DNA from: Escherichia coli
GTDB taxonomy: Bacteria > Pseudomonadota > Gammaproteobacteria > Enterobacterales > Enterobacteriaceae
Assembly (NCBI RefSeq): GCF_002854065.1
Contig: NZ_CP024147.1
Length of the DNA stretch: 64,000 nucleotides
Strand: one strand, 5' to 3'
The notes under the pieces: model-generated
The model's input: only the letters and a program-made list of their open reading frames with translations
Told to the model about the DNA's origin: nothing
Database searches by the model: none
Made by a program: the position numbers and the translations under genes
Shown here: positions 1-64,000 of the stretch, one piece after another
Numbering within the stretch: position 1 is the first letter of the stretch
How the letters are laid out: each line of letters starts with the position of its first letter

Positions 1-133
1 GGGTTAATTGCCCTGATGATTTAACTCGCTCATAGTTTTCTTTCGTTTTAAATAAAATATCTAAAACCAGTTCGTAAGGTCCGGCATTTTTCGAACGAAT
101 GACTTGCGCCAGTGAGACAATTGACTGTTTCAT
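1..133 (-). CDS. hypothetical protein, N-terminal fragment only (gene runs off the window start)
   Basis: Minus-strand ATG at 133..131 overlaps the TGA (132..130) of the upstream 456-aa ORF (ATGA coupling). Frame stays open to position 1 (MKQSIVSLAQVIRSKNAGPYELVLDILFKTKENYERVKSSGQLT...). Absent from the ORF track because it is truncated. Confidence 0.5.
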   Translation of the reverse strand, partial: MKQSIVSLAQVIRSKNAGPYELVLDILFKTKENYERVKSSGQLT

Positions 134-1500
134 GCCTGAACTCCTTCTGGCGTCACCTGTTCAATATGGAAATCAAAACGCAGAGCGTCGTTGGCTTCAA
201 TCAGGTGATATATGGAAAATTCGTATACCGGCCCGCCCTGGATATCAGAAGGGGAGAACGGGAACGCCAGGTTGCCTGCGGTAGCGATGCGGTTTTCATA
301 GCCGTAGTGCAGCATGGTAGAGCGCACCAGCGAGCAAACGCTATTGGCAATTTCCTGGGTCGGTGCAACTACATCAAGGACAATCCCCAGCTCATGCCCG
401 GCAGTTTGCATCGGTTCATGGTCGCCCATCACCCCGTTTTTACCGTACAGGTGGAAAATGATGCGAATGCTGTCATCGTCTAACGACAGGTTACGCGAAA
501 CGCTGGTTTTGACTTCATCGATGATTTTATCGATCCCGGCGATCATGATCGGGTCGCGCGTTCCGGCGATGGTCAGACAGCGGAAGCCCACCCGTCGCGC
601 ACCTTCCAGTTTCAGGGCATACGGCGTTTCTTCATGCTTAGAACCGCTGACGTACACTTCGCCGTCATTGACTGCTTTAAATGTGCAGCCTTTCAGGTTC
701 AACACGCCGCCAGGTCCTGGCAGGAAGTAGGGATCGGATTTCTCATACAGTGTGTGTGCAGCTGCTGACGTTTCGGTAAATTTACGCTTCGGATTAAATG
801 TCTTCAGCGTAAAGCCGTTGTCATCAATGATGCCCATCGCACAGTCAGAGCCTGAGCCGGGCGTTGCGGCGATTGCTGCGCACTCAAGGATTTTCCCACA
901 ATGCAGCGCCAGACCTTCATCAAAGCCTTGCATGATCGGTAGCGCAGCAAAGCAGGCCGGGTCGTAAGCGCGCCCACCCAGCACCACTTGCGCGCCTTCT
1001 TTCAGCGCCCGCTGGAAGGGTTCGATGCCCATTTGCGCGACGATATACGTACTTTCGTCAATCGCGTCGTGGGTTAACGGCGGGACAAAATCCAGCGCCG
1101 TGATTTTGCCGTTATCCAGCGCCTGGTGGACGATGGCTTTGTCAACGTCTGCCGGGATCAACGCCATCGAGAACGAGAGGTGCTCTTCCTGGGCAATCTC
1201 ATGAATTATTTCTCGGCACCACTCCAGGTGTGGTGCGGCACCAGAACCGCCAGCCGTTCCGATCACCACCGGTATATTATTTTGCACGCCTGCGGTGATC
1301 ATATAGCGCAGATCGCGCTTGACCCCTGCGCGATCGGTAAACGGTTTGCCTGCCCCGAGGTAGTGGGGGCCTGGATCGGAAGAGCCTGCATCAACGGCGA
1401 TCAGATCGGGCGATTCTGCCATCGCTTTACGGAAGCTCTCTTCCGGGAATCCATACCCGAGGATTGCCGTTGGCGATAAGACTTTAAAAGAACGAGCCAT
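130..1500 (-). CDS. uncharacterised 456-aa soluble protein co-operonic with methylaspartase (tentatively DUF1446/AtuA-like; family recalled, not searched)
   Basis: Long ORF MARSFKVLSPTAILGYGF...; start 4 nt downstream of the mal stop on the same strand; no hydrophobic TM stretch. Confidence 0.75.
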   Translation of the reverse strand: MARSFKVLSPTAILGYGFPEESFRKAMAESPDLIAVDAGSSDPGPHYLGAGKPFTDRAGVKRDLRYMITAGVQNNIPVVIGTAGGSGAAPHLEWCREIIHEIAQEEHLSFSMALIPADVDKAIVHQALDNGKITALDFVPPLTHDAIDESTYIVAQMGIEPFQRALKEGAQVVLGGRAYDPACFAALPIMQGFDEGLALHCGKILECAAIAATPGSGSDCAMGIIDDNGFTLKTFNPKRKFTETSAAAHTLYEKSDPYFLPGPGGVLNLKGCTFKAVNDGEVYVSGSKHEETPYALKLEGARRVGFRCLTIAGTRDPIMIAGIDKIIDEVKTSVSRNLSLDDDSIRIIFHLYGKNGVMGDHEPMQTAGHELGIVLDVVAPTQEIANSVCSLVRSTMLHYGYENRIATAGNLAFPFSPSDIQGGPVYEFSIYHLIEANDALRFDFHIEQVTPEGVQA

Positions 1501-1503
1501 TTG

Positions 1504-2745
1504 TTAATCCTTAGCCTGCAACAGCGCGATAGTACGATTCATTTCGTTGAAGACGATATCGAGGCCTTCGTCAAAACCCATCCCTGGTTTTACCAGCATA
1601 CGCATAGGGCGAGCGGCAAGGGCGACGTGGACACAGGTGCGGGCACTAACATCAGTTTCATTGCAGGTGCCGCCCTGGTACGCTTCCATGCTGTGGCTGT
1701 TGCAGTAAAGAACCGCATCGACGATGTTGTGAATACTTCCAAGATCCGGGGTTTTGATTTGCACCATGTGACAACTGGCGGCATCAGTGAAATCAACAAT
1801 ATCCTGGTAGGTGTTACACCATTCATCGGCCACAATTTTCACGCCGGAACCGAGGCGCGTCAGCTCTTTGGTAATCGCGGTCAGCAGGCGAATTTGGTCG
1901 GGCTTGTTACCGGCATCGACCGGCCCTTCAATGTAGAGCGGCAGGCCTTGCGCTTCTTTTTCCAGGCTGGCGATGTATTGCGCACAGCGAAGCGGATCCA
2001 TATCGAAGATCAGACCGATAGTGCCGTATACATCGATGTGCAGGGTAGGGTGGTAGCGTGCGCTGGTGCGCTTGCTCAGAATGCGATCCGACAGCCAGCG
2101 GACATATTCGCGCAGTTTTTCACCTTTAAAGCCCAGCTTCTCTTCGACGTTATTAATCAGCGCATGGGGCAGCACGTCGATGCCCTTAAGGATCATCTTA
2201 TCGACGGCGATATATCGATCGTCGCCGCTCTGGCCAAATAATGGAATGGATTCCGCCACGTGTGGCAACTGCCATTCATCACAGACCACTTCAGTTTTCA
2301 GACGGCCGGTTGCCAGCGCAGTAGCATCAAGCAGCGCCTGTGATAATCCGTAGCGCACGGCGGTATGCAGCAAGTTGCCGTCAATACGCAGTTTGTCGAA
2401 GAAACGGGCATTCGGCAGGAAAGCATCCACATCGCGGCCTACCAGTAATGGCTTGATATGGTCGTTGAGGAACGGAATAAAGTGCTCTGCGAGGAACAGT
2501 GGATCGCGACCACCTGCCCCGGAATACTGTACGGCAGCACAGTCACCTACAGCGACCGCGCCGTTTTCCAGAATCAACTGTACCGATACGCACTCCCCGG
2601 CCTGACGAACGGCGTTAAACCCCTGTGTTACCGGCTCCCCGGTATAAAAAAAGCCGTCATGACCCGCTCCGTTTTTTATCGCCTGCTGGTCATCGAAATA
2701 GAATGAGGAGTAGCCAGCGGTGAACAGAGCCTGTTTTATTTTCAT
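1504..2745 (-). CDS. mal: 3-methylaspartate ammonia-lyase (methylaspartase)
   Basis: 413 aa; MKIKQALFTAGYSSFYFDDQQAIKNGAGHDGF...CAAVQYSGAGGRDPLFLAEHFIP...VQIKTPDLG closely resembles clostridial methylaspartase as I recall it; start shares one nt with the glmE stop. Confidence 0.9.
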   Translation of the reverse strand: MKIKQALFTAGYSSFYFDDQQAIKNGAGHDGFFYTGEPVTQGFNAVRQAGECVSVQLILENGAVAVGDCAAVQYSGAGGRDPLFLAEHFIPFLNDHIKPLLVGRDVDAFLPNARFFDKLRIDGNLLHTAVRYGLSQALLDATALATGRLKTEVVCDEWQLPHVAESIPLFGQSGDDRYIAVDKMILKGIDVLPHALINNVEEKLGFKGEKLREYVRWLSDRILSKRTSARYHPTLHIDVYGTIGLIFDMDPLRCAQYIASLEKEAQGLPLYIEGPVDAGNKPDQIRLLTAITKELTRLGSGVKIVADEWCNTYQDIVDFTDAASCHMVQIKTPDLGSIHNIVDAVLYCNSHSMEAYQGGTCNETDVSARTCVHVALAARPMRMLVKPGMGFDEGLDIVFNEMNRTIALLQAKD

Positions 2746-4190
2746 TATGGTCTTTCTATTAATTTACTGTGGGATACAGCATTGATGTCATCTACAACCA
2801 TCTGGAATGTCGGTTGGCGTCCTTCAAAGCGTGCGCGTTCCGCGACGTAATCGTGGTGGAGGTCGAGAATATCTTTTGGCAATGGAACGGCTCCGGCTTC
2901 CAGTACGCGTATCGCGCCGGTGTTGTCACGGACCGGAAGAATATTGCCCGCGTTGCAGGCGGCTGGCGCAAACGGCACATCCAGTACGCCCGCTTCAAAT
3001 GCCAGCACCGTACCGCGCGCAATATCACCATTACCCAGTTCGAACACTTTATTCAGTACCGCGCGAACCTCGCTCTTAATCAGTTCAATTTCCAGTTCAA
3101 CCGCAGGGCACGGCGGGAATTTCTGCTCATTGACCATGTTGAGCATCTGGCGGGAGGCTTTCAGCCCCTGAATGTTGGCAGCGGCAGTCGGGATACCCCA
3201 GGCTTCGTGCGGACTTTTGGTGATGACTTTGGTGGCACCAGACATCCCCGCGACGGCTGCGCCCCAGGAGATAATAGCGAACGCTTTCGATTCGTCTTCC
3301 GGAAAGCCGCCCATCCACTGGTGAAACACGGTACTCAATTCATAGTCGGTATAGCCATAGCTCTGAAAGTATTCGTGTGCAAGTTCACGCAGAGACTGGA
3401 TCGCCGCAACATCCTGCGTCAGGCTGCCGACCTGGCCATAACCAACGGTGATAGATTTCACACCCTGTTCCAGTGCCAGCAAGCCTTCGATTATCGCGAT
3501 AGAGTGCGAGATAAACGGCGGGATCAGCGTACCCGTTAGTGGGCCAAACGGTTCGCGGTTGATGCGGATCCCGTGTTCTTCATACATCCCCATTAAACGG
3601 TCGCAGTACTGCCAGTCGCGGATCGATTTTTCCAGCGTTACGCGTTTGGCATACGGAATGTTGTAGGAAATGCCACCGCCTTCATAACTGGTAAAGCCGC
3701 TGGCCATTGAGATTTCAGCCAGCAGACGCGCATCTGGCGTGCCGTGGCGGATCTGTAGCGGTTTTTGCAGGGTTTCGGTGAGGCGACGGCAAGCTGCGAC
3801 ACCATGGTTAACTACCGGTAAACCGTTCAGTTTAGAGGTTCCGGCTTCGATGGATTTTTTAATCCCTACAGCCGCTTCTTCGTACCGATTCAGACGGGTA
3901 TATGCATCGATGGTGCTTGGCAGCAGATCGCACTCTTCTTGTAGTGTTTTCAGCAGTTCGATGTGTTCGTCCATCAGCGCCACACCTGCGCGCGGTTGGC
4001 TAAGGGTTTTACCTTCCTTGTCTGCTTTCAGCAGCGCAAGAGAGAAGCGTTTATGCTCAGGGATGGTTTGTTGGTATTTAACGCCATCTTCAAAGATTTC
4101 AACATCCTTGCCGGTTTCCCAGGTTTTCAGTACCTGTTGCCGCTCGGTCATGAATTCGTCATGGGTTAATTTCTTATTTCGAAGTTCCAT
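2745..4190 (-). CDS. glmE: glutamate mutase E (epsilon, catalytic) subunit
   Basis: 481 aa, MELRNKKLTHDEFMTERQQVLKTWETGKDV...; size and N-terminus match methylaspartate mutase E chain; sits between glmL and mal. Confidence 0.88.
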   Translation of the reverse strand: MELRNKKLTHDEFMTERQQVLKTWETGKDVEIFEDGVKYQQTIPEHKRFSLALLKADKEGKTLSQPRAGVALMDEHIELLKTLQEECDLLPSTIDAYTRLNRYEEAAVGIKKSIEAGTSKLNGLPVVNHGVAACRRLTETLQKPLQIRHGTPDARLLAEISMASGFTSYEGGGISYNIPYAKRVTLEKSIRDWQYCDRLMGMYEEHGIRINREPFGPLTGTLIPPFISHSIAIIEGLLALEQGVKSITVGYGQVGSLTQDVAAIQSLRELAHEYFQSYGYTDYELSTVFHQWMGGFPEDESKAFAIISWGAAVAGMSGATKVITKSPHEAWGIPTAAANIQGLKASRQMLNMVNEQKFPPCPAVELEIELIKSEVRAVLNKVFELGNGDIARGTVLAFEAGVLDVPFAPAACNAGNILPVRDNTGAIRVLEAGAVPLPKDILDLHHDYVAERARFEGRQPTFQMVVDDINAVSHSKLIERP

Positions 4191-4208
4191 TGATTGCAGC
4201 CTTAATTG

Positions 4209-5597
4209 TTATAGGGTTAAGCATTGAATACTGGTGCGCGCGGCGGCCAGCGGATCGACTCTGGCGACGTTTGCCAGCAGTGGTAATAGCCCCCGGGAAT
4301 CGCGGTAATATTCAAATTCGGTCGGTAAGAGAATGCGTTTACCGTCGTCGTTTAACTCGCGGTATTTCAACCAGTGATGCATATCGAACTGACTGGCACG
4401 CGAGAGCCATCCGCCGGATCCGACGACTTTACGCACGGTTGTCAGGTCACGTCCCATCTGTAAATCGACATTGCCGACGCAGGTGCAGACCTCTTTTTTG
4501 GTGCCCGCATGTCTTTCGGTGGCATAACCCACACACAGTCCGGCCAGGACGGTATCGAAATATTTCTCTTCTGCATTTGCGGGTAAGTAGTCGGGATGAG
4601 CGACTAGATGACGGAGGTAATGATAAAAAGCGTCCAGCTGTGCGGGTTGCTGAGCAAAATTCACATTGACTAACTCTTTCGCACTTTCACCAACCACCAC
4701 TGCCGAGACGCGCATTCCCAGATCGCCTTCCACCGTCCGTTTTACGAAGGGTTCCGGTACGCCGTGTAAAACGGTGTCGGGCGAGAGCGTGTTGGCACAG
4801 GCGGAATAAACATCGGTGGTTGCGCCGCCCATGTCGATCAGCATGAACTCTTTCCAGCTGTGATCGACGTTACTGATTGCCTTGACCAGTTCAAAGACCG
4901 TCCATGGTGTCGGCATTGGTTCTTCGCCTGTTTTATCAACAATGACATCCAGCCCTTTCCCTTTAACGATGCGTTTAAGGAATATGTCGCAAATAGCCTG
5001 GCGTGCGGCTAAAGGGTTCGGATGGTCAAGATCGGGCAGAACATTGTCGACGATGGTCAGGTCTTTATGCCCGAGGATCTCCTGCACCTCGTCCTGAATA
5101 TCCCGGTTTCCGGCATAAATAATGGCGCAGTCGAGTTTGGATTCTGCCAGCACACGGGCGTTATTCAGTCCGTAGCTTTCTTCTCCGCCGTCGGTGCCGC
5201 CGGTGAACAAGAGAATATCGGGCTGCGTTTCTTCCAGTGCCTGGATATCACGGCGGTTCAGCTTGTAGGCGTAATATTGCGCAATTTTAGCACCCGCAGA
5301 GTGAGCGGTTACTTTCGCGGTTTCCAGGGTGATAGAAGGCACCAATCCCATTGCGGCAACCGCCAGCCCACCTTTGGCAGAGGAGGAATACTTCAATGCA
5401 ACCTCACCGCTGTTTAACAGGGGGAGGGCATTATCTACGTTTAACACCTGGTTCAGGCTGGAGAAAAACCCCTTCGCCAGATGATGGGTGGTGGTTGGGG
5501 TCAGTACGTGGTTAACCAACGTTAACGCGTCCCCCTCCCGGGTGAAGAGGGCTGCTTTGGTCCACGTCGATCCAATATCGACAGAGACGATTTGCAT
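4209..5597 (-). CDS. glmL: glutamate mutase accessory protein (MutL/GlmL-like, ATPase-fold putative reactivase)
   Basis: 462 aa, [18 protein letters not shown]... (actin/hexokinase-like N-terminal phosphate motif); located between S and E subunit genes as in clostridial mutS-mutL-mutE. Confidence 0.8.
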   Translation of the reverse strand: MQIVSVDIGSTWTKAALFTREGDALTLVNHVLTPTTTHHLAKGFFSSLNQVLNVDNALPLLNSGEVALKYSSSAKGGLAVAAMGLVPSITLETAKVTAHSAGAKIAQYYAYKLNRRDIQALEETQPDILLFTGGTDGGEESYGLNNARVLAESKLDCAIIYAGNRDIQDEVQEILGHKDLTIVDNVLPDLDHPNPLAARQAICDIFLKRIVKGKGLDVIVDKTGEEPMPTPWTVFELVKAISNVDHSWKEFMLIDMGGATTDVYSACANTLSPDTVLHGVPEPFVKRTVEGDLGMRVSAVVVGESAKELVNVNFAQQPAQLDAFYHYLRHLVAHPDYLPANAEEKYFDTVLAGLCVGYATERHAGTKKEVCTCVGNVDLQMGRDLTTVRKVVGSGGWLSRASQFDMHHWLKYRELNDDGKRILLPTEFEYYRDSRGLLPLLANVARVDPLAAARTSIQCLTL

Positions 5598-6046
5598 CAG
5601 ATAGCCTCTTCAAGAATACGAGTATCAACGTCATGACGTTGGTTGATATCGTGGGCCATCAGCTGACAAACATCTTCTAAGTCATGACTTGGGGCAAAGA
5701 CGCGATCAAATCCCATCTCTTTGAATTTGGTTTCCACGTCAGCGAAGTCATGTTTTCCGACCACCAGGTTACCGCCCACATAGAGCAGGATGTCCCCCAG
5801 TCCACGCTCGATGCAGCGTTCGCGCATGCCCAGACAGTCGATATCGCCATGCCCATAGATAGAGGAGACGACAATCGCGTCAGCGCCAGTTTCAATGGCC
5901 GCATCAATATATTCGTCCTGGCTGACCATTACGCCCAGATTAATGACTCTGAAGTCGTGGTTGCTAAAAACGCGGTCCAGAACTTTATTGCCTACTGCAT
6001 GGCAGTCCGCGCCAATAACGCCAATCACAAGTGTTGCTTTCTTCAT
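5597..6046 (-). CDS. glutamate mutase S (sigma, cobalamin-binding) subunit; symbol left blank because glmS/mutS clash with unrelated E. coli genes
   Basis: [23 protein letters not shown]... carries the DxHxxG B12-binding signature; start moved from track ORF 6109 to ATG 6046 with AAGGA RBS 7 nt upstream; stop shares one nt with glmL start. Confidence 0.85.
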
Positions 6047-6592
6047 GGGTAATCCTTTGTAAGACAGAGAGTAAAATAAGTTACACACGTCGTATTTATG
6101 GCCGTTCATAACGGCACAGGTTTAATATCACAGGAGTGTCTTTATCTGACCGTAATGTTGCAATTGATCTATTTTCAAAATGTCTTTCGGGAAATGATTG
6201 TTTAAAGTGTGTTTTTAAATTCCCATGTTAATTCAGTATGTTATGTCAACTAATGTCATGAATGTTAAATTTTTAAAATTAACTTGATTTAATGTATTGA
6301 GATAATTGTGATCTACTTCTAATTTGCATTTTAGTGATATGGGTTTAGCCATGAGTAAATGCATTTCATAAAATTTAAGTCGAATTTCACTGCAATTCAT
6401 CTCTGCTTAATGTAAAAATAATGTTGAAAATAACAAATGGTTAATGATTCATGCGAATTATGACGTTAGTTAGCTCTTTTGATTTTTCGTAAAAAAGAGA
6501 GGTACATGAAGGTGCTACCAGTATGAGTAACGTTAATCAAAGGTTTTATTACGTCTGGCAATAACGCAGGCCATTTTCGCGACTGGGTGGAT

Positions 6593-7015
6593 TTAATCAG
6601 TATAATCCTCATACAATATTTCAGGATTAACTGAACCGTTAACCGGGTTTTGGTGTTGAAATTTAGAAATGGCGGAGTCAATCAATGAAGACAGTATCGA
6701 AAAAATAACTGTGTCAGAACTAATTTCAATTAATCCTTCTCGTTGTTGACCAAAAAAGATATTTATCTTGATTTCATTTGTACTACGGCAATCAATATGT
6801 AGTAATTTTTGATCGCTGAGATTTTCTGTTTCATAAATGTTTTTGGCGATAGTCGGATGTATTGATGCCAGACATCTGCTCAGATAAGCCAGATCCTTTA
6901 GGGAACACCCCGCTGAGTAGAGGATGTCAGAGAATTTTTGTGTGTCAACTGTTGTCTCTGAAGCGTATGTTGCATTGACAGGAAGGGTGTTGAAAGAGAT
7001 TTGAGATGGGATCAT
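6593..7015 (-). CDS. hypothetical acidic 140-aa protein, unknown function
   Basis: Intact ORF in AT-rich DNA; net negative charge (about 17 D/E vs 9 K/R); no TM segment; GGAAAG about 9 nt upstream of ATG; co-directional with the 314-aa ORF 81 bp upstream. Confidence 0.6.
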   Translation of the reverse strand: MIPSQISFNTLPVNATYASETTVDTQKFSDILYSAGCSLKDLAYLSRCLASIHPTIAKNIYETENLSDQKLLHIDCRSTNEIKINIFFGQQREGLIEISSDTVIFSILSSLIDSAISKFQHQNPVNGSVNPEILYEDYTD

Positions 7016-7096
7016 TATTTAAATCTTTCCGTGAGTAATAAAAATTAATCCCCAGGCATTGTTTAACAATATTTGCCATAGGGGATATATAGAAAA

Positions 7097-8041
7097 TTAA
7101 AGTATTTTATTGGCTTCGGTTAACTGATCTATAACCAGTGCCAGATTGGTAAACATTTTGAAAAAGCGATACTGGCTCGGAATATCTCTTTCAAAGACGA
7201 AACATTCAAGGTCATTGTTTGAAAAATAAAGGACTAGTGTTGCTGATTCGTCAGGGAAAACATGGAAATGTATCTGGTTACCAGAAGGAGGATAGTCCAG
7301 AAGAAGGGTATCTTTGCCCGTCACATACCTGTTGTTGTCGTGGACGCTACGCTCACACTTCATCAGAGGTGTCAGGATACTCATGTATTCATCTGATGTT
7401 AATTTATTAAAATCATCATTCATTTTAAAGAAACGATAAAGTAACAGTACATCCTCTTGCGTAACCGGTTCGTTTGTTTTTAGAGGGAAATAAGCGGGAA
7501 CCAGAAGATGAGGTTCTAATCTATTTTGTTGAGCGCTATAACTGAATTTGAACATAAATTCCGGATCGCTCATCAATTGAGCGACATAATTATGCCTGGC
7601 TTCGAAAATTTTAATTTTTATCAGGTTAAATAAGTCTGTTTCGTCATCCTGTATTAAAAGACATTGGCCATAGCAGCCAGGCTTTTTTTCATTATAAGCA
7701 GAAACGGTTATTCTGTCAGAGGTGTCAACGTTATATTCAAAAGCCAGATAGTGACCTTCTTCATCGCGATTTGTTTCCAGGTTATTTAAATTCATCACAT
7801 GAAGTGTTTGCAATGCTGATTCAATGAGCTGTTGACTCTCTGAGGTAAATGTTTCGCGCTGCGTTGTATAAAGTGTATCAATTCCAACGACTATCCGATG
7901 TGGGTCAAGGATGGCGGCAATCATCTTTATTACCTGCACAGTCACGGGTGATGTCATTGATTCTTTATCTGTTTTTAGAGAATCATTAGATGGCCAACCT
8001 GAGAAGCGATTGACAGCCGAACCGATATTATCAGGACTCAT
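7097..8041 (-). CDS. hypothetical 314-aa protein, unknown function
   Basis: Intact ORF in AT-rich DNA; GAGG 8 nt upstream of ATG; Ser/Thr/Asn-rich N-terminus; no TM segment, P-loop or HEXXH motif; not recognisable as any K-12 protein. Confidence 0.7.
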   Translation of the reverse strand: MSPDNIGSAVNRFSGWPSNDSLKTDKESMTSPVTVQVIKMIAAILDPHRIVVGIDTLYTTQRETFTSESQQLIESALQTLHVMNLNNLETNRDEEGHYLAFEYNVDTSDRITVSAYNEKKPGCYGQCLLIQDDETDLFNLIKIKIFEARHNYVAQLMSDPEFMFKFSYSAQQNRLEPHLLVPAYFPLKTNEPVTQEDVLLLYRFFKMNDDFNKLTSDEYMSILTPLMKCERSVHDNNRYVTGKDTLLLDYPPSGNQIHFHVFPDESATLVLYFSNNDLECFVFERDIPSQYRFFKMFTNLALVIDQLTEANKIL

Positions 8042-8495
8042 AGCAGCAACCTCATTGTAATCAAGCGAGGCGCTGAGCGTACTCGGCTATAGAAAAACTA
8101 ACTTGCAAAAATCGCTCATTTTTCATTTATCAGGCGAAAGTGGTCTCTGTACACTCAGAAACAATCACTCCCGCTAAGTCATACCTGTTTCATCGATACA
8201 TTTAAGTGATTATTACTAATGAAACAATAACATAACGGGCTTACGGTCGGTGCTCATAAAGGCAACAATCAATTAACTTTGATAAAAATATGTTATGTAA
8301 AATAGCAACAAATTGGCTACTCTAATCAATTGGTATTATAAAAAGTGGATAAGGCGGTTCTGTTAAATAAAATACTGGTTTTTTATCTATACCTTTTCAT
8401 TGTAATAATTGTGTTGCATAAATATTTCACAATAAATTAACAATAAAATCACCAATGATCTATGGTTTATACATAATTAACATATTTGGTTGGTT

Positions 8496-8509
8496 TTGAT
8501 ATAAATCAA
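8496..8509 (+). promoter_or_regulatory. FNR-type site TTGAT-N4-ATCAA in cydA upstream region
   Basis: Perfect palindrome ttgatataaatcaa; cydAB is known to be FNR/ArcA controlled. Confidence 0.6.
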
Positions 8510-8846
8510 TTTTTAATTCTTGAAAAAAATCTGCAAAACACGATAAATTGTCGTAGATCAAATTGATGAGATCGTGACAATTTCGCTATAAATTGATCAC
8601 TGTCGAAAAATGCAAATTTGCTCAATAAAAACCTGTTTATTGTAAGGATTTTGCGGCGTAATATAATTACGGGATCAATTTGGTTTATTCATTAACATAT
8701 TTGTAACTTTTTTATCATTGTCTTTTCCTCTTTTGATGAAATGGCAACGATAGGGGCGAGCAAATAATTTTGTATTGGGGCATGCGTGTGACCCTTTCTA
8801 ACGGGGTTCACTCTCGGAGTCTTCATGCGATGAGCAAGGAGTCATG

Positions 8847-10415
8847 ATGTTAGATATAGTCGAACTGTCGCGCTTACAGTTTGCCTTGACCGCGATGTAC
8901 CACTTCCTTTTTGTGCCACTGACGCTCGGTATGGCGTTCCTGCTGGCCATTATGGAAACGGTCTACGTCCTTTCCGGCAAACAGATTTATAAAGATATGA
9001 CCAAGTTCTGGGGCAAGTTGTTTGGTATCAACTTCGCTCTGGGTGTGGCTACCGGTCTGACCATGGAGTTCCAGTTCGGGACTAACTGGTCTTACTATTC
9101 CCACTATGTAGGGGATATCTTCGGTGCGCCGCTGGCAATCGAAGGTCTGATGGCCTTCTTCCTCGAATCCACCTTTGTAGGTCTGTTCTTCTTCGGTTGG
9201 GATCGTCTGGGTAAAGTTCAGCATATGTGTGTCACCTGGCTGGTGGCGCTCGGTTCAAACCTGTCCGCGCTGTGGATTCTGGTTGCAAACGGCTGGATGC
9301 AAAACCCAATCGCGTCCGATTTCAACTTTGAAACTATGCGTATGGAGATGGTGAGCTTCTCCGAGCTGGTGCTTAACCCGGTTGCTCAGGTGAAATTCGT
9401 TCACACTGTAGCGTCTGGTTATGTGACTGGCGCGATGTTCATCCTCGGTATCAGCGCATGGTATATGCTGAAAGGTCGTGACTTCGCCTTCGCTAAACGC
9501 TCCTTTGCTATCGCTGCCAGCTTCGGTATGGCTGCCGTTCTGTCTGTTATTGTTCTGGGTGATGAATCCGGCTACGAAATGGGCGACGTGCAGAAAACCA
9601 AACTGGCTGCTATTGAAGCTGAGTGGGAAACGCAACCTGCGCCTGCTGCCTTTACTCTGTTCGGCATTCCTGATCAGGAAGAGGAGACGAACAAATTTGC
9701 GATCCAGATCCCTTACGCGCTGGGCATCATTGCAACGCGTTCCGTGGATACTCCAGTTATCGGCCTGAAAGAACTGATGGTGCAGCATGAAGAACGCATT
9801 CGTAACGGGATGAAGGCGTACTCTCTGCTCGAGCAACTGCGTTCTGGTTCTACCGACCAGGCGGTTCGTGACCAGTTCAACAGCATGAAGAAAGACCTCG
9901 GTTACGGTCTGCTGCTGAAACGCTATACGCCAAACGTGGCTGATGCGACTGAAGCGCAGATTCAACAGGCAACCAAAGACTCCATTCCGCGTGTAGCGCC
10001 GCTGTACTTCGCGTTCCGTATCATGGTGGCGTGTGGCTTCCTGCTGCTGGCAATCATCGCGCTCTCTTTCTGGAGTGTCATCCGCAACCGCATTGGCGAG
10101 AAAAAATGGCTCCTGCGCGCCGCGCTGTACGGTATTCCGCTGCCGTGGATTGCTGTAGAAGCGGGCTGGTTCGTGGCTGAATATGGCCGCCAACCGTGGG
10201 CTATCGGTGAAGTGCTGCCGACAGCTGTGGCGAACTCGTCACTGACCGCAGGCGATCTCATCTTCTCAATGGTGCTGATTTGCGGCCTGTATACCCTGTT
10301 CCTGGTGGCAGAATTGTTCTTAATGTTCAAGTTTGCACGCCTCGGCCCAAGCAGCCTGAAAACCGGTCGCTATCACTTTGAGCAGTCTTCCACGACTACT
10401 CAGCCGGCACGCTAA
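8847..10415 (+). CDS. cydA: cytochrome bd-I ubiquinol oxidase subunit I
   Basis: [28 protein letters not shown]...; 522 aa from second ATG (AAGGA RBS 6 nt upstream). Confidence 0.97.
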
Positions 10416-10430
10416 GACAGGAGTCGTCAA

Positions 10431-11570
10431 ATGATCGATTATGAAGTATTGCGTTTTATCTGGTGGCTGCTGGTTGGCGTTCTGCTGATTGGTTTTGCAG
10501 TCACTGACGGTTTCGACATGGGGGTGGGCATGCTCACCCGTTTCCTCGGTCGTAACGACACCGAGCGTCGAATTATGATTAACTCCATCGCACCACACTG
10601 GGACGGTAACCAGGTTTGGCTGATCACCGCAGGCGGCGCACTGTTTGCTGCCTGGCCGATGGTCTATGCCGCTGCGTTTTCCGGCTTCTATGTGGCGATG
10701 ATCCTCGTGCTGGCGTCTTTGTTCTTCCGTCCGGTCGGTTTTGACTACCGCTCCAAGATTGAAGAAACCCGCTGGCGTAACATGTGGGACTGGGGCATCT
10801 TCATTGGTAGCTTCGTTCCGCCGCTGGTGATTGGTGTAGCGTTCGGTAACCTGTTGCAGGGCGTACCGTTCAACGTTGATGAATATCTGCGTCTGTACTA
10901 CACCGGTAACTTCTTCCAGTTGCTTAACCCGTTCGGCCTGCTGGCAGGCGTGGTGAGCGTAGGGATGATCATTACTCAGGGCGCGACTTATCTGCAGATG
11001 CGTACCGTGGGCGAACTGCACCTGCGTACCCGTGCAACGGCTCAGGTGGCGGCACTGGTGACACTGGTCTGCTTCGCACTAGCTGGCGTATGGGTGATGT
11101 ACGGTATCGATGGTTATGTCGTGAAATCGACAATGGACCATTACGCAGCCTCTAACCCGCTGAATAAAGAAGTGGTTCGTGAAGCTGGCGCATGGCTGGT
11201 TAACTTCAACAACACGCCAATTCTGTGGGCTATTCCGGCACTGGGTGTGGTTCTGCCGCTGCTGACCATCCTGACTGCACGTATGGATAAAGCCGCGTGG
11301 GCGTTTGTGTTCTCCTCCCTGACGCTGGCCTGCATCATCCTGACTGCCGGTATCGCAATGTTCCCGTTTGTGATGCCGTCCAGCACCATGATGAACGCAA
11401 GTCTGACAATGTGGGATGCAACTTCCAGCCAGCTGACACTTAACGTCATGACTTGGGTTGCGGTGGTTCTGGTACCGATCATTCTGCTCTACACCGCCTG
11501 GTGTTACTGGAAAATGTTCGGTCGTATCACCAAAGAAGATATTGAACGTAACACCCACTCTCTGTACTAA
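10431..11570 (+). CDS. cydB: cytochrome bd-I ubiquinol oxidase subunit II
   Basis: 379-aa polytopic membrane ORF immediately after cydA. Confidence 0.97.
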   Translation: MIDYEVLRFIWWLLVGVLLIGFAVTDGFDMGVGMLTRFLGRNDTERRIMINSIAPHWDGNQVWLITAGGALFAAWPMVYAAAFSGFYVAMILVLASLFFRPVGFDYRSKIEETRWRNMWDWGIFIGSFVPPLVIGVAFGNLLQGVPFNVDEYLRLYYTGNFFQLLNPFGLLAGVVSVGMIITQGATYLQMRTVGELHLRTRATAQVAALVTLVCFALAGVWVMYGIDGYVVKSTMDHYAASNPLNKEVVREAGAWLVNFNNTPILWAIPALGVVLPLLTILTARMDKAAWAFVFSSLTLACIILTAGIAMFPFVMPSSTMMNASLTMWDATSSQLTLNVMTWVAVVLVPIILLYTAWCYWKMFGRITKEDIERNTHSLY

Positions 11571-11584
11571 GTAAGGAGCTAAAA

Positions 11585-11698
11585 ATGTGGTATTTCGCAT
11601 GGATTCTGGGAACGCTTCTTGCCTGTTCGTTTGGGGTAATCACCGCGCTGGCGCTTGAGCACGTCGAATCAGGCAAAGCCGGTCAAGAAGACATCTGA
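11585..11698 (+). CDS. cydX: cytochrome bd-I small subunit CydX (37 aa)
   Basis: atg tgg tat ttc gca tgg... = MWYFAWILGTLLACSFGVITALALEHVESGKAGQEDI; too short for the ORF track. Confidence 0.9.
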   Translation: MWYFAWILGTLLACSFGVITALALEHVESGKAGQEDI

Positions 11699-11991
11699 TG
11701 AGTAAGATTATCGCAACCTTGTATGCGGTAATGGACAAGCGCCCCCTGCGGGCGCTTTCCTTCGTGATGGCGCTTCTGTTAGCAGGATGTATGTTTTGGG
11801 ACCCATCTCGTTTTGCCGCGAAGACCAGTGAACTGGAAATCTGGCATGGTTTATTGCTGATGTGGGCCGTCTGTGCTGGTGTGATTCACGGCGTGGGCTT
11901 TCGTCCGCAGAAGGTTCTTTGGCAAGGGATTTTTTGCCCATTGCTTGCCGATATTGTTCTCATTGTCGGGCTGATTTTCTTCTTCTTTTAA
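11698..11991 (+). CDS. ybgE: cyd operon inner membrane protein YbgE
   Basis: 97 aa, MSKIIATLYAVMDKRPLRALSFVMALLLAGC...; start overlaps cydX stop. Confidence 0.9.
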   Translation: MSKIIATLYAVMDKRPLRALSFVMALLLAGCMFWDPSRFAAKTSELEIWHGLLLMWAVCAGVIHGVGFRPQKVLWQGIFCPLLADIVLIVGLIFFFF

Positions 11992-12012
11992 ATCAGAATT
12001 CTCTTTAAAAAA

Positions 12013-12042
12013 TTATGGGCCGCTCCAGGCCCATAAATTTTT
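12013..12042 (+). terminator. rho-independent terminator after ybgE
   Basis: Hairpin ttatgggcc-gctcca-ggcccataa followed by a T-run. Confidence 0.6.
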
Positions 12043-12140
12043 ACGCTCCCTTAACTTGCCCTCATTCCCAAACCTCAATCGCGCGCGTATAGTAGCAGCG
12101 TTTAAAAGCTCTAACTTTTGTTGCATTACCGGGATGTAAA

Positions 12141-13234
<1,094 letters not shown>

Positions 13235-13237
13235 GCC

Positions 13238-13666
13238 ATGGCCAGAGCGCGTGGACGAGGTCGTCGCGATCTCAAGTCCGAAATCAACATTGTACCGTTG
13301 CTGGACGTACTGCTGGTGCTGTTGCTGATCTTTATGGCGACAGCGCCCATCATCACCCAGAGCGTGGAGGTCGATCTGCCAGACGCTACTGAATCACAGG
13401 CGGTGAGCAGTAACGATAATCCGCCAGTGATTGTTGAAGTGTCTGGTATTGGTCAGTACACCGTGGTGGTTGAGAAAGATCGCCTGGAGCGTTTACCACC
13501 AGAGCAGGTGGTGGCGGAAGTGTCCAGCCGTTTCAAGGCCAACCCGAAAACGGTCTTTCTGATCGGTGGCGCAAAAGATGTGCCTTACGATGAAATAATT
13601 AAAGCACTGAACTTGTTACATAGTGCGGGTGTGAAATCGGTTGGTTTAATGACGCAGCCTATCTAA
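13238..13666 (+). CDS. tolR: Tol-Pal system protein TolR
   Basis: 142 aa, MARARGRGRRDLKSEINIVPLLDVLLVLLLIF... Confidence 0.97.
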   Translation: MARARGRGRRDLKSEINIVPLLDVLLVLLLIFMATAPIITQSVEVDLPDATESQAVSSNDNPPVIVEVSGIGQYTVVVEKDRLERLPPEQVVAEVSSRFKANPKTVFLIGGAKDVPYDEIIKALNLLHSAGVKSVGLMTQPI

Positions 13667-13730
13667 ACATCTGCGTTTCCCTTGCTTGAAAGAGAGCGGG
13701 TAACAGGCGAACAGTTTTTGGAAACCGAGA

Positions 13731-15026
13731 GTGTCAAAGGCAACCGAACAAAACGACAAGCTCAAGCGGGCGATAATTATTTCAGCAGTGCTGCATGTCA
13801 TCTTATTTGCGGCGCTGATCTGGAGTTCGTTCGATGAGAATATAGAAGCTTCAGCTGGAGGCGGCGGTGGTTCGTCCATCGACGCTGTCATGGTTGATTC
13901 AGGTGCGGTAGTTGAGCAGTACAAACGCATGCAAAGCCAGGAATCAAGCGCGAAGCGTTCTGATGAGCAGCGCAAGATGAAGGAACAGCAGGCTGCTGAA
14001 GAACTGCGTGAGAAACAAGCGGCTGAACAGGAACGCCTGAAGCAACTTGAGAAAGAGCGGTTAGCTGCTCAGGAACAGAAAAAGCAGGCTGAAGAAGCCG
14101 CAAAACAGGCCGAGTTAAAGCAGAAGCAAGCGGAAGAGGCGGCAGCGAAAGCGGCGGCAGATGCTAAAGCGAAGGCCGAAGCGGATGCTAAAGCTGCGGA
14201 AGATGCAGCGAAGAAAGCGGCTGCAGATGCGAAGAAAAAAGCAGAAGCAGAAGCCGCCAAAGCCGCAGCCGAAGCGCAGAAAAAAACCGAGGCAGCAGCT
14301 GCGGCGCTGAAGAAGAAAGCGGAAGCGGCAGAAGCAGCTGCAGCTGAAGCAAGAAAGAAAGCGGCAACTGAAGCTGCTGAAAAAGCCAAGGCAGAAGCTG
14401 AGAAGAAAGCGGCTGCTGAAAAGGCTGCAGCTGATAAGAAAGCGGCAGCAGAGAAAGCTGCAGCCGACAAAAAAGCAGCAGAAAAAGCGGCTGCAGAAAA
14501 GGCAGCAGCTGATAAGAAAGCAGCGGCAGAAAAAGCCGCCGCAGACAAAAAAGCGGCAGCTGCAAAAGCAGCAGCTGCAAAAGCAGCAGCTGCAAAAGCA
14601 GCAGCTGAAAAAGCCGCTGCAGCAAAAGCTGCCGCAGAGGCAGATGATATTTTCGGTGAGCTAAGCTCTGGTAAGAATGCACCGAAAACGGGGGGAGGGG
14701 CGAAAGGGAACAATGCTTCGCCTGCCGGGAGTGGTAATACTAAAAACAATGGCGCATCAGGGGCCGATATCAATAACTATGCCGGGCAGATTAAATCTGC
14801 TATCGAAAGTAAGTTCTATGACGCATCGTCCTATGCAGGCAAAACCTGTACGCTGCGCATAAAACTGGCACCCGATGGTATGTTACTGGATATCAAACCT
14901 GAAGGTGGCGATCCCGCACTTTGTCAGGCTGCGTTGGCAGCAGCTAAACTTGCGAAGATCCCGAAACCACCAAGCCAGGCAGTATATGAAGTGTTCAAAA
15001 ACGCGCCATTGGACTTCAAACCGTAA
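13731..15026 (+). CDS. tolA: Tol-Pal system protein TolA (431 aa)
   Basis: GTG start, MSKATEQNDKLKRAIIISAVLHVILFAALIW...; long Ala/Lys-rich domain II encoded by tandem repeats; C-terminal domain III intact. Confidence 0.95.
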   Translation: MSKATEQNDKLKRAIIISAVLHVILFAALIWSSFDENIEASAGGGGGSSIDAVMVDSGAVVEQYKRMQSQESSAKRSDEQRKMKEQQAAEELREKQAAEQERLKQLEKERLAAQEQKKQAEEAAKQAELKQKQAEEAAAKAAADAKAKAEADAKAAEDAAKKAAADAKKKAEAEAAKAAAEAQKKTEAAAAALKKKAEAAEAAAAEARKKAATEAAEKAKAEAEKKAAAEKAAADKKAAAEKAAADKKAAEKAAAEKAAADKKAAAEKAAADKKAAAAKAAAAKAAAAKAAAEKAAAAKAAAEADDIFGELSSGKNAPKTGGGAKGNNASPAGSGNTKNNGASGADINNYAGQIKSAIESKFYDASSYAGKTCTLRIKLAPDGMLLDIKPEGGDPALCQAALAAAKLAKIPKPPSQAVYEVFKNAPLDFKP

Positions 15027-15158
15027 TCGCGATGCTGACTGTTCCGACGGTCAACATCAGGCACCGGTTGCCACGGGGTTCTGGTAGTTTTGTGTATTTT
15101 AGTTTGTTAACATTCTGCTAAATTATCGTGGGCCATCGGTCCAGATAAGGGAGATATG

Positions 15159-16451
15159 ATGAAGCAGGCATTACGAGTAGCATTTGGTTTTCTCATATTG
15201 TGGGCATCAGTTCTTCATGCTGAAGTCCGCATTGTGATCGACAGCGGTGTAGATTCCGGTCGTCCTATTGGAGTTGTTCCTTTCCAGTGGGCGGGCCCTG
15301 GTGCGGCACCTGAAGATATTGGCGGCATCGTTGCTGCCGACTTGCGTAACAGCGGTAAATTTAATCCGTTAGATCGCGCTCGTCTGCCACAGCAGCCGGG
15401 TAGTGCGCAGGAAGTACAACCAGCTGCATGGTCCGCGCTGGGTATTGACGCTGTAGTTGTCGGTCAGGTCACTCCGAATCCGGATGGTTCTTACAATGTT
15501 GCTTATCAACTTGTTGACACTGGCGGCGCACCGGGTACTGTACTTGCTCAGAACTCGTACAAAGTGAACAAGCAGTGGCTGCGTTATGCTGGTCATACCG
15601 CCAGTGATGAAGTGTTTGAAAAACTGACCGGTATTAAAGGTGCGTTCCGTACCCGTATTGCCTACGTTGTTCAGACCAACGGCGGTCAGTTCCCGTATGA
15701 ACTGCGCGTATCTGACTATGACGGTTACAACCAGTTTGTCGTTCACCGTTCACCACAGCCGCTGATGTCCCCGGCGTGGTCACCAGACGGTTCTAAACTG
15801 GCTTATGTGACCTTCGAAAGCGGTCGTTCCGCGCTGGTTATCCAAACGCTGGCAAACGGCGCTGTACGTCAGGTGGCTTCATTCCCGCGTCACAACGGTG
15901 CGCCTGCATTCTCGCCAGACGGCAGCAAACTGGCATTCGCCTTGTCGAAAACCGGTAGCCTGAACCTGTACGTAATGGATTTGGCTTCTGGTCAGATCCG
16001 CCAGGTGACTGATGGTCGCAGTAACAATACCGAACCGACCTGGTTCCCGGACAGCCAGAACCTGGCATTTACTTCTGACCAGGCCGGTCGTCCACAGGTT
16101 TATAAAGTGAATATCAACGGCGGTGCGCCACAACGTATTACCTGGGAAGGTTCGCAGAACCAGGATGCGGATGTCAGCAGCGACGGTAAATTTATGGTAA
16201 TGGTCAGCTCCAACGGTGGGCAGCAGCACATTGCCAAACAAGATCTGGCAACGGGAGGCGTACAAGTTCTGTCGTCCACGTTCCTGGATGAAACGCCAAG
16301 TCTGGCACCTAACGGCACTATGGTAATCTACAGCTCTTCTCAGGGGATGGGATCCGTGCTGAATTTGGTTTCTACAGATGGGCGTTTCAAAGCGCGTCTT
16401 CCGGCAACTGATGGACAGGTCAAATTCCCTGCCTGGTCGCCGTATCTGTGA
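15159..16451 (+). CDS. tolB: Tol-Pal system periplasmic protein TolB
   Basis: 430 aa from second [33 protein letters not shown]... Confidence 0.97.
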
Positions 16452-16461
16452 TAATAATTAA

Positions 16462-17007
<546 letters not shown>

Positions 17008-17016
17008 GAGAATTGC

Positions 17017-17808
17017 ATGAGCAGTAACTTCAGACATCAACTATTGAGTCTGTCGTTACTGGTTGGTATAGCGGCCCCCTGGGCCGCTTTTGCTCAGGCA
17101 CCAATCAGTAGTGTCGGCTCAGGCTCGGTCGAAGACCGCGTCACTCAACTTGAGCGTATTTCTAATGCTCACAGCCAGCTTTTAACCCAACTCCAGCAAC
17201 AACTCTCTGATAATCAATCCGATATTGATTCCCTGCGTGGTCAGATTCAGGAAAATCAGTATCAACTGAATCAGGTCGTGGAGCGGCAAAAGCAGATCCT
17301 GTTGCAGATCGACAGCCTCAGCAGCGGTGGTGCAGCGGCGCAATCAACCAGCGGTGATCAAAGCGGTGCGGCGGCATCAACGACGCCGACAGCTGATGCT
17401 GGTACTGCGAATGCTGGCGCGCCGGTGAAAAGCGGTGATGCAAACACGGATTACAATGCAGCTATTGCGCTGGTGCAGGATAAATCCCGCCAGGATGACG
17501 CAATGGTGGCATTTCAGAATTTCATCAAAAATTACCCTGATTCAACTTACCTGCCAAACGCCAATTATTGGCTGGGTCAGTTAAACTACAACAAGGGTAA
17601 AAAAGATGATGCGGCGTACTATTTTGCTTCGGTAGTGAAAAACTATCCGAAGTCACCAAAGGCTGCAGATGCGATGTTTAAAGTCGGTGTCATCATGCAG
17701 GACAAAGGTGACACCGCAAAAGCGAAAGCCGTATACCAGCAGGTTATCAGTAAATACCCTGGTACTGATGGCGCTAAACAGGCACAAAAACGTCTGAACG
17801 CGATGTAA
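17017..17808 (+). CDS. cpoB: cell division coordinator CpoB (YbgF)
   Basis: 263 aa, signal peptide, coiled-coil, TPR-like C-terminus. Confidence 0.95.
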   Translation: MSSNFRHQLLSLSLLVGIAAPWAAFAQAPISSVGSGSVEDRVTQLERISNAHSQLLTQLQQQLSDNQSDIDSLRGQIQENQYQLNQVVERQKQILLQIDSLSSGGAAAQSTSGDQSGAAASTTPTADAGTANAGAPVKSGDANTDYNAAIALVQDKSRQDDAMVAFQNFIKNYPDSTYLPNANYWLGQLNYNKGKKDDAAYYFASVVKNYPKSPKAADAMFKVGVIMQDKGDTAKAKAVYQQVISKYPGTDGAKQAQKRLNAM

Positions 17809-17817
17809 TGCATAACA

Positions 17818-17849
17818 CACGACCAGAAGTCGCATTATTTCTGGTCGTG
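17818..17849 (+). other. stable hairpin between cpoB and lysT (possible attenuator or processing site)
   Basis: 11-bp inverted repeat cacgaccagaa / ttctggtcgtg with 10-nt loop; no clear U-run. Confidence 0.35.
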
Positions 17850-17972
17850 TCGTGCGAATCATAAGCAGTTGAGTGATCTACATCGAAATTTTTGTTGCGC
17901 TCAAGTCTGAAATCAGTAATATATGCCGCCGTTGCCACGGGATATCAAACAAACCGAAAGCAACGAAAAAGT

Positions 17973-18048
17973 GGGTCGTTAGCTCAGTTGGTAGAGCAGT
18001 TGACTTTTAATCAATTGGTCGCAGGTTCGAATCCTGCACGACCCACCA
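17973..18048 (+). tRNA. lysT: tRNA-Lys (anticodon UUU)
   Basis: 76-nt gggtcgttagctcagttggtagagcagttgacttttaatcaattggtcgcaggttcgaatcctgcacgacccacca with encoded CCA. Confidence 0.97.
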
Positions 18049-18083
18049 CTAACCTAGTTAGTTGTAGTATCCAGCGTAGTATC

Positions 18084-18159
18084 GGGTGATTAGCTCAGCT
18101 GGGAGAGCACCTCCCTTACAAGGAGGGGGTCGGCGGTTCGATCCCGTCATCACCCACCA
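18084..18159 (+). tRNA. valT: tRNA-Val (anticodon UAC)
   Basis: 76-nt gggtgattagctcagctgggagagcacctcccttacaaggagggggtcggcggttcgatcccgtcatcacccacca. Confidence 0.97.
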
Positions 18160-18161
18160 CC

Positions 18162-18237
18162 GGGTCGTTAGCTCAGTTGGTAGAGCAGTTGACTTTTAAT
18201 CAATTGGTCGCAGGTTCGAATCCTGCACGACCCACCA
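18162..18237 (+). tRNA. lysW: tRNA-Lys (UUU)
   Basis: Identical copy of the lysT sequence. Confidence 0.97.
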
Positions 18238-18288
18238 CTAATTACGGTGGGTTCGGTGGAAGTAGTTTGTAGTATCCAGCGCAGTATC

Positions 18289-18364
18289 GGGTGATTAGCT
18301 CAGCTGGGAGAGCACCTCCCTTACAAGGAGGGGGTCGGCGGTTCGAACCCGTCATCACCCACCA
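18289..18364 (+). tRNA. valZ: tRNA-Val (UAC), T-loop variant
   Basis: Same as valT except gttcgaaccc instead of gttcgatccc in the T-loop. Confidence 0.95.
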
Positions 18365-18367
18365 CTC

Positions 18368-18443
18368 GGGTCGTTAGCTCAGTTGGTAGAGCAGTTGACT
18401 TTTAATCAATTGGTCGCAGGTTCGAATCCTGCACGACCCACCA
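18368..18443 (+). tRNA. lysY: tRNA-Lys (UUU)
   Basis: Identical copy. Confidence 0.97.
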
Positions 18444-18495
18444 GTTTTAACATCAAACTCAGATGTTAAGCGTGAAGGATAACGTTGCGCCAGCA

Positions 18496-18541
18496 ACGGC
18501 CCGTAGGGCGAGCGAAGCGAGTCATCCTGCACGACCCACCA
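18496..18541 (+). repeat. tRNA-Lys 3'-end remnant repeat, copy 1
   Basis: acggcccgtagggcgagcgaagcgagtc followed by atcctgcacgacccacca, the exact last 18 nt of tRNA-Lys; no 5' half. Confidence 0.7.
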
Positions 18542-18589
18542 ATCTTAAAGATTGGCCCCGAGTAAAAATCTTTCAGGTAACACCCGTAT

Positions 18590-18665
18590 GGGTCGTTAGC
18601 TCAGTTGGTAGAGCAGTTGACTTTTAATCAATTGGTCGCAGGTTCGAATCCTGCACGACCCACCA
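18590..18665 (+). tRNA. lysZ: tRNA-Lys (UUU)
   Basis: Identical copy. Confidence 0.97.
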
Positions 18666-18698
18666 TCCTGAATGATTAAAGCAGCATAATCCCGCAAG

Positions 18699-18774
18699 GG
18701 GTCGTTAGCTCAGTTGGTAGAGCAGTTGACTTTTAATCAATTGGTCGCAGGTTCGAATCCTGCACGACCCACCA
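18699..18774 (+). tRNA. lysQ: tRNA-Lys (UUU)
   Basis: Identical copy; last gene of the array. Confidence 0.97.
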
Positions 18775-18778
18775 ATGT

Positions 18779-18805
18779 AAAAAAGCGCCCTAAAGGCGCT
18801 TTTTT
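18779..18805 (+). terminator. rho-independent terminator of the tRNA operon
   Basis: aaaagcgcc-ctaa-aggcgc hairpin followed by tttttt. Confidence 0.75.
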
Positions 18806-18884
18806 GCTATCTGCGATACTCAAAGATTCGAACCTGCAGCAGGTTTGAGTTGAGCGTAGCGAAACAACGGAGCCGCTCGCGGCG

Positions 18885-18930
18885 ACGGCCCGAAGGGCGA
18901 GCGAAGCGAGTCATCCTGCACGACCCACCA
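18885..18930 (+). repeat. tRNA-Lys 3'-end remnant repeat, copy 2
   Basis: acggcccgaagggcgagcgaagcgagtc plus atcctgcacgacccacca; differs from copy 1 by one nt. Confidence 0.7.
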
Positions 18931-18934
18931 ATGT

Positions 18935-18961
18935 AAAAAAGCGCCCTAAAGGCGCTTTTTT
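18935..18961 (+). terminator. second copy of the tRNA-operon terminator hairpin
   Basis: Same aaaaaagcgccctaaaggcgcttttttgctat sequence as at 18779..18805. Confidence 0.6.
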
Positions 18962-19117
18962 GCTATTCAGGCATCTCTCAATTTCAATTCTTGACCCTGA
19001 TGACATACTTCGCGCTTGCTGCGTAAACAACTTTACGTCGGAGGAATAAGACGCAAAGTGTGGCATTCGGCATCTCATACGTAATTCGAGTGACTTTTCC
19101 CCACCATTCGACTATCT

Positions 19118-19135
19118 TGTTTAGCATATAAAACA
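19118..19135 (+). promoter_or_regulatory. candidate NadR operator upstream of nadA
   Basis: tgtttagcatataaaaca fits the TGTTTA-N6-TAAACA type palindrome about 70 bp upstream of nadA. Confidence 0.5.
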
Positions 19136-19207
19136 AATTACACCGATAACAGCGAATATCACGCTAATGTCGGTTTTAACGTTAAGCTTGTAAAACGAGA
19201 TGGTAAG

Positions 19208-20251
19208 ATGAGCGTGATGTTTGATCCAGACACGGCGATTTATCCTTTCCCCCCGAAGCCGACGCCGTTAAGCATTGATGAAAAAGCGTATTACCGCGAG
19301 AAGATAAAACGTCTGCTAAAAGAACGTAATGCGGTGATGGTTGCCCACTACTATACCGATCCCGAAATTCAACAACTGGCAGAAGAAACCGGTGGTTGTA
19401 TTTCTGATTCTCTGGAAATGGCGCGCTTCGGTGCAAAGCATCCCGCTTCTACGTTGTTAGTCGCTGGGGTGAGATTTATGGGAGAAACCGCCAAAATTCT
19501 CAGTCCGGAAAAAACAATTCTGATGCCGACACTTCAGGCTGAGTGTTCACTGGATCTCGGCTGCCCTGTTGAAGAATTTAACGCATTTTGCGATGCCCAT
19601 CCCGATCGTACTGTCGTCGTCTACGCCAACACTTCTGCTGCGGTAAAAGCGCGCGCAGATTGGGTGGTAACTTCAAGCGTTGCCGTCGAACTTATTGATC
19701 ATCTTGATAGTTTGGGTGAAAAAATCATCTGGGCACCCGACAAACATCTGGGGCGTTACGTGCAAAAACAGACGGGCGCAGACATTTTATGCTGGCAGGG
19801 TGCTTGCATTGTGCATGATGAATTTAAGACTCAGGCGTTAACCCGCTTGCAAGAAGAATACCCGGATGCTGCCATACTGGTGCATCCAGAATCACCACAA
19901 GCTATTGTAGATATGGCTGATGCGGTCGGTTCCACCAGTCAACTGATCGCTGCTGCAAAAACATTGCCACATCAGCGGCTTATCGTGGCAACCGATCGGG
20001 GCATTTTCTACAAAATGCAGCAGGCGGTGCCAGATAAAGAGTTACTGGAAGCACCAACCGCGGGTGAGGGCGCAACCTGCCGCAGCTGCGCGCATTGTCC
20101 GTGGATGGCCATGAATGGCCTTCAGGCTATCGCTGAGGCATTAGAACAGGAAGGAAGTAATCACGAGGTTCATGTTGATGAGAGGCTGCGAGAGAGGGCG
20201 CTGGTGCCGCTCAATCGTATGCTGGATTTTGCGGCTACACTACGTGGATAA
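19208..20251 (+). CDS. nadA: quinolinate synthase
   Basis: 347 aa, [55 protein letters not shown]... Confidence 0.97.
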
Positions 20252-20288
20252 CGAATAATAAGGCGTAACGTTACGCTTTGGGGGAAAG

Positions 20289-21008
20289 ATGGATTTTTTT
20301 AGTGTGCAGAATATCCTGGTACATATACCAATAGGGGCAGGCGGTTATGATCTCTCATGGATCGAAGCGGTAGGCACGATCGCCGGGTTGCTGTGTATTG
20401 GCCTTGCCAGTCTGGAGAAGATCAGCAACTACTTCTTTGGCCTGATCAACGTCACCTTGTTTGGCATTATTTTCTTTCAGATTCAGCTGTATGCCAGCCT
20501 GCTATTACAGGTGTTTTTCTTTGCCGCGAATATTTACGGTTGGTATGCGTGGTCGCGACAAACCAGTCAGAACGAGGCGGAGTTGAAAATTCGCTGGTTA
20601 CCATTGCCGAAGGCATTAACCTGGCTGGCGGTTTGTGTCATTGCTATTGGTCTGATGACGGTATTTATCAATCCGGTGTTTGCATTTTTGACCCGCGTGG
20701 CAGTCATCATCATGCAAGCATTAGGATTACAGGTTGCGATGCCTGAACTACAACCGGACGCTTTCCCGTTCTGGGATTCTTGCATGATGGTGTTATCTAT
20801 CGTGGCAATGATTCTGATGACGCGTAAATATGTGGAAAACTGGCTGTTGTGGGTGATTATTAACGTGATTAGCGTCGTTATTTTTGCACTTCAGGGCGTT
20901 TACGCCATGTCTCTGGAGTACATCATCCTGACCTTTATTGCGCTCAACGGCAGCCGGATGTGGATCAACAGCGCACGCGAAAGAGGCTCACGCGCGCTGT
21001 CCCATTAA
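20289..21008 (+). CDS. pnuC: nicotinamide riboside transporter PnuC
   Basis: 239-aa membrane protein downstream of nadA. Confidence 0.95.
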
Positions 21009-21946
21009 TGGTGATGATGTGAATGGCCAGACACCCCTTCATTCAGGTGGCAGTCTGGCCCATGACAAGGTTGATATTCCATCTGAATGGTGGCGTGCTC
21101 AATCTGATAGTGATCCATCAGGTAGTGTTGGATCTGATCCAACAAGGCATCGTGATCGTGTGGCGGGATCACCTGCACATGCAACGTCATCACCGGCTTC
21201 TCGCCTACCATCCATACATGCACATGGTGCACATTGCGGACTTCCGGGATTTCCCGGCACATACGACGCTTCAGTTCAGCGATATCCAGCGATACCGGTG
21301 CACCTTCAAGTAATTCATTCACGCTATCTTTCAACAGTCGCCACGCGCTACGCAGAACCAGAAGCGACACCAGTATCGAGAGAATGGGGTCAGCAGGTGT
21401 CCAGCCGGTCCAGATAATAATCAACGCGGCAATAATAGCCCCAACCGAACCCAGCAGGTCCCCGAGCACATGCAGTGCCGCTGCTCGTACGTTGAGGTTT
21501 TTCTCTTCGCTGCCGTGATGAAGTAACCAGAAAGAAAGTATATTTGCCAGCAACCCAGCCACGGCAATTGCCATCATCATGCCGCCCTCGACCGGACGCG
21601 GCGTGCGGAAGCGTTCTATCGCCTCCCAGACAATCAAAATGGTAATTACCACCAGGGCGATGGCATTCACAAACGCCGCGAGCGTGGTCAGTCTTAGCCA
21701 ACCGAAAGTGTGGCGAATGGTGGGAGGACGACGTGAAAATTGCACGGCGAGTAGGGCGAAAAGCAGGGCGGCAGTATCGGTCAACATATGACCCGCATCG
21801 GCCAGCAAAGCCAGAGAACCAGAAAGAAAACCACCAACGACTTCTACCAGCATAAACCCGGCAGTCACGCCGAAAGCATACAACAAGCGACGAGCATTAT
21901 TATCTTCTGGCAGGTGTGAGGACGTGTGTGAGTGTGAGTGCGCCAT
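21005..21946 (-). CDS. zitB: zinc efflux transporter (cation diffusion facilitator) ZitB
   Basis: 313 aa, [27 protein letters not shown]..., His-rich termini; 4-nt convergent overlap with pnuC. Confidence 0.95.
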
Positions 21947-22059
21947 GACGAGTCATCCCTTAATTATTCTCACTTAACTTTATGACATCATACTGCTTTT
22001 AGAAGTGAAAAATTAAAAGGGAGAGACTCCGCTCTCCCATTATTGGCTATTTTGCAGGG

Positions 22060-22440
22060 TTACTGCGTGGTACCGTCGGTTTTGGTATCGACATCATTAT
22101 TGATGCCATCACCGGTTTGTACCTTTTTATTGATATCCGGACAGCGACCATCTTTGCACATGGTGTTCTTGTGCTCTTCATCTTTAGTCATTCCGTCATT
22201 GTTCATTGAAGAACCATCCGGATGCAGCATTGTGCCGCCAGAACCGTTATTTACCCCGTTATTGTCGACGTTATTTGGCGCGACATTTTCACGGGCGTCA
22301 GGGGCTACCTGGCCCGCATCAGCTGCGGCGTTTGCCTGGCCGTTATTAGTTTGCGCTCCGCTATCGGCAGCCAGTGCGGCACCGCTGGCAAGGCTTAGAG
22401 TGGCAGTCAGAAATAGTGTGGCCAGTTTTGTCATTTTCAT
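22060..22440 (-). CDS. ybgS: secreted low-complexity protein YbgS
   Basis: 126 aa, signal peptide [27 protein letters not shown]-rich. Confidence 0.9.
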
Positions 22441-22667
22441 AGGATGCTCCTGTTATGGTCGTTATGTCGGATAACCTCTTCCAACAGTGCATTTGCAGGT
22501 GAATATAAGACATTGGTTTAAGATTTCAGCCAGGCAAAGAAATCCAGCAGAGAATCTTGAAATAATTAACAAACAAAGGAGTTACAGTTAGAAATTGTAG
22601 GAGAGATCTCGTTTTTCGCGACAATCTGGCGTTTTTCTTGCTAATTCCAGGATTAATCCGTTCATAG

Positions 22668-22685
22668 TGTAAAACCCCGTTTACA
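22668..22685 (+). promoter_or_regulatory. TyrR box in aroG promoter
   Basis: tgtaaa-accccg-tttaca matches TGTAAA-N6-TTTACA exactly. Confidence 0.7.
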
Positions 22686-22755
22686 CATTCTGACGGAAGA
22701 TATAGATTGGAAGTATTGCATTCACTAAGATAAGTATGGCAACACTGGAACAGAC

Positions 22756-23808
22756 ATGAATTATCAGAACGACGATTTACGCATCAAAGAAATCAAAGAG
22801 TTACTTCCTCCTGTCGCATTGCTGGAAAAATTCCCCGCTACTGAAAATGCCGCTAATACGGTTGCCCATGCCCGAAAAGCGATCCATAAAATCCTGAAAG
22901 GGAATGATGATCGCCTGTTAGTGGTGATTGGTCCGTGCTCAATTCATGATCCTGTAGCGGCTAAAGAGTACGCAACTCGCTTGTTGGCGCTGCGTGAAGA
23001 GCTGAAAGATGAGCTGGAAATCGTAATGCGCGTCTATTTTGAAAAGCCGCGCACCACGGTGGGCTGGAAAGGGCTGATTAACGATCCGCATATGGACAAT
23101 AGCTTCCAGATCAACGACGGTTTGCGTATTGCCCGTAAATTGCTGCTTGATATTAACGACAGCGGTCTGCCAGCGGCGGGTGAGTTTCTCGATATGATCA
23201 CCCCACAATATCTCGCTGACCTGATGAGCTGGGGCGCAATTGGCGCACGTACCACCGAATCGCAGGTGCACCGCGAACTGGCATCAGGGCTTTCTTGTCC
23301 GGTCGGCTTCAAAAATGGCACCGACGGTACGATTAAAGTGGCTATCGATGCCATTAATGCCGCCGGTGCGCCGCACTGCTTCCTGTCCGTAACGAAATGG
23401 GGGCATTCGGCGATTGTGAATACCAGCGGTAACGGTGATTGCCATATCATTCTGCGCGGCGGTAAAGAGCCTAACTACAGCGCGAAGCACGTTGCTGAAG
23501 TGAAAGAAGGGCTGAACAAAGCAGGCCTGCCAGCACAGATGATGATCGATTTCAGCCATGCTAACTCGTCAAAACAATTCAAAAAGCAGATGGATGTTTG
23601 TGCTGACGTTTGCCAGCAGATTGCCGGTGGCGAAAAGGCCATTATCGGTGTGATGGTGGAAAGTCATCTGGTTGAAGGCAATCAGAGCCTGGAGAGCGGG
23701 GAGCCGCTGGCCTATGGTAAGAGCATCACCGATGCCTGCATTGGCTGGGAAGATACCGATGCTCTGTTACGTCAACTGGCGAATGCAGTAAAAGCGCGTC
23801 GCGGGTAA
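22756..23808 (+). CDS. aroG: DAHP synthase, Phe-sensitive
   Basis: 350 aa, MNYQNDDLRIKEIKELLPPVALLEKFPATENAANTVAHARKAIHKILKGNDDRLLVVIGPCSIHD... Confidence 0.97.
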   Translation: MNYQNDDLRIKEIKELLPPVALLEKFPATENAANTVAHARKAIHKILKGNDDRLLVVIGPCSIHDPVAAKEYATRLLALREELKDELEIVMRVYFEKPRTTVGWKGLINDPHMDNSFQINDGLRIARKLLLDINDSGLPAAGEFLDMITPQYLADLMSWGAIGARTTESQVHRELASGLSCPVGFKNGTDGTIKVAIDAINAAGAPHCFLSVTKWGHSAIVNTSGNGDCHIILRGGKEPNYSAKHVAEVKEGLNKAGLPAQMMIDFSHANSSKQFKKQMDVCADVCQQIAGGEKAIIGVMVESHLVEGNQSLESGEPLAYGKSITDACIGWEDTDALLRQLANAVKARRG

Positions 23809-23839
23809 TTTATAGTCGAATCGCCATGACTGTACGTTT

Positions 23840-23876
23840 GTAGCCCTGATAAGACGCGCAGCGTCGCATCAGGCAA
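23840..23876. repeat. REP (repetitive extragenic palindrome)
   Basis: gccctgataagacgcgcagcgtcgcatcaggc palindromic unit between aroG and gpmA. Confidence 0.7.
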
Positions 23877-23903
23877 TGTGCTCCATTGGTAGCAACGACA
23901 AAC

Positions 23904-23940
23904 AAAAAAGCCGACTCACTTGCAGTCGGCTTTCTCATTT
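23904..23940. terminator. bidirectional rho-independent terminator (aroG / gpmA)
   Basis: gccgact-cacttgca-agtcggc hairpin flanked by A-run and T-run. Confidence 0.65.
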
Positions 23941-23955
23941 TTAAACGAATAACGT

Positions 23956-24708
23956 TTACTTCGCTTTACCCTGATTAGCAACCGCCGCTGCTTTCGCCGC
24001 GATCTCGTCAGCATTACCCAGATAATAGCGTTTCAGCGGTTTGAAATTCTCGTCGAACTCATACACCAGCGGCACGCCTGTCGGGATATTCAGCTCAAGA
24101 ATCTCTTCTTCGCTCATATTATCGAGATATTTCACCAACGCACGCAGAGAGTTACCGTGTGCAGCGATGATCACGCGCTCACCGCTCTTCATACGCGGCA
24201 GAATGGTTTCATTCCAGTAAGGGATCACGCGGTCAATGGTCAGCGCCAGGCTTTCCGTCAGCGGCAGCTCTTTCTCGCTCAGTTTCGCGTAACGCGGATC
24301 GTGACCCGGATAACGCTCATCATCTTTAGTCAGTTCCGGCGGAGTCACTGCAAAACCACGACGCCACTGTTTCACCTGCTCGTCGCCATACTTTTCAGCA
24401 GTTTCCGCTTTGTTCAGACCCTGCAACGCACCGTAGTGACGTTCGTTCAGTTTCCAGGATTTCTCTACGGGCAGCCATGCCTGATCCAGTTCGTCCAGCA
24501 CATTCCACAGGGTATGGATAGCGCGTTTCAGCACAGAGGTGTAAGCAAAGTCAAAGCTGTAACCTTCCTCTTTCAGCAGCTTACCTGCTGCTTTTGCTTC
24601 GCTTACGCCTTTCTCAGACAGATCCACGTCGTACCAACCGGTGAAACGGTTTTCTTTGTTCCACTGACTTTCGCCATGACGAACCAGAACCAGCTTAGTT
24701 ACAGCCAT
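23956..24708 (-). CDS. gpmA: 2,3-bisphosphoglycerate-dependent phosphoglycerate mutase
   Basis: 250 aa from [25 protein letters not shown]...; track ORF trimmed by 5 codons. Confidence 0.97.
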
Positions 24709-24733
24709 ATACTTACTCCTCAAATCATCTTTT

Positions 24734-24754
24734 AATGATAATAATTCTCATTAT
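24734..24754 (-). promoter_or_regulatory. Fur-box-like sequence in gpmA promoter
   Basis: aatgataataattctcattat resembles GATAATGATAATCATTATC. Confidence 0.5.
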
Positions 24755-24909
24755 ATTGCCGTGACGAAGCAACAGCAATGCTTACGCATAACCATAGCGA
24801 AAATAGTGGCGCAGTGTAAGGTTGTTGTGAATATTGAGTTGCAAATATGTCGGCGTTTGCTGGTGATTTGAACAATATGAGATAAAGCCCTCATGACGAG
24901 GGCTTAACA

Positions 24910-25950
24910 TTACTCAGCAATAAACTGATATTCCGTCAGGCTGGAATACTCTTCGCCAGGACGCAGGAAGCAGTCCGGTTGCGGCCATTCAGGGTGGTTC
25001 GGGCTGTCCGGCAGAAACTCGCTTTCCAACGCCAGCCCTTGCCAGTCGGCGTAAGGTTCGGTTCCCCGCGACGGTGTGCCGCCGAGGAAGTTGCCGGAGT
25101 AGAATTGCAGAGCCGGAGCGGTGGTGTAGACCTTCAGCTGCAATTTTTCATCTGCTGACCAGACATGCGCCGCCACTTTCTTGCCATCGCCTTTGGCCTG
25201 TAACAAGAACGCGTGATCGTAACCTTTCACTTTGCGCTGATCGTCGTCGGCAAGAAACTCACTGGCGATGATTTTGGCGCTGCGGAAATCAAAAGACGTT
25301 CCGGCGACAGATTTCAGGCCGTCGTGCGGAATGCCGCCTTCATCAACCGGCAGATATTCGTCCGCCAGAATCTGCAACTTGTGATTGCGCACGTCAGACT
25401 GCTCGCCGTCAAGATTGAAATAGACGTGATTAGTCATATTCACCGGGCAAGGTTTATCAACTGTGGCGCGATAAGTAATGGAGATACGGTTATCGTCGGT
25501 CAGACGATATTGCACCGTCGCGCCGAGATTACCCGGGAAGCCCTGATCGCCATCATCTGAACTCAGGGCAAACAGCACCTGACGATCGTTCTGGTTCACA
25601 ATCTGCCAGCGACGTTTGTCGAACCCTTCCGGGCCGCCGTGCAGCTGGTTAACGCCCTGACTTGGCGAAAGCGTCACGGTTTCACCGTCAAAGGTATAAC
25701 GGCTATTGGCGATGCGGTTGGCATAACGACCAATAGAGGCCCCCAGAAACGCGGCCTGATCCTGATAGCATTCCGGGCTGGCACAGCCGAGCAGCGCCTC
25801 GCGGACGCTGCCATCGGAAAGCGGAATACGGGCTGAAAGTAAAGTCGCACCCCAGTCCATCAGCGTGACTACCATCCCTGCGTTGTTACGCAAAGTTAAC
25901 AGTCGGTACGGCTGACCATCGGGTGCCAGTGCGGGAGTTTCGTTCAGCAC
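24910..25950 (-). CDS. galM: galactose mutarotase (aldose 1-epimerase)
   Basis: 346 aa; last gene of the gal operon. Confidence 0.97.
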
Positions 25951-27092
25951 TGTCCTGCTCCTTGTGATGGTTTACAAACGTAAAAAGTCTCTTTAATACC
26001 TGTTTTTGCTTCATATTGTTCAGCGACAGCTTGCTGTACGGCAGGCACCAGCTCTTCCGGAATAAGCGCGACGATACAGCCGCCAAATCCGCCGCCGGTC
26101 ATGCGTACGCCACCTTTGTCGCCAATCACAGCTTTGACGATTTCTACCAGAGTGTCAATTTGCGGCACGGTGATTTCGAAATCATCGCGCATAGAGGCAT
26201 GAGACTCCGCCATCAACTCGCCCATACGTTTCAGGTCGCCTTGCTCCAGCGCGCTGGCAGCTTCAACGGTGCGGGCGTTTTCAGTCAGGATATGACGCAC
26301 GCGTTTCGCCACGATTGGGTCCAGCTCATGTGCAACAGCGTTGAACTCTTCAATGGTGACATCGCGCAGAGCTGGCTGCTGGAAGAAACGCGCACCGGTT
26401 TCGCACTGTTCACGACGGGTGTTGTATTCGCTGCCAACCAGGGTACGTTTGAAGTTACTGTTGATGATGACGACAGCCACACCTTTCGGCATGGAAACTG
26501 CTTTGGTCCCCAGTGAGCGACAGTCAATCAGCAAGGCATGATCTTTCTTGCCGAGTGCGGAAATTAGCTGATCCATGATCCCGCAGTTACAGCCAACAAA
26601 CTGGTTTTCTGCTTCCTGACCGTTAAGCGCGATTTGTGCGCCGTCCAGCGGCAGATGATAAAGCTGCTGCAATACGGTTCCGACCGCGACTTCCAGTGAA
26701 GCGGAAGAACTTAACCCGGCACCCTGCGGCACATTGCCGCTGATCACCATGTCCACACCGCCGAAGCTGTTGTTACGCAGTTGCAGATGTTTCACCACGC
26801 CACGAACGTAGTTCGCCCATTGATAGTTTTCATGCGCGACAATGGGCGCATCGAGGGAAAACTCGTCGAGCTGATTTTCATAATCGGCTGCCATTACGCG
26901 AACTTTACGGTCATCGCGTGGCGCACAACTGATCACGGTTTGATAATCAATCGCGCAGGGCAGAACGAAACCGTCGTTGTAGTCGGTGTGTTCACCAATC
27001 AAATTCACGCGGCCAGGCGCCTGAATGGTGTGAGTGGCAGGGTAGCCAAATGCGTTGGCAAACAGAGATTGCGTTTTTTCTTTCAGACTCAT
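25944..27092 (-). CDS. galK: galactokinase
   Basis: 382 aa, [45 protein letters not shown]... Confidence 0.97.
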
Positions 27093-27095
27093 TTC

Positions 27096-28142
27096 TTACA
27101 CTCCGGATTCGCGAAAATGGATATCGCTGACTGCGCGCAAACGCTCTGCTGCCTGTTCTGCGGTCAGGTCTCGCTGGGTCTCTGCCAGCATTTCATAACC
27201 AACCATAAATTTACGTACGGTGGCGGAGCGCAACAGAGGCGGATAAAAGTGCGCGTGCAGCTGCCAGTGTTGATTCTCTTCGCCATTAAATGGCGCGCCG
27301 TGCCAGCCCATAGAGTAGGGGAAGGAGCACTGGAAGAGGTTGTCATAACGACTGGTCAGCTTTTTCAACGCCAGCGCCAGATCGCTGCGCTGGGCGTCGG
27401 TCAAATCGGTGATCCGTAAAACGTGGGCTTTGGGCATAAGTAGCGTTTCGAACGGCCAGGCAGCCCAGTAAGGCACAACTGCTAACCAGTGTTCGGTTTC
27501 GACAACGGTACGGCTACCGTCTGCCAGCTCGCGCTGAACATAATCCACCAGCATTGGTGATTTCTGCTCGGCAAAAAATTCTTTTTGCAGGCGGTCTTCG
27601 CGCTCAGCTTCGTTAGGCAGGAAGCTATTTGCCCAAACCTGTCCGTGCGGATGCGGGTTAGAGCAGCCCATCGCCGCGCCTTTGTTTTCAAAGACCTGCA
27701 CCCATGGGTACGTTTTCCCCAGTTCTGCGGTTTGCTCCTGCCAGGTTTTGACGATTTCCGTCAATGCCGCAACACTGAGCTCTGGCAGCGTTTTACTGTG
27801 ATCCGGTGAAAAGCAGATCACCCGGCTGGTACCGCGCGCGCTCTGGCAACGCATCAGCGGATCGTTGCTTTCTGGCGCATCTGGCGTGTCAGACATCAAG
27901 GCCGCAAAGTCATTAGTGAAAACGTAAGTCCCGGTGTAATCGGGGTTTTTATCGCCTGTCACCCGCACATTACCTGCGCAGAGGAAGCAATCTGGATCGT
28001 GCGCAGGTAACACCTGTTTGGCTGGCGTTTCCTGCGCCCCCTGCCAGGGGCGCTTAGCGCGGTGCGGTGAAACCAGAATCCATTGCCCGGTGAGCGGGTT
28101 GTAGCGGCGATGTGGATGATCAACGGGATTAAATTGCGTCAT
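27096..28142 (-). CDS. galT: galactose-1-phosphate uridylyltransferase
   Basis: 348 aa, [35 protein letters not shown]... Confidence 0.97.
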
Positions 28143-28151
28143 GGTTGTTCC

Positions 28152-29168
28152 TTAATCGGGATATCCCTGTGGATGGCGTGACTGCCAGTGCCAGGTGTCC
28201 TGCGCCATTTCATCGAGTGTGCGCGTTACGCGCCAGTTCAGTTCACGGTCAGCTTTGCTGGCGTCCGCCCAGTAGGCCGGAAGGTCGCCCTCGCGACGCG
28301 GTGCAAAATGATAGTTAACCGGTTTGCCGCAGGCTTTGCTGAAGGCATTAACCACGTCCAGCACGCTGCTGCCTACGCCAGCACCGAGGTTGTAGATGTG
28401 TACGCCTGGCTTGTTCGCCAGTTTTTCCATCGCCACGACGTGACCGTCCGCCAGATCCATTACGTGGATGTAATCGCGTACGCCAGTACCGTCTTCGGTC
28501 GGATAATCGTTACCAAAAATCGCCAGCGAGTCGCGACGGCCTACAGCAACCTGGGCGATGTATGGCATCAGGTTATTCGGAATGCCTTGCGGATCTTCGC
28601 CCATATCGCCCGACGGATGCGCGCCAACCGGGTTGAAGTAGCGCAGCAGGGCAATGCTCCAGTCCGGCTGGGCTTTTTGCAGATCGGTGAGGATCTGTTC
28701 CACCATCAGCTTGCTTTTGCCGTAAGGGCTTTGCGGTGTGCCGGTCGGGAAGCTTTCAACGTATGGAATTTTGGGCTGATCGCCATAAACGGTGGCGGAG
28801 GAGCTAAAAATAAAGTTTTTGACGTTAGCGGCGCGCATGGCGCTAATCAGGCGCAGAGTACCGTTGACATTGTTGTCGTAATATTCCAGCGGTTTTTGTA
28901 CCGATTCGCCAACGGCTTTCAGCCCGGCGAAGTGGATCACGGTGTCGATAGCGTGATCGTGCAGGATCTCGGTCATCAACGCTTCGTTACGGATATCGCC
29001 TTCAACAAACGTTGGATGTTTGCCGCCTAAACGCTCGATAACAGGCAGTACGCTGCGCTTACTGTTACAGAGGTTATCAAGAATGATGACATCATGACCG
29101 TTTTGCAGTAATTGCACACAGGTATGACTTCCAATGTAACCGCTACCACCGGTGACCAGAACTCTCAT
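28152..29168 (-). CDS. galE: UDP-glucose 4-epimerase
   Basis: 338 aa from MRVLVTGGSGYIGSHTCVQLL...; track ORF trimmed by 14 codons. Confidence 0.97.
   Translation of the reverse strand: MRVLVTGGSGYIGSHTCVQLLQNGHDVIILDNLCNSKRSVLPVIERLGGKHPTFVEGDIRNEALMTEILHDHAIDTVIHFAGLKAVGESVQKPLEYYDNNVNGTLRLISAMRAANVKNFIFSSSATVYGDQPKIPYVESFPTGTPQSPYGKSKLMVEQILTDLQKAQPDWSIALLRYFNPVGAHPSGDMGEDPQGIPNNLMPYIAQVAVGRRDSLAIFGNDYPTEDGTGVRDYIHVMDLADGHVVAMEKLANKPGVHIYNLGAGVGSSVLDVVNAFSKACGKPVNYHFAPRREGDLPAYWADASKADRELNWRVTRTLDEMAQDTWHWQSRHPQGYPD
29134..29149 (-). promoter_or_regulatory. gal internal operator OI (GalR/GalS)
   Basis: Plus-strand atgtaaccgctaccac is the reverse complement of GTGGTAGCGGTTACAT, inside the galE 5' coding region. 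Confidence 0.8.
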
Positions 29169-29225
29169 AATTCGCTCCATTAGGCTTATGGTATGAAATA
29201 ACCATAGCATAACAAAGATGCGAAA

Positions 29226-29247
29226 AGTGTGACATGGAATAAATTAG
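29226..29247 (-). promoter_or_regulatory. CRP site of gal promoter
   Basis: agtgtgacatggaataaattag contains the TGTGA half-site at the expected position upstream of galE. Confidence 0.6.
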
Positions 29248-29262
29248 TGGAATCGTTTACAC
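29247..29262 (-). promoter_or_regulatory. gal external operator OE (GalR/GalS)
   Basis: gtggaatcgtttacac is the reverse complement of GTGTAAACGATTCCAC. Confidence 0.8.
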
Positions 29263-29429
29263 AAGAGTTTTGCCATTTTTTATGTGCGATTAAGTGATTA
29301 TAAAACAGAGGGTTTATGAATGATTGCGCTTTTTATCTGAAAAAAAGACGCGGTTTCATGCCTGCATGTGTCGAACCGTTGGCCGGAGAGGGCGCTTAGG
29401 CCGCCTCCGGCAAGGTCAGCACTACCGAC

Positions 29430-30902
29430 TCAATATATTTTTGTCAGCACATAGCGATAGAGTCCACCGTCCGGCACGAACTCAAGACGATGGGTAATAC
29501 AGGCAGGCGCATCTTCAGCGTGGTGCGAAACAAACAACAATTGCGTTTCACCTTCGCTAATCAGCACATCAACAAAACGGCGGATAAGCTGGCGATTCAG
29601 CGGATCAAGCCCCTGTAGTGGTTCATCGAGAATAAGCAACGTCGGATGTTTCACCAGTGCGCGGACAATCAGCGCCAGACGCTGCTGTCCCCAGGAAAGA
29701 CTATGGAACGGAGCGTCAGCCGTGCGTTTATCAATGCCGAGAATATCCAGCCACTGCTGCACCAGTTTTTGCTGGCGATCCGAAACGGCCTGATAAATGC
29801 CAATCGAATCGAAATAGCCAGAAAGAATCACATTACGCACCGTGGTGCTGACCCGGTAATCCAGATGCAAACTACTGCTGACGTAACCGATATGCTTTTT
29901 GATGTCCCAGATGGTTTCGCCGCTGCCGCGACGTCGGCCGAAAAGCGTCAAATCGTTGCTGTAACCTTGCGGATGATCGCCAGTAATCAGGCTTAATAAC
30001 GTCGATTTTCCCGCACCATTTGGCCCGACAATTTGCCAGTGCTCGCCAGGATTCACCTGCCAGCTAAGGTTATTAAGAATGGGGCGATCATTATAAGAAA
30101 CCACGCCATTATTCAGCACAATGCGCGGTTCGTTGGTGGGTAAGGCGTGACGTGCTGAAGGTTCATCCGGCTCCGGCAGTTGCACACCTACAAGCTGTTC
30201 GCTATGCGCCAGTTGCGCGACGAGTGCTTGCTGGAGCAGTTCCTCTTTAGCGCCAGTTTCCGCTAAAGTACAATCCGCCAGCACGCCAGCAAACTGGACA
30301 AATTCCGGGATCTCATCGAAGCGATTGAGCACCAGTACCAGAGTAATACCGGACTGATGTAACGAGGCGAGTCGCTCAGCCAGCTGCTGACGTGAGGCAA
30401 CATCAAGGCCATCGAACGGCTCATCAAGAATCAACAAGTCAGGCTCCGACATCAGAGCCTGACACAGCAGGGTTTTTCGCGTCTCGCCAGTGGAAAGGTA
30501 TTTAAAGCGTCGGTCGAGGAGGGCGGTAATACCGAACTGCTGTGCCAGTTGCATGCAGCGCGGTGCATCCTTTACTTCATCCTGAATAATCTCAGCCGTA
30601 GAGCGTCCGGTGTCATCTTCGCCAGGGCCGAGCATATCGGTGTTATTCCGCTGCCATTCGTCGCTGACGAGCTTTTGCAATTGCTCGAAGGAGAGACGAG
30701 TGATGTGGGAAAACTGGCTTTGCCGTTCACCTTTCAAAAGCGGAAGTTCCCCCGCCAGCGCGCGGGCCAGGGCCGATTTCCCGCTTCCATTCGAACCGAC
30801 AAACGCCCAACTATCCCCCGCGTTTAACGTTAGCTGAGGCAATTGCAGCGTTTTTGTGTCGCCAAGACGAAACGTGCCTTGCAAGATTTGCAATGATGAC
30901 AT
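29430..30902 (-). CDS. modF: ABC-family ATPase ModF (two ATP-binding cassettes)
   Basis: 490 aa from MSSLQILQGTF...; two Walker A motifs (GSNGSGKS, GPNGAGKS); track ORF trimmed by 4 codons. Confidence 0.95.
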   Translation of the reverse strand: MSSLQILQGTFRLGDTKTLQLPQLTLNAGDSWAFVGSNGSGKSALARALAGELPLLKGERQSQFSHITRLSFEQLQKLVSDEWQRNNTDMLGPGEDDTGRSTAEIIQDEVKDAPRCMQLAQQFGITALLDRRFKYLSTGETRKTLLCQALMSEPDLLILDEPFDGLDVASRQQLAERLASLHQSGITLVLVLNRFDEIPEFVQFAGVLADCTLAETGAKEELLQQALVAQLAHSEQLVGVQLPEPDEPSARHALPTNEPRIVLNNGVVSYNDRPILNNLSWQVNPGEHWQIVGPNGAGKSTLLSLITGDHPQGYSNDLTLFGRRRGSGETIWDIKKHIGYVSSSLHLDYRVSTTVRNVILSGYFDSIGIYQAVSDRQQKLVQQWLDILGIDKRTADAPFHSLSWGQQRLALIVRALVKHPTLLILDEPLQGLDPLNRQLIRRFVDVLISEGETQLLFVSHHAEDAPACITHRLEFVPDGGLYRYVLTKIY

Positions 30903-30969
30903 TTTATATCCCATTTTGTGCAGCGATTACTGACAGGGATACGTGTTTCATAACAAATTGTCAACACGC

Positions 30970-31758
30970 TTAGCACAGCGTGGCGATAATCACGCTGTCG
31001 GCATTAAAGTAGGCCGTGACATTCTGTCCTTGCTGAAGAGAAGTCGCTTCATTTACCGGCACTGTGGCGCACAGTGTTTGCCCGTCCGGTAGCGCCATTA
31101 ATACTTCGCACTGCTCTGCGCCGCGCTCAATATGACTAATAATACCCGGTAATTGGTTGTCAGCGTTTTGCGCGACCGCTTCGTCCTGAGTAATGCCTAC
31201 CCACGGCGCTTTTAGCAATATCAACACTTCTTTGCCTTCATCCAGCCCCAGACGCGCGCCGCTTTGTGCGGTAATTGCGACTTTCAGGCGTGTTTTTCCA
31301 TCAGCCAGTAAGACATCAACATGCTGTTGAACGTCATCATGATCGCGGGCGGTGATGGTACCGAACCACTGGTTACGGGCGCTGGTTTGCAGTGAAAAAC
31401 GTGAGATCGCGGCCAGCAGGCTGTTCAGCGGCAGGGCGTCATCGTCACTTAACACATCAAAGGCTTTTTGCTGGATTTGCGCCAGTAAGTCATAGAGCTG
31501 AATCAGTCGCTGACCATAGCGGGTCAGTACTGCGCCGCCGCCACCTTTACCGCCTGTTGCACGCTCGACCAGAATATGCTCACTTAACTGATTCATCTCG
31601 TTAATGGCATCCCAGGCGCTTTTATAGCTGATACCGGCATCTTTCGCTCCCTGGCTAATGGAACCGGAAAGCGCAATGTGTTTTAGTAGCGAAATGCGGC
31701 GCGGGTCGGCGAATAATTTTTGTTGGAGCTTAAGGGTGAGAAGGATTTCGGCCTGCAT
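30970..31758 (-). CDS. modE: molybdate-responsive transcriptional regulator ModE
   Basis: 262 aa, MQAEILLTLKLQQKLFADPRRISLLKHIALSGSISQGAKDAGISYKSAW... Confidence 0.97.
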   Translation of the reverse strand: MQAEILLTLKLQQKLFADPRRISLLKHIALSGSISQGAKDAGISYKSAWDAINEMNQLSEHILVERATGGKGGGGAVLTRYGQRLIQLYDLLAQIQQKAFDVLSDDDALPLNSLLAAISRFSLQTSARNQWFGTITARDHDDVQQHVDVLLADGKTRLKVAITAQSGARLGLDEGKEVLILLKAPWVGITQDEAVAQNADNQLPGIISHIERGAEQCEVLMALPDGQTLCATVPVNEATSLQQGQNVTAYFNADSVIIATLC

Positions 31759-31868
31759 AACAATGTCCTGGCAAAAGTCTTATTGTGACGGAAAACGAAC
31801 GCCACGCAAAGCTGACCGCACAAAAGGGGAGTGCTTTTCTGTGCTTAGCGGTTAGAATAGTCTCATGA

Positions 31869-32036
<168 letters not shown>

Positions 32037-32159
32037 TTCCCTGAATGCCCGCTTAGTCGGGCATTTTCTTTTTCTCAACTTCCTGCTTTTCCTGCCGATA
32101 TTTTTTCTTATCTACCTCACAAAGGTTAGCAATAACTGCTGGGAAAATTCCGAGTTAGT

Positions 32160-32183
32160 CGTTATATTGTCGCCTACATAACG
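32160..32183 (+). promoter_or_regulatory. ModE operator at the modA promoter
   Basis: Palindrome cgttatat-tgtcgcc-tacataacg directly upstream of modA. Confidence 0.75.
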
Positions 32184-32202
32184 TTACATTAAGGGGTTAC
32201 CA

Positions 32203-32976
32203 ATGGCTCGTAAATGGTTGAACTTGTTTGCCGGGGCGGCACTCTCTTTCGCTGTTGCTGGCAATGCACTGGCAGATGAAGGGAAAATCACGGTGTTCGC
32301 CGCCGCATCACTGACTAACGCAATGCAGGACATTGCTACGCAGTATAAAAAAGAGAAAGGCGTGGATGTGGTTTCTTCTTTCGCTTCGTCATCTACTCTC
32401 GCCCGTCAGATTGAAGCGGGTGCGCCTGCGGATCTGTTTATTTCTGCCGATCAGAAATGGATGGATTATGCGGTTGATAAAAAAGCGATCGATACAGCTA
32501 CGCGTCAGACACTGCTCGGCAATAGCCTGGTCGTTGTAGCACCGAAAGCCAGCGAGCAGAAAGATTTCATCATCGACAGCAAAACTAACTGGACTTCGCT
32601 GCTGAATGGCGGTCGCCTCGCGGTTGGCGATCCGGAACATGTCCCTGCTGGCATTTATGCAAAAGAAGCACTGCAAAAACTGGGCGCATGGGATACGCTC
32701 TCCCCGAAACTGGCTCCGGCGGAAGATGTTCGTGGCGCGCTGGCGTTGGTCGAACGCAATGAAGCGCCGTTGGGCATTGTTTACGGTTCTGACGCAGTTG
32801 CCAGCAAAGGGGTAAAAGTGGTTGCCACCTTCCCGGAAGATTCACATAAAAAAGTGGAATATCCGGTTGCTGTTGTGGAAGGGCATAACAATGCGACAGT
32901 GAAAGCATTTTATGATTATCTGAAGGGACCGCAGGCAGCGGAAATCTTTAAACGTTACGGATTTACAACCAAGTAA
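32203..32976 (+). CDS. modA: molybdate ABC transporter periplasmic binding protein
   Basis: 257 aa with signal peptide. Confidence 0.97.
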   Translation: MARKWLNLFAGAALSFAVAGNALADEGKITVFAAASLTNAMQDIATQYKKEKGVDVVSSFASSSTLARQIEAGAPADLFISADQKWMDYAVDKKAIDTATRQTLLGNSLVVVAPKASEQKDFIIDSKTNWTSLLNGGRLAVGDPEHVPAGIYAKEALQKLGAWDTLSPKLAPAEDVRGALALVERNEAPLGIVYGSDAVASKGVKVVATFPEDSHKKVEYPVAVVEGHNNATVKAFYDYLKGPQAAEIFKRYGFTTK

Positions 32977-33665
32977 TGATACTGACCGATCCAGAATGGC
33001 AGGCAGTTTTATTAAGCCTGAAAGTTTCTTCCCTGGCTGTGCTGTTTAGCCTGCCGTTTGGGATCTTTTTTGCCTGGTTACTGGTGCGTTGCACGTTTCC
33101 GGGCAAATCTCTGCTCGACAGCGTACTGCATCTACCGCTGGTGTTACCGCCCGTGGTCGTCGGTTACTTATTATTAGTTTCGATGGGGCGGCGCGGATTT
33201 ATCGGTGAACGTCTGTATGACTGGTTTGGTATAACCTTCGCCTTTAGCTGGCGCGGCGCGGTTCTCGCTGCCGCCGTCATGTCGTTTCCGCTGATGGTGC
33301 GGGCAATTCGTCTGGCGCTGGAAGGGGTTGATGTCAAACTGGAACAGGCCGCAAGAACACTGGGGGCCGGGCGCTGGCGCGTTTTCTTTACTATCACGTT
33401 ACCGCTGACCTTACCGGGAATTATTGTTGGTACGGTACTGGCTTTTGCTCGTTCTCTCGGTGAATTTGGCGCAACCATCACCTTTGTGTCGAACATTCCT
33501 GGTGAAACGCGAACCATTCCTTCTGCCATGTATACCCTGATTCAGACCCCCGGCGGGGAAAGTGGCGCAGCGAGACTGTGCATTATTTCTATTGCGCTGG
33601 CGATGATCTCCCTGTTGATTTCAGAATGGCTGGCCAGAATCAGCCGTGAACGGGCGGGGCGCTAA
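32976..33665 (+). CDS. modB: molybdate ABC transporter permease
   Basis: 229-aa membrane protein; start overlaps modA stop. Confidence 0.97.
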
Positions 33666-33667
33666 TC

Positions 33668-34726
33668 ATGCTGGAACTGAATTTTTCCCAGACGTTGGGC
33701 AACCATTGCCTGACTATTAATGAAACGCTGCCCGCCAATGGCATCACTGCTATCTTTGGCGTCTCCGGTGCCGGAAAAACTTCGCTGATTAACGCCATCA
33801 GTGGACTGACGCGCCCGCAAAAAGGGAGGATTGTCCTCAATGGTCGGGTACTAAATGATGCCGAAAAAGGTATCTGCCTGACGCCAGAAAAGCGTCGCGT
33901 TGGCTATGTTTTTCAGGATGCGCGGCTGTTTCCGCATTACAAAGTGCGTGGCAATCTGCGCTACGGCATGGCGAAAAGCATGGTCGATCAGTTCGATAAG
34001 CTGGTGGCGCTTTTAGGCATTGAACCGTTGCTTGACCGTTTACCAGGCAGCCTGTCCGGAGGCGAAAAACAGCGCGTAGCGATTGGGCGGGCTTTGCTGA
34101 CGGCACCAGAATTGCTGTTGCTGGATGAACCGCTGGCGTCACTGGATATTCCGCGTAAACGCGAACTGTTGCCTTATCTGCAACGTCTGACGCGGGAAAT
34201 CAACATCCCGATGTTGTATGTCAGCCATTCGCTGGATGAGATCCTCCATCTGGCAGACAGAGTGATGGTACTGGAAAACGGTCAGGTGAAAGCCTTTGGC
34301 GCGCTGGAAGAAGTCTGGGGTAGTAGCGTGATGAATCCGTGGCTGCCGAAAGAGCAACAAAGTAGCATTCTGAAAGTGACGGTACTTGAGCATCATCCGC
34401 ATTACGCGATGACTGCGCTGGCGCTGGGCGATCAGCATTTGTGGGTCAATAAGCTGGACGAACCGCTGCAAGCTGCGCTACGTATCCGCATTCAGGCTTC
34501 CGATGTTTCTCTGGTTTTACAACCGCCGCAGCAAACCAGCATTCGTAACGTATTGCGGGCAAAAGTTGTTAATAGTTATGACGACAACGGCCAGGTAGAA
34601 GTGGAGCTGGAAGTCGGCGGTAAAACGCTGTGGGCGCGTATCAGCCCGTGGGCCAGGGATGAACTGGCGATCAAACCTGGCCTGTGGCTGTACGCGCAAA
34701 TTAAAAGTGTGTCGATAACCGCCTGA
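33668..34726 (+). CDS. modC: molybdate ABC transporter ATPase
   Basis: 352 aa, Walker [10 protein letters not shown], signature LSGGEKQR. Confidence 0.97.
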
Positions 34727-35545
34727 TTAAATCAGGTGGCTATAAATGAACTGGGCAATGCTGTCGGTGGTGTTATCACCAATCACAATGTTGGCGCGCG
34801 CTTTTACCGCGTCATCGGCGTTGCCCATCGCCACGCCTGTACCAGCGGCCTCCAGCATACTGATATCATTAAAGTTATCGCCGAACGCCACGACGTTCTC
34901 CATCGACCAGCCTTGCGCCTCAACCCATTTCGTCAAACGTTTACCTTTGCTGTTGCCGCCGCGTGCAATATCAACCTGATCGTGCCAGGACCATTCACAC
35001 TCCAGTCCCAGTTCATGTTCGACATGCTTACCAAAATGCTGCAATTGCGGCAGGTCATCGTGCGTCAGGGCGAACTTCCATACGGCGTTAACTTGTTGCG
35101 CCGTTTCAGCCAGAGAAGCGACTTGTGTGAAAGTCGGACGCTGTTCCGGCGGCAGGGTTTGCGCCCAGTTAGACGTGCGAATGACATGCCCGGTCGGGTG
35201 CTCATAGACCATTGCATCATCCACATACATCAGACCGTGAATGTGGTGTTCATTCAGCATCTCAATGAGTTGCAGGGCTTTATTAACGGGCATTGGGTCC
35301 GCTTCCAGCACGGTTTTTGCATGATAATCATACAAATAGGTGCCATTACAGCAAATAGCAGGTGTATCCAGCGCCAGCGCCTGATAAAAAGGATGAATAG
35401 CGACGTGATGGCGACCTGTGACGATGATTAATTGATAGCCTGCTTCGCGAGCGCGGGCCAGGGCTTCTATCGATGAAGGAAGCAGGGTCTTTTTCGGGGT
35501 CAATAAGGTGCCGTCTAAGTCGAGAGCAATCACGCGTGTGGTCAT
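34727..35545 (-). CDS. ybhA: HAD-family sugar/pyridoxal phosphatase YbhA
   Basis: 272 aa from MTTRVIALDLDGTLL... (HAD DxD motif); track ORF trimmed by 34 codons. Confidence 0.93.
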   Translation of the reverse strand: MTTRVIALDLDGTLLTPKKTLLPSSIEALARAREAGYQLIIVTGRHHVAIHPFYQALALDTPAICCNGTYLYDYHAKTVLEADPMPVNKALQLIEMLNEHHIHGLMYVDDAMVYEHPTGHVIRTSNWAQTLPPEQRPTFTQVASLAETAQQVNAVWKFALTHDDLPQLQHFGKHVEHELGLECEWSWHDQVDIARGGNSKGKRLTKWVEAQGWSMENVVAFGDNFNDISMLEAAGTGVAMGNADDAVKARANIVIGDNTTDSIAQFIYSHLI

Positions 35546-35663
35546 GGCGTATTCCAGATTAAGGTTAAGAATTTTCGTCTGCGCGAATGGTACACCGATA
35601 CCACTATCGGACAAAATTCTGCGTTTTAATTCAGCATTCACCGCCAAAAGCGACTAATTTTAG

Positions 35664-36695
<1,032 letters not shown>

Positions 36696-36735
36696 CCGCT
36701 GATTTACCCGGCGCAGTCTCTCCTGCGCCGGTGTA

Positions 36736-37689
36736 TTAACCTATCTCCTGTAACGCATGTCTCTGGCGTTCGACGATATTGGTCCACAAATTGTCTTTAT
36801 CGTCAGTCCACAAATTAATCAGCAAGGCAAAAAAGCGTTCAGCTGCCGGAGAAAGCACGGCATCTTTGCGGCGAATAATCCCCAATGTCCGACGTATAAC
36901 GGGTTCCACCAGTGGGATACCAATAATCGAAGAATAGGGCGCATGGGGCATTGCCAGACCAGGAAGCGCTGAAATCCCCAGTCCTGCCTCCACCAGTCCT
37001 AATGACGTCGAAAGATGACGCACTTCGTAAAACCAGTCCAGCTTCCAGGGCTTGTCGGCTAGCTGTTGTTCTATCAACAGTCGGTTGCCGCTGGAGGAGC
37101 GTACGCCAATCATTTTGTAACCCACTAACTCCTGCCATTCTACAAGCTGCTTTTTGGCCAATGGATGGTCACGCCGACAGGCCAGCACGAACGGCTCGTT
37201 GACCAGTGGGCTAAAATCAATGGATGAATTTGTGACGTTGTTCATGTTTATGCCAAAGTCTGATTCGTTACATAGCACCGATTCCATGCAATTATTCGTG
37301 CCTTGTTCCAGAATCCGCACTTTAATATTGGGATACAGCTCATTAAATTTACCGATTGCCAGCGGTAAAAAATAAAATACTGCGGTCGGAATACACGCTA
37401 ACGTCACCATACCACGATGATAAGCATTCATATCACGAATATTAAAAAGCGTTTCATCGAATTTCTTTATTAATTCCCGCGCCTCCGGGAGCAACCTTTT
37501 TCCTGCTTTTGTTAACGTAACCTTGCGAGTTGTACGCTCAAATAGTTGAATATGTAAATCTTCCTCCATCTTTTTTATTCTTCGCGTTAATGCAGGTTGC
37601 GTAATGTTGAGTAATTTAGCGGCATTGTTAAATGAACTGGACTCTGCCAGTATGACAAATGCCTTCATACTTGATAATTCATGCTTCAT
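36736..37689 (-). CDS. ybhD: LysR-family transcriptional regulator YbhD
   Basis: 317 aa from MKHELSSMKAFVILAESSSFNNAAKLLNITQPALTRRIKKMEEDL... (HTH); track ORF trimmed by 21 codons. Confidence 0.93.
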   Translation of the reverse strand: MKHELSSMKAFVILAESSSFNNAAKLLNITQPALTRRIKKMEEDLHIQLFERTTRKVTLTKAGKRLLPEARELIKKFDETLFNIRDMNAYHRGMVTLACIPTAVFYFLPLAIGKFNELYPNIKVRILEQGTNNCMESVLCNESDFGINMNNVTNSSIDFSPLVNEPFVLACRRDHPLAKKQLVEWQELVGYKMIGVRSSSGNRLLIEQQLADKPWKLDWFYEVRHLSTSLGLVEAGLGISALPGLAMPHAPYSSIIGIPLVEPVIRRTLGIIRRKDAVLSPAAERFFALLINLWTDDKDNLWTNIVERQRHALQEIG

Positions 37690-37872
37690 TATTACTCCGG
37701 AAAATGGAAGCGTTGATTTTGGGTGGCTGGCCGTTAAAAATTTTAACTGCATTTAGCCAACTTAAATTAATGAAAAAATGTTATTAATCGTTGAGCTAAA
37801 GTCATTAGAGATGCTTTGCCCTTAATGTAACCATATCGCAATAAGTTATATTTTTAAATTGAGGGCATTATT

Positions 37873-38925
37873 ATGAAAAAAATACCCTGCGTGATGATGC
37901 GAGGTGGAACCTCGAGGGGCGCGTTCCTGTTAGCGGAACATTTACCCGAAGATCAAACGCAGCGCGATAAAATATTGATGGCAATTATGGGTTCCGGTAA
38001 CGATCTGGAAATTGACGGTATTGGCGGCGGTAATCCGCTGACCAGTAAAGTCGCCATTATTAGCCGTTCCAGCGATCCGCGTGCTGATGTCGATTATCTG
38101 TTTGCTCAAGTTATCGTCCATGAGCAACGTGTCGATACCACGCCTAACTGCGGCAATATGCTGTCTGGCGTTGGGGCATTCGCCATTGAAAATGGTTTGA
38201 TTGCAGCGACTTCGCCAGTTACCCGCGTACGTATCCGCAACGTCAATACGGGTACGTTTATCGAAGCTGATGTGCAAACACCAAATGGTGTTGTCGAGTA
38301 CGAGGGTAGCGCCAGAATTGACGGCGTACCGGGTACTGCCGCACCGGTTGCGCTCACTTTCCTGAATGCCGCTGGAACGAAAACCGGAAAAGTTTTCCCG
38401 ACTGATAATCAGATTGATTATTTTGACGATGTCCCGGTGACCTGTATCGATATGGCGATGCCAGTCGTCATTATTCCGGCTGAATATCTGGGAAAAACAG
38501 GCTATGAATTACCGGCGGAACTGGATGCCGACAAAGCATTATTAGCCCGCATTGAATCTATCCGTCTACAAGCGGGTAAAGCAATGGGCTTAGGTGATGT
38601 CAGTAATATGGTTATCCCTAAACCTGTGCTTATTTCTCCAGCGCAGAAAGGCGGGGCAATTAATGTGCGTTATTTTATGCCGCATTCTTGCCATCGCGCG
38701 TTGGCGATAACCGGTGCTATTGCTATTTCCAGTAGTTGTGCATTGGAAGGCACCGTCACCCGACAAATCATCCCTTCTGTAGGATATGGCAATATCAATA
38801 TTGAACCCCCCAGTGGTGCGCTCGACGTTCATTTAAGTAATGAAGGTCAGGATGCCACGACGTTACGCTCATCTGTTATTCGGACGACCAGAAAAATATT
38901 TTCCGGTGAAGTTTATCTTCCCTGA
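37873..38925 (+). CDS. ybhH: PrpF/AcnD-accessory family isomerase-like protein YbhH
   Basis: 350 aa, MKKIPCVMMRGGTSRGAFLL... Confidence 0.93.
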   Translation: MKKIPCVMMRGGTSRGAFLLAEHLPEDQTQRDKILMAIMGSGNDLEIDGIGGGNPLTSKVAIISRSSDPRADVDYLFAQVIVHEQRVDTTPNCGNMLSGVGAFAIENGLIAATSPVTRVRIRNVNTGTFIEADVQTPNGVVEYEGSARIDGVPGTAAPVALTFLNAAGTKTGKVFPTDNQIDYFDDVPVTCIDMAMPVVIIPAEYLGKTGYELPAELDADKALLARIESIRLQAGKAMGLGDVSNMVIPKPVLISPAQKGGAINVRYFMPHSCHRALAITGAIAISSSCALEGTVTRQIIPSVGYGNINIEPPSGALDVHLSNEGQDATTLRSSVIRTTRKIFSGEVYLP

Positions 38926-39000
38926 AAAGATTCGTTGTCAGGATAAGGACAATCAATAAAGGACTTCTGTATGAGTCATACAGAAAGAACAGGATTTTAA

Positions 39001-40434
39001 ATGAATAAGAAATCGTTATGGAAGCTAATTCTGATATTAGCGATCCCATGTATTATTGGCTTTATGCCAGCTCCGGCAGGATTAAGCGAACTGGCGTGGG
39101 TGCTTTTTGGTATTTACCTGGCGGCCATTGTGGGGCTGGTTATCAAGCCTTTCCCGGAACCTGTCGTACTGTTAATTGCCGTTGCTGCCTCCATGGTGGT
39201 GGTCGGTAACTTATCCGACGGTGCGTTTAAAACCACCGCCGTATTAAGCGGTTACTCTTCAGGTACTACCTGGCTGGTGTTCTCGGCGTTTACCTTAAGC
39301 GCCGCATTTGTGACCACCGGTTTAGGTAAACGTATTGCCTATCTGCTGATTGGTAAAATCGGTAACACCACGCTGGGTCTGGGTTACGTTACGGTATTCC
39401 TCGATCTGGTACTGGCTCCGGCAACACCGTCTAACACCGCGCGTGCGGGCGGCATTGTGTTACCGATCATCAACAGCGTGGCGGTAGCTTTGGGGTCCGA
39501 ACCGGAAAAAAGTCCGCGTCGTGTCGGACATTACCTGATGATGTCCATTTACATGGTCACCAAAACCACCAGCTATATGTTCTTTACCGCAATGGCGGGG
39601 AACATTCTGGCGCTGAAAATGATCAACGACATTCTGCACCTGCAAATTAGCTGGGGTGGATGGGCGCTGGCCGCCGGATTGCCGGGCATCATTATGCTGC
39701 TGGTCACCCCGCTGGTGATTTACACCATGTATCCACCAGAAATTAAGAAGGTGGATAACAAAACCATCGCTAAAGCGGGCCTTGCCGAACTGGGACCGAT
39801 GAAAATCCGCGAAAAAATGCTGCTCGGTGTCTTTGTGCTGGCGCTGCTGGGCTGGATTTTCAGTAAGTCTCTGGGGGTTGATGAATCCACCGTGGCAATC
39901 GTTGTTATGGCGACCATGCTGCTGCTGGGTATCGTTACCTGGGAAGACGTGGTTAAAAATAAAGGCGGCTGGAATACCTTAATCTGGTACGGCGGTATTA
40001 TCGGCTTAAGCTCCTTATTATCGAAAGTTAAATTTTTCGAATGGTTAGCTGAAGTCTTTAAAAATAACCTGGCATTTGATGGTCACGGTAACGTTGCTTT
40101 CTTCGTTATTATTTTCCTCAGCATCATCGTGCGTTATTTCTTCGCTTCCGGTAGTGCCTATATCGTTGCTATGTTACCTGTATTTGCCATGCTGGCGAAC
40201 GTCTCCGGCGCACCGTTAATGTTAACCGCGCTGGCACTGTTGTTCTCCAACTCCTATGGCGGCATGGTTACTCACTATGGCGGCGCGGCAGGTCCGGTCA
40301 TCTTTGGCGTGGGTTACAACGATATTAAATCCTGGTGGTTGGTCGGTGCGGTACTGACGATATTAACCTTCCTGGTGCATATCACCCTCGGCGTATGGTG
40401 GTGGAATATGCTGATCGGCTGGAACATGCTGTAA
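39001..40434 (+). CDS. ybhI: DASS-family anion transporter YbhI
   Basis: 477-aa polytopic membrane protein. Confidence 0.93.
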   Translation: MNKKSLWKLILILAIPCIIGFMPAPAGLSELAWVLFGIYLAAIVGLVIKPFPEPVVLLIAVAASMVVVGNLSDGAFKTTAVLSGYSSGTTWLVFSAFTLSAAFVTTGLGKRIAYLLIGKIGNTTLGLGYVTVFLDLVLAPATPSNTARAGGIVLPIINSVAVALGSEPEKSPRRVGHYLMMSIYMVTKTTSYMFFTAMAGNILALKMINDILHLQISWGGWALAAGLPGIIMLLVTPLVIYTMYPPEIKKVDNKTIAKAGLAELGPMKIREKMLLGVFVLALLGWIFSKSLGVDESTVAIVVMATMLLLGIVTWEDVVKNKGGWNTLIWYGGIIGLSSLLSKVKFFEWLAEVFKNNLAFDGHGNVAFFVIIFLSIIVRYFFASGSAYIVAMLPVFAMLANVSGAPLMLTALALLFSNSYGGMVTHYGGAAGPVIFGVGYNDIKSWWLVGAVLTILTFLVHITLGVWWWNMLIGWNML

Positions 40435-40616
40435 ATATACTCGTCATACTTCAAGTTGCATGTGCTGCGTCTGCGTTCGCTCACCCCAGTCACTTACTTA
40501 TGTAAGCTCCTGGGGATTCACTCGCTTGTCGCCTTCCTGCAACTCGAATTATTTAGAGTATATCCATTTATTATCTTTCTGCGCACTTCACGGTGCGCAG
40601 ATATCTGGAGCATTTA

Positions 40617-42878
40617 ATGATCAAGTTATCTGAAAAAGGCGTGTTTCTCGCCAGTAATAACGAAATAATTGCCGAAGAACATTTCACCGGCGAAATTAAA
40701 AAAGAAGAAGCCAAAAAAGGCACTATTGCCTGGTCTATTCTCTCTTCTCATAATACGTCCGGAAATATGGATAAACTTAAAATTAAGTTTGATTCATTAG
40801 CCTCTCACGATATTACCTTTGTTGGTATTGTACAGACCGCTAAAGCGTCCGGTATGGAACGTTTCCCGCTGCCGTATGTGCTGACCAACTGCCATAACTC
40901 ACTTTGCGCCATCGGCGGCACCATTAACGGTGATGACCATGTTTTTGGTTTATCGGCGGCTCAGCGTTATGGCGGTATTTTTGTGCCTCCGCATATTGCG
41001 GTCATCCATCAATATATGCGTGAGATGATGGCAGGTGGCGGCAAAATGATCCTCGGGTCAGACAGTCACACCCGTTACGGTGCATTAGGGACAATGGCAG
41101 TCGGTGAGGGCGGCGGCGAGTTGGTAAAACAATTGCTTAATGACACCTGGGATATCGACTATCCGGGAGTTGTTGCGGTGCATCTGACCGGAAAACCAGC
41201 GCCGTATGTGGGGCCGCAGGATGTGGCGCTGGCTATCATCGGTGCCGTGTTCAAAAACGGCTACGTCAAAAACAAAGTGATGGAATTCGTAGGTCCCGGT
41301 GTTGCTGCGCTCTCTACCGATTTCCGTAACAGCGTTGACGTTATGACCACTGAAACGACCTGTTTAAGTTCTGTCTGGCAAACCGATGAAGAAGTCCATA
41401 ACTGGCTGGCGCTGCACGGTCGCGGCCAGGATTACTGCCAGCTTAACCCTCAACCGATGGCGTACTACGATGGCTGCATCAGCGTTGATTTAAGCGCCAT
41501 CAAACCAATGATTGCGCTGCCGTTCCACCCGAGCAACGTGTATGAAATCGACACACTGAACCAGAACCTGACCGACATTCTGCGTGAGATTGAAATTGAG
41601 TCCGAACGCGTGGCGCACGGTAAAGCCAAACTCTCGCTGCTGGACAAAGTGGAAAATGGTCGCCTGAAAGTGCAGCAGGGGATTATCGCGGGCTGTTCTG
41701 GCGGTAACTACGAAAACGTCATCGCGGCGGCGAATGCACTGCGCGGTCAATCCTGTGGCAATGACACCTTCTCGCTGGCGGTTTACCCGTCATCACAGCC
41801 GGTGTTTATGGATTTAGCCAAAAAAGGTGTGGTAGCAGATTTGATTGGCGCAGGCGCAATTATCAGAACCGCGTTCTGCGGCCCATGCTTTGGCGCGGGC
41901 GATACGCCAATCAACAACGGTTTGAGTATTCGCCACACCACGCGTAACTTCCCGAACCGCGAAGGCTCTAAGCCAGCTAATGGGCAGATGTCAGCGGTGG
42001 CGTTGATGGACGCTCGTTCTATCGCTGCGACTGCGGCAAACGGTGGCTATTTAACCTCTGCCAGCGAACTCGATTGCTGGGACAACGTGTCGGAGTACGC
42101 CTTCGATGTAACGCCGTATAAAAATCGCGTCTATCAAGGCTTTGTGAAAGGGGCGACCCAGCAACCGCTGATTTACGGACCGAACATTAAAGACTGGCCG
42201 GAATTGGGTGCGCTGACTGACAATATCGTCCTCAAAGTGTGCTCGAAGATCCTCGACGAAGTGACCACCACCGACGAATTGATTCCTTCCGGTGAAACCT
42301 CTTCTTATCGTTCAAATCCGATTGGTCTGGCGGAGTTTACCCTGTCACGCCGCGATCCAGGTTATGTTGGCAGAAGTAAAGCGACTGCTGAGCTGGAAAA
42401 TCAGCGTCTGGCGGGGAATGTCAGCGAGCTGACAGAGGTGTTTGCGCGCATTAAGCAGATTGCTGGTCAGGAGCATATTGATCCGCTGCAAACTGAAATT
42501 GGCAGCATGGTCTATGCGGTGAAACCAGGCGATGGTTCTGCGCGTGAACAGGCGGCGAGCTGCCAGCGTGTGATTGGCGGTCTGGCGAATATTGCCGAGG
42601 AGTACGCGACTAAACGCTACCGTTCTAACGTCATCAACTGGGGGATGTTACCTTTGCAGATGGCGGAAGTGCCAACCTTTGAAGTGGGGGATTACATTTA
42701 CATCCCTGGCATTAAAGCGGCGCTGGATAATCCGGGTACGACGTTTAAAGGTTATGTGATCCATGAAGATGCGCCGGTAACGGAAATTACGCTCTATATG
42801 GAAAGTCTGACTGCTGAAGAGCGCGAGATTATCAAGGCGGGTAGTTTGATTAACTTCAATAAAAACCGTCAGATGTAA
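40617..42878 (+). CDS. ybhJ: aconitase-family protein YbhJ
   Basis: 753 aa from [18 protein letters not shown]... (GGAG RBS 7 nt upstream); track ORF trimmed by 8 codons. Confidence 0.93.
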
Positions 42879-42895
42879 AAAGCACCATGTGAATG

Positions 42896-43003
42896 TAGGT
42901 CGCATTCGGCACTTATTGTCGGATGCGATGCTGGCGCATCTTATCCGACCTACAAATCGCATCGAACCGTAGGCCGGATAAGGCGTTTACGCCGCATCCA
43001 GCA
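42896..43003. repeat. BIME-like cluster of REP elements
   Basis: gtaggtcgcattcggc...gtcggatgcgatgctggcgcatcttatccgacctac and gtaggccggataaggcgtttacgccgcatccagc between convergent ybhJ and ybhC. Confidence 0.75.
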
Positions 43004-43018
43004 AATAGTTAATAGCTC

Positions 43019-44302
43019 TTACTTCTTCGCCTCTGCAACCACTTTGCTACCCACGCCGCGGTTATTGTATTCCCACATGCGGTTGTAGTTAGTGTCATTC
43101 AGATTGCGCTGTATTTCGTCGCTATCGTCAACGCTGCCGGTATTACCCGCAAACGGACGATTAGAGATCACCGCATCGCCCCACGGTTTAACCGTGTTAA
43201 AACCTTCGTTGATGGCGCTATCACGGATCACCACCTGACCGTTGGTATTGGCATCAACATCCAGCGAGCGGCCCAGTTGCGCCACGCCATCACCGGAAGC
43301 ATTGAAACGGCTGTTTACGGCGAGGAAACCGTAATAGATGTTGGACAGCGTAGCCGGTGCAAACACATACGCTTCTTGCTGAGTACGTGAGTTCACCACG
43401 CGGAATTCGGTGTTATCGAACACCACTGCACCGCGACCAGAAACGATATCCACATCCCCTTCAATATAGCTGTTGGTCACCAGCGTACGCGGCTGACGAT
43501 TCGTTTCCAGACGGTTCTGCACACCGCTGTTGGTGACAAAGAAGGTGTTCTGACGACCGAGAATGTTAACGTTGTTAATCTGTACCTGGTCACCGTCAGT
43601 ACGCAGTGCCACCGCCGGATGGTTACCCGCATCTACGCTATCACCCAGCGTGTTTTCGATGGTCAGGTTTTGCAGTTGCAGGCCATTATTTTGTGACCAG
43701 AAGACCGCAGAACACAGAACACCGATACTGTCGCTGCGTTTGCTCTGGCAGCTATCGTACATATACCACGCTGGTTTACCTGGCATATATTTGCCGCGCG
43801 GGTTGACGTCGTGACGCCAGTCGGCAGGGCTCATGCCCCCATCAAGGGAAAGCCCAATCTTCACATCAATCGGTTTTTCACCTGTACCGTACAGAGTAAT
43901 TCCACCTGGAGCAGCAGGGACATACACCGTTCCCTGATACTCACCAGGCATCACGGCAATATACTGGCGCTTGTTAGTGCGCTTGATAATTGCCGCATCT
44001 ACCGCCGCCTGAATCGTGGTATGCGTTACACCTTGAGTACCCGCCGGGCCGACAACAAAGTCAGGTTGCGCAGGCAGGGTTATCGGGGACGGATTCCACG
44101 CTGCAGCACCTGGTGTCAGGGATGCAAAATAGTGTTGAGCATCGAAATTCTGCGCTTCTTTTGCCGACAGAATCGGGCGAGAAGAGGTACCAGGCGCAGT
44201 TTGATCAGAAGGACGTTGATCGGGTGGTGTTGAGCTACAGGCGGTCAGCGTCACGCCAAAAGCCAATGCCAGCGCCAGACGGGAAACTGAAAATGTGTTC
44301 AC
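43019..44302 (-). CDS. ybhC: outer-membrane lipoprotein YbhC (pectinesterase-like acyl-CoA thioesterase)
   Basis: 427 aa, lipoprotein signal MNTFSVSRLALALAFGVTLTACSS. Confidence 0.93.
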   Translation of the reverse strand: MNTFSVSRLALALAFGVTLTACSSTPPDQRPSDQTAPGTSSRPILSAKEAQNFDAQHYFASLTPGAAAWNPSPITLPAQPDFVVGPAGTQGVTHTTIQAAVDAAIIKRTNKRQYIAVMPGEYQGTVYVPAAPGGITLYGTGEKPIDVKIGLSLDGGMSPADWRHDVNPRGKYMPGKPAWYMYDSCQSKRSDSIGVLCSAVFWSQNNGLQLQNLTIENTLGDSVDAGNHPAVALRTDGDQVQINNVNILGRQNTFFVTNSGVQNRLETNRQPRTLVTNSYIEGDVDIVSGRGAVVFDNTEFRVVNSRTQQEAYVFAPATLSNIYYGFLAVNSRFNASGDGVAQLGRSLDVDANTNGQVVIRDSAINEGFNTVKPWGDAVISNRPFAGNTGSVDDSDEIQRNLNDTNYNRMWEYNNRGVGSKVVAEAKK

Positions 44303-44348
44303 AGGTTGCTCCGGGCTATGAAATAGAAAAATGAATCCGTTGAAGCCT

Positions 44349-44363
44349 GCTTTTTTATACTAA
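44349..44363. other. phage lambda attachment site attB core, unoccupied
   Basis: cctgcttttttatactaacttgagcg contains the 15-bp core GCTTTTTTATACTAA with recalled flanks; ybhC and ybhB are 151 bp apart with nothing inserted. Confidence 0.85.
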
Positions 44364-44453
44364 CTTGAGCGAAACGGGAAGGTAAAAAGACAAAAAGTTG
44401 TTTTTAATACCTTTAAGTGATACCAGATAGCATTGCGCCATCTGGCAGAGTGA

Positions 44454-44930
44454 TTAACTAAACATCGCGGTAATCGATGCGCTTGCCAGAGAGTGGAAAT
44501 GAACGTTAAACCCGACCATCGCGCCGCTGGCTCCTTTATCGACATCAATACGCTCTACATCCAGCGCGTGAACGGTAAAAATGTAGCGATGGGTTTCGCC
44601 TTTCGGCGGCGCTGCGCCATCGTATCCGGTTTTACCAAAATCGGTACGCGTCTGCAAAACGCCGTCTGGCATTGCTACCAGACCAGAGCCAAACCCTTGC
44701 GGTAATACGCGGGTATCAGCGGGTAAATTAACAACTACCCAGTGCCACCAGCCGGAGCCGGTTGGCGCATCCGGGTCGTAGCAGGTGACAACAAAACTTT
44801 TCGTTCCCGCAGGAACATCATCCCACGCCAGATGCGGTGAAATATTATCGCCATCGTAACCCATGCCGTTAAAGACATGACGATGCGGCAACTTATCGCC
44901 ATCGCGCAGATCGTTACTGATGAGTTTCAT
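44454..44930 (-). CDS. ybhB: PEBP-family protein YbhB
   Basis: 158 aa, MKLISNDLRDGDKLPHRHVFNGMGYDGDNISPHLAWDDVPAGTKSFVVTCYDPDAPTGSGWWHW... Confidence 0.95.
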   Translation of the reverse strand: MKLISNDLRDGDKLPHRHVFNGMGYDGDNISPHLAWDDVPAGTKSFVVTCYDPDAPTGSGWWHWVVVNLPADTRVLPQGFGSGLVAMPDGVLQTRTDFGKTGYDGAAPPKGETHRYIFTVHALDVERIDVDKGASGAMVGFNVHFHSLASASITAMFS

Positions 44931-44988
44931 GAACCCTCCTTTCTAGTTTGCAGAAAGTGTAGCCAGAAACCCTCACGCTGACTTCCCG

Positions 44989-46278
44989 TTATTGGCAAAA
45001 AAATGTTTCATCCTGTACCGCGCGGTTAACCGCTGCGGTCAGACGCTGCAACTGTTGCGGGAGAATAATATAGGGCGGCATCAGGTAAATCAGTTTGCCA
45101 AAAGGCCGGATCCAGACACCCTGTTCGACAAAGAATTTTTGCAGCGCCGCCATATTCACCGGACGAGTGGTTTCGACCACACCGATTGCCCCCAGTACGC
45201 GCACATCGGCAACCATTTCGGCATCACGGGCTGGTGCCAGTTGCTCGCGCAGCTGTACTTCAATAGCCGCCACCTGCTGCTGCCAGTCGCCAGATTCGAG
45301 AATCGCCAGGCTGGCGTTTGCTGCCGCGCAGGCCAGCGGATTACCCATAAAAGTTGGCCCATGCATAAAGCAGCCGGCTTCGCCGTTACTGATGGTTTCC
45401 GCAACCTCGCGCGTGGTGAGCGTGGCGGAAAGGGTCATTGTGCCGCCGGTTAAGGCTTTACCGAGGCACAAAATGTCCGGCGCGATTTCTGCATATTCAC
45501 AGGCAAACAGTTTGCCGGTACGACCAAATCCGGTGGCGATCTCGTCGGCAATCAGCAAGATACCTTCGCGATCGCACATTTTGCGGATTCGTTTTAACCA
45601 TTCCGGATGGTACATGCGCATCCCGCCTGCGCCCTGGACAATCGGTTCAATGATCACCGCCGCGATTTCATGACGATGCGCCGCCATCAGGCGGGCAAAG
45701 CCCACCATATCGCGCTCATCCCATTCACCATCCATGCGGCTTTGCGGGGCGGGAGCAAACAAGTTTTCTGGCAGATAGCCTTTCCACAGGCTGTGCATTG
45801 AGTTGTCCGGATCGCACACCGACATCGCGCCAAAGGTATCGCCATGATAACCATTGCGGAAGGTCAGAAAACGCTGGCGCGCTTCGCCTTTGGCCTGCCA
45901 GTACTGCAACGCCATTTTCATCGCCACTTCCACCGCTACGGAGCCGGAGTCCGCGAGAAAAACGCATTCCAGCGGTTGCGGCGTCATCGCCACCAGTTTG
46001 CGGCACAGCTCAATGGCTGGCGCATGGGTGATACCGCCAAACATCACATGCGACATGGCATCAATTTGCGACTTCATCGCCGCATTAAGCTGCGGGTGAT
46101 TGTAACCGTGGATCGCCGCCCACCAGGACGACATACCGTCAACCAGGCGTCTGCCGTCAGACAAAATTAGCTCGCAACCTTCGGCGCTCGCCACCGGATA
46201 AACCGGTAGCGGGGAGGTCATGGATGTGTATGGGTGCCAGATATGGCGTTGGTCAAAGGCAAGATCGTCCGTTGTCAT
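44989..46278 (-). CDS. bioA: adenosylmethionine-8-amino-7-oxononanoate aminotransferase
   Basis: 429 aa from [20 protein letters not shown]...; track ORF trimmed by 37 codons. Confidence 0.97.
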
Positions 46279-46285
46279 AATTGAC

Positions 46286-46320
46286 TTGTAAACCAAATTG
46301 AAAAGATTTAGGTTTACGAG
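46286..46320. promoter_or_regulatory. bio operator (BirA binding site) with divergent bioA / bioBFCD promoters
   Basis: cttgtaaaccaaattgaaaagatttaggtttacgag imperfect palindrome between bioA and bioB. Confidence 0.8.
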
Positions 46321-46364
46321 TCTACACCGAATTAACAACAAAAAACACGTTTTGGAGAAGCCCC

Positions 46365-47405
46365 ATGGCTCACCGCCCACGCTGGACATTGTCGCAAGTC
46401 ACAGAATTATTTGAAAAATCGTTGCTGGATCTGCTGTTTGAAGCGCAGCAGGTGCATCGTCAGCATTTCGATCCTCGTCAGGTACAGGTCAGCACTTTGC
46501 TGTCGATTAAAACCGGAGCTTGTCCGGAAGATTGCAAATACTGCCCGCAAAGCTCGCGCTACAAAACCGGGCTGGAAGCCGAGCGGTTGATGGAAGTTGA
46601 ACAGGTGCTGGAGTCGGCGCGCAAAGCGAAAGCGGCAGGATCGACGCGCTTCTGTATGGGCGCGGCGTGGAAGAATCCCCACGAACGCGATATGCCGTAC
46701 CTGGAACAAATGGTGCAGGGGGTAAAAGCGATGGGGCTGGAGGCGTGTATGACGCTGGGCACGTTGAGTGAATCTCAGGCGCAGCGCCTCGCGAACGCCG
46801 GGCTGGATTACTACAACCACAACCTGGACACCTCGCCGGAGTTTTACGGCAATATCATCACCACCCGCACTTATCAGGAACGCCTCGATACGCTGGAAAA
46901 AGTGCGCGATGCCGGGATCAAAGTCTGTTCTGGCGGCATTGTGGGCTTAGGCGAAACGGTAAAAGATCGCGCCGGATTATTGCTGCAACTGGCAAACCTG
47001 CCGACGCCGCCGGAAAGCGTGCCAATCAATATGCTGGTGAAGGTGAAAGGCACCCCCCTTGCCGATAACGATGATGTCGATGCCTTTGATTTTATTCGCA
47101 CCATTGCCGTAGCGCGGATCATGATGCCGACCTCTTACGTGCGCCTTTCTGCCGGACGCGAGCAGATGAATGAACAGACTCAGGCAATGTGCTTTATGGC
47201 TGGCGCAAACTCGATTTTCTACGGTTGCAAACTACTAACCACGCCGAATCCGGAAGAAGATAAAGACCTGCAACTGTTTCGCAAACTGGGGCTAAATCCG
47301 CAGCAAACTGCCGTGCTGGCAGGGGATAACGAACAACAGCAGCGTCTGGAGCAGGCACTGATGACCCCGGACACTGACGAATATTACAACGCGGCAGCAC
47401 TATGA
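46365..47405 (+). CDS. bioB: biotin synthase
   Basis: 346 aa, radical-SAM motif CPEDCKYC. Confidence 0.97.
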
Positions 47406-48556
47406 GCTGGCAGGAGAAAATCAACGCGGCGCTCGATGCGCGGCGTGCTGCCGATGCCCTGCGTCGCCGTTATCCAGTGGCGCAAGGAGCCGGACGCTGG
47501 CTGGTGGCGGATGATCGCCAGTATCTGAACTTTTCCAGTAACGATTATTTAGGTTTAAGCCATCATCCGCAAATTATCCGTGCCTGGAAGCAGGGGGCGG
47601 AGCAATTTGGCGTCGGTAGCGGCGGTTCCGGTCACGTCAGCGGTTATAGCGTGGCGCATCAGGCGCTGGAAGAAGAACTGGCCGAGTGGCTGGGCTATTC
47701 GCGGGCACTGCTGTTTATCTCTGGTTTTGCCGCTAATCAGGCGGTCATTGCCGCGATGATGGCAAAAGAGGACCGCATTGTCGCTGACCGGCTAAGCCAT
47801 GCCTCATTGCTGGAGGCTGCCAGTTTAAGCCCGTCGCAGCTTCGCCGTTTTGTTCATAACGATGTCACTCATCTGGCGCGACTGCTTGCTTCCCCCTGTC
47901 CGGGGCAGCAACTGGTGGTGACAGAAGGCGTGTTCAGCATGGACGGCGATAGTGCGCCACTGGGGGAAATCCAGCAGGTAACGCAACAGCACAATGGCTG
48001 GTTGATGGTCGATGATGCCCACGGCACGGGCGTTATCGGGGAGCAGGGGCGCGGCAGCTGCTGGCTGCAAAAGGTAAAACCAGAATTGCTGGTAGTGACT
48101 TTTGGCAAAGGATTTGGCGTCAGCGGGGCAGCGGTGCTTTGCTCCAGTACGGTGGCGGATTATCTGCTGCAATTCGCCCGCCATCTTATCTACAGCACCA
48201 GTATGCCGCCCGCTCAGGCGCAGGCATTACGTGCGTCACTGGCGGTCATTTGCAGTGATGAGGGTGATGCACGGCGCGAAAAACTGGCGGCACTCATTAC
48301 GCGTTTTCGTGCCGGAGTACAGGATTTGCCGTTTACGCTTGCTGATTCATGCAGCGCCATCCAGCCATTGATCGTCGGTGATAACAGCCGTGCGTTACAA
48401 CTGGCAGAAAAACTGCGCCAGCAAGGCTGCTGGGTCACGGCGATTCGCCCGCCAACCGTACCCGCTGGTACTGCGCGACTGCGCTTAACACTAACCTCCG
48501 CGCATGAAATGCAGGATATCGACCGTCTGCTGGAGGTGCTGCATGGCAACGGTTAA
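47402..48556 (+). CDS. bioF: 8-amino-7-oxononanoate synthase
   Basis: 384 aa; 4-nt overlap with bioB. Confidence 0.97.
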
Positions 48557-49298
48557 TAAACAAGCCATTGCAGCGGCATTTGGTCGGGCAGCCGCGCACT
48601 ATGAGCAACACGCAGAGTTACAGCGCCAGAGTGCTGACGTCTTACTGGCAATGCTCCCACTGCGTAAATACACCCACGTACTGGACGCGGGGTGTGGGCC
48701 AGGCTGGATGAGCCGCCACTGGCGAGAGCGTCACGCGCAGGTGACGGCGTTAGATCTCTCGCCGCCAATGCTTGCGCAAGCCCGCCATAAAGATGCCGCA
48801 GATCATTATCTGGCGGGAGATATCGAATCCCTGCCGTTAGCGACTGCGACGTTCGATCTTGCATGGAGCAATCTCGCGGTGCAGTGGTGCGGTAATTTAT
48901 CCACGGCACTCCGCGAGCTGTATCGGGTGGTGCACCCCGGAGGCGTGGTCGCGTTTACCACGCTGGTGCAGGGATCGTTACCCGAACTGCATCAGGCGTG
49001 GCAGGCGGTGGACGAGCGCCCGCATGCTAATCGCTTTTTATCGCCAGATGAAATCGAACAGTCACTGAACGGCGTGCATTATCGACATCATATTCAGCCC
49101 ATCACGCTGTGGTTTGATGATGCGCTCAGTGCCATGCGTTCGCTGAAAGGCATCGGTGCCACGCATCTTCATGAAGGGCGCGACCAGCGAATATTAACGC
49201 GTTCACAGTTGCAGCGATTGCAACTGGCCTGGCCGCAACAACAGGGGCGATATCCTCTGACGTATTATCTTTTTTTGGGAGTGATTGTTCGTGAGTAA
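48543..49298 (+). CDS. bioC: malonyl-ACP O-methyltransferase
   Basis: 251 aa from [24 protein letters not shown]...; overlaps bioF 3' end by 14 nt. Confidence 0.95.
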
Positions 49299-49968
49299 AC
49301 GTTATTTTGTCACCGGAACGGATACCGAAGTGGGGAAAACTGTCGCCAGTTGTGCACTTTTACAAGCCGCAAAGGCAGCAGGCTATCGGACGGCAGGTTA
49401 TAAACCGGTCGCCTCTGGCAGCGAAAAGACCCCGGAGGGTTTACGTAATAGTGACGCGCTGGCGTTACAGCGCAACAGCAGCCTTCAGCTGGATTATGCA
49501 ACGGTAAATCCTTACACCTTCGCAGAACCCACCTCACCGCACATCATCAGCGCGCAAGAGGGCAGGCCGATAGAATCATCGGTAATGAGCTCCGGATTAC
49601 GCGCGCTTGAACAACAGGCTGACTGGGTGTTAGTGGAAGGCGCTGGCGGCTGGTTTACGCCCCTTTCTGACACTTTCACTTTTGCGGATTGGGTAACACA
49701 GGAACAACTGCCGGTAATACTGGTGGTTGGCGTGAAACTTGGCTGCATTAATCACGCGATGTTGACGGCACAGGCGATACAACACGCCGGGCTGACTCTG
49801 GCGGGTTGGGTGGCGAACGATGTCACGCCTCCGGGAAAACGTCACGCTGAATATATGACCACGCTCACCCGCATGATTCCCGCGCCGCTGCTGGGAGAGA
49901 TCCCCTGGCTTGCAGAAAATCCAGAAAATGCGGCAACCGGAAAGTACATAAACCTTGCCTTGTTGTAG
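49291..49968 (+). CDS. bioD: dethiobiotin synthetase
   Basis: 225 aa, GTG start, [20 protein letters not shown]... (P-loop). Confidence 0.95.
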
Positions 49969-50127
49969 CCATCCTGTATTTGGTTAAATTGCGAGCGAGA
50001 TCGCGTCTTCGATTGACTGCAATTTAACCAATTAAATTCTAAAATAATCACGAAAAAAATTTTACTTCCGCATCATGCGGCGAATGTGGGAATTGCCCAA
50101 GCGGCGGGGGATAGGGGCTGCAGACAG

Positions 50128-50150
50128 TTATCCACTATTCCTGTGGATAA
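50128..50150. promoter_or_regulatory. inverted pair of DnaA boxes upstream of uvrB
   Basis: ttatccact ... tgtggataa; the second is the reverse complement of consensus TTATCCACA. Confidence 0.6.
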
Positions 50151-50454
50151 CCATGTGTATTAGAGTTAGAAAACACGAGGCAAGCGAGAGAATACGCGGC
50201 TTGCACGCGAATTGGCGTTAAAGACGGCTCAAAGAAATATCTTTTATTTTTTAACTGGTTAGATAATTGCAATGGCAGTCACTGAACAGGCATCTCTTGC
50301 CATAAAACTGACATCACTCATCTTGACAAATGTTAAAAAAGCCGTTGCTTTGGGGATAACCCGGTAAGGTCCGAGTTTTATCTCGCCACAGAGTAAATTT
50401 TGCTCATGATTGACAGCGGAGTTTACGCTGTATCAGAAATATTATGGTGATGAA

Positions 50455-50470
50455 CTGTTTTTTTATCCAG
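50455..50470 (+). promoter_or_regulatory. LexA (SOS) box of uvrB
   Basis: ctgtttttttatccag = CTG-N10-CAG, about 75 bp upstream of uvrB. Confidence 0.8.
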
Positions 50471-50546
50471 TATAATTTGTTGGCATAATTAAGTACGACG
50501 AGTAAAATTACATACCTGCCCGCCCAACTCCTTCAGGTAGCGACTC

Positions 50547-52568
50547 ATGAGTAAACCGTTCAAACTGAATTCCGCTTTTAAACCTTCTGGCGATCAGCCA
50601 GAGGCGATTCGACGTCTCGAAGAGGGGCTGGAAGATGGCCTGGCGCACCAGACGTTACTTGGTGTGACTGGTTCCGGGAAAACCTTCACCATTGCCAATG
50701 TCATTGCTGACCTTCAGCGCCCTACCATGGTACTTGCGCCCAACAAAACGCTGGCGGCCCAGCTGTATGGCGAAATGAAAGAGTTCTTCCCGGAAAACGC
50801 GGTGGAATATTTCGTCTCCTACTACGACTACTATCAGCCAGAAGCCTATGTACCGAGTTCCGACACCTTCATTGAGAAAGATGCCTCGGTAAACGAACAT
50901 ATCGAACAGATGCGTTTGTCCGCCACCAAAGCGATGCTGGAGCGGCGTGATGTGGTTGTGGTCGCGTCTGTTTCCGCGATTTATGGTCTGGGCGATCCTG
51001 ATTTATATCTCAAGATGATGCTCCATCTCACGGTCGGTATGATTATCGATCAGCGCGCGATTCTGCGCCGACTGGCGGAGCTACAATACGCTCGTAATGA
51101 TCAAGCATTCCAGCGTGGTACTTTCCGTGTTCGTGGCGAGGTGATTGATATCTTCCCGGCAGAATCGGATGACATTGCACTTCGCGTGGAACTGTTTGAC
51201 GAGGAAGTGGAACGATTGTCGTTATTTGACCCGCTAACCGGGCAGATTGTTTCCACCATTCCACGTTTTACCATCTACCCGAAAACGCACTACGTCACAC
51301 CGCGCGAGCGCATCGTACAGGCGATGGAGGAGATCAAAGAAGAGCTGGCCGCCAGACGCAAAGTGCTATTGGAAAACAACAAACTGCTGGAAGAGCAGCG
51401 GCTGACCCAGCGTACCCAGTTTGATCTGGAGATGATGAACGAGCTGGGCTACTGTTCGGGGATTGAAAACTACTCGCGCTTCCTCTCCGGTCGTGGACCG
51501 GGTGAGCCACCGCCGACGCTGTTTGATTACCTGCCTGCCGATGGGCTGCTGGTGGTCGATGAATCTCACGTCACCATTCCACAAATTGGCGGCATGTATC
51601 GCGGTGACCGGGCGCGTAAAGAGACACTGGTGGAGTACGGCTTCCGCCTGCCATCAGCGCTGGATAACCGTCCGCTGAAATTTGAAGAGTTCGAAGCATT
51701 AGCGCCGCAAACCATCTATGTTTCGGCGACGCCAGGTAATTATGAGCTGGAAAAATCCGGCGGCGATGTGGTGGATCAGGTGGTGCGTCCAACCGGATTG
51801 CTTGATCCGATTATCGAAGTGCGGCCAGTGGCGACACAGGTTGATGATCTTCTTTCGGAGATTCGTCAGCGAGCGGCAATTAACGAACGCGTACTGGTCA
51901 CCACACTGACCAAGCGAATGGCGGAAGATCTTACCGAATATCTCGAAGAACACGGTGAGCGCGTGCGTTATCTTCACTCAGATATCGACACCGTCGAGCG
52001 TATGGAGATTATCCGCGACTTGCGTCTGGGTGAGTTCGACGTGCTGGTGGGGATCAACTTACTGCGCGAAGGTCTGGATATGCCGGAAGTTTCGCTGGTG
52101 GCGATCCTCGACGCTGACAAAGAAGGCTTCCTGCGTTCTGAACGTTCGTTGATCCAGACCATTGGTCGTGCGGCACGTAACGTTAACGGTAAAGCGATTC
52201 TCTACGGCGATAAGATCACCCCATCAATGGCGAAAGCGATTGGCGAAACCGAACGTCGCCGCGAGAAACAGCAGAAGTACAACGAGGAACACGGCATTAC
52301 GCCGCAAGGCTTGAACAAGAAAGTGGTCGATATCCTGGCGTTGGGGCAGAACATTGCTAAAACCAAAGCGAAGGGCAGAGGAAAATCGCGCCCGATTGTT
52401 GAGCCGGATAATGTGCCGATGGATATGTCGCCTAAAGCGTTGCAGCAGAAGATCCATGAACTGGAAGGGTTGATGATGCAACACGCGCAAAATCTGGAGT
52501 TCGAAGAAGCGGCACAAATTCGTGACCAGTTGCATCAGTTGCGTGAATTGTTTATCGCGGCTTCGTGA
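50547..52568 (+). CDS. uvrB: excinuclease ABC subunit B
   Basis: 673 aa, [48 protein letters not shown]... Confidence 0.98.
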
Positions 52569-52605
52569 CAGGATAACGAAGAAGACAGATGACAAAAGCA
52601 AAATT

Positions 52606-52701
52606 GCCTGATGTGCTACGCTTATCAGGCCTACATGATTCTGCAATACATTGAATTAGCGCGGTTTGTAGGCCGGATAAGGCGTTCACGCCGCATCCGG
52701 C
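52606..52701. repeat. REP elements (two units)
   Basis: gcctgatgtgctacgcttatcaggcctac and gtaggccggataaggcgttcacgccgcatccggc between uvrB and ybhK. Confidence 0.75.
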
Positions 52702-52758
52702 ATAAACAACGCGCACTTTGTCTTCAATAGGAAGCCGGAATTTTCCTTCGGATTTCCG

Positions 52759-53727
<969 letters not shown>

Positions 53728-53864
53728 TTAACCTGCCAATATTGAGGATACAAACTATTTTCTTCTACCTCTAAAGGACGATGTGCGCTATGCCTCCCTG
53801 ATGATGTATATCAAAGTAAAACCGCCATTTTCCCTTATTCTGTAGCGAAATAGCACGATCATGA

Positions 53865-53888
53865 CGCTATATACATGATTACATAGCG
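53865..53888 (+). promoter_or_regulatory. ModE-type operator in moaA promoter region
   Basis: cgctatat-acatgat-tacatagcg has the same half-sites as the modA operator at 32160..32183. Confidence 0.55.
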
Positions 53889-53919
53889 AAAGTGTGGATG
53901 GTAAAAATCTCGTTTACAC

Positions 53920-54060
53920 GCTAGTATCGGCTTAACCACTAAACACTCTAGCCTCTGCACCTGGGTCAACTGATACGGTGCTTTGGCCGTGACAATGCTC
54001 GTAAAGATTGCCACCAGGGCGAAGGAAGAAATGACTTCGCCTCCCGTATCTGGAAAGGTG
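53920..54060 (+). promoter_or_regulatory. moaA 5' leader, presumed molybdenum-cofactor (Moco) riboswitch
   Basis: About 140-nt structured leader before moaA; the E. coli moaA leader is known to carry the Moco RNA motif; boundaries approximate. Confidence 0.5.
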
Positions 54061-54063
54061 TAC

Positions 54064-55053
54064 ATGGCTTCACAACTGACTGATGCATTTGCGCGTAAGT
54101 TTTACTACTTGCGCCTGTCGATTACCGATGTGTGTAACTTTCGTTGCACCTACTGCCTGCCGGATGGCTACAAACCGAGCGGCGTCACCAATAAAGGCTT
54201 TCTGACCGTCGATGAAATTCGCCGGGTTACGCGCGCCTTCGCCAGTCTGGGCACCGAAAAAGTCCGTCTGACAGGTGGTGAGCCGTCTTTACGCCGCGAC
54301 TTTACCGATATCATCGCCGCTGTGCGAGAAAATGACGCTATCCGCCAGATTGCGGTCACCACCAATGGTTACCGTCTGGAACGCGATGTGGCGAACTGGC
54401 GCGATGCTGGACTTACTGGCATCAACGTCAGCGTTGATAGTCTGGACGCCCGCCAGTTTCACGCTATTACCGGGCAGGATAAATTCAACCAGGTGATGGC
54501 AGGGATTGATGCTGCATTTGAGGCTGGTTTTGAGAAGGTCAAAGTCAATACCGTGCTGATGCGTGATGTGAATCATCACCAGCTCGACACCTTTCTGAAC
54601 TGGATCCAGCATCGCCCTATCCAGCTGCGTTTCATCGAACTGATGGAAACGGGCGAGGGCAGCGAGCTCTTCCGTAAGCATCACATCTCTGGTCAGGTTC
54701 TGCGTGACGAGCTACTGCGTCGCGGCTGGATCCACCAATTACGTCAACGCAGCGACGGTCCCGCGCAAGTCTTTTGTCATCCGGATTACGCCGGAGAGAT
54801 TGGCCTTATCATGCCGTATGAAAAAGACTTCTGCGCCACTTGCAACCGTCTGCGCGTTTCCTCCATTGGTAAACTCCATCTCTGCCTGTTTGGTGAAGGC
54901 GGCGTTAACCTGCGCGATCTGCTGGAAGACGATACCCAGCAACAGGCGCTGGAAGCGCGTATTTCAGCGGCGCTGCGGGAGAAGAAACAGACCCATTTCC
55001 TGCATCAAAACAACACCGGTATTACGCAAAACTTATCGTACATTGGCGGCTAA
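54064..55053 (+). CDS. moaA: GTP 3',8-cyclase (radical SAM)
   Basis: 329 aa from [31 protein letters not shown]...; track ORF trimmed by 27 codons. Confidence 0.97.
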
Positions 55054-55074
55054 AACGTCAAAAGGAGAGATCAG

Positions 55075-55587
55075 ATGAGTCAGGTAAGCACTGAATTTAT
55101 CCCGACCCGTATTGCTATTCTTACGGTTTCTAATCGTCGCGGTGAAGAAGACGATACCTCCGGTCACTATTTGCGCGATTCGGCGCAAGAAGCGGGCCAT
55201 CACGTTGTCGATAAAGCCATTGTGAAAGAAAACCGCTACGCTATTCGCGCTCAGGTATCTGCGTGGATCGCCAGCGACGATGTACAAGTGGTGTTGATTA
55301 CGGGGGGGACTGGCCTGACGGAAGGTGATCAGGCTCCCGAAGCATTGCTGCCGTTGTTCGACCGTGAAGTTGAAGGTTTTGGTGAAGTGTTCCGTATGTT
55401 GTCGTTTGAAGAGATTGGCACTTCCACGTTGCAATCTCGTGCGGTAGCGGGCGTCGCTAACAAAACGCTGATTTTCGCCATGCCGGGTTCGACCAAAGCG
55501 TGCCGTACCGCATGGGAAAATATCATCGCGCCGCAGCTGGATGCCCGTACGCGTCCGTGTAATTTCCATCCACATTTGAAGAAATAA
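55075..55587 (+). CDS. moaB: molybdenum cofactor biosynthesis protein B
   Basis: 170 aa, [33 protein letters not shown]... Confidence 0.97.
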
Positions 55588-55589
55588 GT

Positions 55590-56075
55590 ATGTCGCAACT
55601 GACCCATATCAACGCCGCTGGCGAAGCGCACATGGTGGATGTCTCCGCCAAAGCGGAAACCGTGCGTGAAGCGCGGGCGGAAGCCTTTGTCACCATGCGC
55701 AGCGAGACGCTGGCGATGATTATTGATGGTCGCCACCACAAAGGCGACGTATTTGCCACTGCGCGTATTGCCGGTATTCAGGCGGCAAAACGCACCTGGG
55801 ATCTGATCCCGCTGTGTCATCCGCTGATGCTCAGCAAAGTTGAAGTCAATTTACAGGCCGAGCCGGAGCACAATCGGGTGCGTATAGAAACCTTATGCCG
55901 CCTGACCGGGAAAACCGGTGTCGAAATGGAAGCGTTAACCGCGGCCTCCGTGGCGGCGCTGACCATTTATGACATGTGCAAAGCGGTGCAAAAAGATATG
56001 GTGATTGGTCCGGTACGTTTGTTGGCAAAGAGCGGCGGCAAGTCAGGTGACTTTAAGGTGGAAGCGGATGATTAA
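55590..56075 (+). CDS. moaC: cyclic pyranopterin monophosphate synthase
   Basis: 161 aa, [21 protein letters not shown]... Confidence 0.97.
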
Positions 56076-56313
56076 AGTTCTTTTTTTCGCCCAGGTGCGC
56101 GAGTTGGTGGGAACAGATGCAACCGAAGTGGCTGCGGATTTCCCAACCGTTGAAGCGTTACGCCAGCACCTGGCTGCGCAGAGTGATCGCTGGGCGCTGG
56201 CGCTGGAAGATGGCAAATTACTGGCTGCCGTCAACCAGACGCTGGTGAGTTTTGACCATCCGCTGACTGACGGCGACGAAGTAGCTTTCTTCCCGCCGGT
56301 AACCGGAGGTTAA
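56068..56313 (+). CDS. moaD: molybdopterin synthase sulfur-carrier subunit
   Basis: 81 aa from [17 protein letters not shown]... ending in GG; overlaps moaC 3' end. Confidence 0.95.
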
Positions 56314-56314
56314 G

Positions 56315-56767
56315 ATGGCAGAAACCAAAATTGTTGTCGGTCCGCAGCCGTTCAGCGTAGGAGAAGAGTACCCGTGGCTGGCGGAGCGTGACGAAGACGG
56401 TGCGGTAGTCACCTTTACCGGTAAGGTGCGCAACCATAACCTGGGCGACAGCGTCAAAGCATTAACCCTCGAACACTATCCGGGGATGACTGAAAAAGCA
56501 CTGGCAGAAATTGTCGATGAAGCGCGTAACCGCTGGCCGCTTGGGCGCGTCACGGTGATTCACCGCATCGGGGAATTATGGCCGGGCGATGAAATTGTTT
56601 TTGTCGGTGTCACCAGTGCGCATCGCAGCAGTGCGTTTGAAGCCGGGCAGTTTATTATGGATTATCTCAAAACCCGCGCACCGTTCTGGAAGCGCGAAGC
56701 CACGCCTGAAGGCGACCGCTGGGTCGAAGCTCGGGAGAGCGATCAGCAGGCAGCAAAACGCTGGTAG
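56315..56767 (+). CDS. moaE: molybdopterin synthase catalytic subunit
   Basis: 150 aa, MAETKIVVGPQPFSVGEEYPWLAERDEDGAVVTFTGKVRNHN... Confidence 0.97.
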   Translation: MAETKIVVGPQPFSVGEEYPWLAERDEDGAVVTFTGKVRNHNLGDSVKALTLEHYPGMTEKALAEIVDEARNRWPLGRVTVIHRIGELWPGDEIVFVGVTSAHRSSAFEAGQFIMDYLKTRAPFWKREATPEGDRWVEARESDQQAAKRW

Positions 56768-56777
56768 TTTTTTGTTA

Positions 56778-56804
56778 GCCGGATAAGGCACCGCTGCATC
56801 CGGC
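56778..56804. repeat. REP element
   Basis: gccggataaggcaccgctgcatccggc just after moaE. Confidence 0.7.
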
Positions 56805-56903
56805 AATTTTGCCGCTCAGTACATGCGTTTACGCTGCGTCGATGCACAGCCTCATCATTTTGCAGTATCCTTAAGATATTCCTTATATCTTCAGGAGATC
56901 GTC

Positions 56904-57608
56904 ATGGACAGATTCCCACGTTCTGATTCAATTGTACAACCCCGGGCTGGCTTGCAAACTTATATGGCGCAAGTCTATGGCTGTATGACTGTTGGCTTGT
57001 TGCTGACCGCATTTGTTGCCTGGTATGCGGCTAATTCTGCGGCAGTGACGGAGCTGTTATTCACTAACCGTGTCTTTTTAATCGGTCTGATCATCGCGCA
57101 ATTAGCATTGGTTATTGTGTTATCAGCGATGATTCAAAAGCTGAGCGCAGGTGTAACGACGATGCTCTTTATGCTTTATTCGGCGCTGACGGGTCTTACG
57201 CTTTCCAGTATTTTCATTGTTTATACCGCTGCTTCTATCGCCAGTACTTTCGTCGTTACTGCTGGGATGTTCGGCGCAATGAGCCTGTATGGTTACACCA
57301 CGAAGCGCGATCTAAGCGGCTTTGGCAATATGCTGTTTATGGCGTTAATCGGCATTGTGCTGGCATCGCTGGTCAACTTCTGGCTGAAAAGCGAAGCGTT
57401 GATGTGGGCGGTTACCTACATCGGCGTGATTGTCTTTGTCGGATTGACGGCGTATGACACGCAGAAACTGAAAAATATGGGTGAGCAGATTGATACCCGC
57501 GACACGTCGAACCTGCGCAAATATTCCATTCTTGGCGCGCTAACCTTGTATCTGGACTTCATCAACCTGTTCCTGATGTTGTTGCGGATCTTCGGCAACC
57601 GCCGTTAA
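56904..57608 (+). CDS. ybhL: BAX-inhibitor-1-family inner membrane protein YbhL
   Basis: 234 aa from MDRFPRSDSIVQPRAGLQTYMAQVYG... (AGGAG RBS); track ORF trimmed by 27 codons. Confidence 0.93.
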   Translation: MDRFPRSDSIVQPRAGLQTYMAQVYGCMTVGLLLTAFVAWYAANSAAVTELLFTNRVFLIGLIIAQLALVIVLSAMIQKLSAGVTTMLFMLYSALTGLTLSSIFIVYTAASIASTFVVTAGMFGAMSLYGYTTKRDLSGFGNMLFMALIGIVLASLVNFWLKSEALMWAVTYIGVIVFVGLTAYDTQKLKNMGEQIDTRDTSNLRKYSILGALTLYLDFINLFLMLLRIFGNRR

Positions 57609-57626
57609 TTCTTTTTCACCATCAAT

Positions 57627-57653
57627 ATCCCGGCCATGTGTCGGGATTTTTTC
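57627..57653 (+). terminator. rho-independent terminator after ybhL
   Basis: atcccg-gccatgtgt-cgggat hairpin followed by tttttt. Confidence 0.6.
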
Positions 57654-57811
57654 TTACTAAAAACGACACTTAACAAGTACCAGGTATAAAATATGCCTTA
57701 TGAGCGAGCGGAATCGTTTTCCGTATCCATAAATACAAAAGTATTTTGTATGCGTGGTTTTAAATTTATTGATGGTGAATATTAATATTTTCTCTAAGGA
57801 CAACTAAAAGA

Positions 57812-58525
57812 ATGGAATCATACTCACAAAACAGCAATAAATTAGATTTTCAGCACGAGGCCAGGATATTAAATGGTATATGGCTCATTACCGCTTTAGG
57901 TTTGGTGGCAACCGCAGGACTGGCTTGGGGAGCTAAGTATCTCGAAATTACGGCAACCAAATATGATTCACCAACAATGTATGTCGCTATAGGGTTATTA
58001 TTACTTTGTATGTATAGCTTAAGTAAGGATATCAACAAGATAAATGCCGCCATCGCAGGCGTAATATATCTGTTTTTACTCTCTTTGGTGGCGATTGTCG
58101 TTGCTAGTTTAGCTCCTGTACCTGCCATTATCGTCGTGTTCAGCACTGCGGGCGCGATGTTTTTAATCAGTATGCTGGCCGGTTTATTATTTAATATTGA
58201 TTCTGGTTCTCACCGTTTTATGATTATGATGACGTTGACAGGGTTGGCCCTGGTGATCATCGTGAATGCCGCATTAATGAGTGAACGGCCCATTTGGGTA
58301 ATAAGTTGCTTAATGATTGTGTTATGGTCAGGCATTATCTCGCATGGACGAAATAAGCTCCTTGAATTGGCGGGGAAATGCCATAGTGAAGAGTTGTGGA
58401 GTCCGGTTCGTTGCGCTGTTACAGGTGCATTAACACTCTATTACTATTTTATCGGCTTCTTTGGGATTTTTGCAGCAATAGCGATAACGCTTGTCTGGCA
58501 AAGGCATACGCGTTTTTTTCATTAG
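57812..58525 (+). CDS. ybhM: inner membrane protein YbhM (BI-1-like)
   Basis: 237-aa polytopic membrane ORF. Confidence 0.9.
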   Translation: MESYSQNSNKLDFQHEARILNGIWLITALGLVATAGLAWGAKYLEITATKYDSPTMYVAIGLLLLCMYSLSKDINKINAAIAGVIYLFLLSLVAIVVASLAPVPAIIVVFSTAGAMFLISMLAGLLFNIDSGSHRFMIMMTLTGLALVIIVNAALMSERPIWVISCLMIVLWSGIISHGRNKLLELAGKCHSEELWSPVRCAVTGALTLYYYFIGFFGIFAAIAITLVWQRHTRFFH

Positions 58526-58560
58526 TCGTAAATGCACATACTAAAGAACTTAACTAAACT

Positions 58561-59517
58561 TCACATCGCCGCTTCATTTTTCGCCCGTAGCTTCTTCGCC
58601 TGGCTTTCCAGCAACAGGTAACAGATCAGCGCCAGCAGCAGCGGGATAAAGTAATACAGCACACGGTAAGCGAGCAGGGCGGCGATAATTGTGCCTTTGG
58701 ATGTATGCTCCCCTGCCAGTAATGCGATAAATACCGCTTCCAGCACACCAATCCCCGCCGGAATATGCACGATGACGCCTGCAATACTACTAACCAGCAA
58801 CACGCCCAGTACAAAGAAATAGTTAACGCTTTGACCAAGTAACAGCCAGATTATCGCTCCCATTACCATCCAGTTAACGCTGGAAATCAGCATCTGGGCG
58901 AGGGCGAATTTCCACGAAGGCAGCACCAGCTTTTGCCCTTTAATGGTCATATGGCGGTGTTTCGCAAAAGCGCAAAACCACAAATAAACCGCGATAATCA
59001 TCAGTAAGCCAATGCCGAGAATGCGCAGCGTGGTTTGATCGACATACCAGTGATCCGGTAGCTCCACCACGCCTGCGGTAAAGATAATCCCCGCCAGCAA
59101 AATATAGCCCAGCCAGTTGGTGGTAATACTGAGCGAGAAAATCCGCGTAATAGTGCTACCGGGCAACCCCAGACGAGAGTACAAACGATAGCGCATACCA
59201 ATGCCGCCGACCCAGGTACTGAGTGTCAGGTTGAAGGCGTAGCAGATAAACGACACCAGCATCACCTGGCGCTTCGCCAGTTTGTGACCGCAGTAGAAAC
59301 GGGCGAGCAGGTCATAGCAGCCGTAAATCAGATAGCTGACGACCACCAGCCCGACCGCACTAAGCAGCGCAACGCGATTGTAGTCGCGGATGACCTTCCA
59401 GACCTCTTCCCAGTCCACTTTTTTGGCGTAGACCACCAGCAACACAATCACCGCGATAAAAAACAGCCAGGTGAGGATCTTCTTTGCTAAGCGCCAGCGC
59501 GGGTGTGATTTACTCAT
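58561..59517 (-). CDS. ybhN: inner membrane protein YbhN
   Basis: 318-aa polytopic membrane ORF; first gene of ybhN-clsB-ybhP read in the minus direction. Confidence 0.92.
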   Translation of the reverse strand: MSKSHPRWRLAKKILTWLFFIAVIVLLVVYAKKVDWEEVWKVIRDYNRVALLSAVGLVVVSYLIYGCYDLLARFYCGHKLAKRQVMLVSFICYAFNLTLSTWVGGIGMRYRLYSRLGLPGSTITRIFSLSITTNWLGYILLAGIIFTAGVVELPDHWYVDQTTLRILGIGLLMIIAVYLWFCAFAKHRHMTIKGQKLVLPSWKFALAQMLISSVNWMVMGAIIWLLLGQSVNYFFVLGVLLVSSIAGVIVHIPAGIGVLEAVFIALLAGEHTSKGTIIAALLAYRVLYYFIPLLLALICYLLLESQAKKLRAKNEAAM

Positions 59518-60758
59518 CAGGGTTTTACCCCCGTGTTTTCAGTTTCTACCCGATCCTGCGTTTCCATTGTCGGTTGTGCGGGGGGATCAACCTGCGCCAG
59601 ACGTGGCGTGTGTGCCGGAAGCCAGCCAACCAGCGCCGGGAAGTGGCGTAAAAAGTGGAACGCCAGCACGCTTTTGGTCAGGTTCCACCAGGTGCGTTTC
59701 GGCAGCATGGTCTCATCGACCTGCTGACAATCTGCGGCAATAATGCCGTTCAGATTATCGCGCAGCGTCTGGTTAAAATGACGATCGTGGATGATGACAT
59801 TAGCTTCGAGATTCAGTGACAAACTGAGCGGATCGAGATTACTGGACCCTACTGTCGCCCAGTGATCGTCCATCAATGCCACTTTGCCGTGGAGCGGGCG
59901 GCGGCGGTACTCAAATACCTGAACGCCGCCTTTAACCAGATAGTTATACAGCAAGCGCGCACCGACTCTGACAATCGGCATATCCGGTTCGCCCTGAATT
60001 ATCAGTTTGATCCGCACCCCGCGCCGTGCCGCTTTACGCAAGGCGTGTAAAAATCGATAGCCGGGGAAGAAGTAGGCGTTGGCGATAATGACTTCTCGCC
60101 GCGCCTGAGTGAGCATTTTCAGATAGTGACGTTCAATATCATCGCGATGTTCTTCGTTATCGCGCCAGACCAGCAATACCTGCGCTTCTCCCGGCTGGCG
60201 GTTCTCTTCCGCTTTGTGATGACGTCGCCACCAGCGTCGTGCCGCGCTCTGTCCAGGCAGGTTTTCCAGCTCAAACTGGAGAATATCTTCGACAATCGGC
60301 CCTTCAAGGCGTACCGCGTAATCCTGTTTAGCCTCTGGACCGTAGCTGGACATATGCTCGGCGGAGTAATTCAGCCCGCCAATAAAGGCTATACGCGCGT
60401 CGATCACCACAATTTTGCGATGCATCCGGCGAAACACATTGGTGCGCATACCAAAAAGGCGAGGGCGGGGATCGTAGTAGCGGAACACTACGCCAGCTGC
60501 CGTCAGTTCATTGACAAACTCATCGCTGAGATCCGGCGAACCGTAGCCATCCAGCAAGACTTCCGCTTTAACCCCGCGTTGCGCTGCTGCCAGTAGTGCC
60601 GCATGCAGTTGTTTGCCGACGTCATCCTCAAACCAGATAAACGTTTCAAGAATGATGCGTTCTTGTGCCTCGCCAATCGCCTTAAACACCGCGGGATAAT
60701 ATTGCTCGCCGTTTTCCAGCAACTGGATCTTATTGCCTTCGCGCCAGCTACATTTCAT
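59517..60758 (-). CDS. clsB: cardiolipin synthase B (phospholipase D family)
   Basis: 413 aa with two HxK(x4)D motifs ([17 protein letters not shown]). Confidence 0.95.
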
Positions 60759-61516
60759 AAATGAATCTCCGCACTTAAAGGGGCATGATCAGAAAGGTGT
60801 CGCCATGTCCGCAGCGGCAACGCGGTTGGCGCGCTGGCGCTGGCATTTTTGACGTAGATCCTGTCCAGTCGTAGTAGAGGAAATTGCACCGGAAACGTGC
60901 GCGCCGGGCGTCCGTGGGCGCGGGTAAAAATCTCATCCAGTCCGGCCTGCACTTTTAACGGATGATTAGCTTTTTGCCGCCAGTCATTGAAATCACCCGC
61001 CACCAATACCGGTTCGCCGTCCGGTAGCTCATTCACCCATTCGGCGAGCATCGCAAGCTGCGCCTGACGGTGCGCCTCACGCAGGCCCAGATGTACGCAC
61101 ATCACATGAATCGCTTTTCCGGTCATCGGCGGCACAATGCGGCAGTAGAGCACGCCGCGCTTTTCCGCACCATCGACCGAAACATCGCGATTCTCATAAT
61201 GTTCAATGGGATAACGCGACAGTACGGCGTTGCCGTGATGCCCTTCCGGGTATACGGCATTGCGACCGTAGGCAAAATCGCTCCACATAGTGTCGGCGAG
61301 AAACTCGTAGTGCGAGGTATCGGGCCAGTTTTCCACATGCAGCGGATGAACTTCGTGTGCGCCCATCACTTCCTGCAGGCAAACAATATCGGCGCTGACG
61401 GTACGCACGGCATCGCGAAGTTCCGGCAAAATGAAGCGTCGGTTAAACGCGGTAAAGCCTTTGTGAATATTGATGGTGAGCACCTTGAACGAAAATTGTT
61501 GTGTTTGATCGGGCAT
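60755..61516 (-). CDS. ybhP: endonuclease/exonuclease/phosphatase-family protein YbhP
   Basis: 253 aa, [21 protein letters not shown]...; overlaps clsB start by 4 nt. Confidence 0.93.
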
Positions 61517-61648
61517 AATTTTCCTGTCTTTGCCTCTTATCTCATTGAAATAGTGTAGTCGGCGTCACAAAAAGGTGCGGTCTTACGGAATTTTCCGTAA
61601 AGTTCGGTACTCTGAGTAAGTAGAGATAAATTCTTCAGGAGAGAAGCC

Positions 61649-62059
61649 ATGAAGTGGCAACAACGTGTTCGTGTCGCAACGGGTCTAAGTTGCTGGCAGA
61701 TTATGTTGCATTTACTGGTAGTGGCGCTGCTGGTGGTGGGCTGGATGAGTAAGACTCTGGTTCACGTCGGCGTGGGATTATGCGCACTGTATTGTGTCAC
61801 GGTAGTGATGATGCTGGTGTTTCAGCGCCACCCCGAGCAACGCTGGCGTGAGGTGGCAGACGTGCTGGAAGAGCTGACCACGACCTGGTATTTTGGCGCA
61901 GCGCTGATTGTGCTGTGGCTGTTGTCCCGCGTACTGGAAAACAACTTTTTGCTGGCAATTGCAGGGCTGGCAATCCTTGCCGGCCCGGCGGTAGTGTCTT
62001 TGCTGGCGAAAGATAAGAAGTTACATCACCTTACGTCTAAACATCGCGTACGCCGCTGA
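61649..62059 (+). CDS. ybhQ: inner membrane protein YbhQ
   Basis: 136 aa, [33 protein letters not shown]... Confidence 0.9.
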
Positions 62060-63127
62060 CCCTGTCGTGGCCGTTATCACCAGTAGCGGCCACAAACTAT
62101 TCCACACAATATCCAGACTCGCATCCTTCAAATAAATCTGCTTGGTAATGTCCGTAAAGTGGCGAATAGGATTAATCCACGTCAGGTTTTGCAGCCATAC
62201 TGGCATGTTTTCCACCGGCGAAACGTAACCGGAAAGGAGAATGGCGGGCATCATAAAGACAAACACGCCGATAAACGCCTGCTGTTGTGTTGAACAGAGT
62301 GATGAAATCAACAGACCGAATCCCACCAGCGATAAACCATAAATCACCATCGTAAAGTAGAACAGCGCCAGCGATCCGGCGAAGGGGATTTGATACGCCC
62401 AGATACCAATCGCCAGCACAATGGTGGCCTGGAAGGTGGCGACAATTAACGCCGGTACGGCTTTGCCGATGAAGATCTGCCAGGTGGTGAGCGGCGAAAC
62501 CAGTAGCTGATCGAGCGTACCTTGTTCACGTTCGCGGGCGACGGAAAGTGAAGTGACGATCATTACGCCAATAGTGGTGATCATGGCGATCAGCGACGGC
62601 ACCACAAACCATTTGTAGTCGAGATTCGGGTTATACCAGTTGCGTACCACCAGCTCGCTGTTGTTAGGTTTCGGTTTTCCTTCCAGCAGCTCCTGCTGAT
62701 AATTTTTGACGATCTGTTGCAGGTAGTTGGCGGCAATTTGCGCACTGTTGGAGTTACGCCCGTCGAGGATCAACTGCAACGGCGCGGTCTGGAAGGTATC
62801 CAGTTTGCGCGAGAAGTCAGCCGGGAAACGCATCAGGAGTAACGCCTTTTGTGTGTCGATGGTTGGGCGGATCTCCTGTGGGCTTTTCAGCAGCAGCACA
62901 TGGGTAAAGGCGCTGGCGCGGGCAAAACGTTGGGTCAGCTCCACCGAATGCTCGCCGTTATCTTCATCGTAGATGGCGATGGTGGCGTTGGTCACTTCCA
63001 GCGTGGCGGCGAACGGGAACAGGATCACCTGAATCAGCACGGGTAAAATCAGAATCGCGCGGGTTTGTGGTTCGCGCAGCAACGACTGCAACTCTTTGCG
63101 AATTAACGTCCATAAGCGATGAAACAT
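62021..63127 (-). CDS. ybhR: ABC-2-type transporter permease YbhR
   Basis: 368 aa, [33 protein letters not shown]... Confidence 0.95.
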
Positions 63128-63137
63128 GCTCTTCTCC

Positions 63138-64000
63138 CTAATCCAGCCGACGTTTGGTTTTCAGCCACGTCAGGCCGATAAACATCACCGCCGAAGCGAT
63201 CAAAAACAGTACGTTCACCACCAGCACCACTGGAATATTCCCGGCGAGGAACAGGCTTTGCAGGGTGCTGACGAAATAACGTGCGGGAATAATGTACGTC
63301 ACCGCGCGGATCACCGCGGGCATACTGTCGATCTGAAAAATAAAGCCGGAAAGCATAATCGACGGCAGAAAAGCCGCGTTCAGAGCGACCTGAGCGGCAT
63401 TGAACTGGTTGCGGGTAATCGTGGAAATCAGCAGCCCCATCCCCAGGGTACTGAGTAAAAACAGGCTGGAGATAAAAAACAGAATCAGCAGCGACCCGCG
63501 ATACGGCACGCCGAGAATAAACACTGACACCAGCATACACAGCAGCATCGCCAGCATCCCGAGAAAGTAATAGGGGATCAGCTTACACAGCAGCAGTTCC
63601 AGACGGGTGATTTCCGTGGAGAGCAGGGCTTCCATGGTGCCGCGCTCCCACTCCCGCGCCACCACCAGCGAGGTGAGGATCGCGCCGATAACCGTCATGA
63701 TAATGGTCACCGCACCGGGGATAATAAAGTGCTGGCTAATCGCCGCCGGGTTAAACCAGTAACGGGTCTGGACGTCGATAAGCGGTTCAAACGACTGCCC
63801 GTTGTCCTCCGCCCGCTGCATTTGCCAAATCTGCCAGATCCCTTCGACATACCCCTGCACAAAGTTAGCGGTATTAGGCTCACTGCCGTCGGTGATCACC
63901 TGAATCGGTGCGGTGGCGTTGGCGCGCTCCATCTGTTCGGCGAAATCCACGGGAATCACCACCAGACCGCGAATTTTCCCCGCCTGCATTTTGGCGATCA
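63138..64000 (-). CDS. ybhS: ABC-2-type transporter permease YbhS, C-terminal part (5' end beyond window)
   Basis: Frame open from stop at 63138 to the window end; paralogous to ybhR; track ORF 63138..63989 begins at an internal Met. Confidence 0.9.

Follow-up and report, generated by a model that had tools for sequence, protein, structure and literature searches.

Between sucD and cydA, a K-12-type Escherichia coli genome carries mngR-mngA-mngB, and the stretch of E. coli DNA analysed here (64,000 nucleotides, hereafter the window) carries a cluster of glutamate genes between the same flanks, which raises the questions of what this replacement encodes, how far it extends and whether it is kept as a working pathway. 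The window is 100% identical to the record of E. coli CUWW06 (L001), in which the sucD-cydA interval is included and in which the full gene set reads LysR regulator, cobO, class I fumarase, symporter, DUF4387, AtuA, mal, glmE, glmL and glmS. We consider it very probable that the part of the window treated here holds the promoter-proximal half of an operon for glutamate catabolism, the methylaspartate (mesaconate) pathway operon of enterobacteria. A reading of the sequence alone had proposed a minus-strand operon of glmS, glmL, glmE and mal that takes the place of mngRAB, and both parts of this proposal agree with our results: the four open reading frames are present as listed below, and a K-12-type genome has mngRAB at the corresponding position. 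The features of the region are as follows.

1..133, minus strand: cmlB (DUF4387), predicted citramalate lyase small subunit; starts at 133, runs off the left edge, first 44 codons in the window
130..1500, minus strand: cmlA, AtuA family (former DUF1446), 456 aa, predicted citramalate lyase large subunit (9ERQ/9EVF chain A)
1504..2745, minus strand: mal, methylaspartate ammonia-lyase, 413 aa (TIGR01502, 1KKO, 1KCZ)
2745..4190, minus strand: glmE, glutamate (methylaspartate) mutase epsilon subunit, 481 aa (TIGR01503, clostridial GlmE structures)
4209..5597, minus strand: glmL (mutL), glutamate mutase accessory/reactivating protein, 462 aa (NF040745, TIGR01319)
5597..6046, minus strand: glmS, glutamate mutase sigma subunit (cobalamin-binding), 149 aa (NF002612, clostridial GlmS structures)
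6047..6592, no strand: AT-rich non-coding stretch upstream of glmS, 546 nt, 31% GC (composition)
6593..7015, minus strand: low-GC orphan reading frame, 140 aa, hypothetical protein in RefSeq
7097..8041, minus strand: low-GC orphan reading frame, 314 aa, found only in Escherichia-like contigs
8042..8470, no strand: right end of the segment without a K-12 counterpart (blastn of L001 (CUWW06) against L002 and L007; cydA-upstream alignment)

The identities given to glmS, glmL, glmE and mal on sight were borne out by NCBIfam scores above the curated cut-offs and by strong matches to solved enzymes, including clostridial ones. GlmS scored 253 bits against NF002612 (cut-off of 110), matched the clostridial GlmS structures 1I9C/1CCW chain A with an E value of 1.4e-49, and keeps the cobalamin-binding motif D14-x-H16-x-x-G19. 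GlmE scored 862 bits against TIGR01503 (cut-off of 390) and matched the Clostridium cochlearium GlmE structures 6H9E/1CCW (E of 6.9e-189); aligned with 6H9E_B, it conserves all five positions (C. cochlearium numbering) that correspond to R66, R100, R149, E171 and Y181, of which the structural literature describes the arginines as substrate-binding. Family scores and residues thus support the prediction that GlmS and GlmE form an adenosylcobalamin-dependent glutamate mutase. GlmL, encoded between them and overlapping the glmS stop codon, scored 510.5 bits against NF040745 (cut-off of 475) and 897 bits against TIGR01319. The longest open reading frame of glmS reaches 6109, and we rejected this longer form as the true start: the family profile alignment begins with the first residue of the 149-aa protein, and RefSeq likewise uses the ATG at 6046, preceded by AAGGA at a distance of 8 nt. 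Mal scored 544 bits against TIGR01502 (cut-off of 286), aligned with the Clostridium tetanomorphum enzyme (1KCZ) with an E value of 9e-150, and, in an ungapped alignment, shares 94% of its residues with Citrobacter amalonaticus MAL (1KKO). Residues Q73, Q172, H194, D238, E273, D307, Q329, K331, C361 and L384 are all kept in Mal; the structural literature on MAL, a member of the enolase superfamily, gives Lys331 and His194 as catalytic and Asp238, Glu273 and Asp307 as Mg ligands, along with Gln329 and Gln172.

Two more coupled reading frames had been noted after mal, and these proved to be real: cmlA, of the AtuA family, and cmlB, of the DUF4387 family, share the 4 nt ATGA at 130-133. The complete cmlB in the identical CUWW06 record (L001 11816-12133) encodes 105 aa. 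CmlA is 91% identical to chain A of PDB 9ERQ/9EVF, deposited as “citramalate lyase CmlA”, and CmlB is about 85% identical to 9ERQ_B / 9EVF “Citramalate lyase, subunit B (cmlB)” (E of 5.2e-57). The solved enzyme, an orthologue from another enterobacterium, likewise consists of a 456-aa and a 105-aa subunit from the AtuA and DUF4387 families, so that the adjacent AtuA-family (~456 aa) and DUF4387 (~105 aa) genes found here correspond to it one to one. The structure 9ERQ is an AMPPNP-citramalate complex, which suggests that a nucleotide is involved in the lyase in some way. The literature search for a characterisation of CmlAB returned only a preprint employing the enzyme, in which cmlAB from Raoultella planticola were used in vivo as citramalate lyase (bioRxiv 10.64898/2026.01.16.699985); as gene names and laboratory coincide, 9ERQ/9EVF are probably the R. 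planticola enzyme. We therefore treat CmlAB of the window as a predicted citramalate lyase, an activity drawn from the depositors' names and one preprint on an orthologue. CmlA matched no NCBIfam model and matched Pfam PF07287 (AtuA family) at a modest 66 bits, which points to a distinct AtuA subfamily.

Taken together, these genes would encode the following path. Glutamate would be taken up by the GltP-type symporter, GlmS (as a His-on cobalamin protein) and GlmE would rearrange (S)-glutamate to (2S,3S)-3-methylaspartate, and Mal would remove ammonia to give mesaconate, with GlmL acting as the reactivating chaperone of glutamate mutase and the CobO of the cluster adenosylating cob(I)alamin. 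FumD would then hydrate mesaconate to (S)-citramalate, which CmlAB would cleave to pyruvate and acetate. We infer that the E. coli proteins perform these reactions in vivo. E. coli does not synthesise cobalamin de novo, and the pathway would probably run only with B12 from outside, under some inducing condition. Mesaconase activity of FumD has been reported by Kronen & Berg (2015, PMC4682846). The sequence-only reading had described the clostridial route from glutamate to mesaconate; the enzymes up to mesaconate stand, but the encoded path reaches pyruvate and acetate since the cluster also has FumD and CmlAB, and its last enzyme belongs to another family than the clostridial one.

The cluster itself is already known and is ordinary accessory metabolism rather than a discovery. 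Kronen & Berg (PLoS One 10:e0145098) described it in O157:H7 and other Enterobacteriaceae with the same genes in the same order as here (LTTR, CobA/CobO, FumD, GltP, DUF4387, DUF1446, Mal, GlmE, MutL/GlmL, GlmS; PMC4682846), and nothing essential differs in the present copy, whose source CUWW06 was isolated from wastewater and in which an IS1 lies beside the regulator gene. They gave DUF1446 no function and left the fate of citramalate open (PMC4682846); citramalate cleavage, the step that they could not assign, now appears to be covered by the predicted CmlAB. Relative to the clostridial pathway (Clostridium tetanomorphum / C. cochlearium), the first two enzymes and the accessory protein are common, with cofactor and substrate residues conserved, as is the overall chemistry from glutamate to pyruvate and acetate. 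The differences lie in the mesaconase (a single-chain class I fumarase, FumD, here versus the two-subunit MesAB in clostridia), the citramalate lyase (the AtuA/DUF4387 pair versus the acyl-carrier-protein complex CitDEF), the regulator (LysR-type versus GntR-type) and the transporter and adenosyltransferase that the E. coli cluster has of its own, unlike the clostridial one. By sequence the enzymes are closest to those of other enterobacteria, as the C. amalonaticus match of Mal illustrates, and the pathway is not simply the clostridial one. No citD, citE, citF, citC, citX or citG is annotated between sucD and cydA in the CUWW06 record, and Kronen & Berg (2015, PMC4682846) found that O157:H7 cannot use its chromosomal citrate lyase on citramalate, the enzyme having no such activity. 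The haloarchaeal methylaspartate cycle differs in serving anaplerotic acetate assimilation, with mesaconate activated to mesaconyl-CoA and neither mesaconase nor citramalate lyase (PMC4682846).

That the AtuA/DUF4387 pair is no citramalate lyase at all, and belongs to terpene or other acyl-CoA metabolism as a mere neighbour of the glutamate genes, is scarcely credible to us. The Pfam/RefSeq name “acyclic terpene utilization AtuA family” and the missing NCBIfam match would suit this idea, as would the occurrence of the pair alone, without glm or mal genes, in an Accumulibacter genome. Pseudomonas AtuA (acyclic terpene utilisation) has PF07287 in common with CmlA; it is one longer polypeptide that spans the DUF4387 region as well, and it is not known to be linked to glm/mal genes. 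The terpene assignment is at odds with the identity of both chains to a citramalate-bound structure, with the independent in vivo use of cmlAB, and with a gene arrangement in which cmlA and cmlB overlap by 4 nt, 3 nt separate cmlA from mal and synteny with mal is conserved. In a Riflebacteria genome and another distant bacterium, the genes likewise run glmS-glmL-glmE-mal-AtuA-DUF4387, and class I fumarase genes lie close by. The lyase encoded beside mal and its synteny across distant phyla also indicate that citramalate is an intermediate rather than an end product, which bears on whether the operon serves other ends, such as secretion of citramalate or mesaconate as a host effector, or use of external methylaspartate, mesaconate or citramalate. 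Secretion of citramalate was raised by Kronen & Berg at a time when no lyase was known; the cluster occurs in (opportunistic) pathogens, and glutamate alone supported growth of none of the enterobacteria tested earlier (PMC4682846). With a dedicated citramalate lyase directly downstream of mal and overlapping the next gene, and a glutamate/dicarboxylate symporter gene within the cluster, we regard such uses as very unlikely.

It is also quite unlikely, if less so, that E. coli inherited the cluster but no longer uses it, and that what remains is silent and decaying towards pseudogenes. O157:H7 ATCC 700728 had no detectable expression or activity under any condition tried; its methylaspartase activity was undetectable, its growth was not stimulated by glutamate, and it did not grow anaerobically on glutamate (Kronen & Berg 2015, PMC4682846). 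Our literature search found no expression data on the cluster in O157. In favour of decay, at least one strain (ST2747) has lost an internal stretch of 3.7 kb reaching from cmlB to glmE and has a frameshifted LysR gene, an IS1 lies beside the LysR gene in CUWW06, and the AT-rich leader might fit silencing by nucleoid proteins. Set against decay, ~1,120 of 5,426 complete E. coli genomes (21%) keep at least 80% of window 1-8900 (the cluster was reported in 26.5% of E. coli strains; PMC4682846), and the IS1 lies outside the genes. The five pathway reading frames are intact with all catalytic residues kept; between E. coli lineages that differ by up to 8–10% at synonymous sites, these genes have pN/pS of 0.00–0.21 (0.01–0.03 for mal) and no stop codons. 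The pathway genes are thus under purifying selection, and a maintained operon for glutamate catabolism remains our preferred reading. Window 1-8900 has a 98.9% match in an O157:H7 genome, in line with the presence of methylaspartase in O157:H7 that had been noted, and the view that the cluster is lineage-specific and not new agrees with its genome count and its publication in 2015.

The genes are probably co-transcribed. The shared stop and start nucleotides noticed earlier were confirmed, with glmS/glmL joined by TGATG (1 nt at 5597) and glmE/mal by TAATG (1 nt at 2745), and the overlaps suggest translational coupling; glmL and glmE are separated by 18 nt. The non-coding stretch at 6047..6592 is presumably the promoter/leader of the operon. 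Searches of this leader and the region upstream of cydA against Rfam gave no family at E ≤ 1 except a chance miRNA match, and no cobalamin riboswitch. No convincing or usable sigma-70 consensus was found upstream of glmS on the minus strand, a promoter/terminator scan of window 1-9000 gave fewer sites than shuffled sequence, and no regulator site was identified in the 546-nt leader.

The left boundary of the segment lies beyond the window, as had been supposed, 103 nt past the sucD stop codon and ~6.3 kb left of window position 1 in the CUWW06 record, where genes for the GltP-type transporter, the mesaconase FumD, CobO and the LysR regulator complete the cluster. On the right, the K-12-divergent part had been drawn to 6109; it extends instead to about window 8470, with both low-GC orphan genes inside it and K-12 homology restarting at 8471, 376 nt upstream of the cydA ATG (8847). 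Neither an integrase nor a tRNA is annotated at either junction in the CUWW06 record. GC content is 49–56% in the operon, similar to its surroundings, and 31–38% in the orphan part alone. Repeats or att-like sequences in window 5900-8900 were only short, chance-level matches (the left junction was read by eye), and the single IS1 beside the LysR gene in CUWW06 is strain-specific, with a 9 bp overlap at its junction relative to ST2747. The segment therefore does not show the hallmarks of a mobile genomic island (integrase/recombinase, tRNA/att site, flanking direct repeats, deviant composition) and, rather than a recognisable mobile element, is an alternative occupant of an intergenic site that is polymorphic.

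The practical value of these results is in annotation. The cluster, its E. coli frequency and the first three enzymes were published in 2015, and structures of the last enzyme were released in 2025. RefSeq labels cmlA “acyclic terpene utilization AtuA family protein” and cmlB “DUF4387”, and some databases name cmlA homologues “3-methylaspartate ammonia-lyase”; as a result of such labels, automated metabolic reconstructions of O157:H7 and about one fifth of E. coli genomes overlook the complete B12-dependent path that leads from glutamate to pyruvate and acetate.

Both orphan genes sit between the glm operon leader and the cydAB promoter region, and in E. coli they occur in about as many genomes as the glutamate cluster and alongside it at every locus inspected. 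The 140-aa orphan (6593..7015) matched no family in NCBIfam, Pfam, PADLOC or PHROGs, and its pN/pS is 0.17–0.19. For the 314-aa orphan (7097..8041), the same collections gave no family match, a word-indexed homology search among 5.8 billion proteins returned only 5 relative clusters, all of the same protein, and an exhaustive search with a profile, run over 1.84 billion representatives, returned only fragments of it; its AF2 model was too poor for a fold search because of a pLDDT of 44. We think it unlikely, while worth stating, that the pair is an undescribed Escherichia-restricted functional unit rather than inert cargo, for example a regulator of the neighbouring operons or a secreted or host-directed protein; if so, the orphans might account for the elusive inducing condition of the glutamate pathway. 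A full-length, 64%-identical copy of the 314-aa orphan lies beside cydA in an Escherichia-like contig without the glm operon.

Between sucD and cydA, where a K-12-type genome carries mngR, mngA and mngB, the present strain has a methylaspartate-pathway glutamate cluster in their place, as the sequence-only reading had proposed. Window positions 1-8900 are 100% identical to E. coli CUWW06, in which the order from sucD to cydA is an IS1, a LysR-type regulator, cobO, a class I fumarate hydratase, a dicarboxylate/amino-acid symporter, DUF4387, AtuA, mal, glmE, glmL, glmS and two hypothetical genes. Positions 1-6046 hold a closely packed series of minus-strand ORFs, and the features of this part of the window are as follows.

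5597-6046, minus: glmS, methylaspartate (glutamate) mutase subunit S (149 aa; NCBIfam equivalog, 253 bits, cut-off 110)
4209-5597, minus: glmL, accessory protein GlmL (462 aa; NCBIfam equivalog, 510.5 bits, cut-off 475)
2745-4190, minus: glmE, mutase subunit E (481 aa; NCBIfam equivalog, 862 bits, cut-off 390)
1504-2745, minus: mal, methylaspartate ammonia-lyase (413 aa; NCBIfam equivalog, 544 bits, cut-off 286)
130-1500, minus: cmlA, AtuA-family, formerly DUF1446 (456 aa; Pfam PF07287)
start at 133, running off the left edge of the window, minus: cmlB, DUF4387 (105 aa, complete in the CUWW06 record)
between glmS and the orphan genes: non-coding stretch (546 nt; 31% GC)
6593-7015, minus: orphan gene (140 aa; low GC)
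7097-8041, minus: orphan gene (314 aa; low GC)

The curated NCBIfam scores, all above their cut-offs, bear out the identities first given to glmS, glmL, glmE and mal, and direct reading of the junctions confirms the shared nucleotides: one base is common to the glmS stop and glmL start (TGATG at 5597) and one to the glmE stop and mal start (TAATG at 2745). The two further coupled ORFs that had been placed after mal without names are present, with a spacing of 3 nt from mal to cmlA and an ATGA overlap of cmlA and cmlB (130-133). The island end at 6109 is where the ORF begins if read at its maximum length, whereas the family profile and RefSeq put the glmS start at 6046. ORF calls and composition revealed the 546-nt stretch and the two orphan genes, which had been overlooked.

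By blastn, the left junction lies 103 nt past the sucD stop, immediately beyond the terminator hairpins, and the right junction with K-12 lies at window 8471, 376 nt before the cydA ATG; these limits give a replaced segment of ~14.7 kb, of which 0.77 kb is a strain-specific IS1, and the K-12-divergent segment reaches 2.4 kb further right than the 6109 first proposed. There was no integrase or tRNA in the CUWW06 sucD-cydA annotation, no flanking repeats beyond chance level were found in window 5900-8900, and operon GC (49-56%) is like that of the surroundings. The site is polymorphic, and the cluster is one of its alternative occupants, not recognisable as a mobile island.

Comparison with enzymes of known structure gave strong matches, including the clostridial ones that the sequence-only reading had in mind. 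Mal and the Citrobacter amalonaticus enzyme, whose crystal structure is solved (1KKO), align without gaps at 94% identity, and the Clostridium tetanomorphum enzyme (1KCZ) is matched at E 9e-150; all ten positions checked, which we take to be catalytic or ligand-binding, are retained (Q73, Q172, H194, D238, E273, D307, Q329, K331, C361 and L384). GlmE matches the C. cochlearium structures (E 6.9e-189) and keeps the equivalents of R66, R100, R149, E171 and Y181, and GlmS (structure match, E 1.4e-49) has the cobalamin motif D-x-H-x-x-G. Against two other E. coli lineages, O157:H7 among them, the five pathway genes have pN/pS of 0.00-0.21 and no stop codons; selection maintains all five.

The AtuA/DUF4387 pair bears on the last step of the pathway, citramalate cleavage. 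No NCBIfam model matched the cmlA ORF (130-1500), and its product has a single overwhelming match among PDB sequences, chain A of 9ERQ/9EVF (E 4.8e-293), deposited under the name 'Citramalate lyase, subunit A (cmlA)'; the 105-aa DUF4387 protein matches chain B, 'subunit B (cmlB)' (E 5.2e-57), and a nucleotide is present in the 9ERQ crystal. Growth of E. coli dependent on mesaconate and Cml, with label transfer, has been reported (bioRxiv 10.64898/2026.01.16.699985), and our literature search found no description of the CmlAB enzyme itself. Together, the structures and this preprint fill in the last step, which had been missing. A Riflebacteria genome and another distant bacterium have the genes in the same order, glmS-glmL-glmE-mal-AtuA-DUF4387, close to class I fumarase genes, and this is independent evidence linking the pair to the pathway; an Accumulibacter genome has the pair by itself. 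In two distant bacteria with the glm-mal-cmlAB operon, a gene of ~315 aa lies directly 3' of cmlB (L011 10712-11665; L012 10677-11618), has no Pfam match and is missing from the E. coli cluster; in those organisms it may be an additional pathway component not yet described. Several CmlA homologues (P0007, P0064 and P0077) carry the source name '3-methylaspartate ammonia-lyase', an error remarked on earlier by Kronen & Berg 2015 (PMC4682846) and still propagating.

The system is already known, and the initial observation is confirmed and its interpretation supported with refinements. Kronen & Berg 2015 (PMC4682846) described the same cluster from O157:H7 and further Enterobacteriaceae and gave its frequency as 26.5% in E. 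coli and 90.6% among O157:H7 strains, in line with the view of it as lineage-specific and not new. They demonstrated that FumD, the additional fumarase of the cluster, acts as a mesaconase, noted a DUF1446 gene downstream of mal whose function was then unassigned, and detected no citramalate lyase activity in the citrate lyase, isocitrate lyase and methylisocitrate lyase of their O157:H7 strain. The E. coli cluster shares its first two enzymes and the chaperone with the clostridial pathway, whereas mesaconase architecture, citramalate lyase family and regulator type differ, and the transporter and adenosyltransferase are additions of the E. coli cluster. The proposed clostridial route to mesaconate holds for the first enzymes, but later steps differ and the encoded path continues to pyruvate and acetate.

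Most probably, the cluster serves to convert glutamate to ammonia, acetate and pyruvate in a B12-dependent manner; gene identities and integrity are shown by the present analysis, and the FumD and Cml activities are taken from literature on orthologues. Glutamate would be converted to 3-methylaspartate by GlmSE with the support of GlmL and CobO, then to mesaconate by Mal, to (S)-citramalate by FumD, and finally to pyruvate and acetate by CmlAB. We infer that the cluster is co-transcribed, translationally coupled, dependent on imported cobalamin and physiologically triggered. The main caveat is the negative result of Kronen & Berg 2015 (PMC4682846), who found no conditions for pathway expression in an O157:H7 strain. 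That the cluster is a silent remnant is disfavoured by the purifying selection on the pathway genes. A role in citramalate production instead of catabolism is likewise disfavoured, as the lyase genes are present and syntenic with the pathway genes, and near-identity to the solved enzyme counts against a non-lyase function of the AtuA pair.

Across 5,426 complete E. coli genomes, 1,120 have 80% or more of window 1-8900, in nearly all cases at 95-99% identity; mngRAB occurs in 3,884, and a tetratricopeptide-repeat (TPR) gene, frequently a pseudogene, is at the site in 1,114, some of which carry the TPR gene alongside a divergent mngRAB. These pooled genome counts fit mutual exclusion of the glutamate cluster and mngRAB. 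Lineages differ by up to 8-10% at synonymous sites of the cluster, which suggests that it has been resident in the species for a long time and has not spread recently. The sucD-cydA gap (window ~1-8470) is a multi-state site, occupied by mngRAB (K-12 type, L002), mngRAB with an intact TPR-protein gene (L014), a TPR pseudogene alone (L007 and L008) or the glutamate cluster with the orphan genes, and a left junction ~100 nt after sucD is common to all states. E. coli ST2747 (L009) has a decayed version of the cluster (corresponding to window 1-3661 and to sequence left of the window), with a frameshift in the LysR gene and a 3.7-kb deletion that joins remnants of cmlB and glmE; the fusion is annotated as a 'DUF4387 family protein' of 218 aa. 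The CUWW06 IS1 lies between sucD and the LysR regulator gene, ~6 kb left of the window (L001 6051-6818); ST2747 is without it, and the 9-bp overlap of the junctions there is what an IS1 target duplication would leave.

The two orphan genes (31-38% GC) matched nothing in NCBIfam, Pfam, PADLOC or PHROGs, and an exhaustive profile search of 1.84 billion representative proteins found no relatives outside Escherichia-like contigs; the AF2 prediction for the 314-aa protein was unusable. They occur in 1,135 E. coli genomes, about the same number as the glutamate cluster, and accompany it at all E. coli loci inspected. An Escherichia-like contig that has no glm operon (L003) carries a copy of the 314-aa gene, 64% identical, next to cydA. 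Their pN/pS is 0.17-0.19 (140-aa gene) and 0.40-0.56 (314-aa gene). To their right, the cydAB regulatory region (window 8206-8780) occurs in two diverged allelic forms; in most 50-nt blocks from ~-380 to ~-90 relative to the ATG they are only ~42-78% identical, except for the block 8608-8656 (96%), whereas the coding sequence is ~99% identical. Both alleles keep TTGAT-N4-ATCAA (FNR-like) boxes, and they are shuffled among locus types (island-type in L007, K-12-type in L008).

Elsewhere in the window, three features are K-12-like, as expected.

16908-17046: CpoB/ybgF thermometer
17973-18930: lysT-valT tRNA cluster, seven genes, with RtT repeats
53932-54076: Moco riboswitch, upstream of moaA

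Within the tRNA cluster, the spacers are shorter than those of the K-12-type record. A second IS1 lies at ~37293-37990, flanked in RefSeq by a LysR-family gene without its N-terminus (at the ybhD position) and by ybhI, also without its N-terminus; the pattern in this region (~36565-39360) suggests a deletion associated with the IS1, with loss of ybhH as well.

Follow-up and report, generated by a model that had tools for sequence, protein, structure and literature searches.

The classical citramalate lyase of Clostridium tetanomorphum (EC 4.1.3.22) is a CitDEF-like complex that contains an acyl carrier protein and has an acetyl-thioester as prosthetic group, and its genes cluster with the glm, mal and mesaconase genes (PMC4682846). 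In the (S)-citramalyl-CoA lyase route of itaconate and mesaconate degradation a CoA transferase and a Ccl/CitE-like lyase carry the carbon of citramalate to pyruvate and a C2 unit, and most enterobacteria do not have the proteins of this route (PMC4682846). AtuA of Pseudomonas and Thauera has been proposed to cleave a tertiary alcohol with a CH2-COO- arm with release of acetate (PMC4847356), and no biochemical proof of AtuA activity was found in the literature searched. Kronen and Berg reported in 2015 on an island of enterobacteria that encodes glutamate mutase, methylaspartase and FumD, and showed that FumD is an efficient mesaconase which makes (S)-citramalate (PMC4682846); the fate of this (S)-citramalate was the gap left at that time. 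The closest described system, CmlAB, is more recent. Two crystal structures have been released, PDB 9EVF on 2025-10-08 with the title 'Citramalate lyase - ADP - pyruvate complex' and PDB 9ERQ on 2025-10-22 with the title 'Citramalate lyase - AMPPNP - citramalate complex', and these titles place an adenine nucleotide in the crystals together with the product or the substrate. The depositors named chain A 'Citramalate lyase, subunit A (cmlA)' and chain B 'Citramalate lyase, subunit B (cmlB)'. It has also been reported that cmlAB of Raoultella planticola acts in vivo as a CoA-independent enzyme that converts citramalate to pyruvate and acetate, that an E. coli acetyl-CoA auxotroph carrying a cmlAB plasmid grows on mesaconate and no longer does so once cured of the plasmid, and that isotope labelling in the cmlAB-carrying auxotroph was as expected (bioRxiv 10.64898/2026.01.16.699985).

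The window, which is the whole stretch of 64,000 nucleotides that was analysed, is E. coli chromosome and was 100% identical to that of strain CUWW06 across the 2.8 kb that was queried. The genes described here lie on the minus strand, and their coordinates come from the open reading frames and, for the upstream genes, from the RefSeq annotation of the identical genome. The first gene of the operon is glmS (5597..6046, start as in RefSeq), which encodes the B12-binding subunit S of glutamate mutase, and it is followed by glmL (4209..5597) for the accessory or reactivating protein of the MutL family, glmE (2745..4190) for subunit E of the glutamate (methylaspartate) mutase, and mal (1504..2745) for the 413-aa methylaspartate ammonia-lyase, which acts two reactions before CmlAB in the pathway. 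The longest open reading frame for glmS would be 170 aa, with an ATG at 6109 that is 21 codons beyond the RefSeq start at 6046. The mal stop codon TAA at 1506..1504 is followed by 3 nt (CAA) and then by the ATG at 1500..1498 of a gene for a 456-aa protein (130..1500), which we call cmlA. A Shine-Dalgarno sequence, AAGGA, for cmlA is found inside the 3' end of mal at 1508..1512, 7 nt before the ATG. The cmlA stop codon TGA at 132..130 overlaps the ATG at 133..131 of the next gene, cmlB, so that the four bases ATGA at 130..133 (read 133..130) are common to the two genes, an arrangement of translational coupling, and the Shine-Dalgarno sequence AAGGAG for cmlB is inside the 3' end of cmlA at 141..146, again 7 nt before the ATG. 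Only the 5' part of cmlB (1..133), with the first 44 of its 105 codons, is in the window and the remainder is past the window edge. The original prediction had described a 456-aa reading frame coupled to mal, an ATGA overlap and a further reading frame leaving the window, and the reading of the sequence confirmed all three; the full downstream gene, retrieved from the identical CUWW06 chromosome (L001 11816..12133), encodes a DUF4387 protein of 105 aa. Both reading frames can be regarded as real genes and not as chance reading frames because the 456-aa protein has 6595 homologues at E <= 1e-5, its cluster at 90% identity has 5597 members, and the genes are present in 1122 E. coli genomes. When the operon was scanned for promoters and terminators, promoter-like sites were fewer than in shuffled sequence and there was no convincing internal terminator.

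The sole Pfam match of CmlA was to AtuA/DUF1446 (PF07287), over residues 63-392 with an E value of 2.8e-18 and a moderate score of 66 bits, and CmlB was assigned to DUF4387 (PF14330) from the precomputed domain of its 99%-identity cluster and from its RefSeq product name. The tentative assignment to a DUF1446/AtuA-like protein with a small partner was thus correct. As of June 2026, NCBIfam had no model that matched either subunit, and CmlA showed no fold that could be recognised as a kinase or as ATP-grasp. When the two proteins were compared with the sequences of solved structures, CmlA matched chain A of PDB 9ERQ/9EVF over residues 1-456 with about 92% identity (E 4.8e-293) and CmlB matched chain B over its full length (E 5.2e-57). 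Furthermore, E. coli CmlA retains all the residues that are invariant across its clade and the wider family. The homology of CmlA is full-length, a DUF4387 homologue of CmlB is encoded directly downstream, and in the genome the pair lies with the genes for glutamate mutase, methylaspartase and a mesaconase of the class I fumarase type, and therefore on every feature tested the E. coli genes are members of the CmlAB type, the crystallised enzyme being from a different species. We conclude that the two genes are, with high probability, cmlA and cmlB of a two-subunit citramalate lyase that needs neither CoA nor acyl carrier protein. The functional name rests on the titles and molecule names of the PDB entries and on one preprint from another laboratory on the Raoultella orthologue; the enzyme in that preprint is the Raoultella planticola CmlAB of the Berg laboratory, and the E. 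coli pair is known here from its sequence. The view that the two genes were uncharacterised and had no established biochemical role is out of date, since orthologues have been crystallised, named citramalate lyase A and B, and used in vivo. The citramalate lyase function of the pair was already known from the structures of October 2025 and from the in vivo use, and the E. coli genes are ordinary orthologues.

CmlAB and the classical citramalate lyase have the same net reaction, from (S)-citramalate to pyruvate and acetate, and the same terminal position in the pathway, and the genes of both cluster with glm, mal and mesaconase genes, but the two enzymes are analogous and without homology. The CitD (acyl carrier protein), CitE (lyase) and CitF (transferase) domains were absent from CmlA in the Pfam scan, and there were no citCDEFXG genes in the island within the 26.8 kb around the operon. 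Unlike the classical enzyme, CmlAB does not require a CoA-type prosthetic group and has an adenine nucleotide bound instead, as the PDB titles and the preprint indicate. The (S)-citramalyl-CoA lyase route differs from CmlAB in that it needs CoA activation, gives acetyl-CoA, and uses unrelated proteins.

CmlB was searched against 1.8 billion representative proteins, and many of the matches were proteins of about 530-735 aa with DUF4387 as their C-terminal domain. In the relatives tested by BLASTP, the N-terminal 440-450 or so residues of these fused proteins were CmlA-like with 29-47% identity, and for one of the fusions, from a fungal contig, PF07287 and PF14330 are both recorded. This fungal fusion (L008 7001-9630, GCA_004117975) is 608 aa long and has introns, and an acetate kinase gene is situated about 7 kb away. 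Thauera AtuA, with a reported 615 aa, is within the size range of the fusions (PMC4847356). These single-chain fusions are in agreement with the crystal complex and confirm that CmlA and CmlB belong to one enzyme, and because the two are fused in one chain in many relatives, CmlB (DUF4387) is taken to be an obligatory partner domain of CmlA.

In E. coli CUWW06 the order of the genes on one strand is glmS, glmL, glmE, mal, cmlA, cmlB and then, after a gap of 160 nt, a symporter gene annotated as of the dicarboxylate/amino acid:cation type, a class I fumarate hydratase gene, and cobO. A divergent gene for a LysR regulator follows cobO, and the whole island is between sucD and cydA. The 2.8-kb stretch was found at 95-100% identity in 1122 of the 5426 complete E. 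coli genomes, and the glmS-glmL-glmE-mal-cmlA-cmlB operon sits in an accessory island of about one fifth of E. coli genomes. This island corresponds to that of Kronen and Berg, who reported that about 91% of O157:H7 strains have the glm/mal genes (PMC4682846). The class I fumarate hydratase, FumD, is encoded by a separate gene (L001 8615..10267) about 2 kb past the window edge. In the pathway the B12-dependent mutase GlmSE, helped by GlmL, would first turn L-glutamate into 3-methylaspartate; Mal would convert 3-methylaspartate to mesaconate, FumD, encoded just past the window, would convert mesaconate to (S)-citramalate, and CmlAB would split (S)-citramalate to pyruvate and acetate. The original prediction had listed a mesaconase and a citramalate lyase as the enzymes needed after mesaconate; what it did not do was to assign the citramalate lyase to the pair itself, and the mesaconase is FumD past the window. 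The assignment of CmlAB fills the gap that was left in 2015 for enterobacteria with the glutamate mutase/methylaspartase/FumD island, and once CmlAB is included, the route from glutamate to pyruvate, acetate and ammonia would be complete in about a fifth of E. coli genomes, which is relevant to gut colonisation.

The linkage of the pair with glm/mal was noted earlier for enterobacteria and Dictyoglomus (PMC4682846), and in Prevotella intermedia mal is listed just before two 'AtuA family protein' genes among the genes regulated by iron availability (PMC10434189). We checked the linkage for three CmlA homologues with 62-66% identity, one from a metagenome contig, one from Candidatus Rifleibacterium and one from a 5.5-Mb genome. 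The order of the genes for the B12-binding subunit, MutL, mutase E, methylaspartase, AtuA and DUF4387 was kept in all three of these distant bacterial contigs, the orthologues of the gene that precedes cmlA, mal, had MAAL_N/MAAL_C domains, and a class I fumarase was nearby in two of the three (Candidatus Rifleibacterium and the 5.5-Mb genome). Lack of this linkage in other genomes had been set beforehand as what would count against the pair acting with the methylaspartate pathway; the linkage with glmS-glmL-glmE-mal is conserved across distant bacteria and that claim was correct. In the non-enteric clusters a third conserved gene, for a protein of 313-318 aa, comes directly after cmlB (L002 9698-10654, L004 9712-10665 and L005 9677-10618). 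A Walker-A motif, GAEGSGKST, is present in this protein of about 315 aa, which is 62-72% identical across the distant contigs; it had no Pfam or NCBIfam family and no solved relative beyond weak P-loop matches, and neither the E. coli window nor the 26.8-kb locus L001 has its gene. It may be an accessory NTPase of the pathway. A CmlA/CmlB-like pair with overlapping genes and 57% identity to CmlA was also found on a 2.8-kb contig (L007 972-2656), where the gene upstream is not mal and is a fragment resembling an ABC1/UbiB kinase. This hints that close relatives of CmlAB may serve other pathways or substrates; L007 and L006, the contigs with more distant DUF4387 proteins, are too short to define such pathways.

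The existence of such a pair without an adjoining mal leads to the question whether the E. coli orthologues are cryptic or act mainly on something besides citramalate derived from glutamate, for example on another 2-hydroxy-2-alkyl dicarboxylate that enters by the adjacent symporter, since relatives with other roles probably exist. It is also in favour of this explanation that Kronen and Berg obtained neither induction of the cluster nor fermentation of glutamate in E. coli O157 (PMC4682846). Against it is that the genes are intact, coupled, and maintained at 95-100% identity in the 1122 genomes, and that the pair is in one operon with glm/mal, together with FumD, which is efficient at making (S)-citramalate (PMC4682846). 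The near identity (about 92%) of CmlA to a crystallised citramalate lyase and the retention of all the invariant residues also argue against it, and we therefore consider it improbable, although with a small probability left to it, that the E. coli pair has no role or a different role.

It is still less probable that the large protein is a terpene-pathway lyase of the AtuA type acting on a CoA ester. In its favour, CmlA has the Pfam match to AtuA, and AtuA of Pseudomonas and Thauera has been tentatively assigned as such a lyase (PMC4847356), with an analogous chemistry. CmlA and AtuA also have a set of invariant residues in common, and in relatives about as long as AtuA (about 600 aa) the C-terminal domain is a DUF4387 counterpart of CmlB. 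The score of the Pfam match is moderate, however, and AtuA is one fused chain of about 600 aa with a CoA-ester substrate in terpene catabolism; the 615-aa length of Thauera AtuA is that of the fused relatives, those tested being only 29-47% identical to CmlA. There are no atu genes for a carboxylase, a hydratase or an acyl-CoA dehydrogenase in the island, and the crystallisation of a near-identical orthologue with citramalate and with pyruvate effectively refutes this reading. The database names '3-methylaspartate ammonia-lyase [Salmonella enterica]' and 'putative 3-methylaspartate ammonia-lyase, glutamate mutase' would make the large protein another methylaspartate ammonia-lyase or a component of glutamate mutase, which we give almost no probability, because MAAL_N/MAAL_C and mutase domains were lacking in the Pfam scan, which gave AtuA only, the gene just before it is the true mal, and the annotation was already flagged as unexplained by Kronen and Berg (PMC4682846). 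It had been claimed from the N-termini that neither reading frame is a class I fumarase, and this is right; in CmlA the Fumerase and Fumerase_C domains are absent, and a mesaconase identity for CmlA was rejected on this ground, the true class I fumarase being FumD from its separate gene.

For cleavage of the C2-C3 bond of citramalate a carbanion must form next to the C4 carboxylate, and a free carboxylate strongly disfavours this; the classical citrate and citramalate lyases overcome this problem by means of a thioester to an acyl carrier protein. For CmlAB, the ligand pairs in the crystals, AMPPNP with citramalate and ADP with pyruvate, together with this chemistry, suggest activation as an acyl phosphate. 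ATP would phosphorylate the C4 carboxylate of citramalate to give citramalyl phosphate, in which the C3 carbanion becomes accessible, citramalyl phosphate would break down into acetyl phosphate and pyruvate, and ADP would take the phosphoryl group back, so that the net reaction would be from citramalate to pyruvate and acetate. The nucleotide could instead be structural or regulatory, and the preprint gives the net reaction without mention of ATP. From the ligand pairs and the chemistry we regard an acyl-phosphate mechanism and direct cleavage with a structural or regulatory nucleotide as about evenly balanced. The proximity of the fungal fusion to an acetate kinase gene is weak evidence for the acetyl-phosphate idea, given the distance and the intervening genes. 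A wider proposal, in which ATP would be a recycled cofactor that replaces the acetyl-thioester group in CmlAB, in which this may extend to the AtuA+DUF4387 superfamily, and in which the P-loop protein of about 315 aa is a possible accessory factor, is put forward as tentative and is rather doubtful as a whole. The residues that do not vary between CmlA and its fused relatives in fungi and bacteria include, in CmlA numbering, D37-x-G39-S40-x-D42-x-G44-P45, D63, G84-G85-x-G87 with H91, Q156, E160, R177, D180, H200-x-G202-K203-x-x-E206-C207, H249 and E253, and these are candidates for the binding of the nucleotide and the substrate.

CmlAB is a compact CoA-independent citramalate lyase that is already in use in synthetic pathways, and the naming in RefSeq, UniRef and NCBIfam is behind. 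In the databases CmlA orthologues go by the names 'AtuA family', 'DUF1446' or '3-methylaspartate ammonia-lyase' and those of CmlB by 'DUF4387', with one UniRef cluster named 'Acyl-CoA synthetase'. The names 'methylaspartate ammonia-lyase' and 'acyl-CoA synthetase' are errors, and the old names of both proteins can now be replaced. Besides the correction of the annotation, the remaining value of the locus lies in the putative role of the nucleotide and in the largely unexplored AtuA+DUF4387 superfamily, which includes the fusions of about 600 aa in Pseudomonas and Thauera (AtuA) and in fungi, most of them without a proven substrate.

Finally, an AT-rich segment lies at 6100-8800 in the window, between glmS and cydA, with 35-37% GC compared to 50-55% in the glm/mal operon. 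It has two hypothetical reading frames on the minus strand, at 6593..7015 (140 aa) and 7097..8041 (314 aa), neither with an NCBIfam match. At the far edge of the island, outside the window in strain CUWW06, an IS1B transposase gene (L001 6066-6763) lies between sucD and the LysR regulator gene. The full AT-rich segment is present in 1134 E. coli genomes, close to the island's own count, and because the two counts are nearly equal the segment seems to be part of the island.

Follow-up and report, generated by a model that had tools for sequence, protein, structure and literature searches.

A conserved promoter region with a putative LysR-type operator upstream of the glutamate mutase operon of Escherichia coli

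Where the glutamate mutase operon of Escherichia coli is transcribed from, and which protein governs it, are questions raised by the glutamate fermentation cluster of O157:H7 described by Kronen and Berg in 2015 (PMC4682846), for which inducing conditions were not found and no promoter, operator or regulatory signal was described. That account already comprises glmS, glmL, glmE, mal, an AtuA-like gene, a DUF4387 gene, gltP, fumD, cobO and a LysR gene, whose product was counted as a putative regulator belonging to the cluster (PMC4682846), and our literature search for expression data, regulator studies and locus tags returned nothing beyond it. The same locus lies in the window analysed here, a stretch of 64,000 nucleotides of E. 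coli DNA (contig NZ_CP024147.1), in which the region 5900-7100 is 100% identical to E. coli strains 100416 and CUWW06. The cluster is carried by 1135 of 5426 complete E. coli genomes, or about one fifth, O157:H7, O55:H7 and O145:H28 among them. The features of the locus are collected in the table.

Features of the glmS locus and its upstream region (positions are those of the window; negative positions are relative to the predicted transcription start)
Feature	Position	Strand	Remarks
AtuA-family gene	130-1500	minus	
Methylaspartate ammonia-lyase gene	1504-2745	minus	
glmE	2745-4190	minus	
glmL	4209-5597	minus	
glmS (methylaspartate mutase subunit S, 149 aa)	5597-6046	minus	NCBIfam NF002612, E=4.5e-76, full length; RefSeq annotation
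Intergenic gap between glmS and 140-aa ORF	6047-6592		546 bp; GC 0.32; without conserved ORF, Rfam match or terminator
Predicted 5' UTR, 82 nt	6047-6128	minus	Shine-Dalgarno AAAGGA at 6053-6058; local, non-conserved hairpin at about 6099-6116
81-bp promoter-operator core (putative)	6125-6205	minus	apparent purifying selection within E. coli
Predicted -10 hexamer GACACT	6135-6140	minus	A2, A4 and T6 conserved
Predicted -35 hexamer TTGCAA	6158-6163	minus	17 bp upstream of -10; TTG is the end of the box
Invariant box TGAAAATAGATCAATTG	6161-6177	minus	T-N11-A dyad (TGA-N7-TCA), centre 6171 = -43
Upstream conserved block ..ATCATTTcccGAAAGAcattt	6178-6199	minus	-50 to -71; core TTT..(A/C)AAGA
AT-rich upstream region	6200-6452		common to E. 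coli, E. whittamii and Escherichia sp. E1V33
Distal CRP-like element TTAGA-N6-TCACA	6307-6322		8/10 to CRP core; centre -186.5
3' flank of insertion	6453-6592		without counterpart in E. whittamii, Escherichia sp. E1V33 and other genera; no terminator predicted
Two AT-rich ORFs	6593-8041	minus	only in E. coli and the close relative Escherichia L027
140-aa hypothetical ORF	6593-7015	minus	upstream of glmS
314-aa hypothetical ORF	7097-8041	minus	upstream of the 140-aa ORF
cydA	8844	divergent from 314-aa ORF	neighbour beyond both ORFs

A preliminary description had placed a long, AT-rich leader free of any credible open reading frame at 6110-6592. The region is indeed long, AT-rich and non-coding, with a GC content of 0.321 over 6047-6592 and 0.313 over 6110-6592 as compared to 0.532 in the operon and 0.510 in the window overall, but it begins at 6047, as glmS starts at the ATG at 6046-6044 and not at the in-frame ATG found upstream at 6109. 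RefSeq annotates the glmS start at 6046, the match of the 149-aa GlmS to the NCBIfam MutS model is full-length (residues 1-147; the model has 148 positions), and the Shine-Dalgarno and start codon context (AGAGGA...ATG) is conserved in approximately 50 loci; the ATG at 6109 is missing from E. whittamii, and an extended glmS start at this position was rejected for lack of conservation. The longest ORF inside the gap, of 55 aa (6233-6400, minus strand), is disrupted by frameshifts or stops in E. coli L087, Escherichia sp. L027, E. whittamii and Escherichia sp. E1V33, and a leader peptide or other small ORF was rejected on the same grounds.

Comparison of the sequence upstream of glmS in 80 loci, one genome per species, established that outside Escherichia similarity to the gap is limited to 6122-6245, and in most genera to approximately 6159-6205 only. 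Some 75 bp of the gap, 6128-6199 on the minus strand, are conserved between genera. The motif flagged in the preliminary description, ttgatctattttcaa, is present at 6164-6178 of the plus strand, inside the box, and proved to be the centre of this sole part of the gap that genera have in common. The box is identical at 17 of 17 positions in all 38 Enterobacteriaceae-type loci (L001 to L056) while its flanks have freely diverged, the exceptions among the Enterobacteriaceae loci fetched being the Yokenella-type loci and one MAG, and an alignment of 27 Enterobacteriaceae sequences contains the invariant block TT(T/C)TGAAAATAGATCAATTGC. Diverged but recognisable versions were found in Yersinia (TGACAATAAATCAATTG), Morganella (TTACTTTATATCAATTG) and Yokenella (TCAAATTTTATCAATTG), and also in Budvicia and Hafnia, and in the 64-kb window the box is the sole match to its PWM. 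In 22 taxa the upstream block aligns without gaps, its distance to the box being constant. The mean majority fraction is 0.57 at -110 to -75, as compared to 0.80 at -74 to -51, the part that holds the upstream block, and reaches 0.99 at -50 to -33; it falls to 0.62 in the spacer (-32 to -14) and is 0.89 in the -10 hexamer. Dam methylation at the GATC inside the box was considered and rejected, as the GATC is not conserved in Yersinia, Budvicia and Yokenella.

The final TTG of the box starts a hexamer resembling a -35 element, and across five Enterobacterales families the pattern of a TTGnnn -35, 17 bp and nAnAnT is kept at fixed distance; in every Enterobacterales locus the nAnAnT hexamer follows the box at exactly 20 nt. 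This hexamer is GACACT, GAAACT or CACACT in Enterobacteriaceae, CACATT in Yersinia, Hafnia, Budvicia and Morganella, and CATATT in Yokenella. A sigma-70 promoter has its hexamers 17 +/- 1 bp apart, and both this spacing, which is 17 bp between TTGCAA and GACACT in E. coli, and nAnAnT are kept in 22 taxa; the two hexamers match the sigma-70 consensus at 7 of 12 positions, A2 and T6 of the -10 being present, and are too weak for detection by a general promoter scan. From the position of the -10, transcription is predicted to start at A6128, which puts the centre of the box at -42.5 or -43. A second conserved hexamer, TATTAA, was observed at +2 to +7 in Enterobacteriaceae; it is unaccounted for by the LysR model set out below. 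By eye, neither a sigma-54 promoter nor an ArgR box fits the region, and both were rejected. The gap had been put forward as the site of the operon promoter, and the comparison supports this: the same putative promoter is present in genera without the 140-aa gene and would therefore not be mere read-through from that gene.

Of the 1135 E. coli genomes that carry the island, 1097 have a 100% identical 81-bp core, the gap as a whole differing by 1-5% and being at least 99% identical in only 3 of the 1135; judged by this identity, the core is under purifying selection within the species. The sequence further from glmS has another history. From its distribution, 6200-6452 is to be regarded as an AT-rich spacer ancestral to Escherichia, with a distal CRP-like element in which, compared with TGTGA-N6-TCACA, genera have the right half in common but in some of them the left is weak or missing. 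In 13 Enterobacteriaceae the GATCACAAA half of this element precedes the dyad centre by 138-144 bp, a distance that is 151-173 bp in more distant taxa; the centre of the element, at -186.5, is a non-standard position for activation by CRP. Beyond the spacer an inserted segment of approximately 6453-8205 separates the ancestral glmS promoter region from the regulatory region of cydA. In genomes without the insertion (E. whittamii, E1V33 and other genera) glmS is directly divergent from cydA, and 8206 is where homology to E. coli without the island (the phylogroup B2 type) starts again. Searches of Pfam, NCBIfam, PADLOC and PHROG assigned the 140-aa and 314-aa ORFs to no family, a phmmer search of 1.84 billion representative proteins returned only fragments of the 314-aa ORF itself as its relatives, a tblastn search for the two ORFs on plasmids returned only E. 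coli chromosomes mislabelled as plasmids, and no convincing flanking repeats or target-site duplication were found around the segment. On their distribution, the two ORFs are a recent insertion in E. coli and one close relative and not a part of the ancestral cluster.

The single regulator encoded by the cluster is a LysR-type protein, its best match being the GcvA subfamily model, although below the cut-off (221 bits vs 288), with DsdC next. In E. coli its gene (WP_001214263-type) lies beyond cobO, convergent with it, approximately 9 kb from glmS and outside the window. Orthologues share 54-99% identity, the named ones coming only from taxa reported or seen with the cluster, and below these come GcvA-like proteins with no more than 47% identity. 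As would be expected of a LysR-type regulator of this operon, the gene is in or beside the cluster, or the split-off fumD-cobO module, in every context examined, and six arrangements were distinguished. In E. coli and Salmonella the regulator gene and cluster lie between sucD and cydA; in Enterobacter they occupy a different chromosomal site; in Yersinia the regulator gene precedes glmS by approximately 2.7 kb, cobalamin-related genes occupying the interval; in Yokenella and L091 it is divergent from an uptake operon that bears a box; in L090 it is directly divergent from glmS, with the box-like TGCAAAAAAATAAATTGC in the shared intergenic region; and in L093 it is immediately upstream of a box-bearing fumD promoter. 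In Morganella, Hafnia and Budvicia no regulator gene was found within 4 kb of glmS, and the Betaproteobacteria Aromatoleum and Rhodoferax have more remote homologues (42-45% identity) whose genes are directly divergent from glmS. The search for a box in front of the regulator gene of E. coli, Salmonella and Enterobacter gave just a weak 13/17 match in O157, which is not conserved, and self-regulation via the box was rejected.

Three genomes, Yokenella (L084), L091 and L093, have the box twice, the second copy lying at a pathway promoter other than that of glmS, at the same 20-nt distance from a -10-like hexamer and with flanks unrelated to the glmS promoter. In Yokenella the glmS promoter has TCAAGTTGTCTTCAAATTTTATCAATTGC and the FecCD / ABC / TonB-receptor / BtuF-like operon has TCAAGTTGTCTTCATTTTTTTTCAATTGC; in L091 the corresponding sequences are TCAAGTTATCTTCATTTTTTATAAGTTGC and, at an operon of the same FecCD / ABC / TonB-receptor / BtuF-like type, TCAAGTTATCTTCATTTTTTTTAAATTGC; and on the single MAG contig L093/L038 they are TGCAAATATATCAATTG at glmS and TGCGGATAGATCAATTGC at fumD-cobO. 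The uptake operon is divergent from the regulator gene in Yokenella and L091, and fumD-cobO lies just downstream of it in L093. Both boxes of a genome share changes specific to its lineage, namely TCA...TCAATTG in Yokenella, TCA...TAAnTTG in L091 and TGC...TCAATTG in L093/L038. Such paired changes point to a dedicated regulator evolving together with its site, and would not suit a global regulator of fixed specificity such as FNR or CRP, as the two boxes of each genome have changed alike.

Taken together, we consider it probable that the glmS operon promoter is a LysR-dependent sigma-70 promoter. The imperfect T-N11-A dyad that LysR-type regulators favour is present as TGA-N7-TCA in the 13 nt with which the box begins (6165-6177). 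The layout described for these regulators combines a high-affinity regulatory site near -65 with one or more activation sites overlapping the -35 (PMC11495319), and the conserved stretch, with its centres near -62 and -43, resembles it in part. According to this model, 6128-6199 on the minus strand would hold both the promoter and the operator of the glmS-glmL-glmE-mal... operon, the promoter being a weak sigma-70 promoter with its start near 6128; as it has only 7 of the 12 consensus positions, an activator should be needed. The operator would be the conserved stretch of approximately 40 bp at -71 to -33, its TGA-N7-TCA core at -43 being fused to the -35, and the most likely activator would be the GcvA/DsdC-like LysR regulator from the far end of the cluster, beside cobO. 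As in the case of other LysR regulators, the protein would occupy -71 to -33 as a tetramer and, when bound to an inducer, for which glutamate, methylaspartate, mesaconate and a corrinoid are candidates, would recruit RNA polymerase. Alongside the observed conservation, promoter geometry, second boxes and co-location of the regulator gene, we infer both the identity of the binding protein and its activating role. Apart from the TATTAA hexamer, the regulator gene lacking a conserved box of its own and the regulator gene not found near glmS in Morganella, Hafnia and Budvicia, two features of the operator count against the model. In textbook LysR promoters the best conserved and most symmetric site is near -65; here the conserved stretch has elements centred at approximately -62 and -43, of which the latter is the better conserved, the reverse of that pattern, and conservation is strongest at -49 to -33. 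In addition, the right arm of the dyad is invariant while the left arm, TGA in most taxa, is asymmetric in Yokenella (TCA), Morganella (TTA) and L038 (TGC).

The same two features could be accommodated by a dedicated regulator encoded outside the cluster, for example a response regulator or an AraC-type protein, reading three direct T(C/G)AA repeats at intervals of 10-11 bp and overlapping the -35. Direct repeats of the form TCAAGn-N5-T(G/C)AAnn-N4-TCAATT can be read in Yokenella and Yersinia, the left arm of the box is not always symmetric, and conservation is strongest where it adjoins the -35, as would be seen where an activator site overlaps that hexamer. We nevertheless hold this explanation to be unlikely, as no response-regulator or AraC-type gene travels with the cluster whereas the LysR gene does so in six arrangements, and as the concerted changes of the boxes need a regulator that diverges between genomes, which the LysR regulator does (54-64% identity).

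More doubtful still is the explanation favoured in the preliminary description, which saw FNR-like half-sites and curved-DNA-like A/T tracts in the gap and proposed anaerobic activation by FNR together with silencing by H-NS. On this view FNR would bind an imperfect site and activate a class II promoter anaerobically, the AT-rich region being kept silent by H-NS. Read in the FNR frame, the half-site nearer the promoter is ATCAA without mismatch, and the centre of the 14-mer falls at -42.5 from the predicted start, close to the class II position of -41.5. Methylaspartase is also said to have been found, by Kato and Asano in 1997, in enterobacteria grown under oxygen limitation, which we count in favour of FNR; Kronen and Berg cite that study (PMC4682846). 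The other half-site, however, is TGAAA, and the score in the FNR frame (TTGAT-N4-ATCAA) is only 7/10, a chance level reached by 314 sites in the window. The arms, TTGA-N7-TCAA, are furthermore one base too wide for sites of the CRP/FNR family (TGA-N6-TCA), and the left arm varies between genera and changes jointly with the second promoter of the same genome, which is unexpected for an FNR site. The scan was able to detect real sites, as it recovered a perfect 10/10 FNR site, TTGATATAAATCAA, at 8496-8509 upstream of cydA. Searches of the gap with canonical FNR, CRP, ArcA, IHF, Lrp and high-affinity H-NS motifs gave matches at chance level only, the distal CRP-like element excepted.

With regard to H-NS, the gap, at 32% GC, belongs to an AT-rich tract of approximately 2.8 kb at 32-39% GC (0.32 in the gap, 0.37-0.39 in the two ORFs and 0.33 upstream of cydA, vs 0.51 for the window). 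An AT content above average over several hundred bp is looked for in H-NS targets and is found here. The neighbouring cydA promoter is reportedly such a target, according to work by Govantes et al. from 2000. The A/T tracts offered as a sign of curvature did not stand out: 15 tracts of at least 4 A or T were counted as compared to 12.9 +/- 3.4 in composition-matched simulations, and AA/TT dinucleotides lacked 10-11 bp phasing, so that the tracts are neither enriched nor phased. That the cluster was not inducible in O157:H7 (PMC4682846) would fit silencing. In view of its composition, silencing of the AT-rich tract by H-NS is plausible, possibly alongside the LysR-dependent promoter proposed above.

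The least probable explanation, to which we attach hardly any weight, dispenses with a separate promoter and ascribes transcription of glmS to read-through from the 140-aa and 314-aa ORFs, or its control to a structured leader or riboswitch, for example one sensing cobalamin, given that glutamate mutase requires adenosylcobalamin; it is opposed by the conserved putative promoter in E. whittamii and more than 10 genera that are without both ORFs, by a predicted leader of just 82 nt and by negative results for Rfam, consensus structure and folding energy. No Rfam match was found at E<=1 over 5500-9200, nor at gathering score in six other genera, RNAalifold recovered 0 consensus pairs in the 5' UTR of 20 species, and the folding z-scores of -0.82 for the 5' UTR and 0.02 for 6453-6592 are not better than those of shuffled sequence. 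The E. coli hairpin listed in the table is not conserved, C. amalonaticus being without it, and a cobalamin or other riboswitch, or a small RNA, was rejected. A terminator scan and folding predicted no intrinsic terminator after the 140-aa ORF, some read-through being possible, and read-through may contribute to glmS transcription; it would not be its sole source, as the putative promoter predates the insertion.

The cis-elements, and the insertion of the ORFs between the promoter region and cydA, were not described in the literature searched. The analysis narrows the control region to approximately 75 bp and one candidate regulator. The element is of an ordinary kind, an activator-dependent promoter with a putative LysR-type operator, and its description is useful given the non-induction of O157:H7. 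Annotation of the box as an FNR site is tempting but, on the evidence above, would very probably be wrong; the preliminary description flagged the right element and very probably named the wrong protein. A wider picture, which as a whole we think rather improbable and put forward tentatively, would be that of a small, hitherto undescribed regulon moving horizontally, in which the glutamate mutase/methylaspartase operon, the mesaconase and adenosyltransferase genes fumD-cobO and, in some genera, a TonB-dependent corrinoid uptake operon are controlled by a GcvA-like LysR protein with a co-evolved operator, and in which the need for an inducer, either a pathway intermediate or a corrinoid, combined with silencing by H-NS that spreads outward from the inserted AT-rich ORFs beside the promoter, would explain the silence of the cluster of O157:H7 in the laboratory.

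Among known systems, horizontally acquired DNA silenced by H-NS resembles the present locus in comprising a partly lineage-specific 2.8-kb tract of 32-39% GC in a context of 51% GC, and differs from it in that the core promoter of glmS is conserved across genera and that A-tracts are neither in excess nor phased. FNR class II promoters such as that of narG (TTGAT-N4-ATCAA at -41.5) likewise have a TTGA/TCAA inverted repeat abutting the -35, which at glmS would be centred near -42/-43; the glmS box likewise has one perfect ATCAA half-site and the glmS pathway is likewise anaerobic. Unlike in FNR class II promoters, TTGA and TCAA are separated by N7 instead of N6, the score in the FNR frame is 7/10, and the left arm differs from genus to genus and changes along with the second promoter in the same genome. 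As compared to LysR-activated promoters, the E. coli regulator gene is unusual in its distance of approximately 9 kb, at the opposite end of the cluster, and in being convergent with cobO, the best conserved element is at -43 and not at -65, and a site for self-regulation was not found; the glmS operator is also without the CTAAT-type GcvA motif of the GcvA/gcvT pair, and binding here is predicted from sequence. The LysR-activated promoters BenM/benA, CbnR/cbnA, GcvA/gcvT and DsdC/dsdXA nevertheless share several features with the proposed model: they likewise combine a weak sigma-70 promoter with a T-N11-A dyad, appear similar in their operator layout, which at glmS comprises approximately 40 conserved bp at roughly -71 to -33 with elements near -62 and -43, and likewise have their regulator gene in the catabolic cluster, directly divergent from the target in some genomes.

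The glutamate mutase pathway is linked to B12 supply by gene order, and perhaps by regulation as well. In Yersinia, Budvicia and Morganella (comparison loci L042, L039 and L046) cobalamin-related genes, namely cobD-like, pduX-like and cysG-like, are followed by the glm operon, while two metagenomic Enterobacterales contigs (L093 and L094) carry a cbi/cob operon and then the regulator gene. In Yokenella (L084) an operon resembling those for corrinoid uptake, bearing the same box as found at the predicted glmS promoter (the conserved operator dyad, TGA-N7-TCA in most taxa), is followed by the glm operon. A sequence resembling part of the box was also encountered in an alphaproteobacterium, a Telmatospirillum MAG, at positions 3779-3795 of locus L068, as TGAAAATAGATCGTTTC approximately 200 nt upstream of glmS. 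This element agrees exactly with the enterobacterial box over 12 nt and lies in an AT-rich patch, adjoined by a TGAAAAT repeat, within a GC-rich genome; the gene for the LysR regulator, the candidate binder of the box, was not found up to 4 kb around this site. Matches to TTGA-N7-TCAA, and even to T[GC]A-N7-TCAATTG, were also detected in five tRNA-Lys genes at window positions 18000-18740, where they are due to the anticodon arm TTGACTTTTAATCAATTG. These are chance look-alikes which would contaminate genome-wide scans for the motif.

Two further elements flank the dyad (see table). Half-site GATCACAAA of the distal CRP-like element is kept 138-144 bp upstream of the dyad in 13 Enterobacteriaceae, a constant spacing that may point to a DNA loop or to a second promoter, and in some genera an extra (T/C)TCACA element is located approximately 70-80 bp upstream of it. 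The TATTAA hexamer is kept across the Enterobacteriaceae, but its conservation does not extend to Yersinia or Morganella. A TG lying two bases before it in Escherichia gives a resemblance to an extended -10, and the hexamer may represent an alternative -10 or a site for another protein.

Positions of features in the window and, for the IS1 element, in a comparison locus
Feature	Position	Location	Remark
TATTAA hexamer	6115-6127	just 3′ of predicted start	+2 to +7 of predicted transcript
Distal CRP-like element	6307-6322		half-site GATCACAAA
AT-rich insertion	6453-8205		two orphan ORFs
140-aa ORF	6593-7015	within insertion	
314-aa ORF	7097-8041	within insertion	
FNR consensus site	8496-8509	cydA upstream region	TTGATATAAATCAA; perfect, 10/10
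FNR site	8548-8561	cydA upstream region	8/10
FNR site	8593-8606	cydA upstream region	8/10
IS1 element	L083 7436-8133 (outside window)	300 bp upstream of LysR regulator gene	strain CUWW06

Strain CUWW06, which bears the IS1 element and is the strain matching the window, could have altered expression of the LysR regulator; no IS was observed at this position upstream of the regulator gene in O157:H7 and O55:H7. The splitting of glmL into three ORFs in Salmonella record LR134141 (L086 19246-20637) and a frameshift in cobO of O55:H7 CB9615 (L088 5584-6185) are signs of cluster decay in some strains.

The AT-rich insertion, present in E. coli and as a degraded copy in one close relative (L027), separates the ancestral glmS promoter region from the cydA regulatory region. 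Neither of its ORFs had a match in the family libraries, and the 314-aa ORF, which is frameshifted in O55:H7 CB9615, has no homologues except its own fragments. The three FNR sites beyond the insertion are presumably part of the established regulation of cydAB by oxygen and do not pertain to the glm operon.

Follow-up and report, generated by a model that had tools for sequence, protein, structure and literature searches.

Genes and features of the sucD-cydA interval

The window, that is, the whole 64-kb stretch of DNA that was analysed, is part of an E. coli chromosome. It is 100% identical to strain CUWW06 and, over 5500-9500, 98.9% identical to O157:H7 strains; in CUWW06 and O157:H7, which have the same haplotype, the segment lies between sucD and cydA in place of mngRAB. 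The left part of the window carries minus-strand genes for glutamate fermentation by the methylaspartate pathway (an AtuA-family gene, methylaspartate ammonia-lyase, mutase E, glmL and glmS), with a GC content of about 0.53 and ending at 6046. A low-GC stretch (0.27-0.43) occupies about 6050-8800 and contains two minus-strand genes for hypothetical proteins of 140 and 314 aa; the DNA across 8001-8800 is AT-rich (GC 0.27-0.36). The main features at the cydA end are as follows.

6593-7015, minus strand: 140-aa orphan gene, the first of a low-GC two-gene module (open reading frame, annotated hypothetical)
7097-8041, minus strand: 314-aa orphan gene, divergent from cydA (open reading frame, GC 0.35-0.39)
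8042-8125, minus strand: putative leader or upstream sequence belonging to the 314-aa gene, including a GAGG Shine-Dalgarno sequence (CCTC on the plus strand, 8050-8053); conserved in carriers of the gene only
8126-8205, no strand: variable spacer separating the module from the conserved cyd control region, with the proposed breakpoint at 8181-8206 (BLAST ends, multiple alignment)
8206-8846, plus strand: predicted cydAB control region of the type common to non-K-12-type E. coli and other Escherichia (shared by class B, defined below, E. whittamii, E1V33, MOD1-EC7003 and contig L012)
8847-10415, plus strand: cydA, cytochrome bd-I subunit I (annotation; 99.0% identical to K-12 cydA)

A preliminary description of this DNA had placed the start of the 314-aa gene 805 bp upstream of cydA. 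This was borne out: the minus-strand frame at 7097-8041 is annotated as hypothetical in CUWW06, and the spacer to cydA (8042-8846) measures 805 bp from the annotated ATG at 8847, or 802 bp if the alternative in-frame ATG at 8844 is used. The same description had equated the gene start with the beginning of the K-12 mngB-cydA spacer. The lengths are indeed alike, the K-12 spacer being 846 bp (given as 847 bp in PMC3946193), but the likeness is a coincidence of length and not collinearity, as detailed below.

Haplotypes of the cydA upstream region

A survey set of 5426 complete E. coli genomes was searched with the 805-bp spacer, and three classes were distinguished. The numbers of genomes with each marker were as follows.

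314-aa gene marker: 1135 genomes
Methylaspartate mutase E marker: 1131 genomes
K-12-specific distal 382-bp marker: 3182 genomes (59%)
351-bp alternative cassette, marker of class B: 1107 genomes

The three haplotype markers (1135 + 3182 + 1107) add up to 5424 of the 5425 genomes having the region, so the haplotypes appear to be mutually exclusive and exhaustive. Class B includes MSHS 133, R4, ATCC 25922 and UPEC129, and in its layout a TPR-protein gene, with or without mngRAB, is separated from cydA by about 1.5 kb of unannotated DNA. The control region of the window type is found in about 41% of the E. coli genomes.

The sample of other species was small and consisted of E. whittamii, Escherichia sp. 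E1V33 and Escherichia sp. MOD1-EC7003 together with one contig (L012); E. albertii, E. fergusonii and E. marmotae were outside it. A genome scan with a conserved 20-mer gave five loci, two of which were an unrelated MAG of Bacteroidia and a 'Citrobacter' contig that is probably mis-binned. Contig L020, a long-read assembly full of frameshifts, was left out.

Position of the boundary

The non-carriers of the 314-aa gene that were compared with the window were class-B E. coli (1107 genomes, with the TPR-protein gene at this place), E. whittamii and Escherichia sp. E1V33. In class-B genomes, DNA about 90% identical to that of the window extends from 8181/8206 to cydA. The glutamate-fermentation DNA of E. 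whittamii and E1V33 is 88-89% identical to window 1920-6452 and 1146-6343, respectively; after this island comes a stretch of 320-440 bp, and the match to the window then resumes at 95% identity. The corresponding BLAST ends fall at 8181 (class B), 8201 (E. whittamii) and 8206 (E1V33).

Similar results were obtained when identities were calculated segment by segment. In non-carriers, identity to the window is 24-52% left of 8205; it rises to 73-83% at 8206-8245 and to 91-94% at 8246-8299. The stretch next to the 314-aa gene, 8042-8125, is 87-100% identical among carriers vs 24-33% in non-carriers, and at 8126-8205 even the carriers are just 52-76% identical, with 25-52% for the non-carriers. 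In an alignment of eight sequences, the conservation common to all lineages begins at GTGATTATTAC (8206) and is followed by a near-invariant block at 8246-8299.

On the basis of the match ends in class B and the other Escherichia, the segment identities and the carrier-only conservation of 8042-8125, the boundary is placed at about 8181-8206, 641-665 bp upstream of cydA. The preliminary description had proposed that an island-to-core junction lies within 8042-8400, inside the long cydAB regulatory region. A junction of variable and conserved DNA is indeed found in that interval, but the unit that abuts it is the orphan module and not the glutamate-fermentation island. The junction also falls at the outer, distal edge of the cyd control region rather than inside it, with every predicted control element on the cydA side.

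It had further been suggested that a divergent promoter for the 314-aa gene may share this region. A strict sigma-70 scan of 7900-8900 gave no minus-strand match at 9/12 or better, and the best minus-strand matches of a relaxed scan reached 7-8/12, none of them convincing. The stretch 8042-8125, where the GAGG Shine-Dalgarno sequence sits 8 nt before the ATG of the 314-aa gene, shows the carrier-specific conservation given above; this would fit a leader or a promoter-proximal region of that gene.

A two-gene orphan module next to cydA

The unit that abuts the cyd region is a low-GC two-gene orphan module (GC 0.30-0.39 vs about 0.53 in the flanking genes) that is separable from the glutamate-fermentation island. 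Within E. coli the two are linked, the 314-aa gene being present in 1135 of the 5426 genomes and methylaspartate mutase E in 1131, and within Escherichia all four combinations of presence and absence are found. E. whittamii and E1V33 have the island and lack the module; contig L012 has the order sucD, 258-aa gene, 314-aa gene, 804 bp, cydA and lacks the glutamate-fermentation genes. The 140-aa gene adjoins the 314-aa gene in every carrier seen.

The module is restricted to Escherichia and consists of lineage-limited orphan genes. Pfam and PADLOC scans of the 140-aa and 314-aa proteins gave nothing above threshold, and an HMMER search with the 314-aa protein against 1.84 billion representatives returned fragments of the same protein and no other relative. 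The 314-aa protein forms just five 90%-identity clusters, all at least 64% identical, and its AlphaFold2 model is poor (mean pLDDT 44). An Rfam search of 5900-9000 at E-values up to 1 gave zero matches.

The 314-aa homologue of contig L012 shares 64% protein identity with that of the window, and its dS is 0.52 vs 0.30 for cydA, which is itself 94.1% identical between the two. Between these two copies dN/dS is 0.43, with zero indels over 314 codons and the frame intact; in Escherichia sp. MOD1-EC7003 the gene carries a frameshift. The alternative cassettes found in class B, E. whittamii and E1V33 show mutual homology (63-66%), and the lineages that lack the module keep a remnant of the 3' part of the 140-aa gene at about 57-60% identity, a weak homology (57-66% identity, E-values of 1e-4 to 1e-11).

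These observations bear on whether 8181-8206 marks the point at which a mobile cassette of two genes recently entered an intact region upstream of cyd. The GC content of the module against that of its flanks and the orphan genes without a detectable family would agree with such an event, as would an imperfect inverted repeat (6180-6203 / 8159-8182; 24 nt, 75% complementary) that brackets the module. The position of this repeat does not match the indel, however, since the homology of E. whittamii reaches 6452, well beyond the left arm, and no convincing direct or terminal inverted repeats at the indel edges emerged from the repeat search. Annotation and the repeat search likewise revealed no integrase, transposase, tRNA or target-site duplication at the boundaries, so that the features of a classical genomic island boundary (integrase, tRNA att site, flanking direct repeats) are lacking here. 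The module moreover occurs exclusively beside cydA, and it occupies the same site, at a spacing of 804-805 bp, in a lineage whose cydA is 94% identical and whose 314-aa gene is deeply diverged; decayed remnants of the 140-aa gene in non-carriers also argue against a recent arrival. A recent insertion is thus considered distinctly unlikely. The deep divergence of the L012 copy, the frameshift in MOD1-EC7003 and the 140-aa remnants in non-carriers instead suggest that the module is more likely to be old at this site and to have been lost or degraded in several lineages.

Predicted control elements on the cydA side

The region between the boundary and cydA was scanned for ArcA boxes, FNR sites and promoters and was aligned with K-12. 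The following elements were assigned.

8246-8299, no strand: distal conserved block containing a pair of predicted ArcA boxes (PWM scan; identity of 91-96% across all window-type lineages)
8400-8483, no strand: predicted ArcA-box cluster, counterpart of K-12 cydA2, in a hypervariable patch (PWM scan)
8496-8509, no strand: predicted FNR site 1, the perfect palindrome TTGATATAAATCAA
8520-8549, plus strand: predicted P1 equivalent, with -35 TTGAAA (8520-8525), an 18-nt spacer and -10 TAAATT (8544-8549) (promoter scan)
8548-8561, no strand: predicted FNR site 2, TTGTCGTAGATCAA, two mismatches to the consensus, aligned with K-12 TTGTTCTCGATCAA
8640-8667, plus strand: strong promoter-like TTGTAA-16-TATAAT (scan 10/12), within a block conserved in all lineages
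8692-8709, minus strand: predicted ArcA box of 20.5 bits at -155, counterpart of K-12 cydA3 at -152 (PWM scan)
8774-8846, plus strand: 73-nt leader, invariant (100% identical in K-12, class B, O157, E. whittamii, MOD1-EC7003, E1V33 and L012)

The ArcA matrix was built from 115 of the 128 published boxes (PMC3798270 Table S3), and it reproduces the published scores for the three K-12 cydA sites. Seven boxes were predicted in the spacer; positions are relative to the cydA ATG.

8262-8279, minus strand: 14.0 bits, -585
8279-8296, plus strand: 17.3 bits, -568
8400-8417, plus strand: 13.9 bits, -447
8426-8443, minus strand: 20.5 bits, -421
8437-8454, minus strand: 14.5 bits, -410
8466-8483, minus strand: 16.2 bits, -381
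8692-8709, minus strand: 20.5 bits, -155

All seven reach at least 12 bits, vs 0.45 expected, and four reach at least 15 bits, vs 0.06 expected from shuffles of the 805 bp; three of the four boxes of at least 17 bits in the whole 64 kb lie in the cydA spacer. The K-12 boxes at -590, -418/-407/-387 and -152 coincide with the ChIP-seq regions cydA1, cydA2 and cydA3, the sites mapped by ArcA ChIP-seq (PMC3798270 supplements). The predicted distal pair at 8262-8296, 56-90 bp inside the boundary, is the conserved positional counterpart of K-12 cydA1 (-590). Class B, E. whittamii, E1V33 and L012 all have the -568 box unchanged, and Salmonella lacks a distal box. The pair shows no homology to the K-12 cydA1 site, and one of its boxes points the other way; functional equivalence is therefore only presumed. 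The K-12 distal site itself is not retained as sequence, there being no significant homology upstream of about -420. Around the cluster, 8400-8495 is only 62-80% identical between lineages that are otherwise about 85-99% alike in adjacent segments.

A perfect FNR palindrome at 8496-8509 had been reported in the preliminary description, and it proved to be the sole zero-mismatch TTGAT-N4-ATCAA match in the 64-kb window. It aligns with K-12 TTGATATTTATCAA, which lies at -53.5 of P1 in K-12 (PMC3688515 Table 1, FNR ChIP-seq). The predicted P1 -10 aligns with TAAATT of both K-12 and Salmonella, and with the FNR spacing of K-12 the P1 start would be near 8556. The sequence at 8548-8561 would be the second FNR site, reportedly described by Cotter 1997 and Govantes 2000; the centres of sites 1 and 2 are 52 bp apart, and both align to K-12 sites. 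The promoter-like sequence at 8640-8667 is a candidate for a downstream cyd promoter, one of P2-P5.

The proximal region aligns with K-12, Salmonella and another enterobacterial contig. In Salmonella and that contig sucD adjoins cydA, and the homology to both E. coli alleles ends at about -380. The elements conserved in this alignment are the ArcA-like sequence at -381, FNR-1, the P1 -10, FNR-2, the TTGTAA-16-TATAAT block, the ArcA-like sequence at -155 and the leader. The RNA fold of the leader (8760-8870) is no more stable than that of shuffles (z 0.61), indicating that conserved structure does not account for its invariance. The ArcA, FNR and P1 assignments are sequence predictions, and we infer occupancy from them.

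Divergence of the K-12 control region

BLAST with 7-nt words found homology to K-12 only from window position 8422 rightward. Identity between K-12 and the window is about 68% at 8422-8585 and about 93% at 8585-8700; the alignment is scrambled at 8700-8773, and from 8774 on the sequences are essentially identical. Expressed relative to cydA, which is 99.0% identical, the values are 100% for -73 to -1, 71.5% for -380 to -74 and 39.9% for -641 to -381. The switch from patchy identity to 100% at 8774 is the right-hand end of the divergent K-12 allele.

The 805-bp spacer might nevertheless be collinear with that of K-12, the island having replaced mngB and the DNA upstream of it and the K-12 distal elements being literally retained. 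The similar lengths of the two spacers (805 vs 846 bp) and the ArcA boxes at similar distances from the ATG in both would be accounted for in this way. Against it, the K-12 homology found with 7-nt words stops at 8422, and 8206-8421, aligned both globally and locally with the K-12 segment at the equivalent position, scored at shuffle level (z 0.8-1.1), as compared with z 11-14 for the positive control, 8422-8585 vs K-12; a hidden homology between the K-12 distal region and 8206-8421 is thus not significant. The low identity at -641 to -381 and the confinement of the K-12 distal 382 bp to the 3182 K-12-type genomes point the same way. A collinear spacer is refuted by the BLAST, shuffle-controlled alignment and identity data, and we give it hardly any credence. 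K-12-type genomes lack the 314-aa gene, and K-12-like sequence does not run on into it.

The allele type was then compared across lineages. Over -385 to -1, identity among the window, class B, E. whittamii and L012 is 93-98%, and K-12 is 76-77% identical to each of them; Salmonella is at 66% from both allele types. Other Escherichia have a cydA that is 94-97% identical to that of the window and a control region that is 93-94% identical; for K-12 the corresponding values are 99% and 76%. Left of the spacer, the identity between K-12 and a class-B strain declines from about 96% near sucD-mngA to 84% and then to 74% at the 3' end of mngB.

A different placement of the junction, at about 8774 or at 8422-8470, would follow if a foreign donor had brought the island together with its own cyd region by homologous recombination, K-12 being native. 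Such an origin would be compatible with the 100% identity to K-12 from 8774 and the patchy match upstream, with the majority status of the K-12 haplotype (59%) and with the equal distance of both types from Salmonella. It is at odds with the presence of the window-type region in the 1107 E. coli genomes without the island, and with its presence in E. whittamii, E1V33, MOD1-EC7003 and L012, in which the divergence of the region tracks that of cydA (93-98% vs 94-97%). K-12 is equidistant from all window-type lineages, and its divergence extends left into mngB, which points to the K-12 block as the one that was replaced. An imported window-type region is accordingly judged very unlikely.

Since the other Escherichia species carry the window type, the K-12 version is the outlier. 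The K-12 allele therefore appears to be derived and the window type ancestral, as far as three named Escherichia lineages and one contig can tell. On the simplest reading, the K-12 haplotype would bear a divergent block reaching from inside mngB to -73 of cydA, which was either imported from an unsampled relative or is an old allele kept by recombination. The preliminary description had proposed to locate the junction by alignment with the K-12 cydA upstream region. Because K-12 itself bears the divergent allele, such an alignment would misplace the junction: homology starts only at about 8422-8470 and near-identity at 8774.

Interpretation of the locus

Taken together, we favour the following explanation, with a probability of roughly 0.8 for the whole. 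The 8181-8206 boundary would be the right-hand edge of a presence/absence polymorphism of the two-gene orphan module, which in the window strain adjoins the glutamate-fermentation (methylaspartate) cluster. To its right, 8206-8846 would form a complete cydAB control region, in the form common to about 41% of E. coli and to other Escherichia. The module would leave cyd control uninterrupted, with P1, both FNR sites and the ArcA clusters (-570, -420/-380, -155) all on the cydA side, and K-12 would carry a switched allele. K-12 seems non-collinear because the K-12-type haplotype is a highly divergent allele upstream of -73 and on into mngB.

In the established logic of cydAB, FNR acts as a repressor at P1, and silencing by H-NS is relieved by ArcA-P. 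The distances of the predicted control elements from the ATG match those of the mapped K-12 sites, and with all elements on the cydA side at K-12-like distances, cydAB of the window strain should respond to oxygen by this logic. The junction would then be an ordinary edge of the hypervariable sucD-cydA interval that leaves cyd control intact: a case of ordinary genome plasticity, and a useful caveat on K-12 as a reference.

The caveat concerns a well-studied operon. Cytochrome bd-I is important for the growth of E. coli at low oxygen, the gut included, and the regulation of cydAB by ArcA, FNR and H-NS is a textbook case that, to our knowledge, was worked out entirely on K-12 DNA. The K-12 control region on which this regulatory literature is based is a divergent allele that is absent from about 41% of E. 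coli genomes; in these (O157:H7, ATCC 25922 and UPEC129 included) the control region shows 24% divergence across the proximal 385 bp and is unrelated beyond. Owing to this divergence, site coordinates from K-12 are not transferable by alignment to window-type strains, even though the predicted architecture is preserved.

Both alleles have a strong predicted or known ArcA site about 570-590 bp upstream of the ATG despite their unrelated distal halves. One could imagine that two deeply divergent cydAB alleles exist in which selection preserves or rebuilds, at a constant spacing, a distal element for ArcA/H-NS anti-silencing, and that the same DNA controls the 314-aa gene; we regard this as unlikely. 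If it were true, the 314-aa orphan gene would be coupled to oxygen limitation in window-type strains, and O157:H7/B2-type and K-12-type strains could differ in microaerobic cytochrome bd expression.

Relation to known systems

The cydAB region matches an already-known phenomenon and would be a new example of it: switched intergenic regions, or horizontal regulatory transfer, in E. coli (Oren et al. 2014, to the extent described in the Piggy paper, PMC5890482). As in such regions, the downstream gene is conserved (cydA 99.0%, leader 100%), the upstream alternatives fall below about 90% identity, being 71.5% identical or non-homologous, and the switch, at -73, is sharp. The case fits the 'upstream' and not the 'gene-pair' definition because the upstream genes differ too (mngB, the TPR-protein gene or the 314-aa gene). 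Unlike in those regions, the binding-site architecture is mainly preserved across the alleles. A literature search gave no description of a switched cydAB region and nothing specific on mngB-cydA variation, the island or the orphan-gene locus tags.

The regulation of K-12 cydAB was reportedly the subject of work by Cotter in 1997 and Govantes in 2000. Five promoters, two FNR sites, three ArcA regions and H-NS are described for K-12 cydAB (PMC3798270, PMC3688515, PMC3946193). The window is predicted to have the same order and spacing, with distal ArcA boxes (-570/-590), a cluster (-420/-380), FNR-1, P1, FNR-2, ArcA at -155 and the leader, and it is AT-rich, as expected for H-NS binding. It differs from K-12 in being just 76% identical over -385 to -1 and unrelated farther upstream, and in its predicted distal ArcA site, whose sequence and arrangement are both unlike those of K-12. 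K-12 alone has a REP-containing stretch by mngB with the RpoD-binding promoter TCTACA-17-TATATT (PMC3946193), which is absent from the window.

The window carries the strain-specific sucD-cydA segment of O157:H7, at the 98.9% identity given above and with the same gene order. At its cydA end this segment differs from a classical mobile island in the absence of an integrase, a tRNA and direct repeats; it is common to other Escherichia at 88-90% identity, and its cydA-proximal end is the separable orphan module.

Invariant and hypervariable DNA upstream of cydA

The 73 nt preceding the cydA ATG (window 8774-8846) were 100% identical across all Escherichia lineages examined, including a lineage whose cydA differed from that of the window at a dS of 0.30. 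Few positions within the same stretch were changed in Salmonella. The predicted RNA fold of this leader was not more stable than that of shuffled sequences. The constraint may reflect an sRNA target, a translation-control target or a promoter.

By comparison with adjacent segments, which were ~85-99% identical in the same lineages, window 8400-8495 was hypervariable, with 62-80% identity between lineages. The patch lies immediately upstream of FNR-1, the perfect FNR palindrome at 8496-8509, and overlaps the central cluster of predicted ArcA boxes; the boxes within it were kept despite the change in the sequence around them. Only four predicted ArcA boxes of at least 17 bits were found in the 64-kb window, including the following one.

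6410-6427: predicted ArcA box, ATGTAAAAATAATGTTGA, 18.7 bits, upstream of the glmS-led glutamate-fermentation operon

This predicted box hints that the anaerobic glutamate-fermentation pathway might be controlled by ArcA.

Orphan gene pair adjoining cydA

6593-7015, minus strand: 140-aa orphan gene
7097-8041, minus strand: 314-aa orphan gene

The two genes (window 6593-8041) are adjacent, low in GC and found in Escherichia only, and the pair adjoined cydA in all chromosomal contexts examined. No family was detectable for either gene; confident structures were not obtained for the encoded proteins, and neither protein matched a defence system. The 314-aa gene is fast-evolving (dN/dS 0.43), and its copy in Escherichia sp. 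MOD1-EC7003 is a pseudogene. An imperfect inverted repeat of 24 nt, 75% complementary, lies roughly either side of the module (6180-6203 and 8159-8182), and it is probably a chance match because the breakpoints in E. whittamii and E1V33 do not coincide with it.

The MAG contig DXKH01000067.1, labelled 'Citrobacter sp.', matched window 6671-8693 at 97.6% identity; it probably represents mis-binned E. coli DNA.

The interval in genomes lacking the 314-aa gene

Class B comprises the 1107 E. coli genomes (including ATCC 25922 and UPEC129) with a TPR-protein gene at the site and without the 314-aa gene. In these genomes, the TPR-protein gene and cydA are separated by ~1.5 kb of AT-rich DNA that bears no annotation.

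L003 5314-6641: unannotated class-B DNA
L004 and L005 5100-6641: unannotated class-B DNA

Part of this DNA was homologous, at 65%, to sequence on the left side of the orphan module in L012, a contig carrying a homologue of the 314-aa gene.

When K-12 mngB (L001 5400-6612) was compared with that of the class-B strain R4 (L017), identity fell from ~96% to 84% and then to 74% toward the 3' end, far under the normal within-species level. On this comparison of sequences, the drop shows that the divergent K-12 block reaches into coding sequence.

Minor observations at other loci

Outside the window, strain CUWW06, whose DNA is 100% identical to the window, carries an IS1 element (L002 567-1264) between sucD and the LysR-family gene located at the leftmost edge of the glutamate-fermentation segment; IS1 was not annotated at the corresponding position in O157:H7 PV15-279. 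A Bacteroidia MAG contig (L007) had a single sequence in common with the window, the exact 20-mer GTCGAAAAATGCAAATTTGC.

Follow-up and report, generated by a model that had tools for sequence, protein, structure and literature searches.

Does the tolA gene in this stretch of Escherichia coli DNA (64,000 nucleotides, hereafter the window) carry an expanded array of repeats, and, if so, how were the additional units gained? A sequence-only reading of the window had described domain II of the TolA protein as encoded by reiterated Ala/Lys units, apparently expanded relative to K-12.

The tolA gene and its operon

The open reading frame at 13731-15026 was assigned to tolA based on the operon order, the PRK09510 and PF06519 matches, and the residues of the membrane-anchor motif. 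The features of the locus are as follows.

12141-12545, + strand: ybgC (open reading frame and annotation of the homologous locus)
12542-13234, + strand: tolQ (open reading frame and annotation of the homologous locus)
13238-13666, + strand: tolR (open reading frame and annotation of the homologous locus)
13731-15026, + strand: tolA coding sequence, an open reading frame with a GTG start, 431 amino acids plus stop; the homologue in strain 100416 is annotated as tolA with the same bounds
13767-13832, + strand: domain I, the N-terminal membrane anchor, about residues 13-34 (translation; AF2 helix at residues 2-34)
14733-15017, + strand: domain III, the TolA C-terminal domain (Pfam PF06519, residues 335-429, whole 96-position profile, E = 2.1e-38)
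15159-16451, + strand: tolB (open reading frame and the strain 100416 annotation moved by a constant offset)
16486-17007, + strand: pal (open reading frame and the strain 100416 annotation moved by a constant offset)
17017-17808, + strand: cpoB (open reading frame and the strain 100416 annotation moved by a constant offset)

The order ybgC-tolQRA-tolB-pal-cpoB was the same as in the annotated K-12 and 100416 loci. The product matched the TolA equivalog model NCBIfam PRK09510 over its full length (555.8 bits; cut-off, 213), as well as a second TolA equivalog model, TIGR02794 (308.5 bits; cut-off, 59.45). The SHLS membrane-anchor motif of TolA has been described previously (PMC10666116), and its four residues, S18, H22, L29, and S33, were all in place in the translation. 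The full-length equivalog match, together with the match to the C-terminal domain, indicates that the TolA of the window is intact.

The repeat array of domain II

The repeats occupy the following parts of tolA.

14118-14642, + strand: Ala/Lys/Glu/Asp-rich reiterated part of domain II, comprising degenerate upstream repeats and the core array (TRF rows 14118-14629; direct-repeat families D1-D3)
14409-14642, + strand: core tract of tandem repeats, with 15 units that are 15 or 18 bp long except for one of 12 bp (unit table)
14556-14607, + strand: perfect period-15 run of 52 bp, consisting of three full copies of GCAGCTGCAAAAGCA at 14556-14600 and 7 further bases
14568-14597, + strand: the extra 30 bp relative to K-12, O145, and XJ34, namely AAAAK units 11 and 12 (alignments)

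The core units encode AAAEK, AAADKK, AAEK, AAAAK, and AAAEA, and TRF reported an imperfect 15-bp array at 14406-14629; strong tandem repeats were found by TRF in tolA only within the 64-kb window. Both the TRF array and the unit table bear out the description of the central part of tolA as reiterated Ala/Lys units. The three consecutive 15-bp copies noticed in the sequence-only reading were also found, at 14556-14600 instead of 14557-14601, a shift of one base that makes no practical difference. Across periods of 4 to 120, the 52-bp run was the sole run of at least three perfect copies in the window.

The 52-bp perfect run is more than chance in a biased array. The remaining 15-nt units of the array matched each other at 74% per base, and the probability of 37 consecutive matches is therefore about 1.7e-5. 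When the codons of the array were shuffled 20,000 times, a run of 52 bp was never obtained, the longest being 39 bp.

Comparison with K-12

The tolA gene of K-12 MG1655 (b0739, NP_415267.1) is 1266 bp long and encodes 421 amino acids, so the two lengths given in the sequence-only reading, 431 residues here and 421 residues in K-12, were both correct. Alignment showed that the sole length difference is 30 bp, or 10 amino acids, with AAAAK present three times in the window and once in K-12, exactly the two extra 5-residue units that had been proposed. The tract of K-12 ends in ...AAADKK AAAAK AAAEK AAAAK AAAEA-DD, while that of the window ends in ...AAADKK AAAAK AAAAK AAAAK AAAEK AAAAK AAAEA-DD. 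When the units were parsed identically, the window contained 15 and K-12 contained 13. These counts come from direct parsing of both genes; the TRF copy numbers (14.3 in the window and 13.3 in K-12) were set aside, as they are not comparable owing to different array start points.

The architecture and operon of K-12 TolA are identical to those of the window, and the additional residues (AAAAK AAAAK) are inserted after K-12 residue 279. The copies are identical, and the exact site of the extra 30 bp is thus arbitrary within 14553-14597. The two genes also differ by 17 nucleotide substitutions, of which two change an amino acid (E156D and A186T), so that identity to the K-12 allele, the outcome that would have spoken against an expansion, was not what the alignment gave.

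Repeat number in natural isolates and complete genomes

Repeat polymorphism of tolA has been published. In MG1655, the tract was described as consisting of 13 repeats, imperfect and 15 or 18 bp long (Zhou, Michiels and Aertsen 2012, PLoS One 7:e47766, PMC3477136). According to that paper, an earlier survey of 234 natural isolates (Zhou, Vanoirbeek, Aertsen and Michiels 2012, Res Microbiol 163:316, PMID 22659144) found 8-16 units, with 13 units in 66%. The tract of the window matches the published description of the tolA VNTR, namely imperfect 15/18-bp, Lys/Ala-rich units in the C-terminal part of domain II: the gene, the tract, and the helix-forming units are the same, the change is likewise in frame, and the copy number of 15 lies inside the published natural range.

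The instability of the tract has been measured in a single experimental study. Contractions arose at a frequency of 6.9e-5 in clonal populations, with deletions of five units dominating, and this frequency fell to 15% in a recA mutant; the rate was 3.3-fold higher in a uvrD mutant and was unchanged by mutS, while no expansion was found among 150 screened colonies (PMC3477136). The RecA dependence and the enhancement in the uvrD mutant suggest that the units recombine with one another and that polymerase slippage is not the sole process (PMC3477136). The array had been called slippage-prone and polymorphic in length on the basis of the window alone; the polymorphism is well founded, but slippage needs this qualification, as the contractions are largely RecA-dependent and uvrD-enhanced.

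We surveyed the length of tolA in complete E. coli genomes, where the gene was present in 5,425 of 5,426. In a systematic sample of 60 rows taken down the match ranking, 1266 bp was found in 40 rows (67%), close to the published 66%. The remaining rows comprised 1311 bp (six rows), 1299 bp (three), 1215 bp and 1185 bp (two each), 1296, 1290, 1251, 1221, and 1188 bp (one each), 1310 bp (one; the 1310-bp example that was fetched is annotated as frameshifted), and one partial match. A further sample of 40 rows added lengths of 1281, 1275, 1260, and 1254 bp. Altogether, the intact alleles fell into 14 length classes (1185-1311 bp), all multiples of 3 and whole repeat blocks apart. The allele of the window is expanded relative to K-12 and to the modal allele, as had been supposed, but its 431 residues are not extreme, since alleles of 436 residues occur in roughly 8-10% of the sampled genomes.

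One representative of each length class was fetched and parsed into units. Among these representatives, nearly all length variation affected either units 1-9 or the degenerate repeats upstream of them, whereas in the window the distal unit 10 is tripled in perfect copies. The distal block AAAAK AAAEK AAAAK AAAEA was constant in the sampled alleles, with the exceptions of the allele shared by the window and strain 100416 and of FDAARGOS_1285, which has a 12-bp deletion in this block. The tolA gene of KY178 (fetched locus 3001-4296) is also 1296 bp long and encodes 431 amino acids, but reaches this length through other units: AAAEK replaces one AAADKK, and an additional AAAEK-AAADKK pair is present. 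Equal length therefore does not mean the same allele, and PCR sizing alone would confuse the two.

Several interrupted matches were seen in the survey. Two complete genomes, A1.S1.18 and TUM11356, gave 1310-bp tolA matches; in A1.S1.18 the gene is annotated as a frameshifted pseudogene, and its units parse like those of the 1311-bp allele. In NIPH17_0036, the match covered just 61% of the gene in two pieces. These cases could represent real loss of tolA or sequencing errors. An exact look-up of nine TolA sequences in a 15-billion-protein collection found none of them, but as the K-12 positive control was also absent, this negative result for a low-complexity protein carries no weight; the nine were the TolA proteins of the window, 100416, XJ34, and K-12, together with hypothetical variants of these backgrounds (window or K-12) that had two, three, four, or five copies.

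Other coding repeats in bacteria offer a comparison. In the TCT repeat of E. coli ahpC, the CTGGCG repeat of E. coli mutL, and bacterial VNTR and contingency loci, as in tolA, misalignment changes the copy number and alters the protein while the frame is kept (PMC3477136). In contrast to repeats of the ahpC and mutL type, tolA has long, imperfect units (15/18 bp) whose stability does not depend on MutS. The change in tolA tunes the length of a structural spacer and neither switches an enzyme activity nor turns a gene on or off. An on/off phase-variable contingency locus was ruled out, as the units are 12, 15, or 18 bp long and all sampled intact alleles are in frame.

Relatives of the three-copy allele

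Unit 10 is single in most genomes, for example, in K-12, O145, and XJ34. It was doubled in about 35 of 5,424 genomes (synthetic two-copy query, at least 99%, single piece), and tripled in the window and strain 100416 only among the 5,425 complete genomes searched. A synthetic four-copy query gave no single-piece match in complete genomes.

Strain 100416, the genome closest to the window, was obtained from human stool in the Gambia (WP_202794813.1, NZ_CM128593.1), and its tolA is 1296 bp long with an identical three-copy tract. The window and 100416 are 99.94-99.98% identical over about 59 kb, with about 25 SNPs, and 100416 carries two IS1 insertions that are absent from the window. These differences indicate that the two are distinct genomes in which the three-copy tract was sequenced twice independently. 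The IS1 sites correspond to window positions 1-76, beside an AtuA-family gene, and about 37253-37262, where a LysR-family regulator gene is split; at the latter site, the blastn pieces share 10 bases (37253-37262), consistent with a target-site duplication in 100416.

The tolA genes of the two genomes are one nucleotide apart, in an A-run that gives Thr186 in the window and Asn186 in 100416. Codon 186 (window 14286-14287) reads AAAAAAGCC (Ala) in K-12, AAAAAAACC (Thr) in the window, and AAAAAAAAC (Asn) in 100416; these differences may be true substitutions or homopolymer polishing errors in one assembly.

That the extra 30 bp are an assembly or sequencing artefact, the true gene having 13 units, is extremely improbable. 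The region is repetitive, 100416 is a whole-genome-shotgun chromosome record, and the two genes disagree at a homopolymer prone to polishing errors. However, the identical tract is present in two genomes separated by two IS1 and about 25 SNPs, and the run is just 52 bp long with unique flanks, easily spanned by single reads. The change is also in frame, and one- and two-copy alleles on the same background are found in independent complete genomes.

A two-copy allele on the background of the window is found in CUWW06. Its tolA is the window gene shortened by 15 bp and changed at one SNP, and the flanks that were fetched (351 nt upstream and 674 nt downstream) are identical to the window. Next in closeness is XJ34 (99.5% over 25 kb), in which unit 10 is single. 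Its tolA of 1266 bp corresponds to the window gene shortened by 30 bp and shows 0-1 synonymous difference, while tolQR and tolB-pal-cpoB do not differ from those of the window. The O145 allele differs from the window gene minus 30 bp at 4 sites. In SMS-3-5, unit 10 is also doubled, but with an imperfect second copy and on a background 18 SNPs away, which indicates that unit 10 has been duplicated more than once.

These comparisons bear on import of the three-copy allele from another lineage by homologous recombination, which we consider highly improbable. Core genes of E. coli recombine often, and the doubled unit 10 of SMS-3-5 lies on a distant background. Nevertheless, the non-repeat part of tolA is 0-1 base from XJ34 and one base from CUWW06 with identical flanking tolQR and tolB-pal-cpoB, and no other three-copy genome that could have served as a donor was found among the 5,425.

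Codon 275 of XJ34 (window 14553-14555) is GCA and not GCG. This 13-unit type with GCA at codon 275 was found in only four complete genomes (XJ34, XJ6-3, TB06051, and OZ197100), and GCA at this position is the exact sequence left by deleting the first one or two AAAAK units of a two- or three-copy allele. The codon may reflect nothing more than a synonymous SNP, or it may be the trace of an allele that contracted to 13 units again; in the latter case, the one-copy allele of XJ34 could be a contraction product of the expanded allele and not its ancestor.

Origin of the additional units

Our results make it very likely that the window carries a rare 15-unit allele of the known tolA VNTR, in which unit 10 was duplicated in place, from one to two to three copies. 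The array encodes the C-terminal part of domain II, the helical spacer spanning the periplasm. Since the units are alike, misalignment during replication or RecA-mediated recombination would add or remove whole units, always in frame. The gain would have occurred on an allele background otherwise common to O145-type, XJ34, and CUWW06 strains. The first misalignment may have been seeded by an ancestral near-repeat spaced by 15 bp, GCAGCTGCAAAAGCA followed by GCAGCTGAAAAAGCC; the first duplication would then have created a perfect 30-bp repeat, making the second step easy. The resulting TolA is intact and has gained 10 helical residues, immediately N-terminal to the end of domain II that binds CpoB. 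We infer the mechanism of gain, either slippage or unequal recombination, because no expansion was recovered experimentally (PMC3477136).

The order from one to two to three copies would be the simplest reading of the alleles: it is parsimonious, although the two-copy intermediate sits in another strain. A gain of both units in a single 30-bp event is unlikely. Multi-unit changes are common at the tolA tract, as the dominance of 5-unit deletions among experimental contractions illustrates, and the events are not datable from the present data. However, a jump from one to three copies requires a two-unit misalignment, yet just one good copy was present, and the two-copy allele, found on the same background in CUWW06 (one SNP) and in about 35 genomes, fits steps of a single unit. 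Given the two-copy relative, the single event is less economical than stepwise gain.

Consequence for TolA

The position of the insertion can be related to a known binding site. Residues 280-313 of K-12 TolA bind CpoB/YbgF, as reported by Krachler 2010 and cited in PMC8928145. The equivalent segment in the window is the following.

14598-14699, + strand: CpoB/YbgF-binding segment equivalent, window residues 290-323 (unit table)

The insertion after K-12 residue 279 leaves this segment uninterrupted and contiguous with domain III, and increases its distance from the remainder of domain II by 10 residues relative to K-12.

Domain II has been described as an extended helix or a helical hairpin, and its structure and rigidity are required for efficient force transduction and outer-membrane stabilisation (PMC10666116, PMC8928145). 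A single-sequence AF2 model of the window protein contained helices at residues 60-200 and 208-311, with pLDDT mostly 70-88 and a pTM of 0.27. The helix break at about 201-207 was found in both alleles, and the second helix extended to residue 311 in the window protein and to residue 302 in that of K-12. The pTM values of the two models were 0.25-0.27, and secondary structure alone was therefore used; the modelled helices agree with the helical-hairpin description in the literature. An alpha-helix rises 1.5 Å per residue. The ten extra helical residues would thus add about 15 Å to the arm or to the fully extended reach.

The phenotypes of alleles with 2, 6, 8, 13, 26, and 39 units have been determined (PMC3477136). 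Deoxycholate tolerance grows with the number of units, 3.2-fold at 26 and 15.5-fold at 39; phage fd plated at 28-43% of wild type on every non-13-unit allele tested; and very short and very long alleles were both worse on high salt at low pH (PMC3477136). By interpolation of these data, the effect of 15 units on deoxycholate tolerance should be small, and the phenotypic effect of the two extra units is probably small at most. An effect on fd infection is possible, as every non-13 allele tested was impaired (PMC3477136).

It is doubtful that the expansion is adaptive, for instance by raising the tolerance of bile salts or by making cells less susceptible to filamentous phage or group A colicins, instead of reflecting neutral drift. 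The published rise in deoxycholate tolerance with unit number and the reduced fd plating on non-13 alleles would agree with a benefit, as would the human stool origin of the lineage. On the other hand, doubling the tract from 13 to 26 units changes deoxycholate tolerance just 3.2-fold, so that two units would have a very small effect, and the allele is limited to one small clade of two genomes. Moreover, stabilising selection is suggested by the modal number of 13 units, present in about two thirds of strains. Very doubtful, too, is the stronger proposal that the distal AAAAK unit, beside the CpoB-binding end of domain II, forms a hotspot of its own in which expansion has been active recently, and that selection, for example by bile salts, filamentous phage, or group A colicins, has driven its growth from one to two to three copies in a gut lineage. 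If this were true, the tract would be a contingency locus adapting in a natural population, with the register of the TolA helix shifted relative to CpoB/PBP1B.

Surroundings of the operon

Upstream of cydAB, window positions 1-8100 hold an accessory cluster encoding methylaspartate mutase (glmS/glmL/glmE), methylaspartate ammonia-lyase, and AtuA-family and DUF4387 proteins, which suggests a pathway of the glutamate-fermentation type. At least 80% of window positions 1-25000 was found in one place in only 189 of 5,425 complete E. coli genomes. The ybgE gene (window 11698-11991) is 294 bp long, as in K-12, and 297 bp long in XJ34, a 3-bp in-frame indel.

Downstream of cpoB, an array of Lys/Val tRNA genes at 17973-18774 contains the same seven genes as K-12 (lysT-valT-lysW-valZ-lysY-lysZ-lysQ). 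Three spacers of the array are about 100 bp shorter than in K-12 (35, 51, and 33 nt compared with 135, 149, and 132 nt), and the spacing in XJ34 is that of the window.

Significance

The phenomenon itself is already known, as a published and experimentally characterised tolA VNTR, and the allele is already in RefSeq. No new question is raised, since the polymorphism, its range, and its dynamics have been published. The addition made here is a modest one: an apparent triplication of the normally invariant distal unit 10, together with natural alleles that carry it once, twice, and three times on one background.

How far the link carrying proton-motive force to the outer membrane can reach, and how stiff it is, depends on domain II; when the repeat number changes greatly, both the tolerance of bile salts and the susceptibility to filamentous phage are altered (PMC3477136, PMC10666116). 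The set of alleles with one, two, and three copies clearly illustrates stepwise evolution of a protein-coding VNTR in a bacterium.

Follow-up and report, generated by a model that had tools for sequence, protein, structure and literature searches.

The lysT tRNA array of Escherichia coli includes two tRNA-Val(UAC) genes, valT and valZ, and in the DNA studied here (a stretch of 64,000 nt, referred to as the window) these two copies differ by one nucleotide of the T-loop. The locus raises the question whether the deviating base of valZ is real or an artefact and, if it is real, how it was acquired and whether it influences the function of the tRNA. The difference is best explained by a real T-to-A change of nucleotide 59 in valZ, which is inherited, neutral or nearly so, and marks a lineage; the probability of this reading is estimated at about 85%.

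The lysT array of the window

Seven tRNA genes in the order of Lys-Val-Lys-Val-Lys-Lys-Lys were detected by ARAGORN on the plus strand at 17973-18774 and all seven were confirmed by Rfam. The operon begins with lysT, a tRNA-Lys(UUU) gene at 17973..18048, followed by valT (tRNA-Val(UAC), 18084..18159), lysW (tRNA-Lys(UUU), 18162..18237), valZ (tRNA-Val(UAC), 18289..18364), lysY (tRNA-Lys(UUU), 18368..18443) and lysZ (tRNA-Lys(UUU), 18590..18665), and is closed by lysQ (tRNA-Lys(UUU), 18699..18774). The spacers from lysT to lysQ are 35, 2, 51, 3, 146, and 33 nt long. The 2-nt spacer between valT and lysW is CC and the 3-nt spacer between valZ and lysY is CTC, both matching the published array (CC and CUC; PMC4176162). 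As determined from annotated relatives, the tRNA block is located between pal-cpoB (upstream) and nadA (downstream). The array order, the cpoB/nadA placement and the spacers that follow the Val genes (CC and CTC) are as expected and are shared with the lysT array of K-12. The initially assigned names valT and valZ and the coordinates given with them are correct. The RNA of the lysT array is a single polycistronic transcript, which is cut apart by RNase P (PMC4176162), and the lysT unit is essential as a whole, as it contains five of the six Lys genes (PMC11480407).

Two RtT-like repeat units accompany the tRNA genes on the plus strand. The first, at 18444..18541, occupies the lysY-lysZ spacer and terminates in a Lys 3' end copy (ATCCTGCACGACCCACCA, 18524-18541); the corresponding Rfam RF00391 match spans 18375-18541 with 54.4 bits. 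The second unit, located 3' of lysQ at 18805..18930, scored 47.1 bits with RF00391, is annotated as 'RtT sRNA' in relatives and has the second Lys 3' end copy (18913-18930) at its end. Both units reach the Rfam gathering score. These repeats are the context of the tRNA operon and not the variant itself. A terminator-like hairpin, GCGCC-CTAAA-GGCGC (18785-18799), together with a T run, occupies 18785..18805 of the plus strand, 3' of lysQ. The hairpin and the T run are exactly duplicated at 18941-18961, beyond the RtT-like unit, and the 156-nt unit carrying the duplicated terminator is missing from about half of the fetched genomes. In the scan for promoter and terminator consensus sequences, no sigma-70 site was found and neither copy of the lysQ terminator was listed.

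The single nucleotide difference between valT and valZ

In the alignment of valT and valZ, 75 of the 76 columns are identical and the sole mismatch is in column 59, with T at 18142 in valT (gttcgaTccc) and A at 18347 in valZ (gttcgaAccc). That two paralogous genes are nearly the same is in itself to be expected. As both genes are 76 nt long without insertions, the gene position equals the standard tRNA numbering and the site is nucleotide 59. This nucleotide lies within the seven-base T-loop (54-60) and is unpaired in the cloverleaf. The two initial statements, that a single T-loop base separates the genes and that this base is a variable one, were thus borne out. The invariant residues of the T-loop are 54, 55, 56, and 58, and nucleotide 59 is outside that set. 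Nucleotide 59 is also absent from the list of T-loop invariants in PMC7912444, where it is described, along with the bulged pyrimidine 60, as forming D-loop contacts.

The expected tRNA elements are preserved in valZ: T54, T55, C56, A58, the G53-C61 pair, and the encoded CCA end (GGCGG-TTCGAAC-CCGTC ... ACCA) are retained and only nucleotide 59 is altered. Both genes were called tRNA-Val (tac) by ARAGORN. The Rfam RF00005 scores of valZ (A59) and valT (U59) were 66.7 and 65.9 bits, respectively, with a gathering score of 29; the A59 gene therefore scored 0.8 bit higher. The neighbouring tRNA-Lys genes also have A59, and the substitution lengthens the stretch shared by valZ and the Lys T-loop from 7 to 8 nt. 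In addition, direct reading of the plus strand revealed that A59 gives rise to a perfect 10-nt palindrome, GGTTCGAACC, at 18340..18349, the valT counterpart of which is the imperfect GGTTCGATCC.

The comparison with the reference genes, which had been proposed as a check, gave 76/76 identical positions for valT, a K-12-type sequence equal to the genes of K-12 HMS174, and 75/76 for valZ. The five Val(UAC) genes of K-12 are identical (PMC4176162; PMC11480407) and all have U59, whereas valZ of the window has A59. A literature search found no study of the nucleotide-59 polymorphism of valZ or valT.

Occurrence of valZ-A59 in complete E. coli genomes

The window was compared with 5,426 complete E. 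coli genomes by megablast with a 55-nt query (18320-18374) having the variant A at its position 28, so that any 28-nt seed must include the A. The query matched 164 genomes, at a single place in each. The band of at least 99% identity held 26 matches, two of which were not listed at full length; the 24 genomes counted match the whole 55-nt query, which covers the valZ-specific CTC spacer and the beginning of lysY, without a single difference. They originate from human, chicken, pig, cattle, mink and wastewater sources on several continents and make up approximately 0.4% of the complete E. coli genomes. As the collection is clonally biased, these and the following genome counts do not represent independent events. 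The nearest genome, that of strain 100416 (human stool, Gambia), is 100.0% identical to the window over 24 kb and has the same A. A comparison of 2,455 nt revealed a single mismatch between strain 100416 and the window, at position 19010; the genome of strain 100416 is thus a separate sequence and not the window's own.

It could be argued that the true base of valZ is T, as in valT and K-12, and that the A was introduced by sequencing or assembly. Only one base is concerned, the gene is a repeated one, repeats are prone to mis-polishing, and a probable 1-nt indel artefact was detected at the equivalent place of tRNA-Ala in six genomes. Against this, the same A with the same flanks is present in 24 complete genomes from unrelated projects, among them that of the nearly identical but distinct strain 100416. 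Furthermore, the CC/CTC spacer is located 18 nt downstream of the polymorphic site and a unique spacer sequence 58 nt upstream of it, and with distinguishing spacers this close, ordinary reads place the base in the correct gene copy. An error is therefore highly improbable and, as far as assemblies alone allow, it was rejected, the base being common to many independent assemblies. From the two options offered by the first-pass annotation, a sequencing error or a strain marker, the marker is supported by the 24 genomes and the error is not.

In the course of the search, a 149,809-bp record of strain 100181 (NZ_JBRERE010000002.1), which had been counted as a plasmid, was found to contain the chromosomal lysT array with valZ-A59. 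This record is probably a chromosome fragment mislabelled as a plasmid.

Distribution of nucleotide-59 alleles in E. coli

A59 was found in valT about five times more commonly than in valZ, i.e. in about 137 genomes (approximately 2.5% of complete E. coli). This number corresponds to the 95-99% identity band of 1-nt-gap alignments, the inspected members of which (SE11, AR_452, STEC719, A2) all had A in valT, followed by CC, and T in valZ. Escherichia sp. E1V33 also carried valT-A59. The substitution and the operon are the same in the SE11-type E. coli and E1V33 as in the window, but the affected gene is the other Val gene, the flanking haplotype in the inspected genomes is different, and the allele is commoner. 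No genome among the 5,426 had A59 in both valT and valZ.

The total number of genomes with A59 was 163, as one of the 164 matches was excluded. This sole false positive was EcPF14 (NZ_CP054230.1), in which a chimeric gene consists of Val 1-58 and Lys 59-76 fused at the shared GGTTCGA. The chimera originates from a 111-nt tandem duplication and is labelled tRNA-Val by PGAP. Its acceptor and T stems are mismatched, and on this ground the gene is probably non-functional.

Control queries against the same 5,426 genomes detected G59 in 5 genomes (1 in the valZ context, 2 in the valT context, and 2 in other Val genes). No Val(UAC) gene of the 5,426 genomes had C59, the product of a T-to-C transition. 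U59 was retained in more than 96% of the E. coli genomes.

Haplotype backgrounds of valZ-A59

The layouts, spacers and flanks of the array were compared in 13 valZ-A59 genomes, 5 valT-A59 arrays (four of E. coli and that of E1V33), 3 closely related genomes in which valT and valZ both have T, and K-12. The layout of the window, Lys-35-ValT-2-Lys-51-ValA-3-Lys-146-Lys-33-Lys, was common to EC1515, SCU-316, O78 strain 3, ABW_A19, XJ34, CUWW06, NCTC10444, and KV7. Other valZ-A59 genomes had different arrays. DSM 103246 is devoid of valT-lysW, so that five tRNA genes are left and the A59 gene is the only Val gene of the array, and in LH50-c one Lys gene is missing together with the 146-nt spacer. 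In 1919D62, where valT has U59, the array is a mosaic with long spacers of 135 and 149 nt. Its left part, from cpoB through the lysW-valZ spacer and including the T at position -1 before valT, is of the SE11 type, and its right part, from lysY to the region upstream of nadA, is of the SCU-316 type. Such a pattern suggests that a recombination junction lies within valZ or right beside it.

Among the valZ-A59 genomes two haplotypes of the lysY-lysZ spacer, differing at four sites, and two upstream cpoB haplotypes were distinguished. PS10-3, XH990, and O145:H28 RM12581 have the layout and the flanks of the window, yet T in valZ. The inspected valT-A and valZ-A genomes had different flanking haplotypes, except for the mosaic 1919D62. 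The presence of valZ-A59 in several layouts and haplotypes points to an old segregating allele which has been spread by descent and recombination. The simplest reading of these sequences is that valZ-A59 is old enough to have been transferred onto different backgrounds by homologous recombination.

The array as such is variable, since RtT-like units of approximately 100 nt and entire tRNA genes are gained and lost across strains. The window is devoid of three such units, which are present in K-12 after lysT, lysW, and lysZ (at 18049-18083, 18238-18288, and 18666-18698 of the window, respectively), and the corresponding spacers are 35, 51, and 33 nt in the window versus 135, 149, and 132 nt in K-12. 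Every unit of this kind has the 18-nt copy of the Lys 3' end at its end. The copies are direct repeats flanking the units, which would permit their deletion, and the differences in spacer length between strains can be attributed to the gain and loss of RtT units.

A59 in other Enterobacterales

A scan with the 35-nt 3' half containing A59 was performed on one genome per species (100,044 species); 50 loci were returned and their full-length genes were compared. In the Val-Val-Val-Lys (valU-type) clusters of many Citrobacter species, K. oxytoca, K. michiganensis, K. spallanzanii, K. indica, Raoultella, Kluyvera, Pluralibacter, Enterobacter spp., Lonsdalea, and Enterobacillus, the leading gene was the exact 76-nt E. 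coli Val(UAC) sequence with T59A as the only change. In every such cluster the later Val genes had the U59 sequence of E. coli, and the A-then-U-U pattern was kept in at least eight genera. In Pantoea and Tatumella, all three Val genes had A59 along with the additional differences C16T, G20T and sometimes C27T. Copies with G59 were also present in P. agglomerans and Mixta.

In Citrobacter and the other taxa, the valU-valX-valY-lysV-type cluster thus begins with a gene that is identical over 76 nt to valZ of the window, A59 included, and stands beside U59 copies. However, this gene belongs to another operon in other genera, where A59 is apparently fixed, whereas A59 of E. coli is a minority polymorphism. 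The occurrence of the identical sequence as a normal gene in other genera indicates that the A59 isodecoder is a working tRNA. Judged from these genes, A59 Val(UAC) is an established tRNA and mixed U59/A59 arrays are common in the order. By analogy, the valZ-A59 tRNA of the window would be expressed, charged with valine and used in translation.

Enterobacterales-type Val(UAC) genes were also encountered on contigs labelled as Chryseobacterium sp. 18061, an Acidimicrobiales MAG and a Holosporaceae MAG. The Chryseobacterium sp. 18061 contig had a full Val-Val-Val-Lys cluster with the pattern of Citrobacter sp. 18056 from the same study. The Val genes on these Chryseobacterium, Acidimicrobiales and Holosporaceae contigs are probably due to contamination or mis-binning.

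Predicted folding and the possible effect on function

The opposite of neutrality would be that A59 is functionally distinct and kept by selection, either by suppressing a non-cloverleaf fold or by altering the stacking of nucleotide 59 on G15-C48 and thereby the stability or modification of the tRNA. The predicted folding agrees with such a role. With ViennaRNA, the minimum-energy fold of the A59 transcript was the cloverleaf, while the U59 transcript adopted a structure other than the cloverleaf, with G43-G49 paired to C56-C62 and G46-U59 among the pairs. The T-arm helix probabilities were 0.013 for U59, 0.59 for A59, 0.09 for G59 and about 0 for C59, as predicted by nearest-neighbour models, which leave out tertiary contacts and modifications. 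With C59, 43-49 and 56-62 would in the model pair without a mismatch, as an alternative helix of 7 bp. For the alternative fold containing a G-A pair, the computed energy has no meaning and was disregarded. The order of the T-arm probabilities of the variants matches their counts in E. coli (A > G > C), and the conservation of the A-then-U-then-U pattern of the valU-type cluster across genera also agrees with selection.

However, U59 is the form of the great majority of E. coli and of K-12 and so clearly folds in vivo, and A59 is present in only about 3% of the genomes with no sign of a sweep. The omission of tertiary contacts and modifications from the folding models also weighs against the predicted misfold. 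Selection for a distinct function is therefore considered unlikely. A more elaborate form of this explanation, based on the folding model, would be that Enterobacterales keep two Val(UAC) isodecoders in which nucleotide 59 governs the choice between the cloverleaf and a helix of the G-rich 43-49 strand with residues 56-62 of the T-loop and T-stem. A59 would then aid the folding of the unmodified transcript, C59 would be lethal or strongly deleterious, and those E. coli lineages in which valT or valZ has A59 would have regained the state that is fixed in valU elsewhere. If nucleotide 59 governed folding in this way, the U59/A59 pair would not be neutral; we regard this scenario as unlikely.

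The preferred explanation remains that of a nearly neutral, inherited substitution. The T-to-A change would have arisen in valZ at T-loop nucleotide 59, outside the invariant residues and unpaired. In folding, charging by ValRS and decoding, the resulting tRNA is presumably no different from the U59 form. The allele may then have been passed on vertically and, through homologous recombination of short pieces of the tRNA array, have entered other backgrounds as well. Nucleotide 59 is not known to contribute to ValRS identity or to be contacted by EF-Tu, RNase P or the enzymes that modify the T-loop, and the function is expected to be unchanged. With five copies of Val(UAC) in K-12, one variant copy would also be well buffered. 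The function and fitness of the A59 and U59 forms are therefore likely to be equal. The initial suggestion that the change is probably neutral gains support from the fact that, to judge by the genomes compared, many related genera have the exact A59 sequence as a regular tRNA-Val gene. There is weak evidence against strict neutrality, namely the long conservation of the A/U/U pattern, the retention of U59 in more than 96% of the genomes, the absence of C59 although the two transversion products are present, and the dissimilar folding predicted for the four bases.

The valZ-A59 gene is thus ordinary: it is already represented in public genomes, and its sequence is that of a natural tRNA known before. 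The base can be used as a marker and is no assembly error; otherwise it matters little. It does indicate that the 'identical copies' of tRNA genes in K-12 differ elsewhere in the species, and that Val(UAC) quantification based on probes or mapping meets two species of tRNA in A59 strains. The A/U/U pattern, the missing C59, and the turnover of RtT units and tRNA genes are mildly useful for studying the concerted evolution of bacterial tRNA arrays.

Possible origin of A59 by copying

Instead of a simple point mutation, A59 may have arisen or moved by copying. Copying may have taken one of three routes: gene conversion between valT and valZ, a short patch for which the T-loop of an adjacent tRNA-Lys gene (GGTTCGAAT) was the template, or a template switch perfecting the quasi-palindrome GGTTCGATCC to GGTTCGAACC. 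The same T-to-A change is found in both paralogous genes in different lineages, and the number of genomes with A59 (163) is far above those with G59 (5) and C59 (0). However, the excess of A59 is accounted for by the clonal inheritance of two or three events. Altogether, an origin by copying is rather unlikely, and the evidence on each route is as follows.

Gene conversion would be facilitated by valT-lysW and valZ-lysY, which are nearly identical over about 180 nt. However, the expected intermediate with A59 in both genes was found in none of the genomes, and valT-A and valZ-A have different flanks in the inspected genomes other than 1919D62. Conversion is thus not needed to explain the distribution of the two classes.

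The Lys-templated patch is in agreement with the 8 nt, instead of 7, that valZ shares with the Lys T-loop, and the EcPF14 chimera with its 111-nt tandem duplication shows that Val/Lys exchange at the shared GGTTCGA does occur. This was the only Val/Lys exchange found, and it swaps the whole 3' part of the gene; it is a duplication chimera and not a point variant, and the patch was not adopted as the source of A59.

The template switch would account for the perfect 10-nt palindrome. The tRNA-Ala(UGC) genes, which contain the same GGTTCGATCC, served as a control, and in the 5,426 genomes they had no T59A but only 1-nt insertions, in six genomes. A strong template-switch hotspot is therefore not supported, and a point mutation followed by descent and recombination remains the favoured origin of valZ-A59.

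The six E. coli genomes with the 1-nt T-loop insertion in tRNA-Ala(UGC) have GGTTCGAATCCC in place of the usual GGTTCGATCCC, and three of them belong to one veterinary series. Homopolymer errors could account for these insertions, as could a true variant of a lineage.
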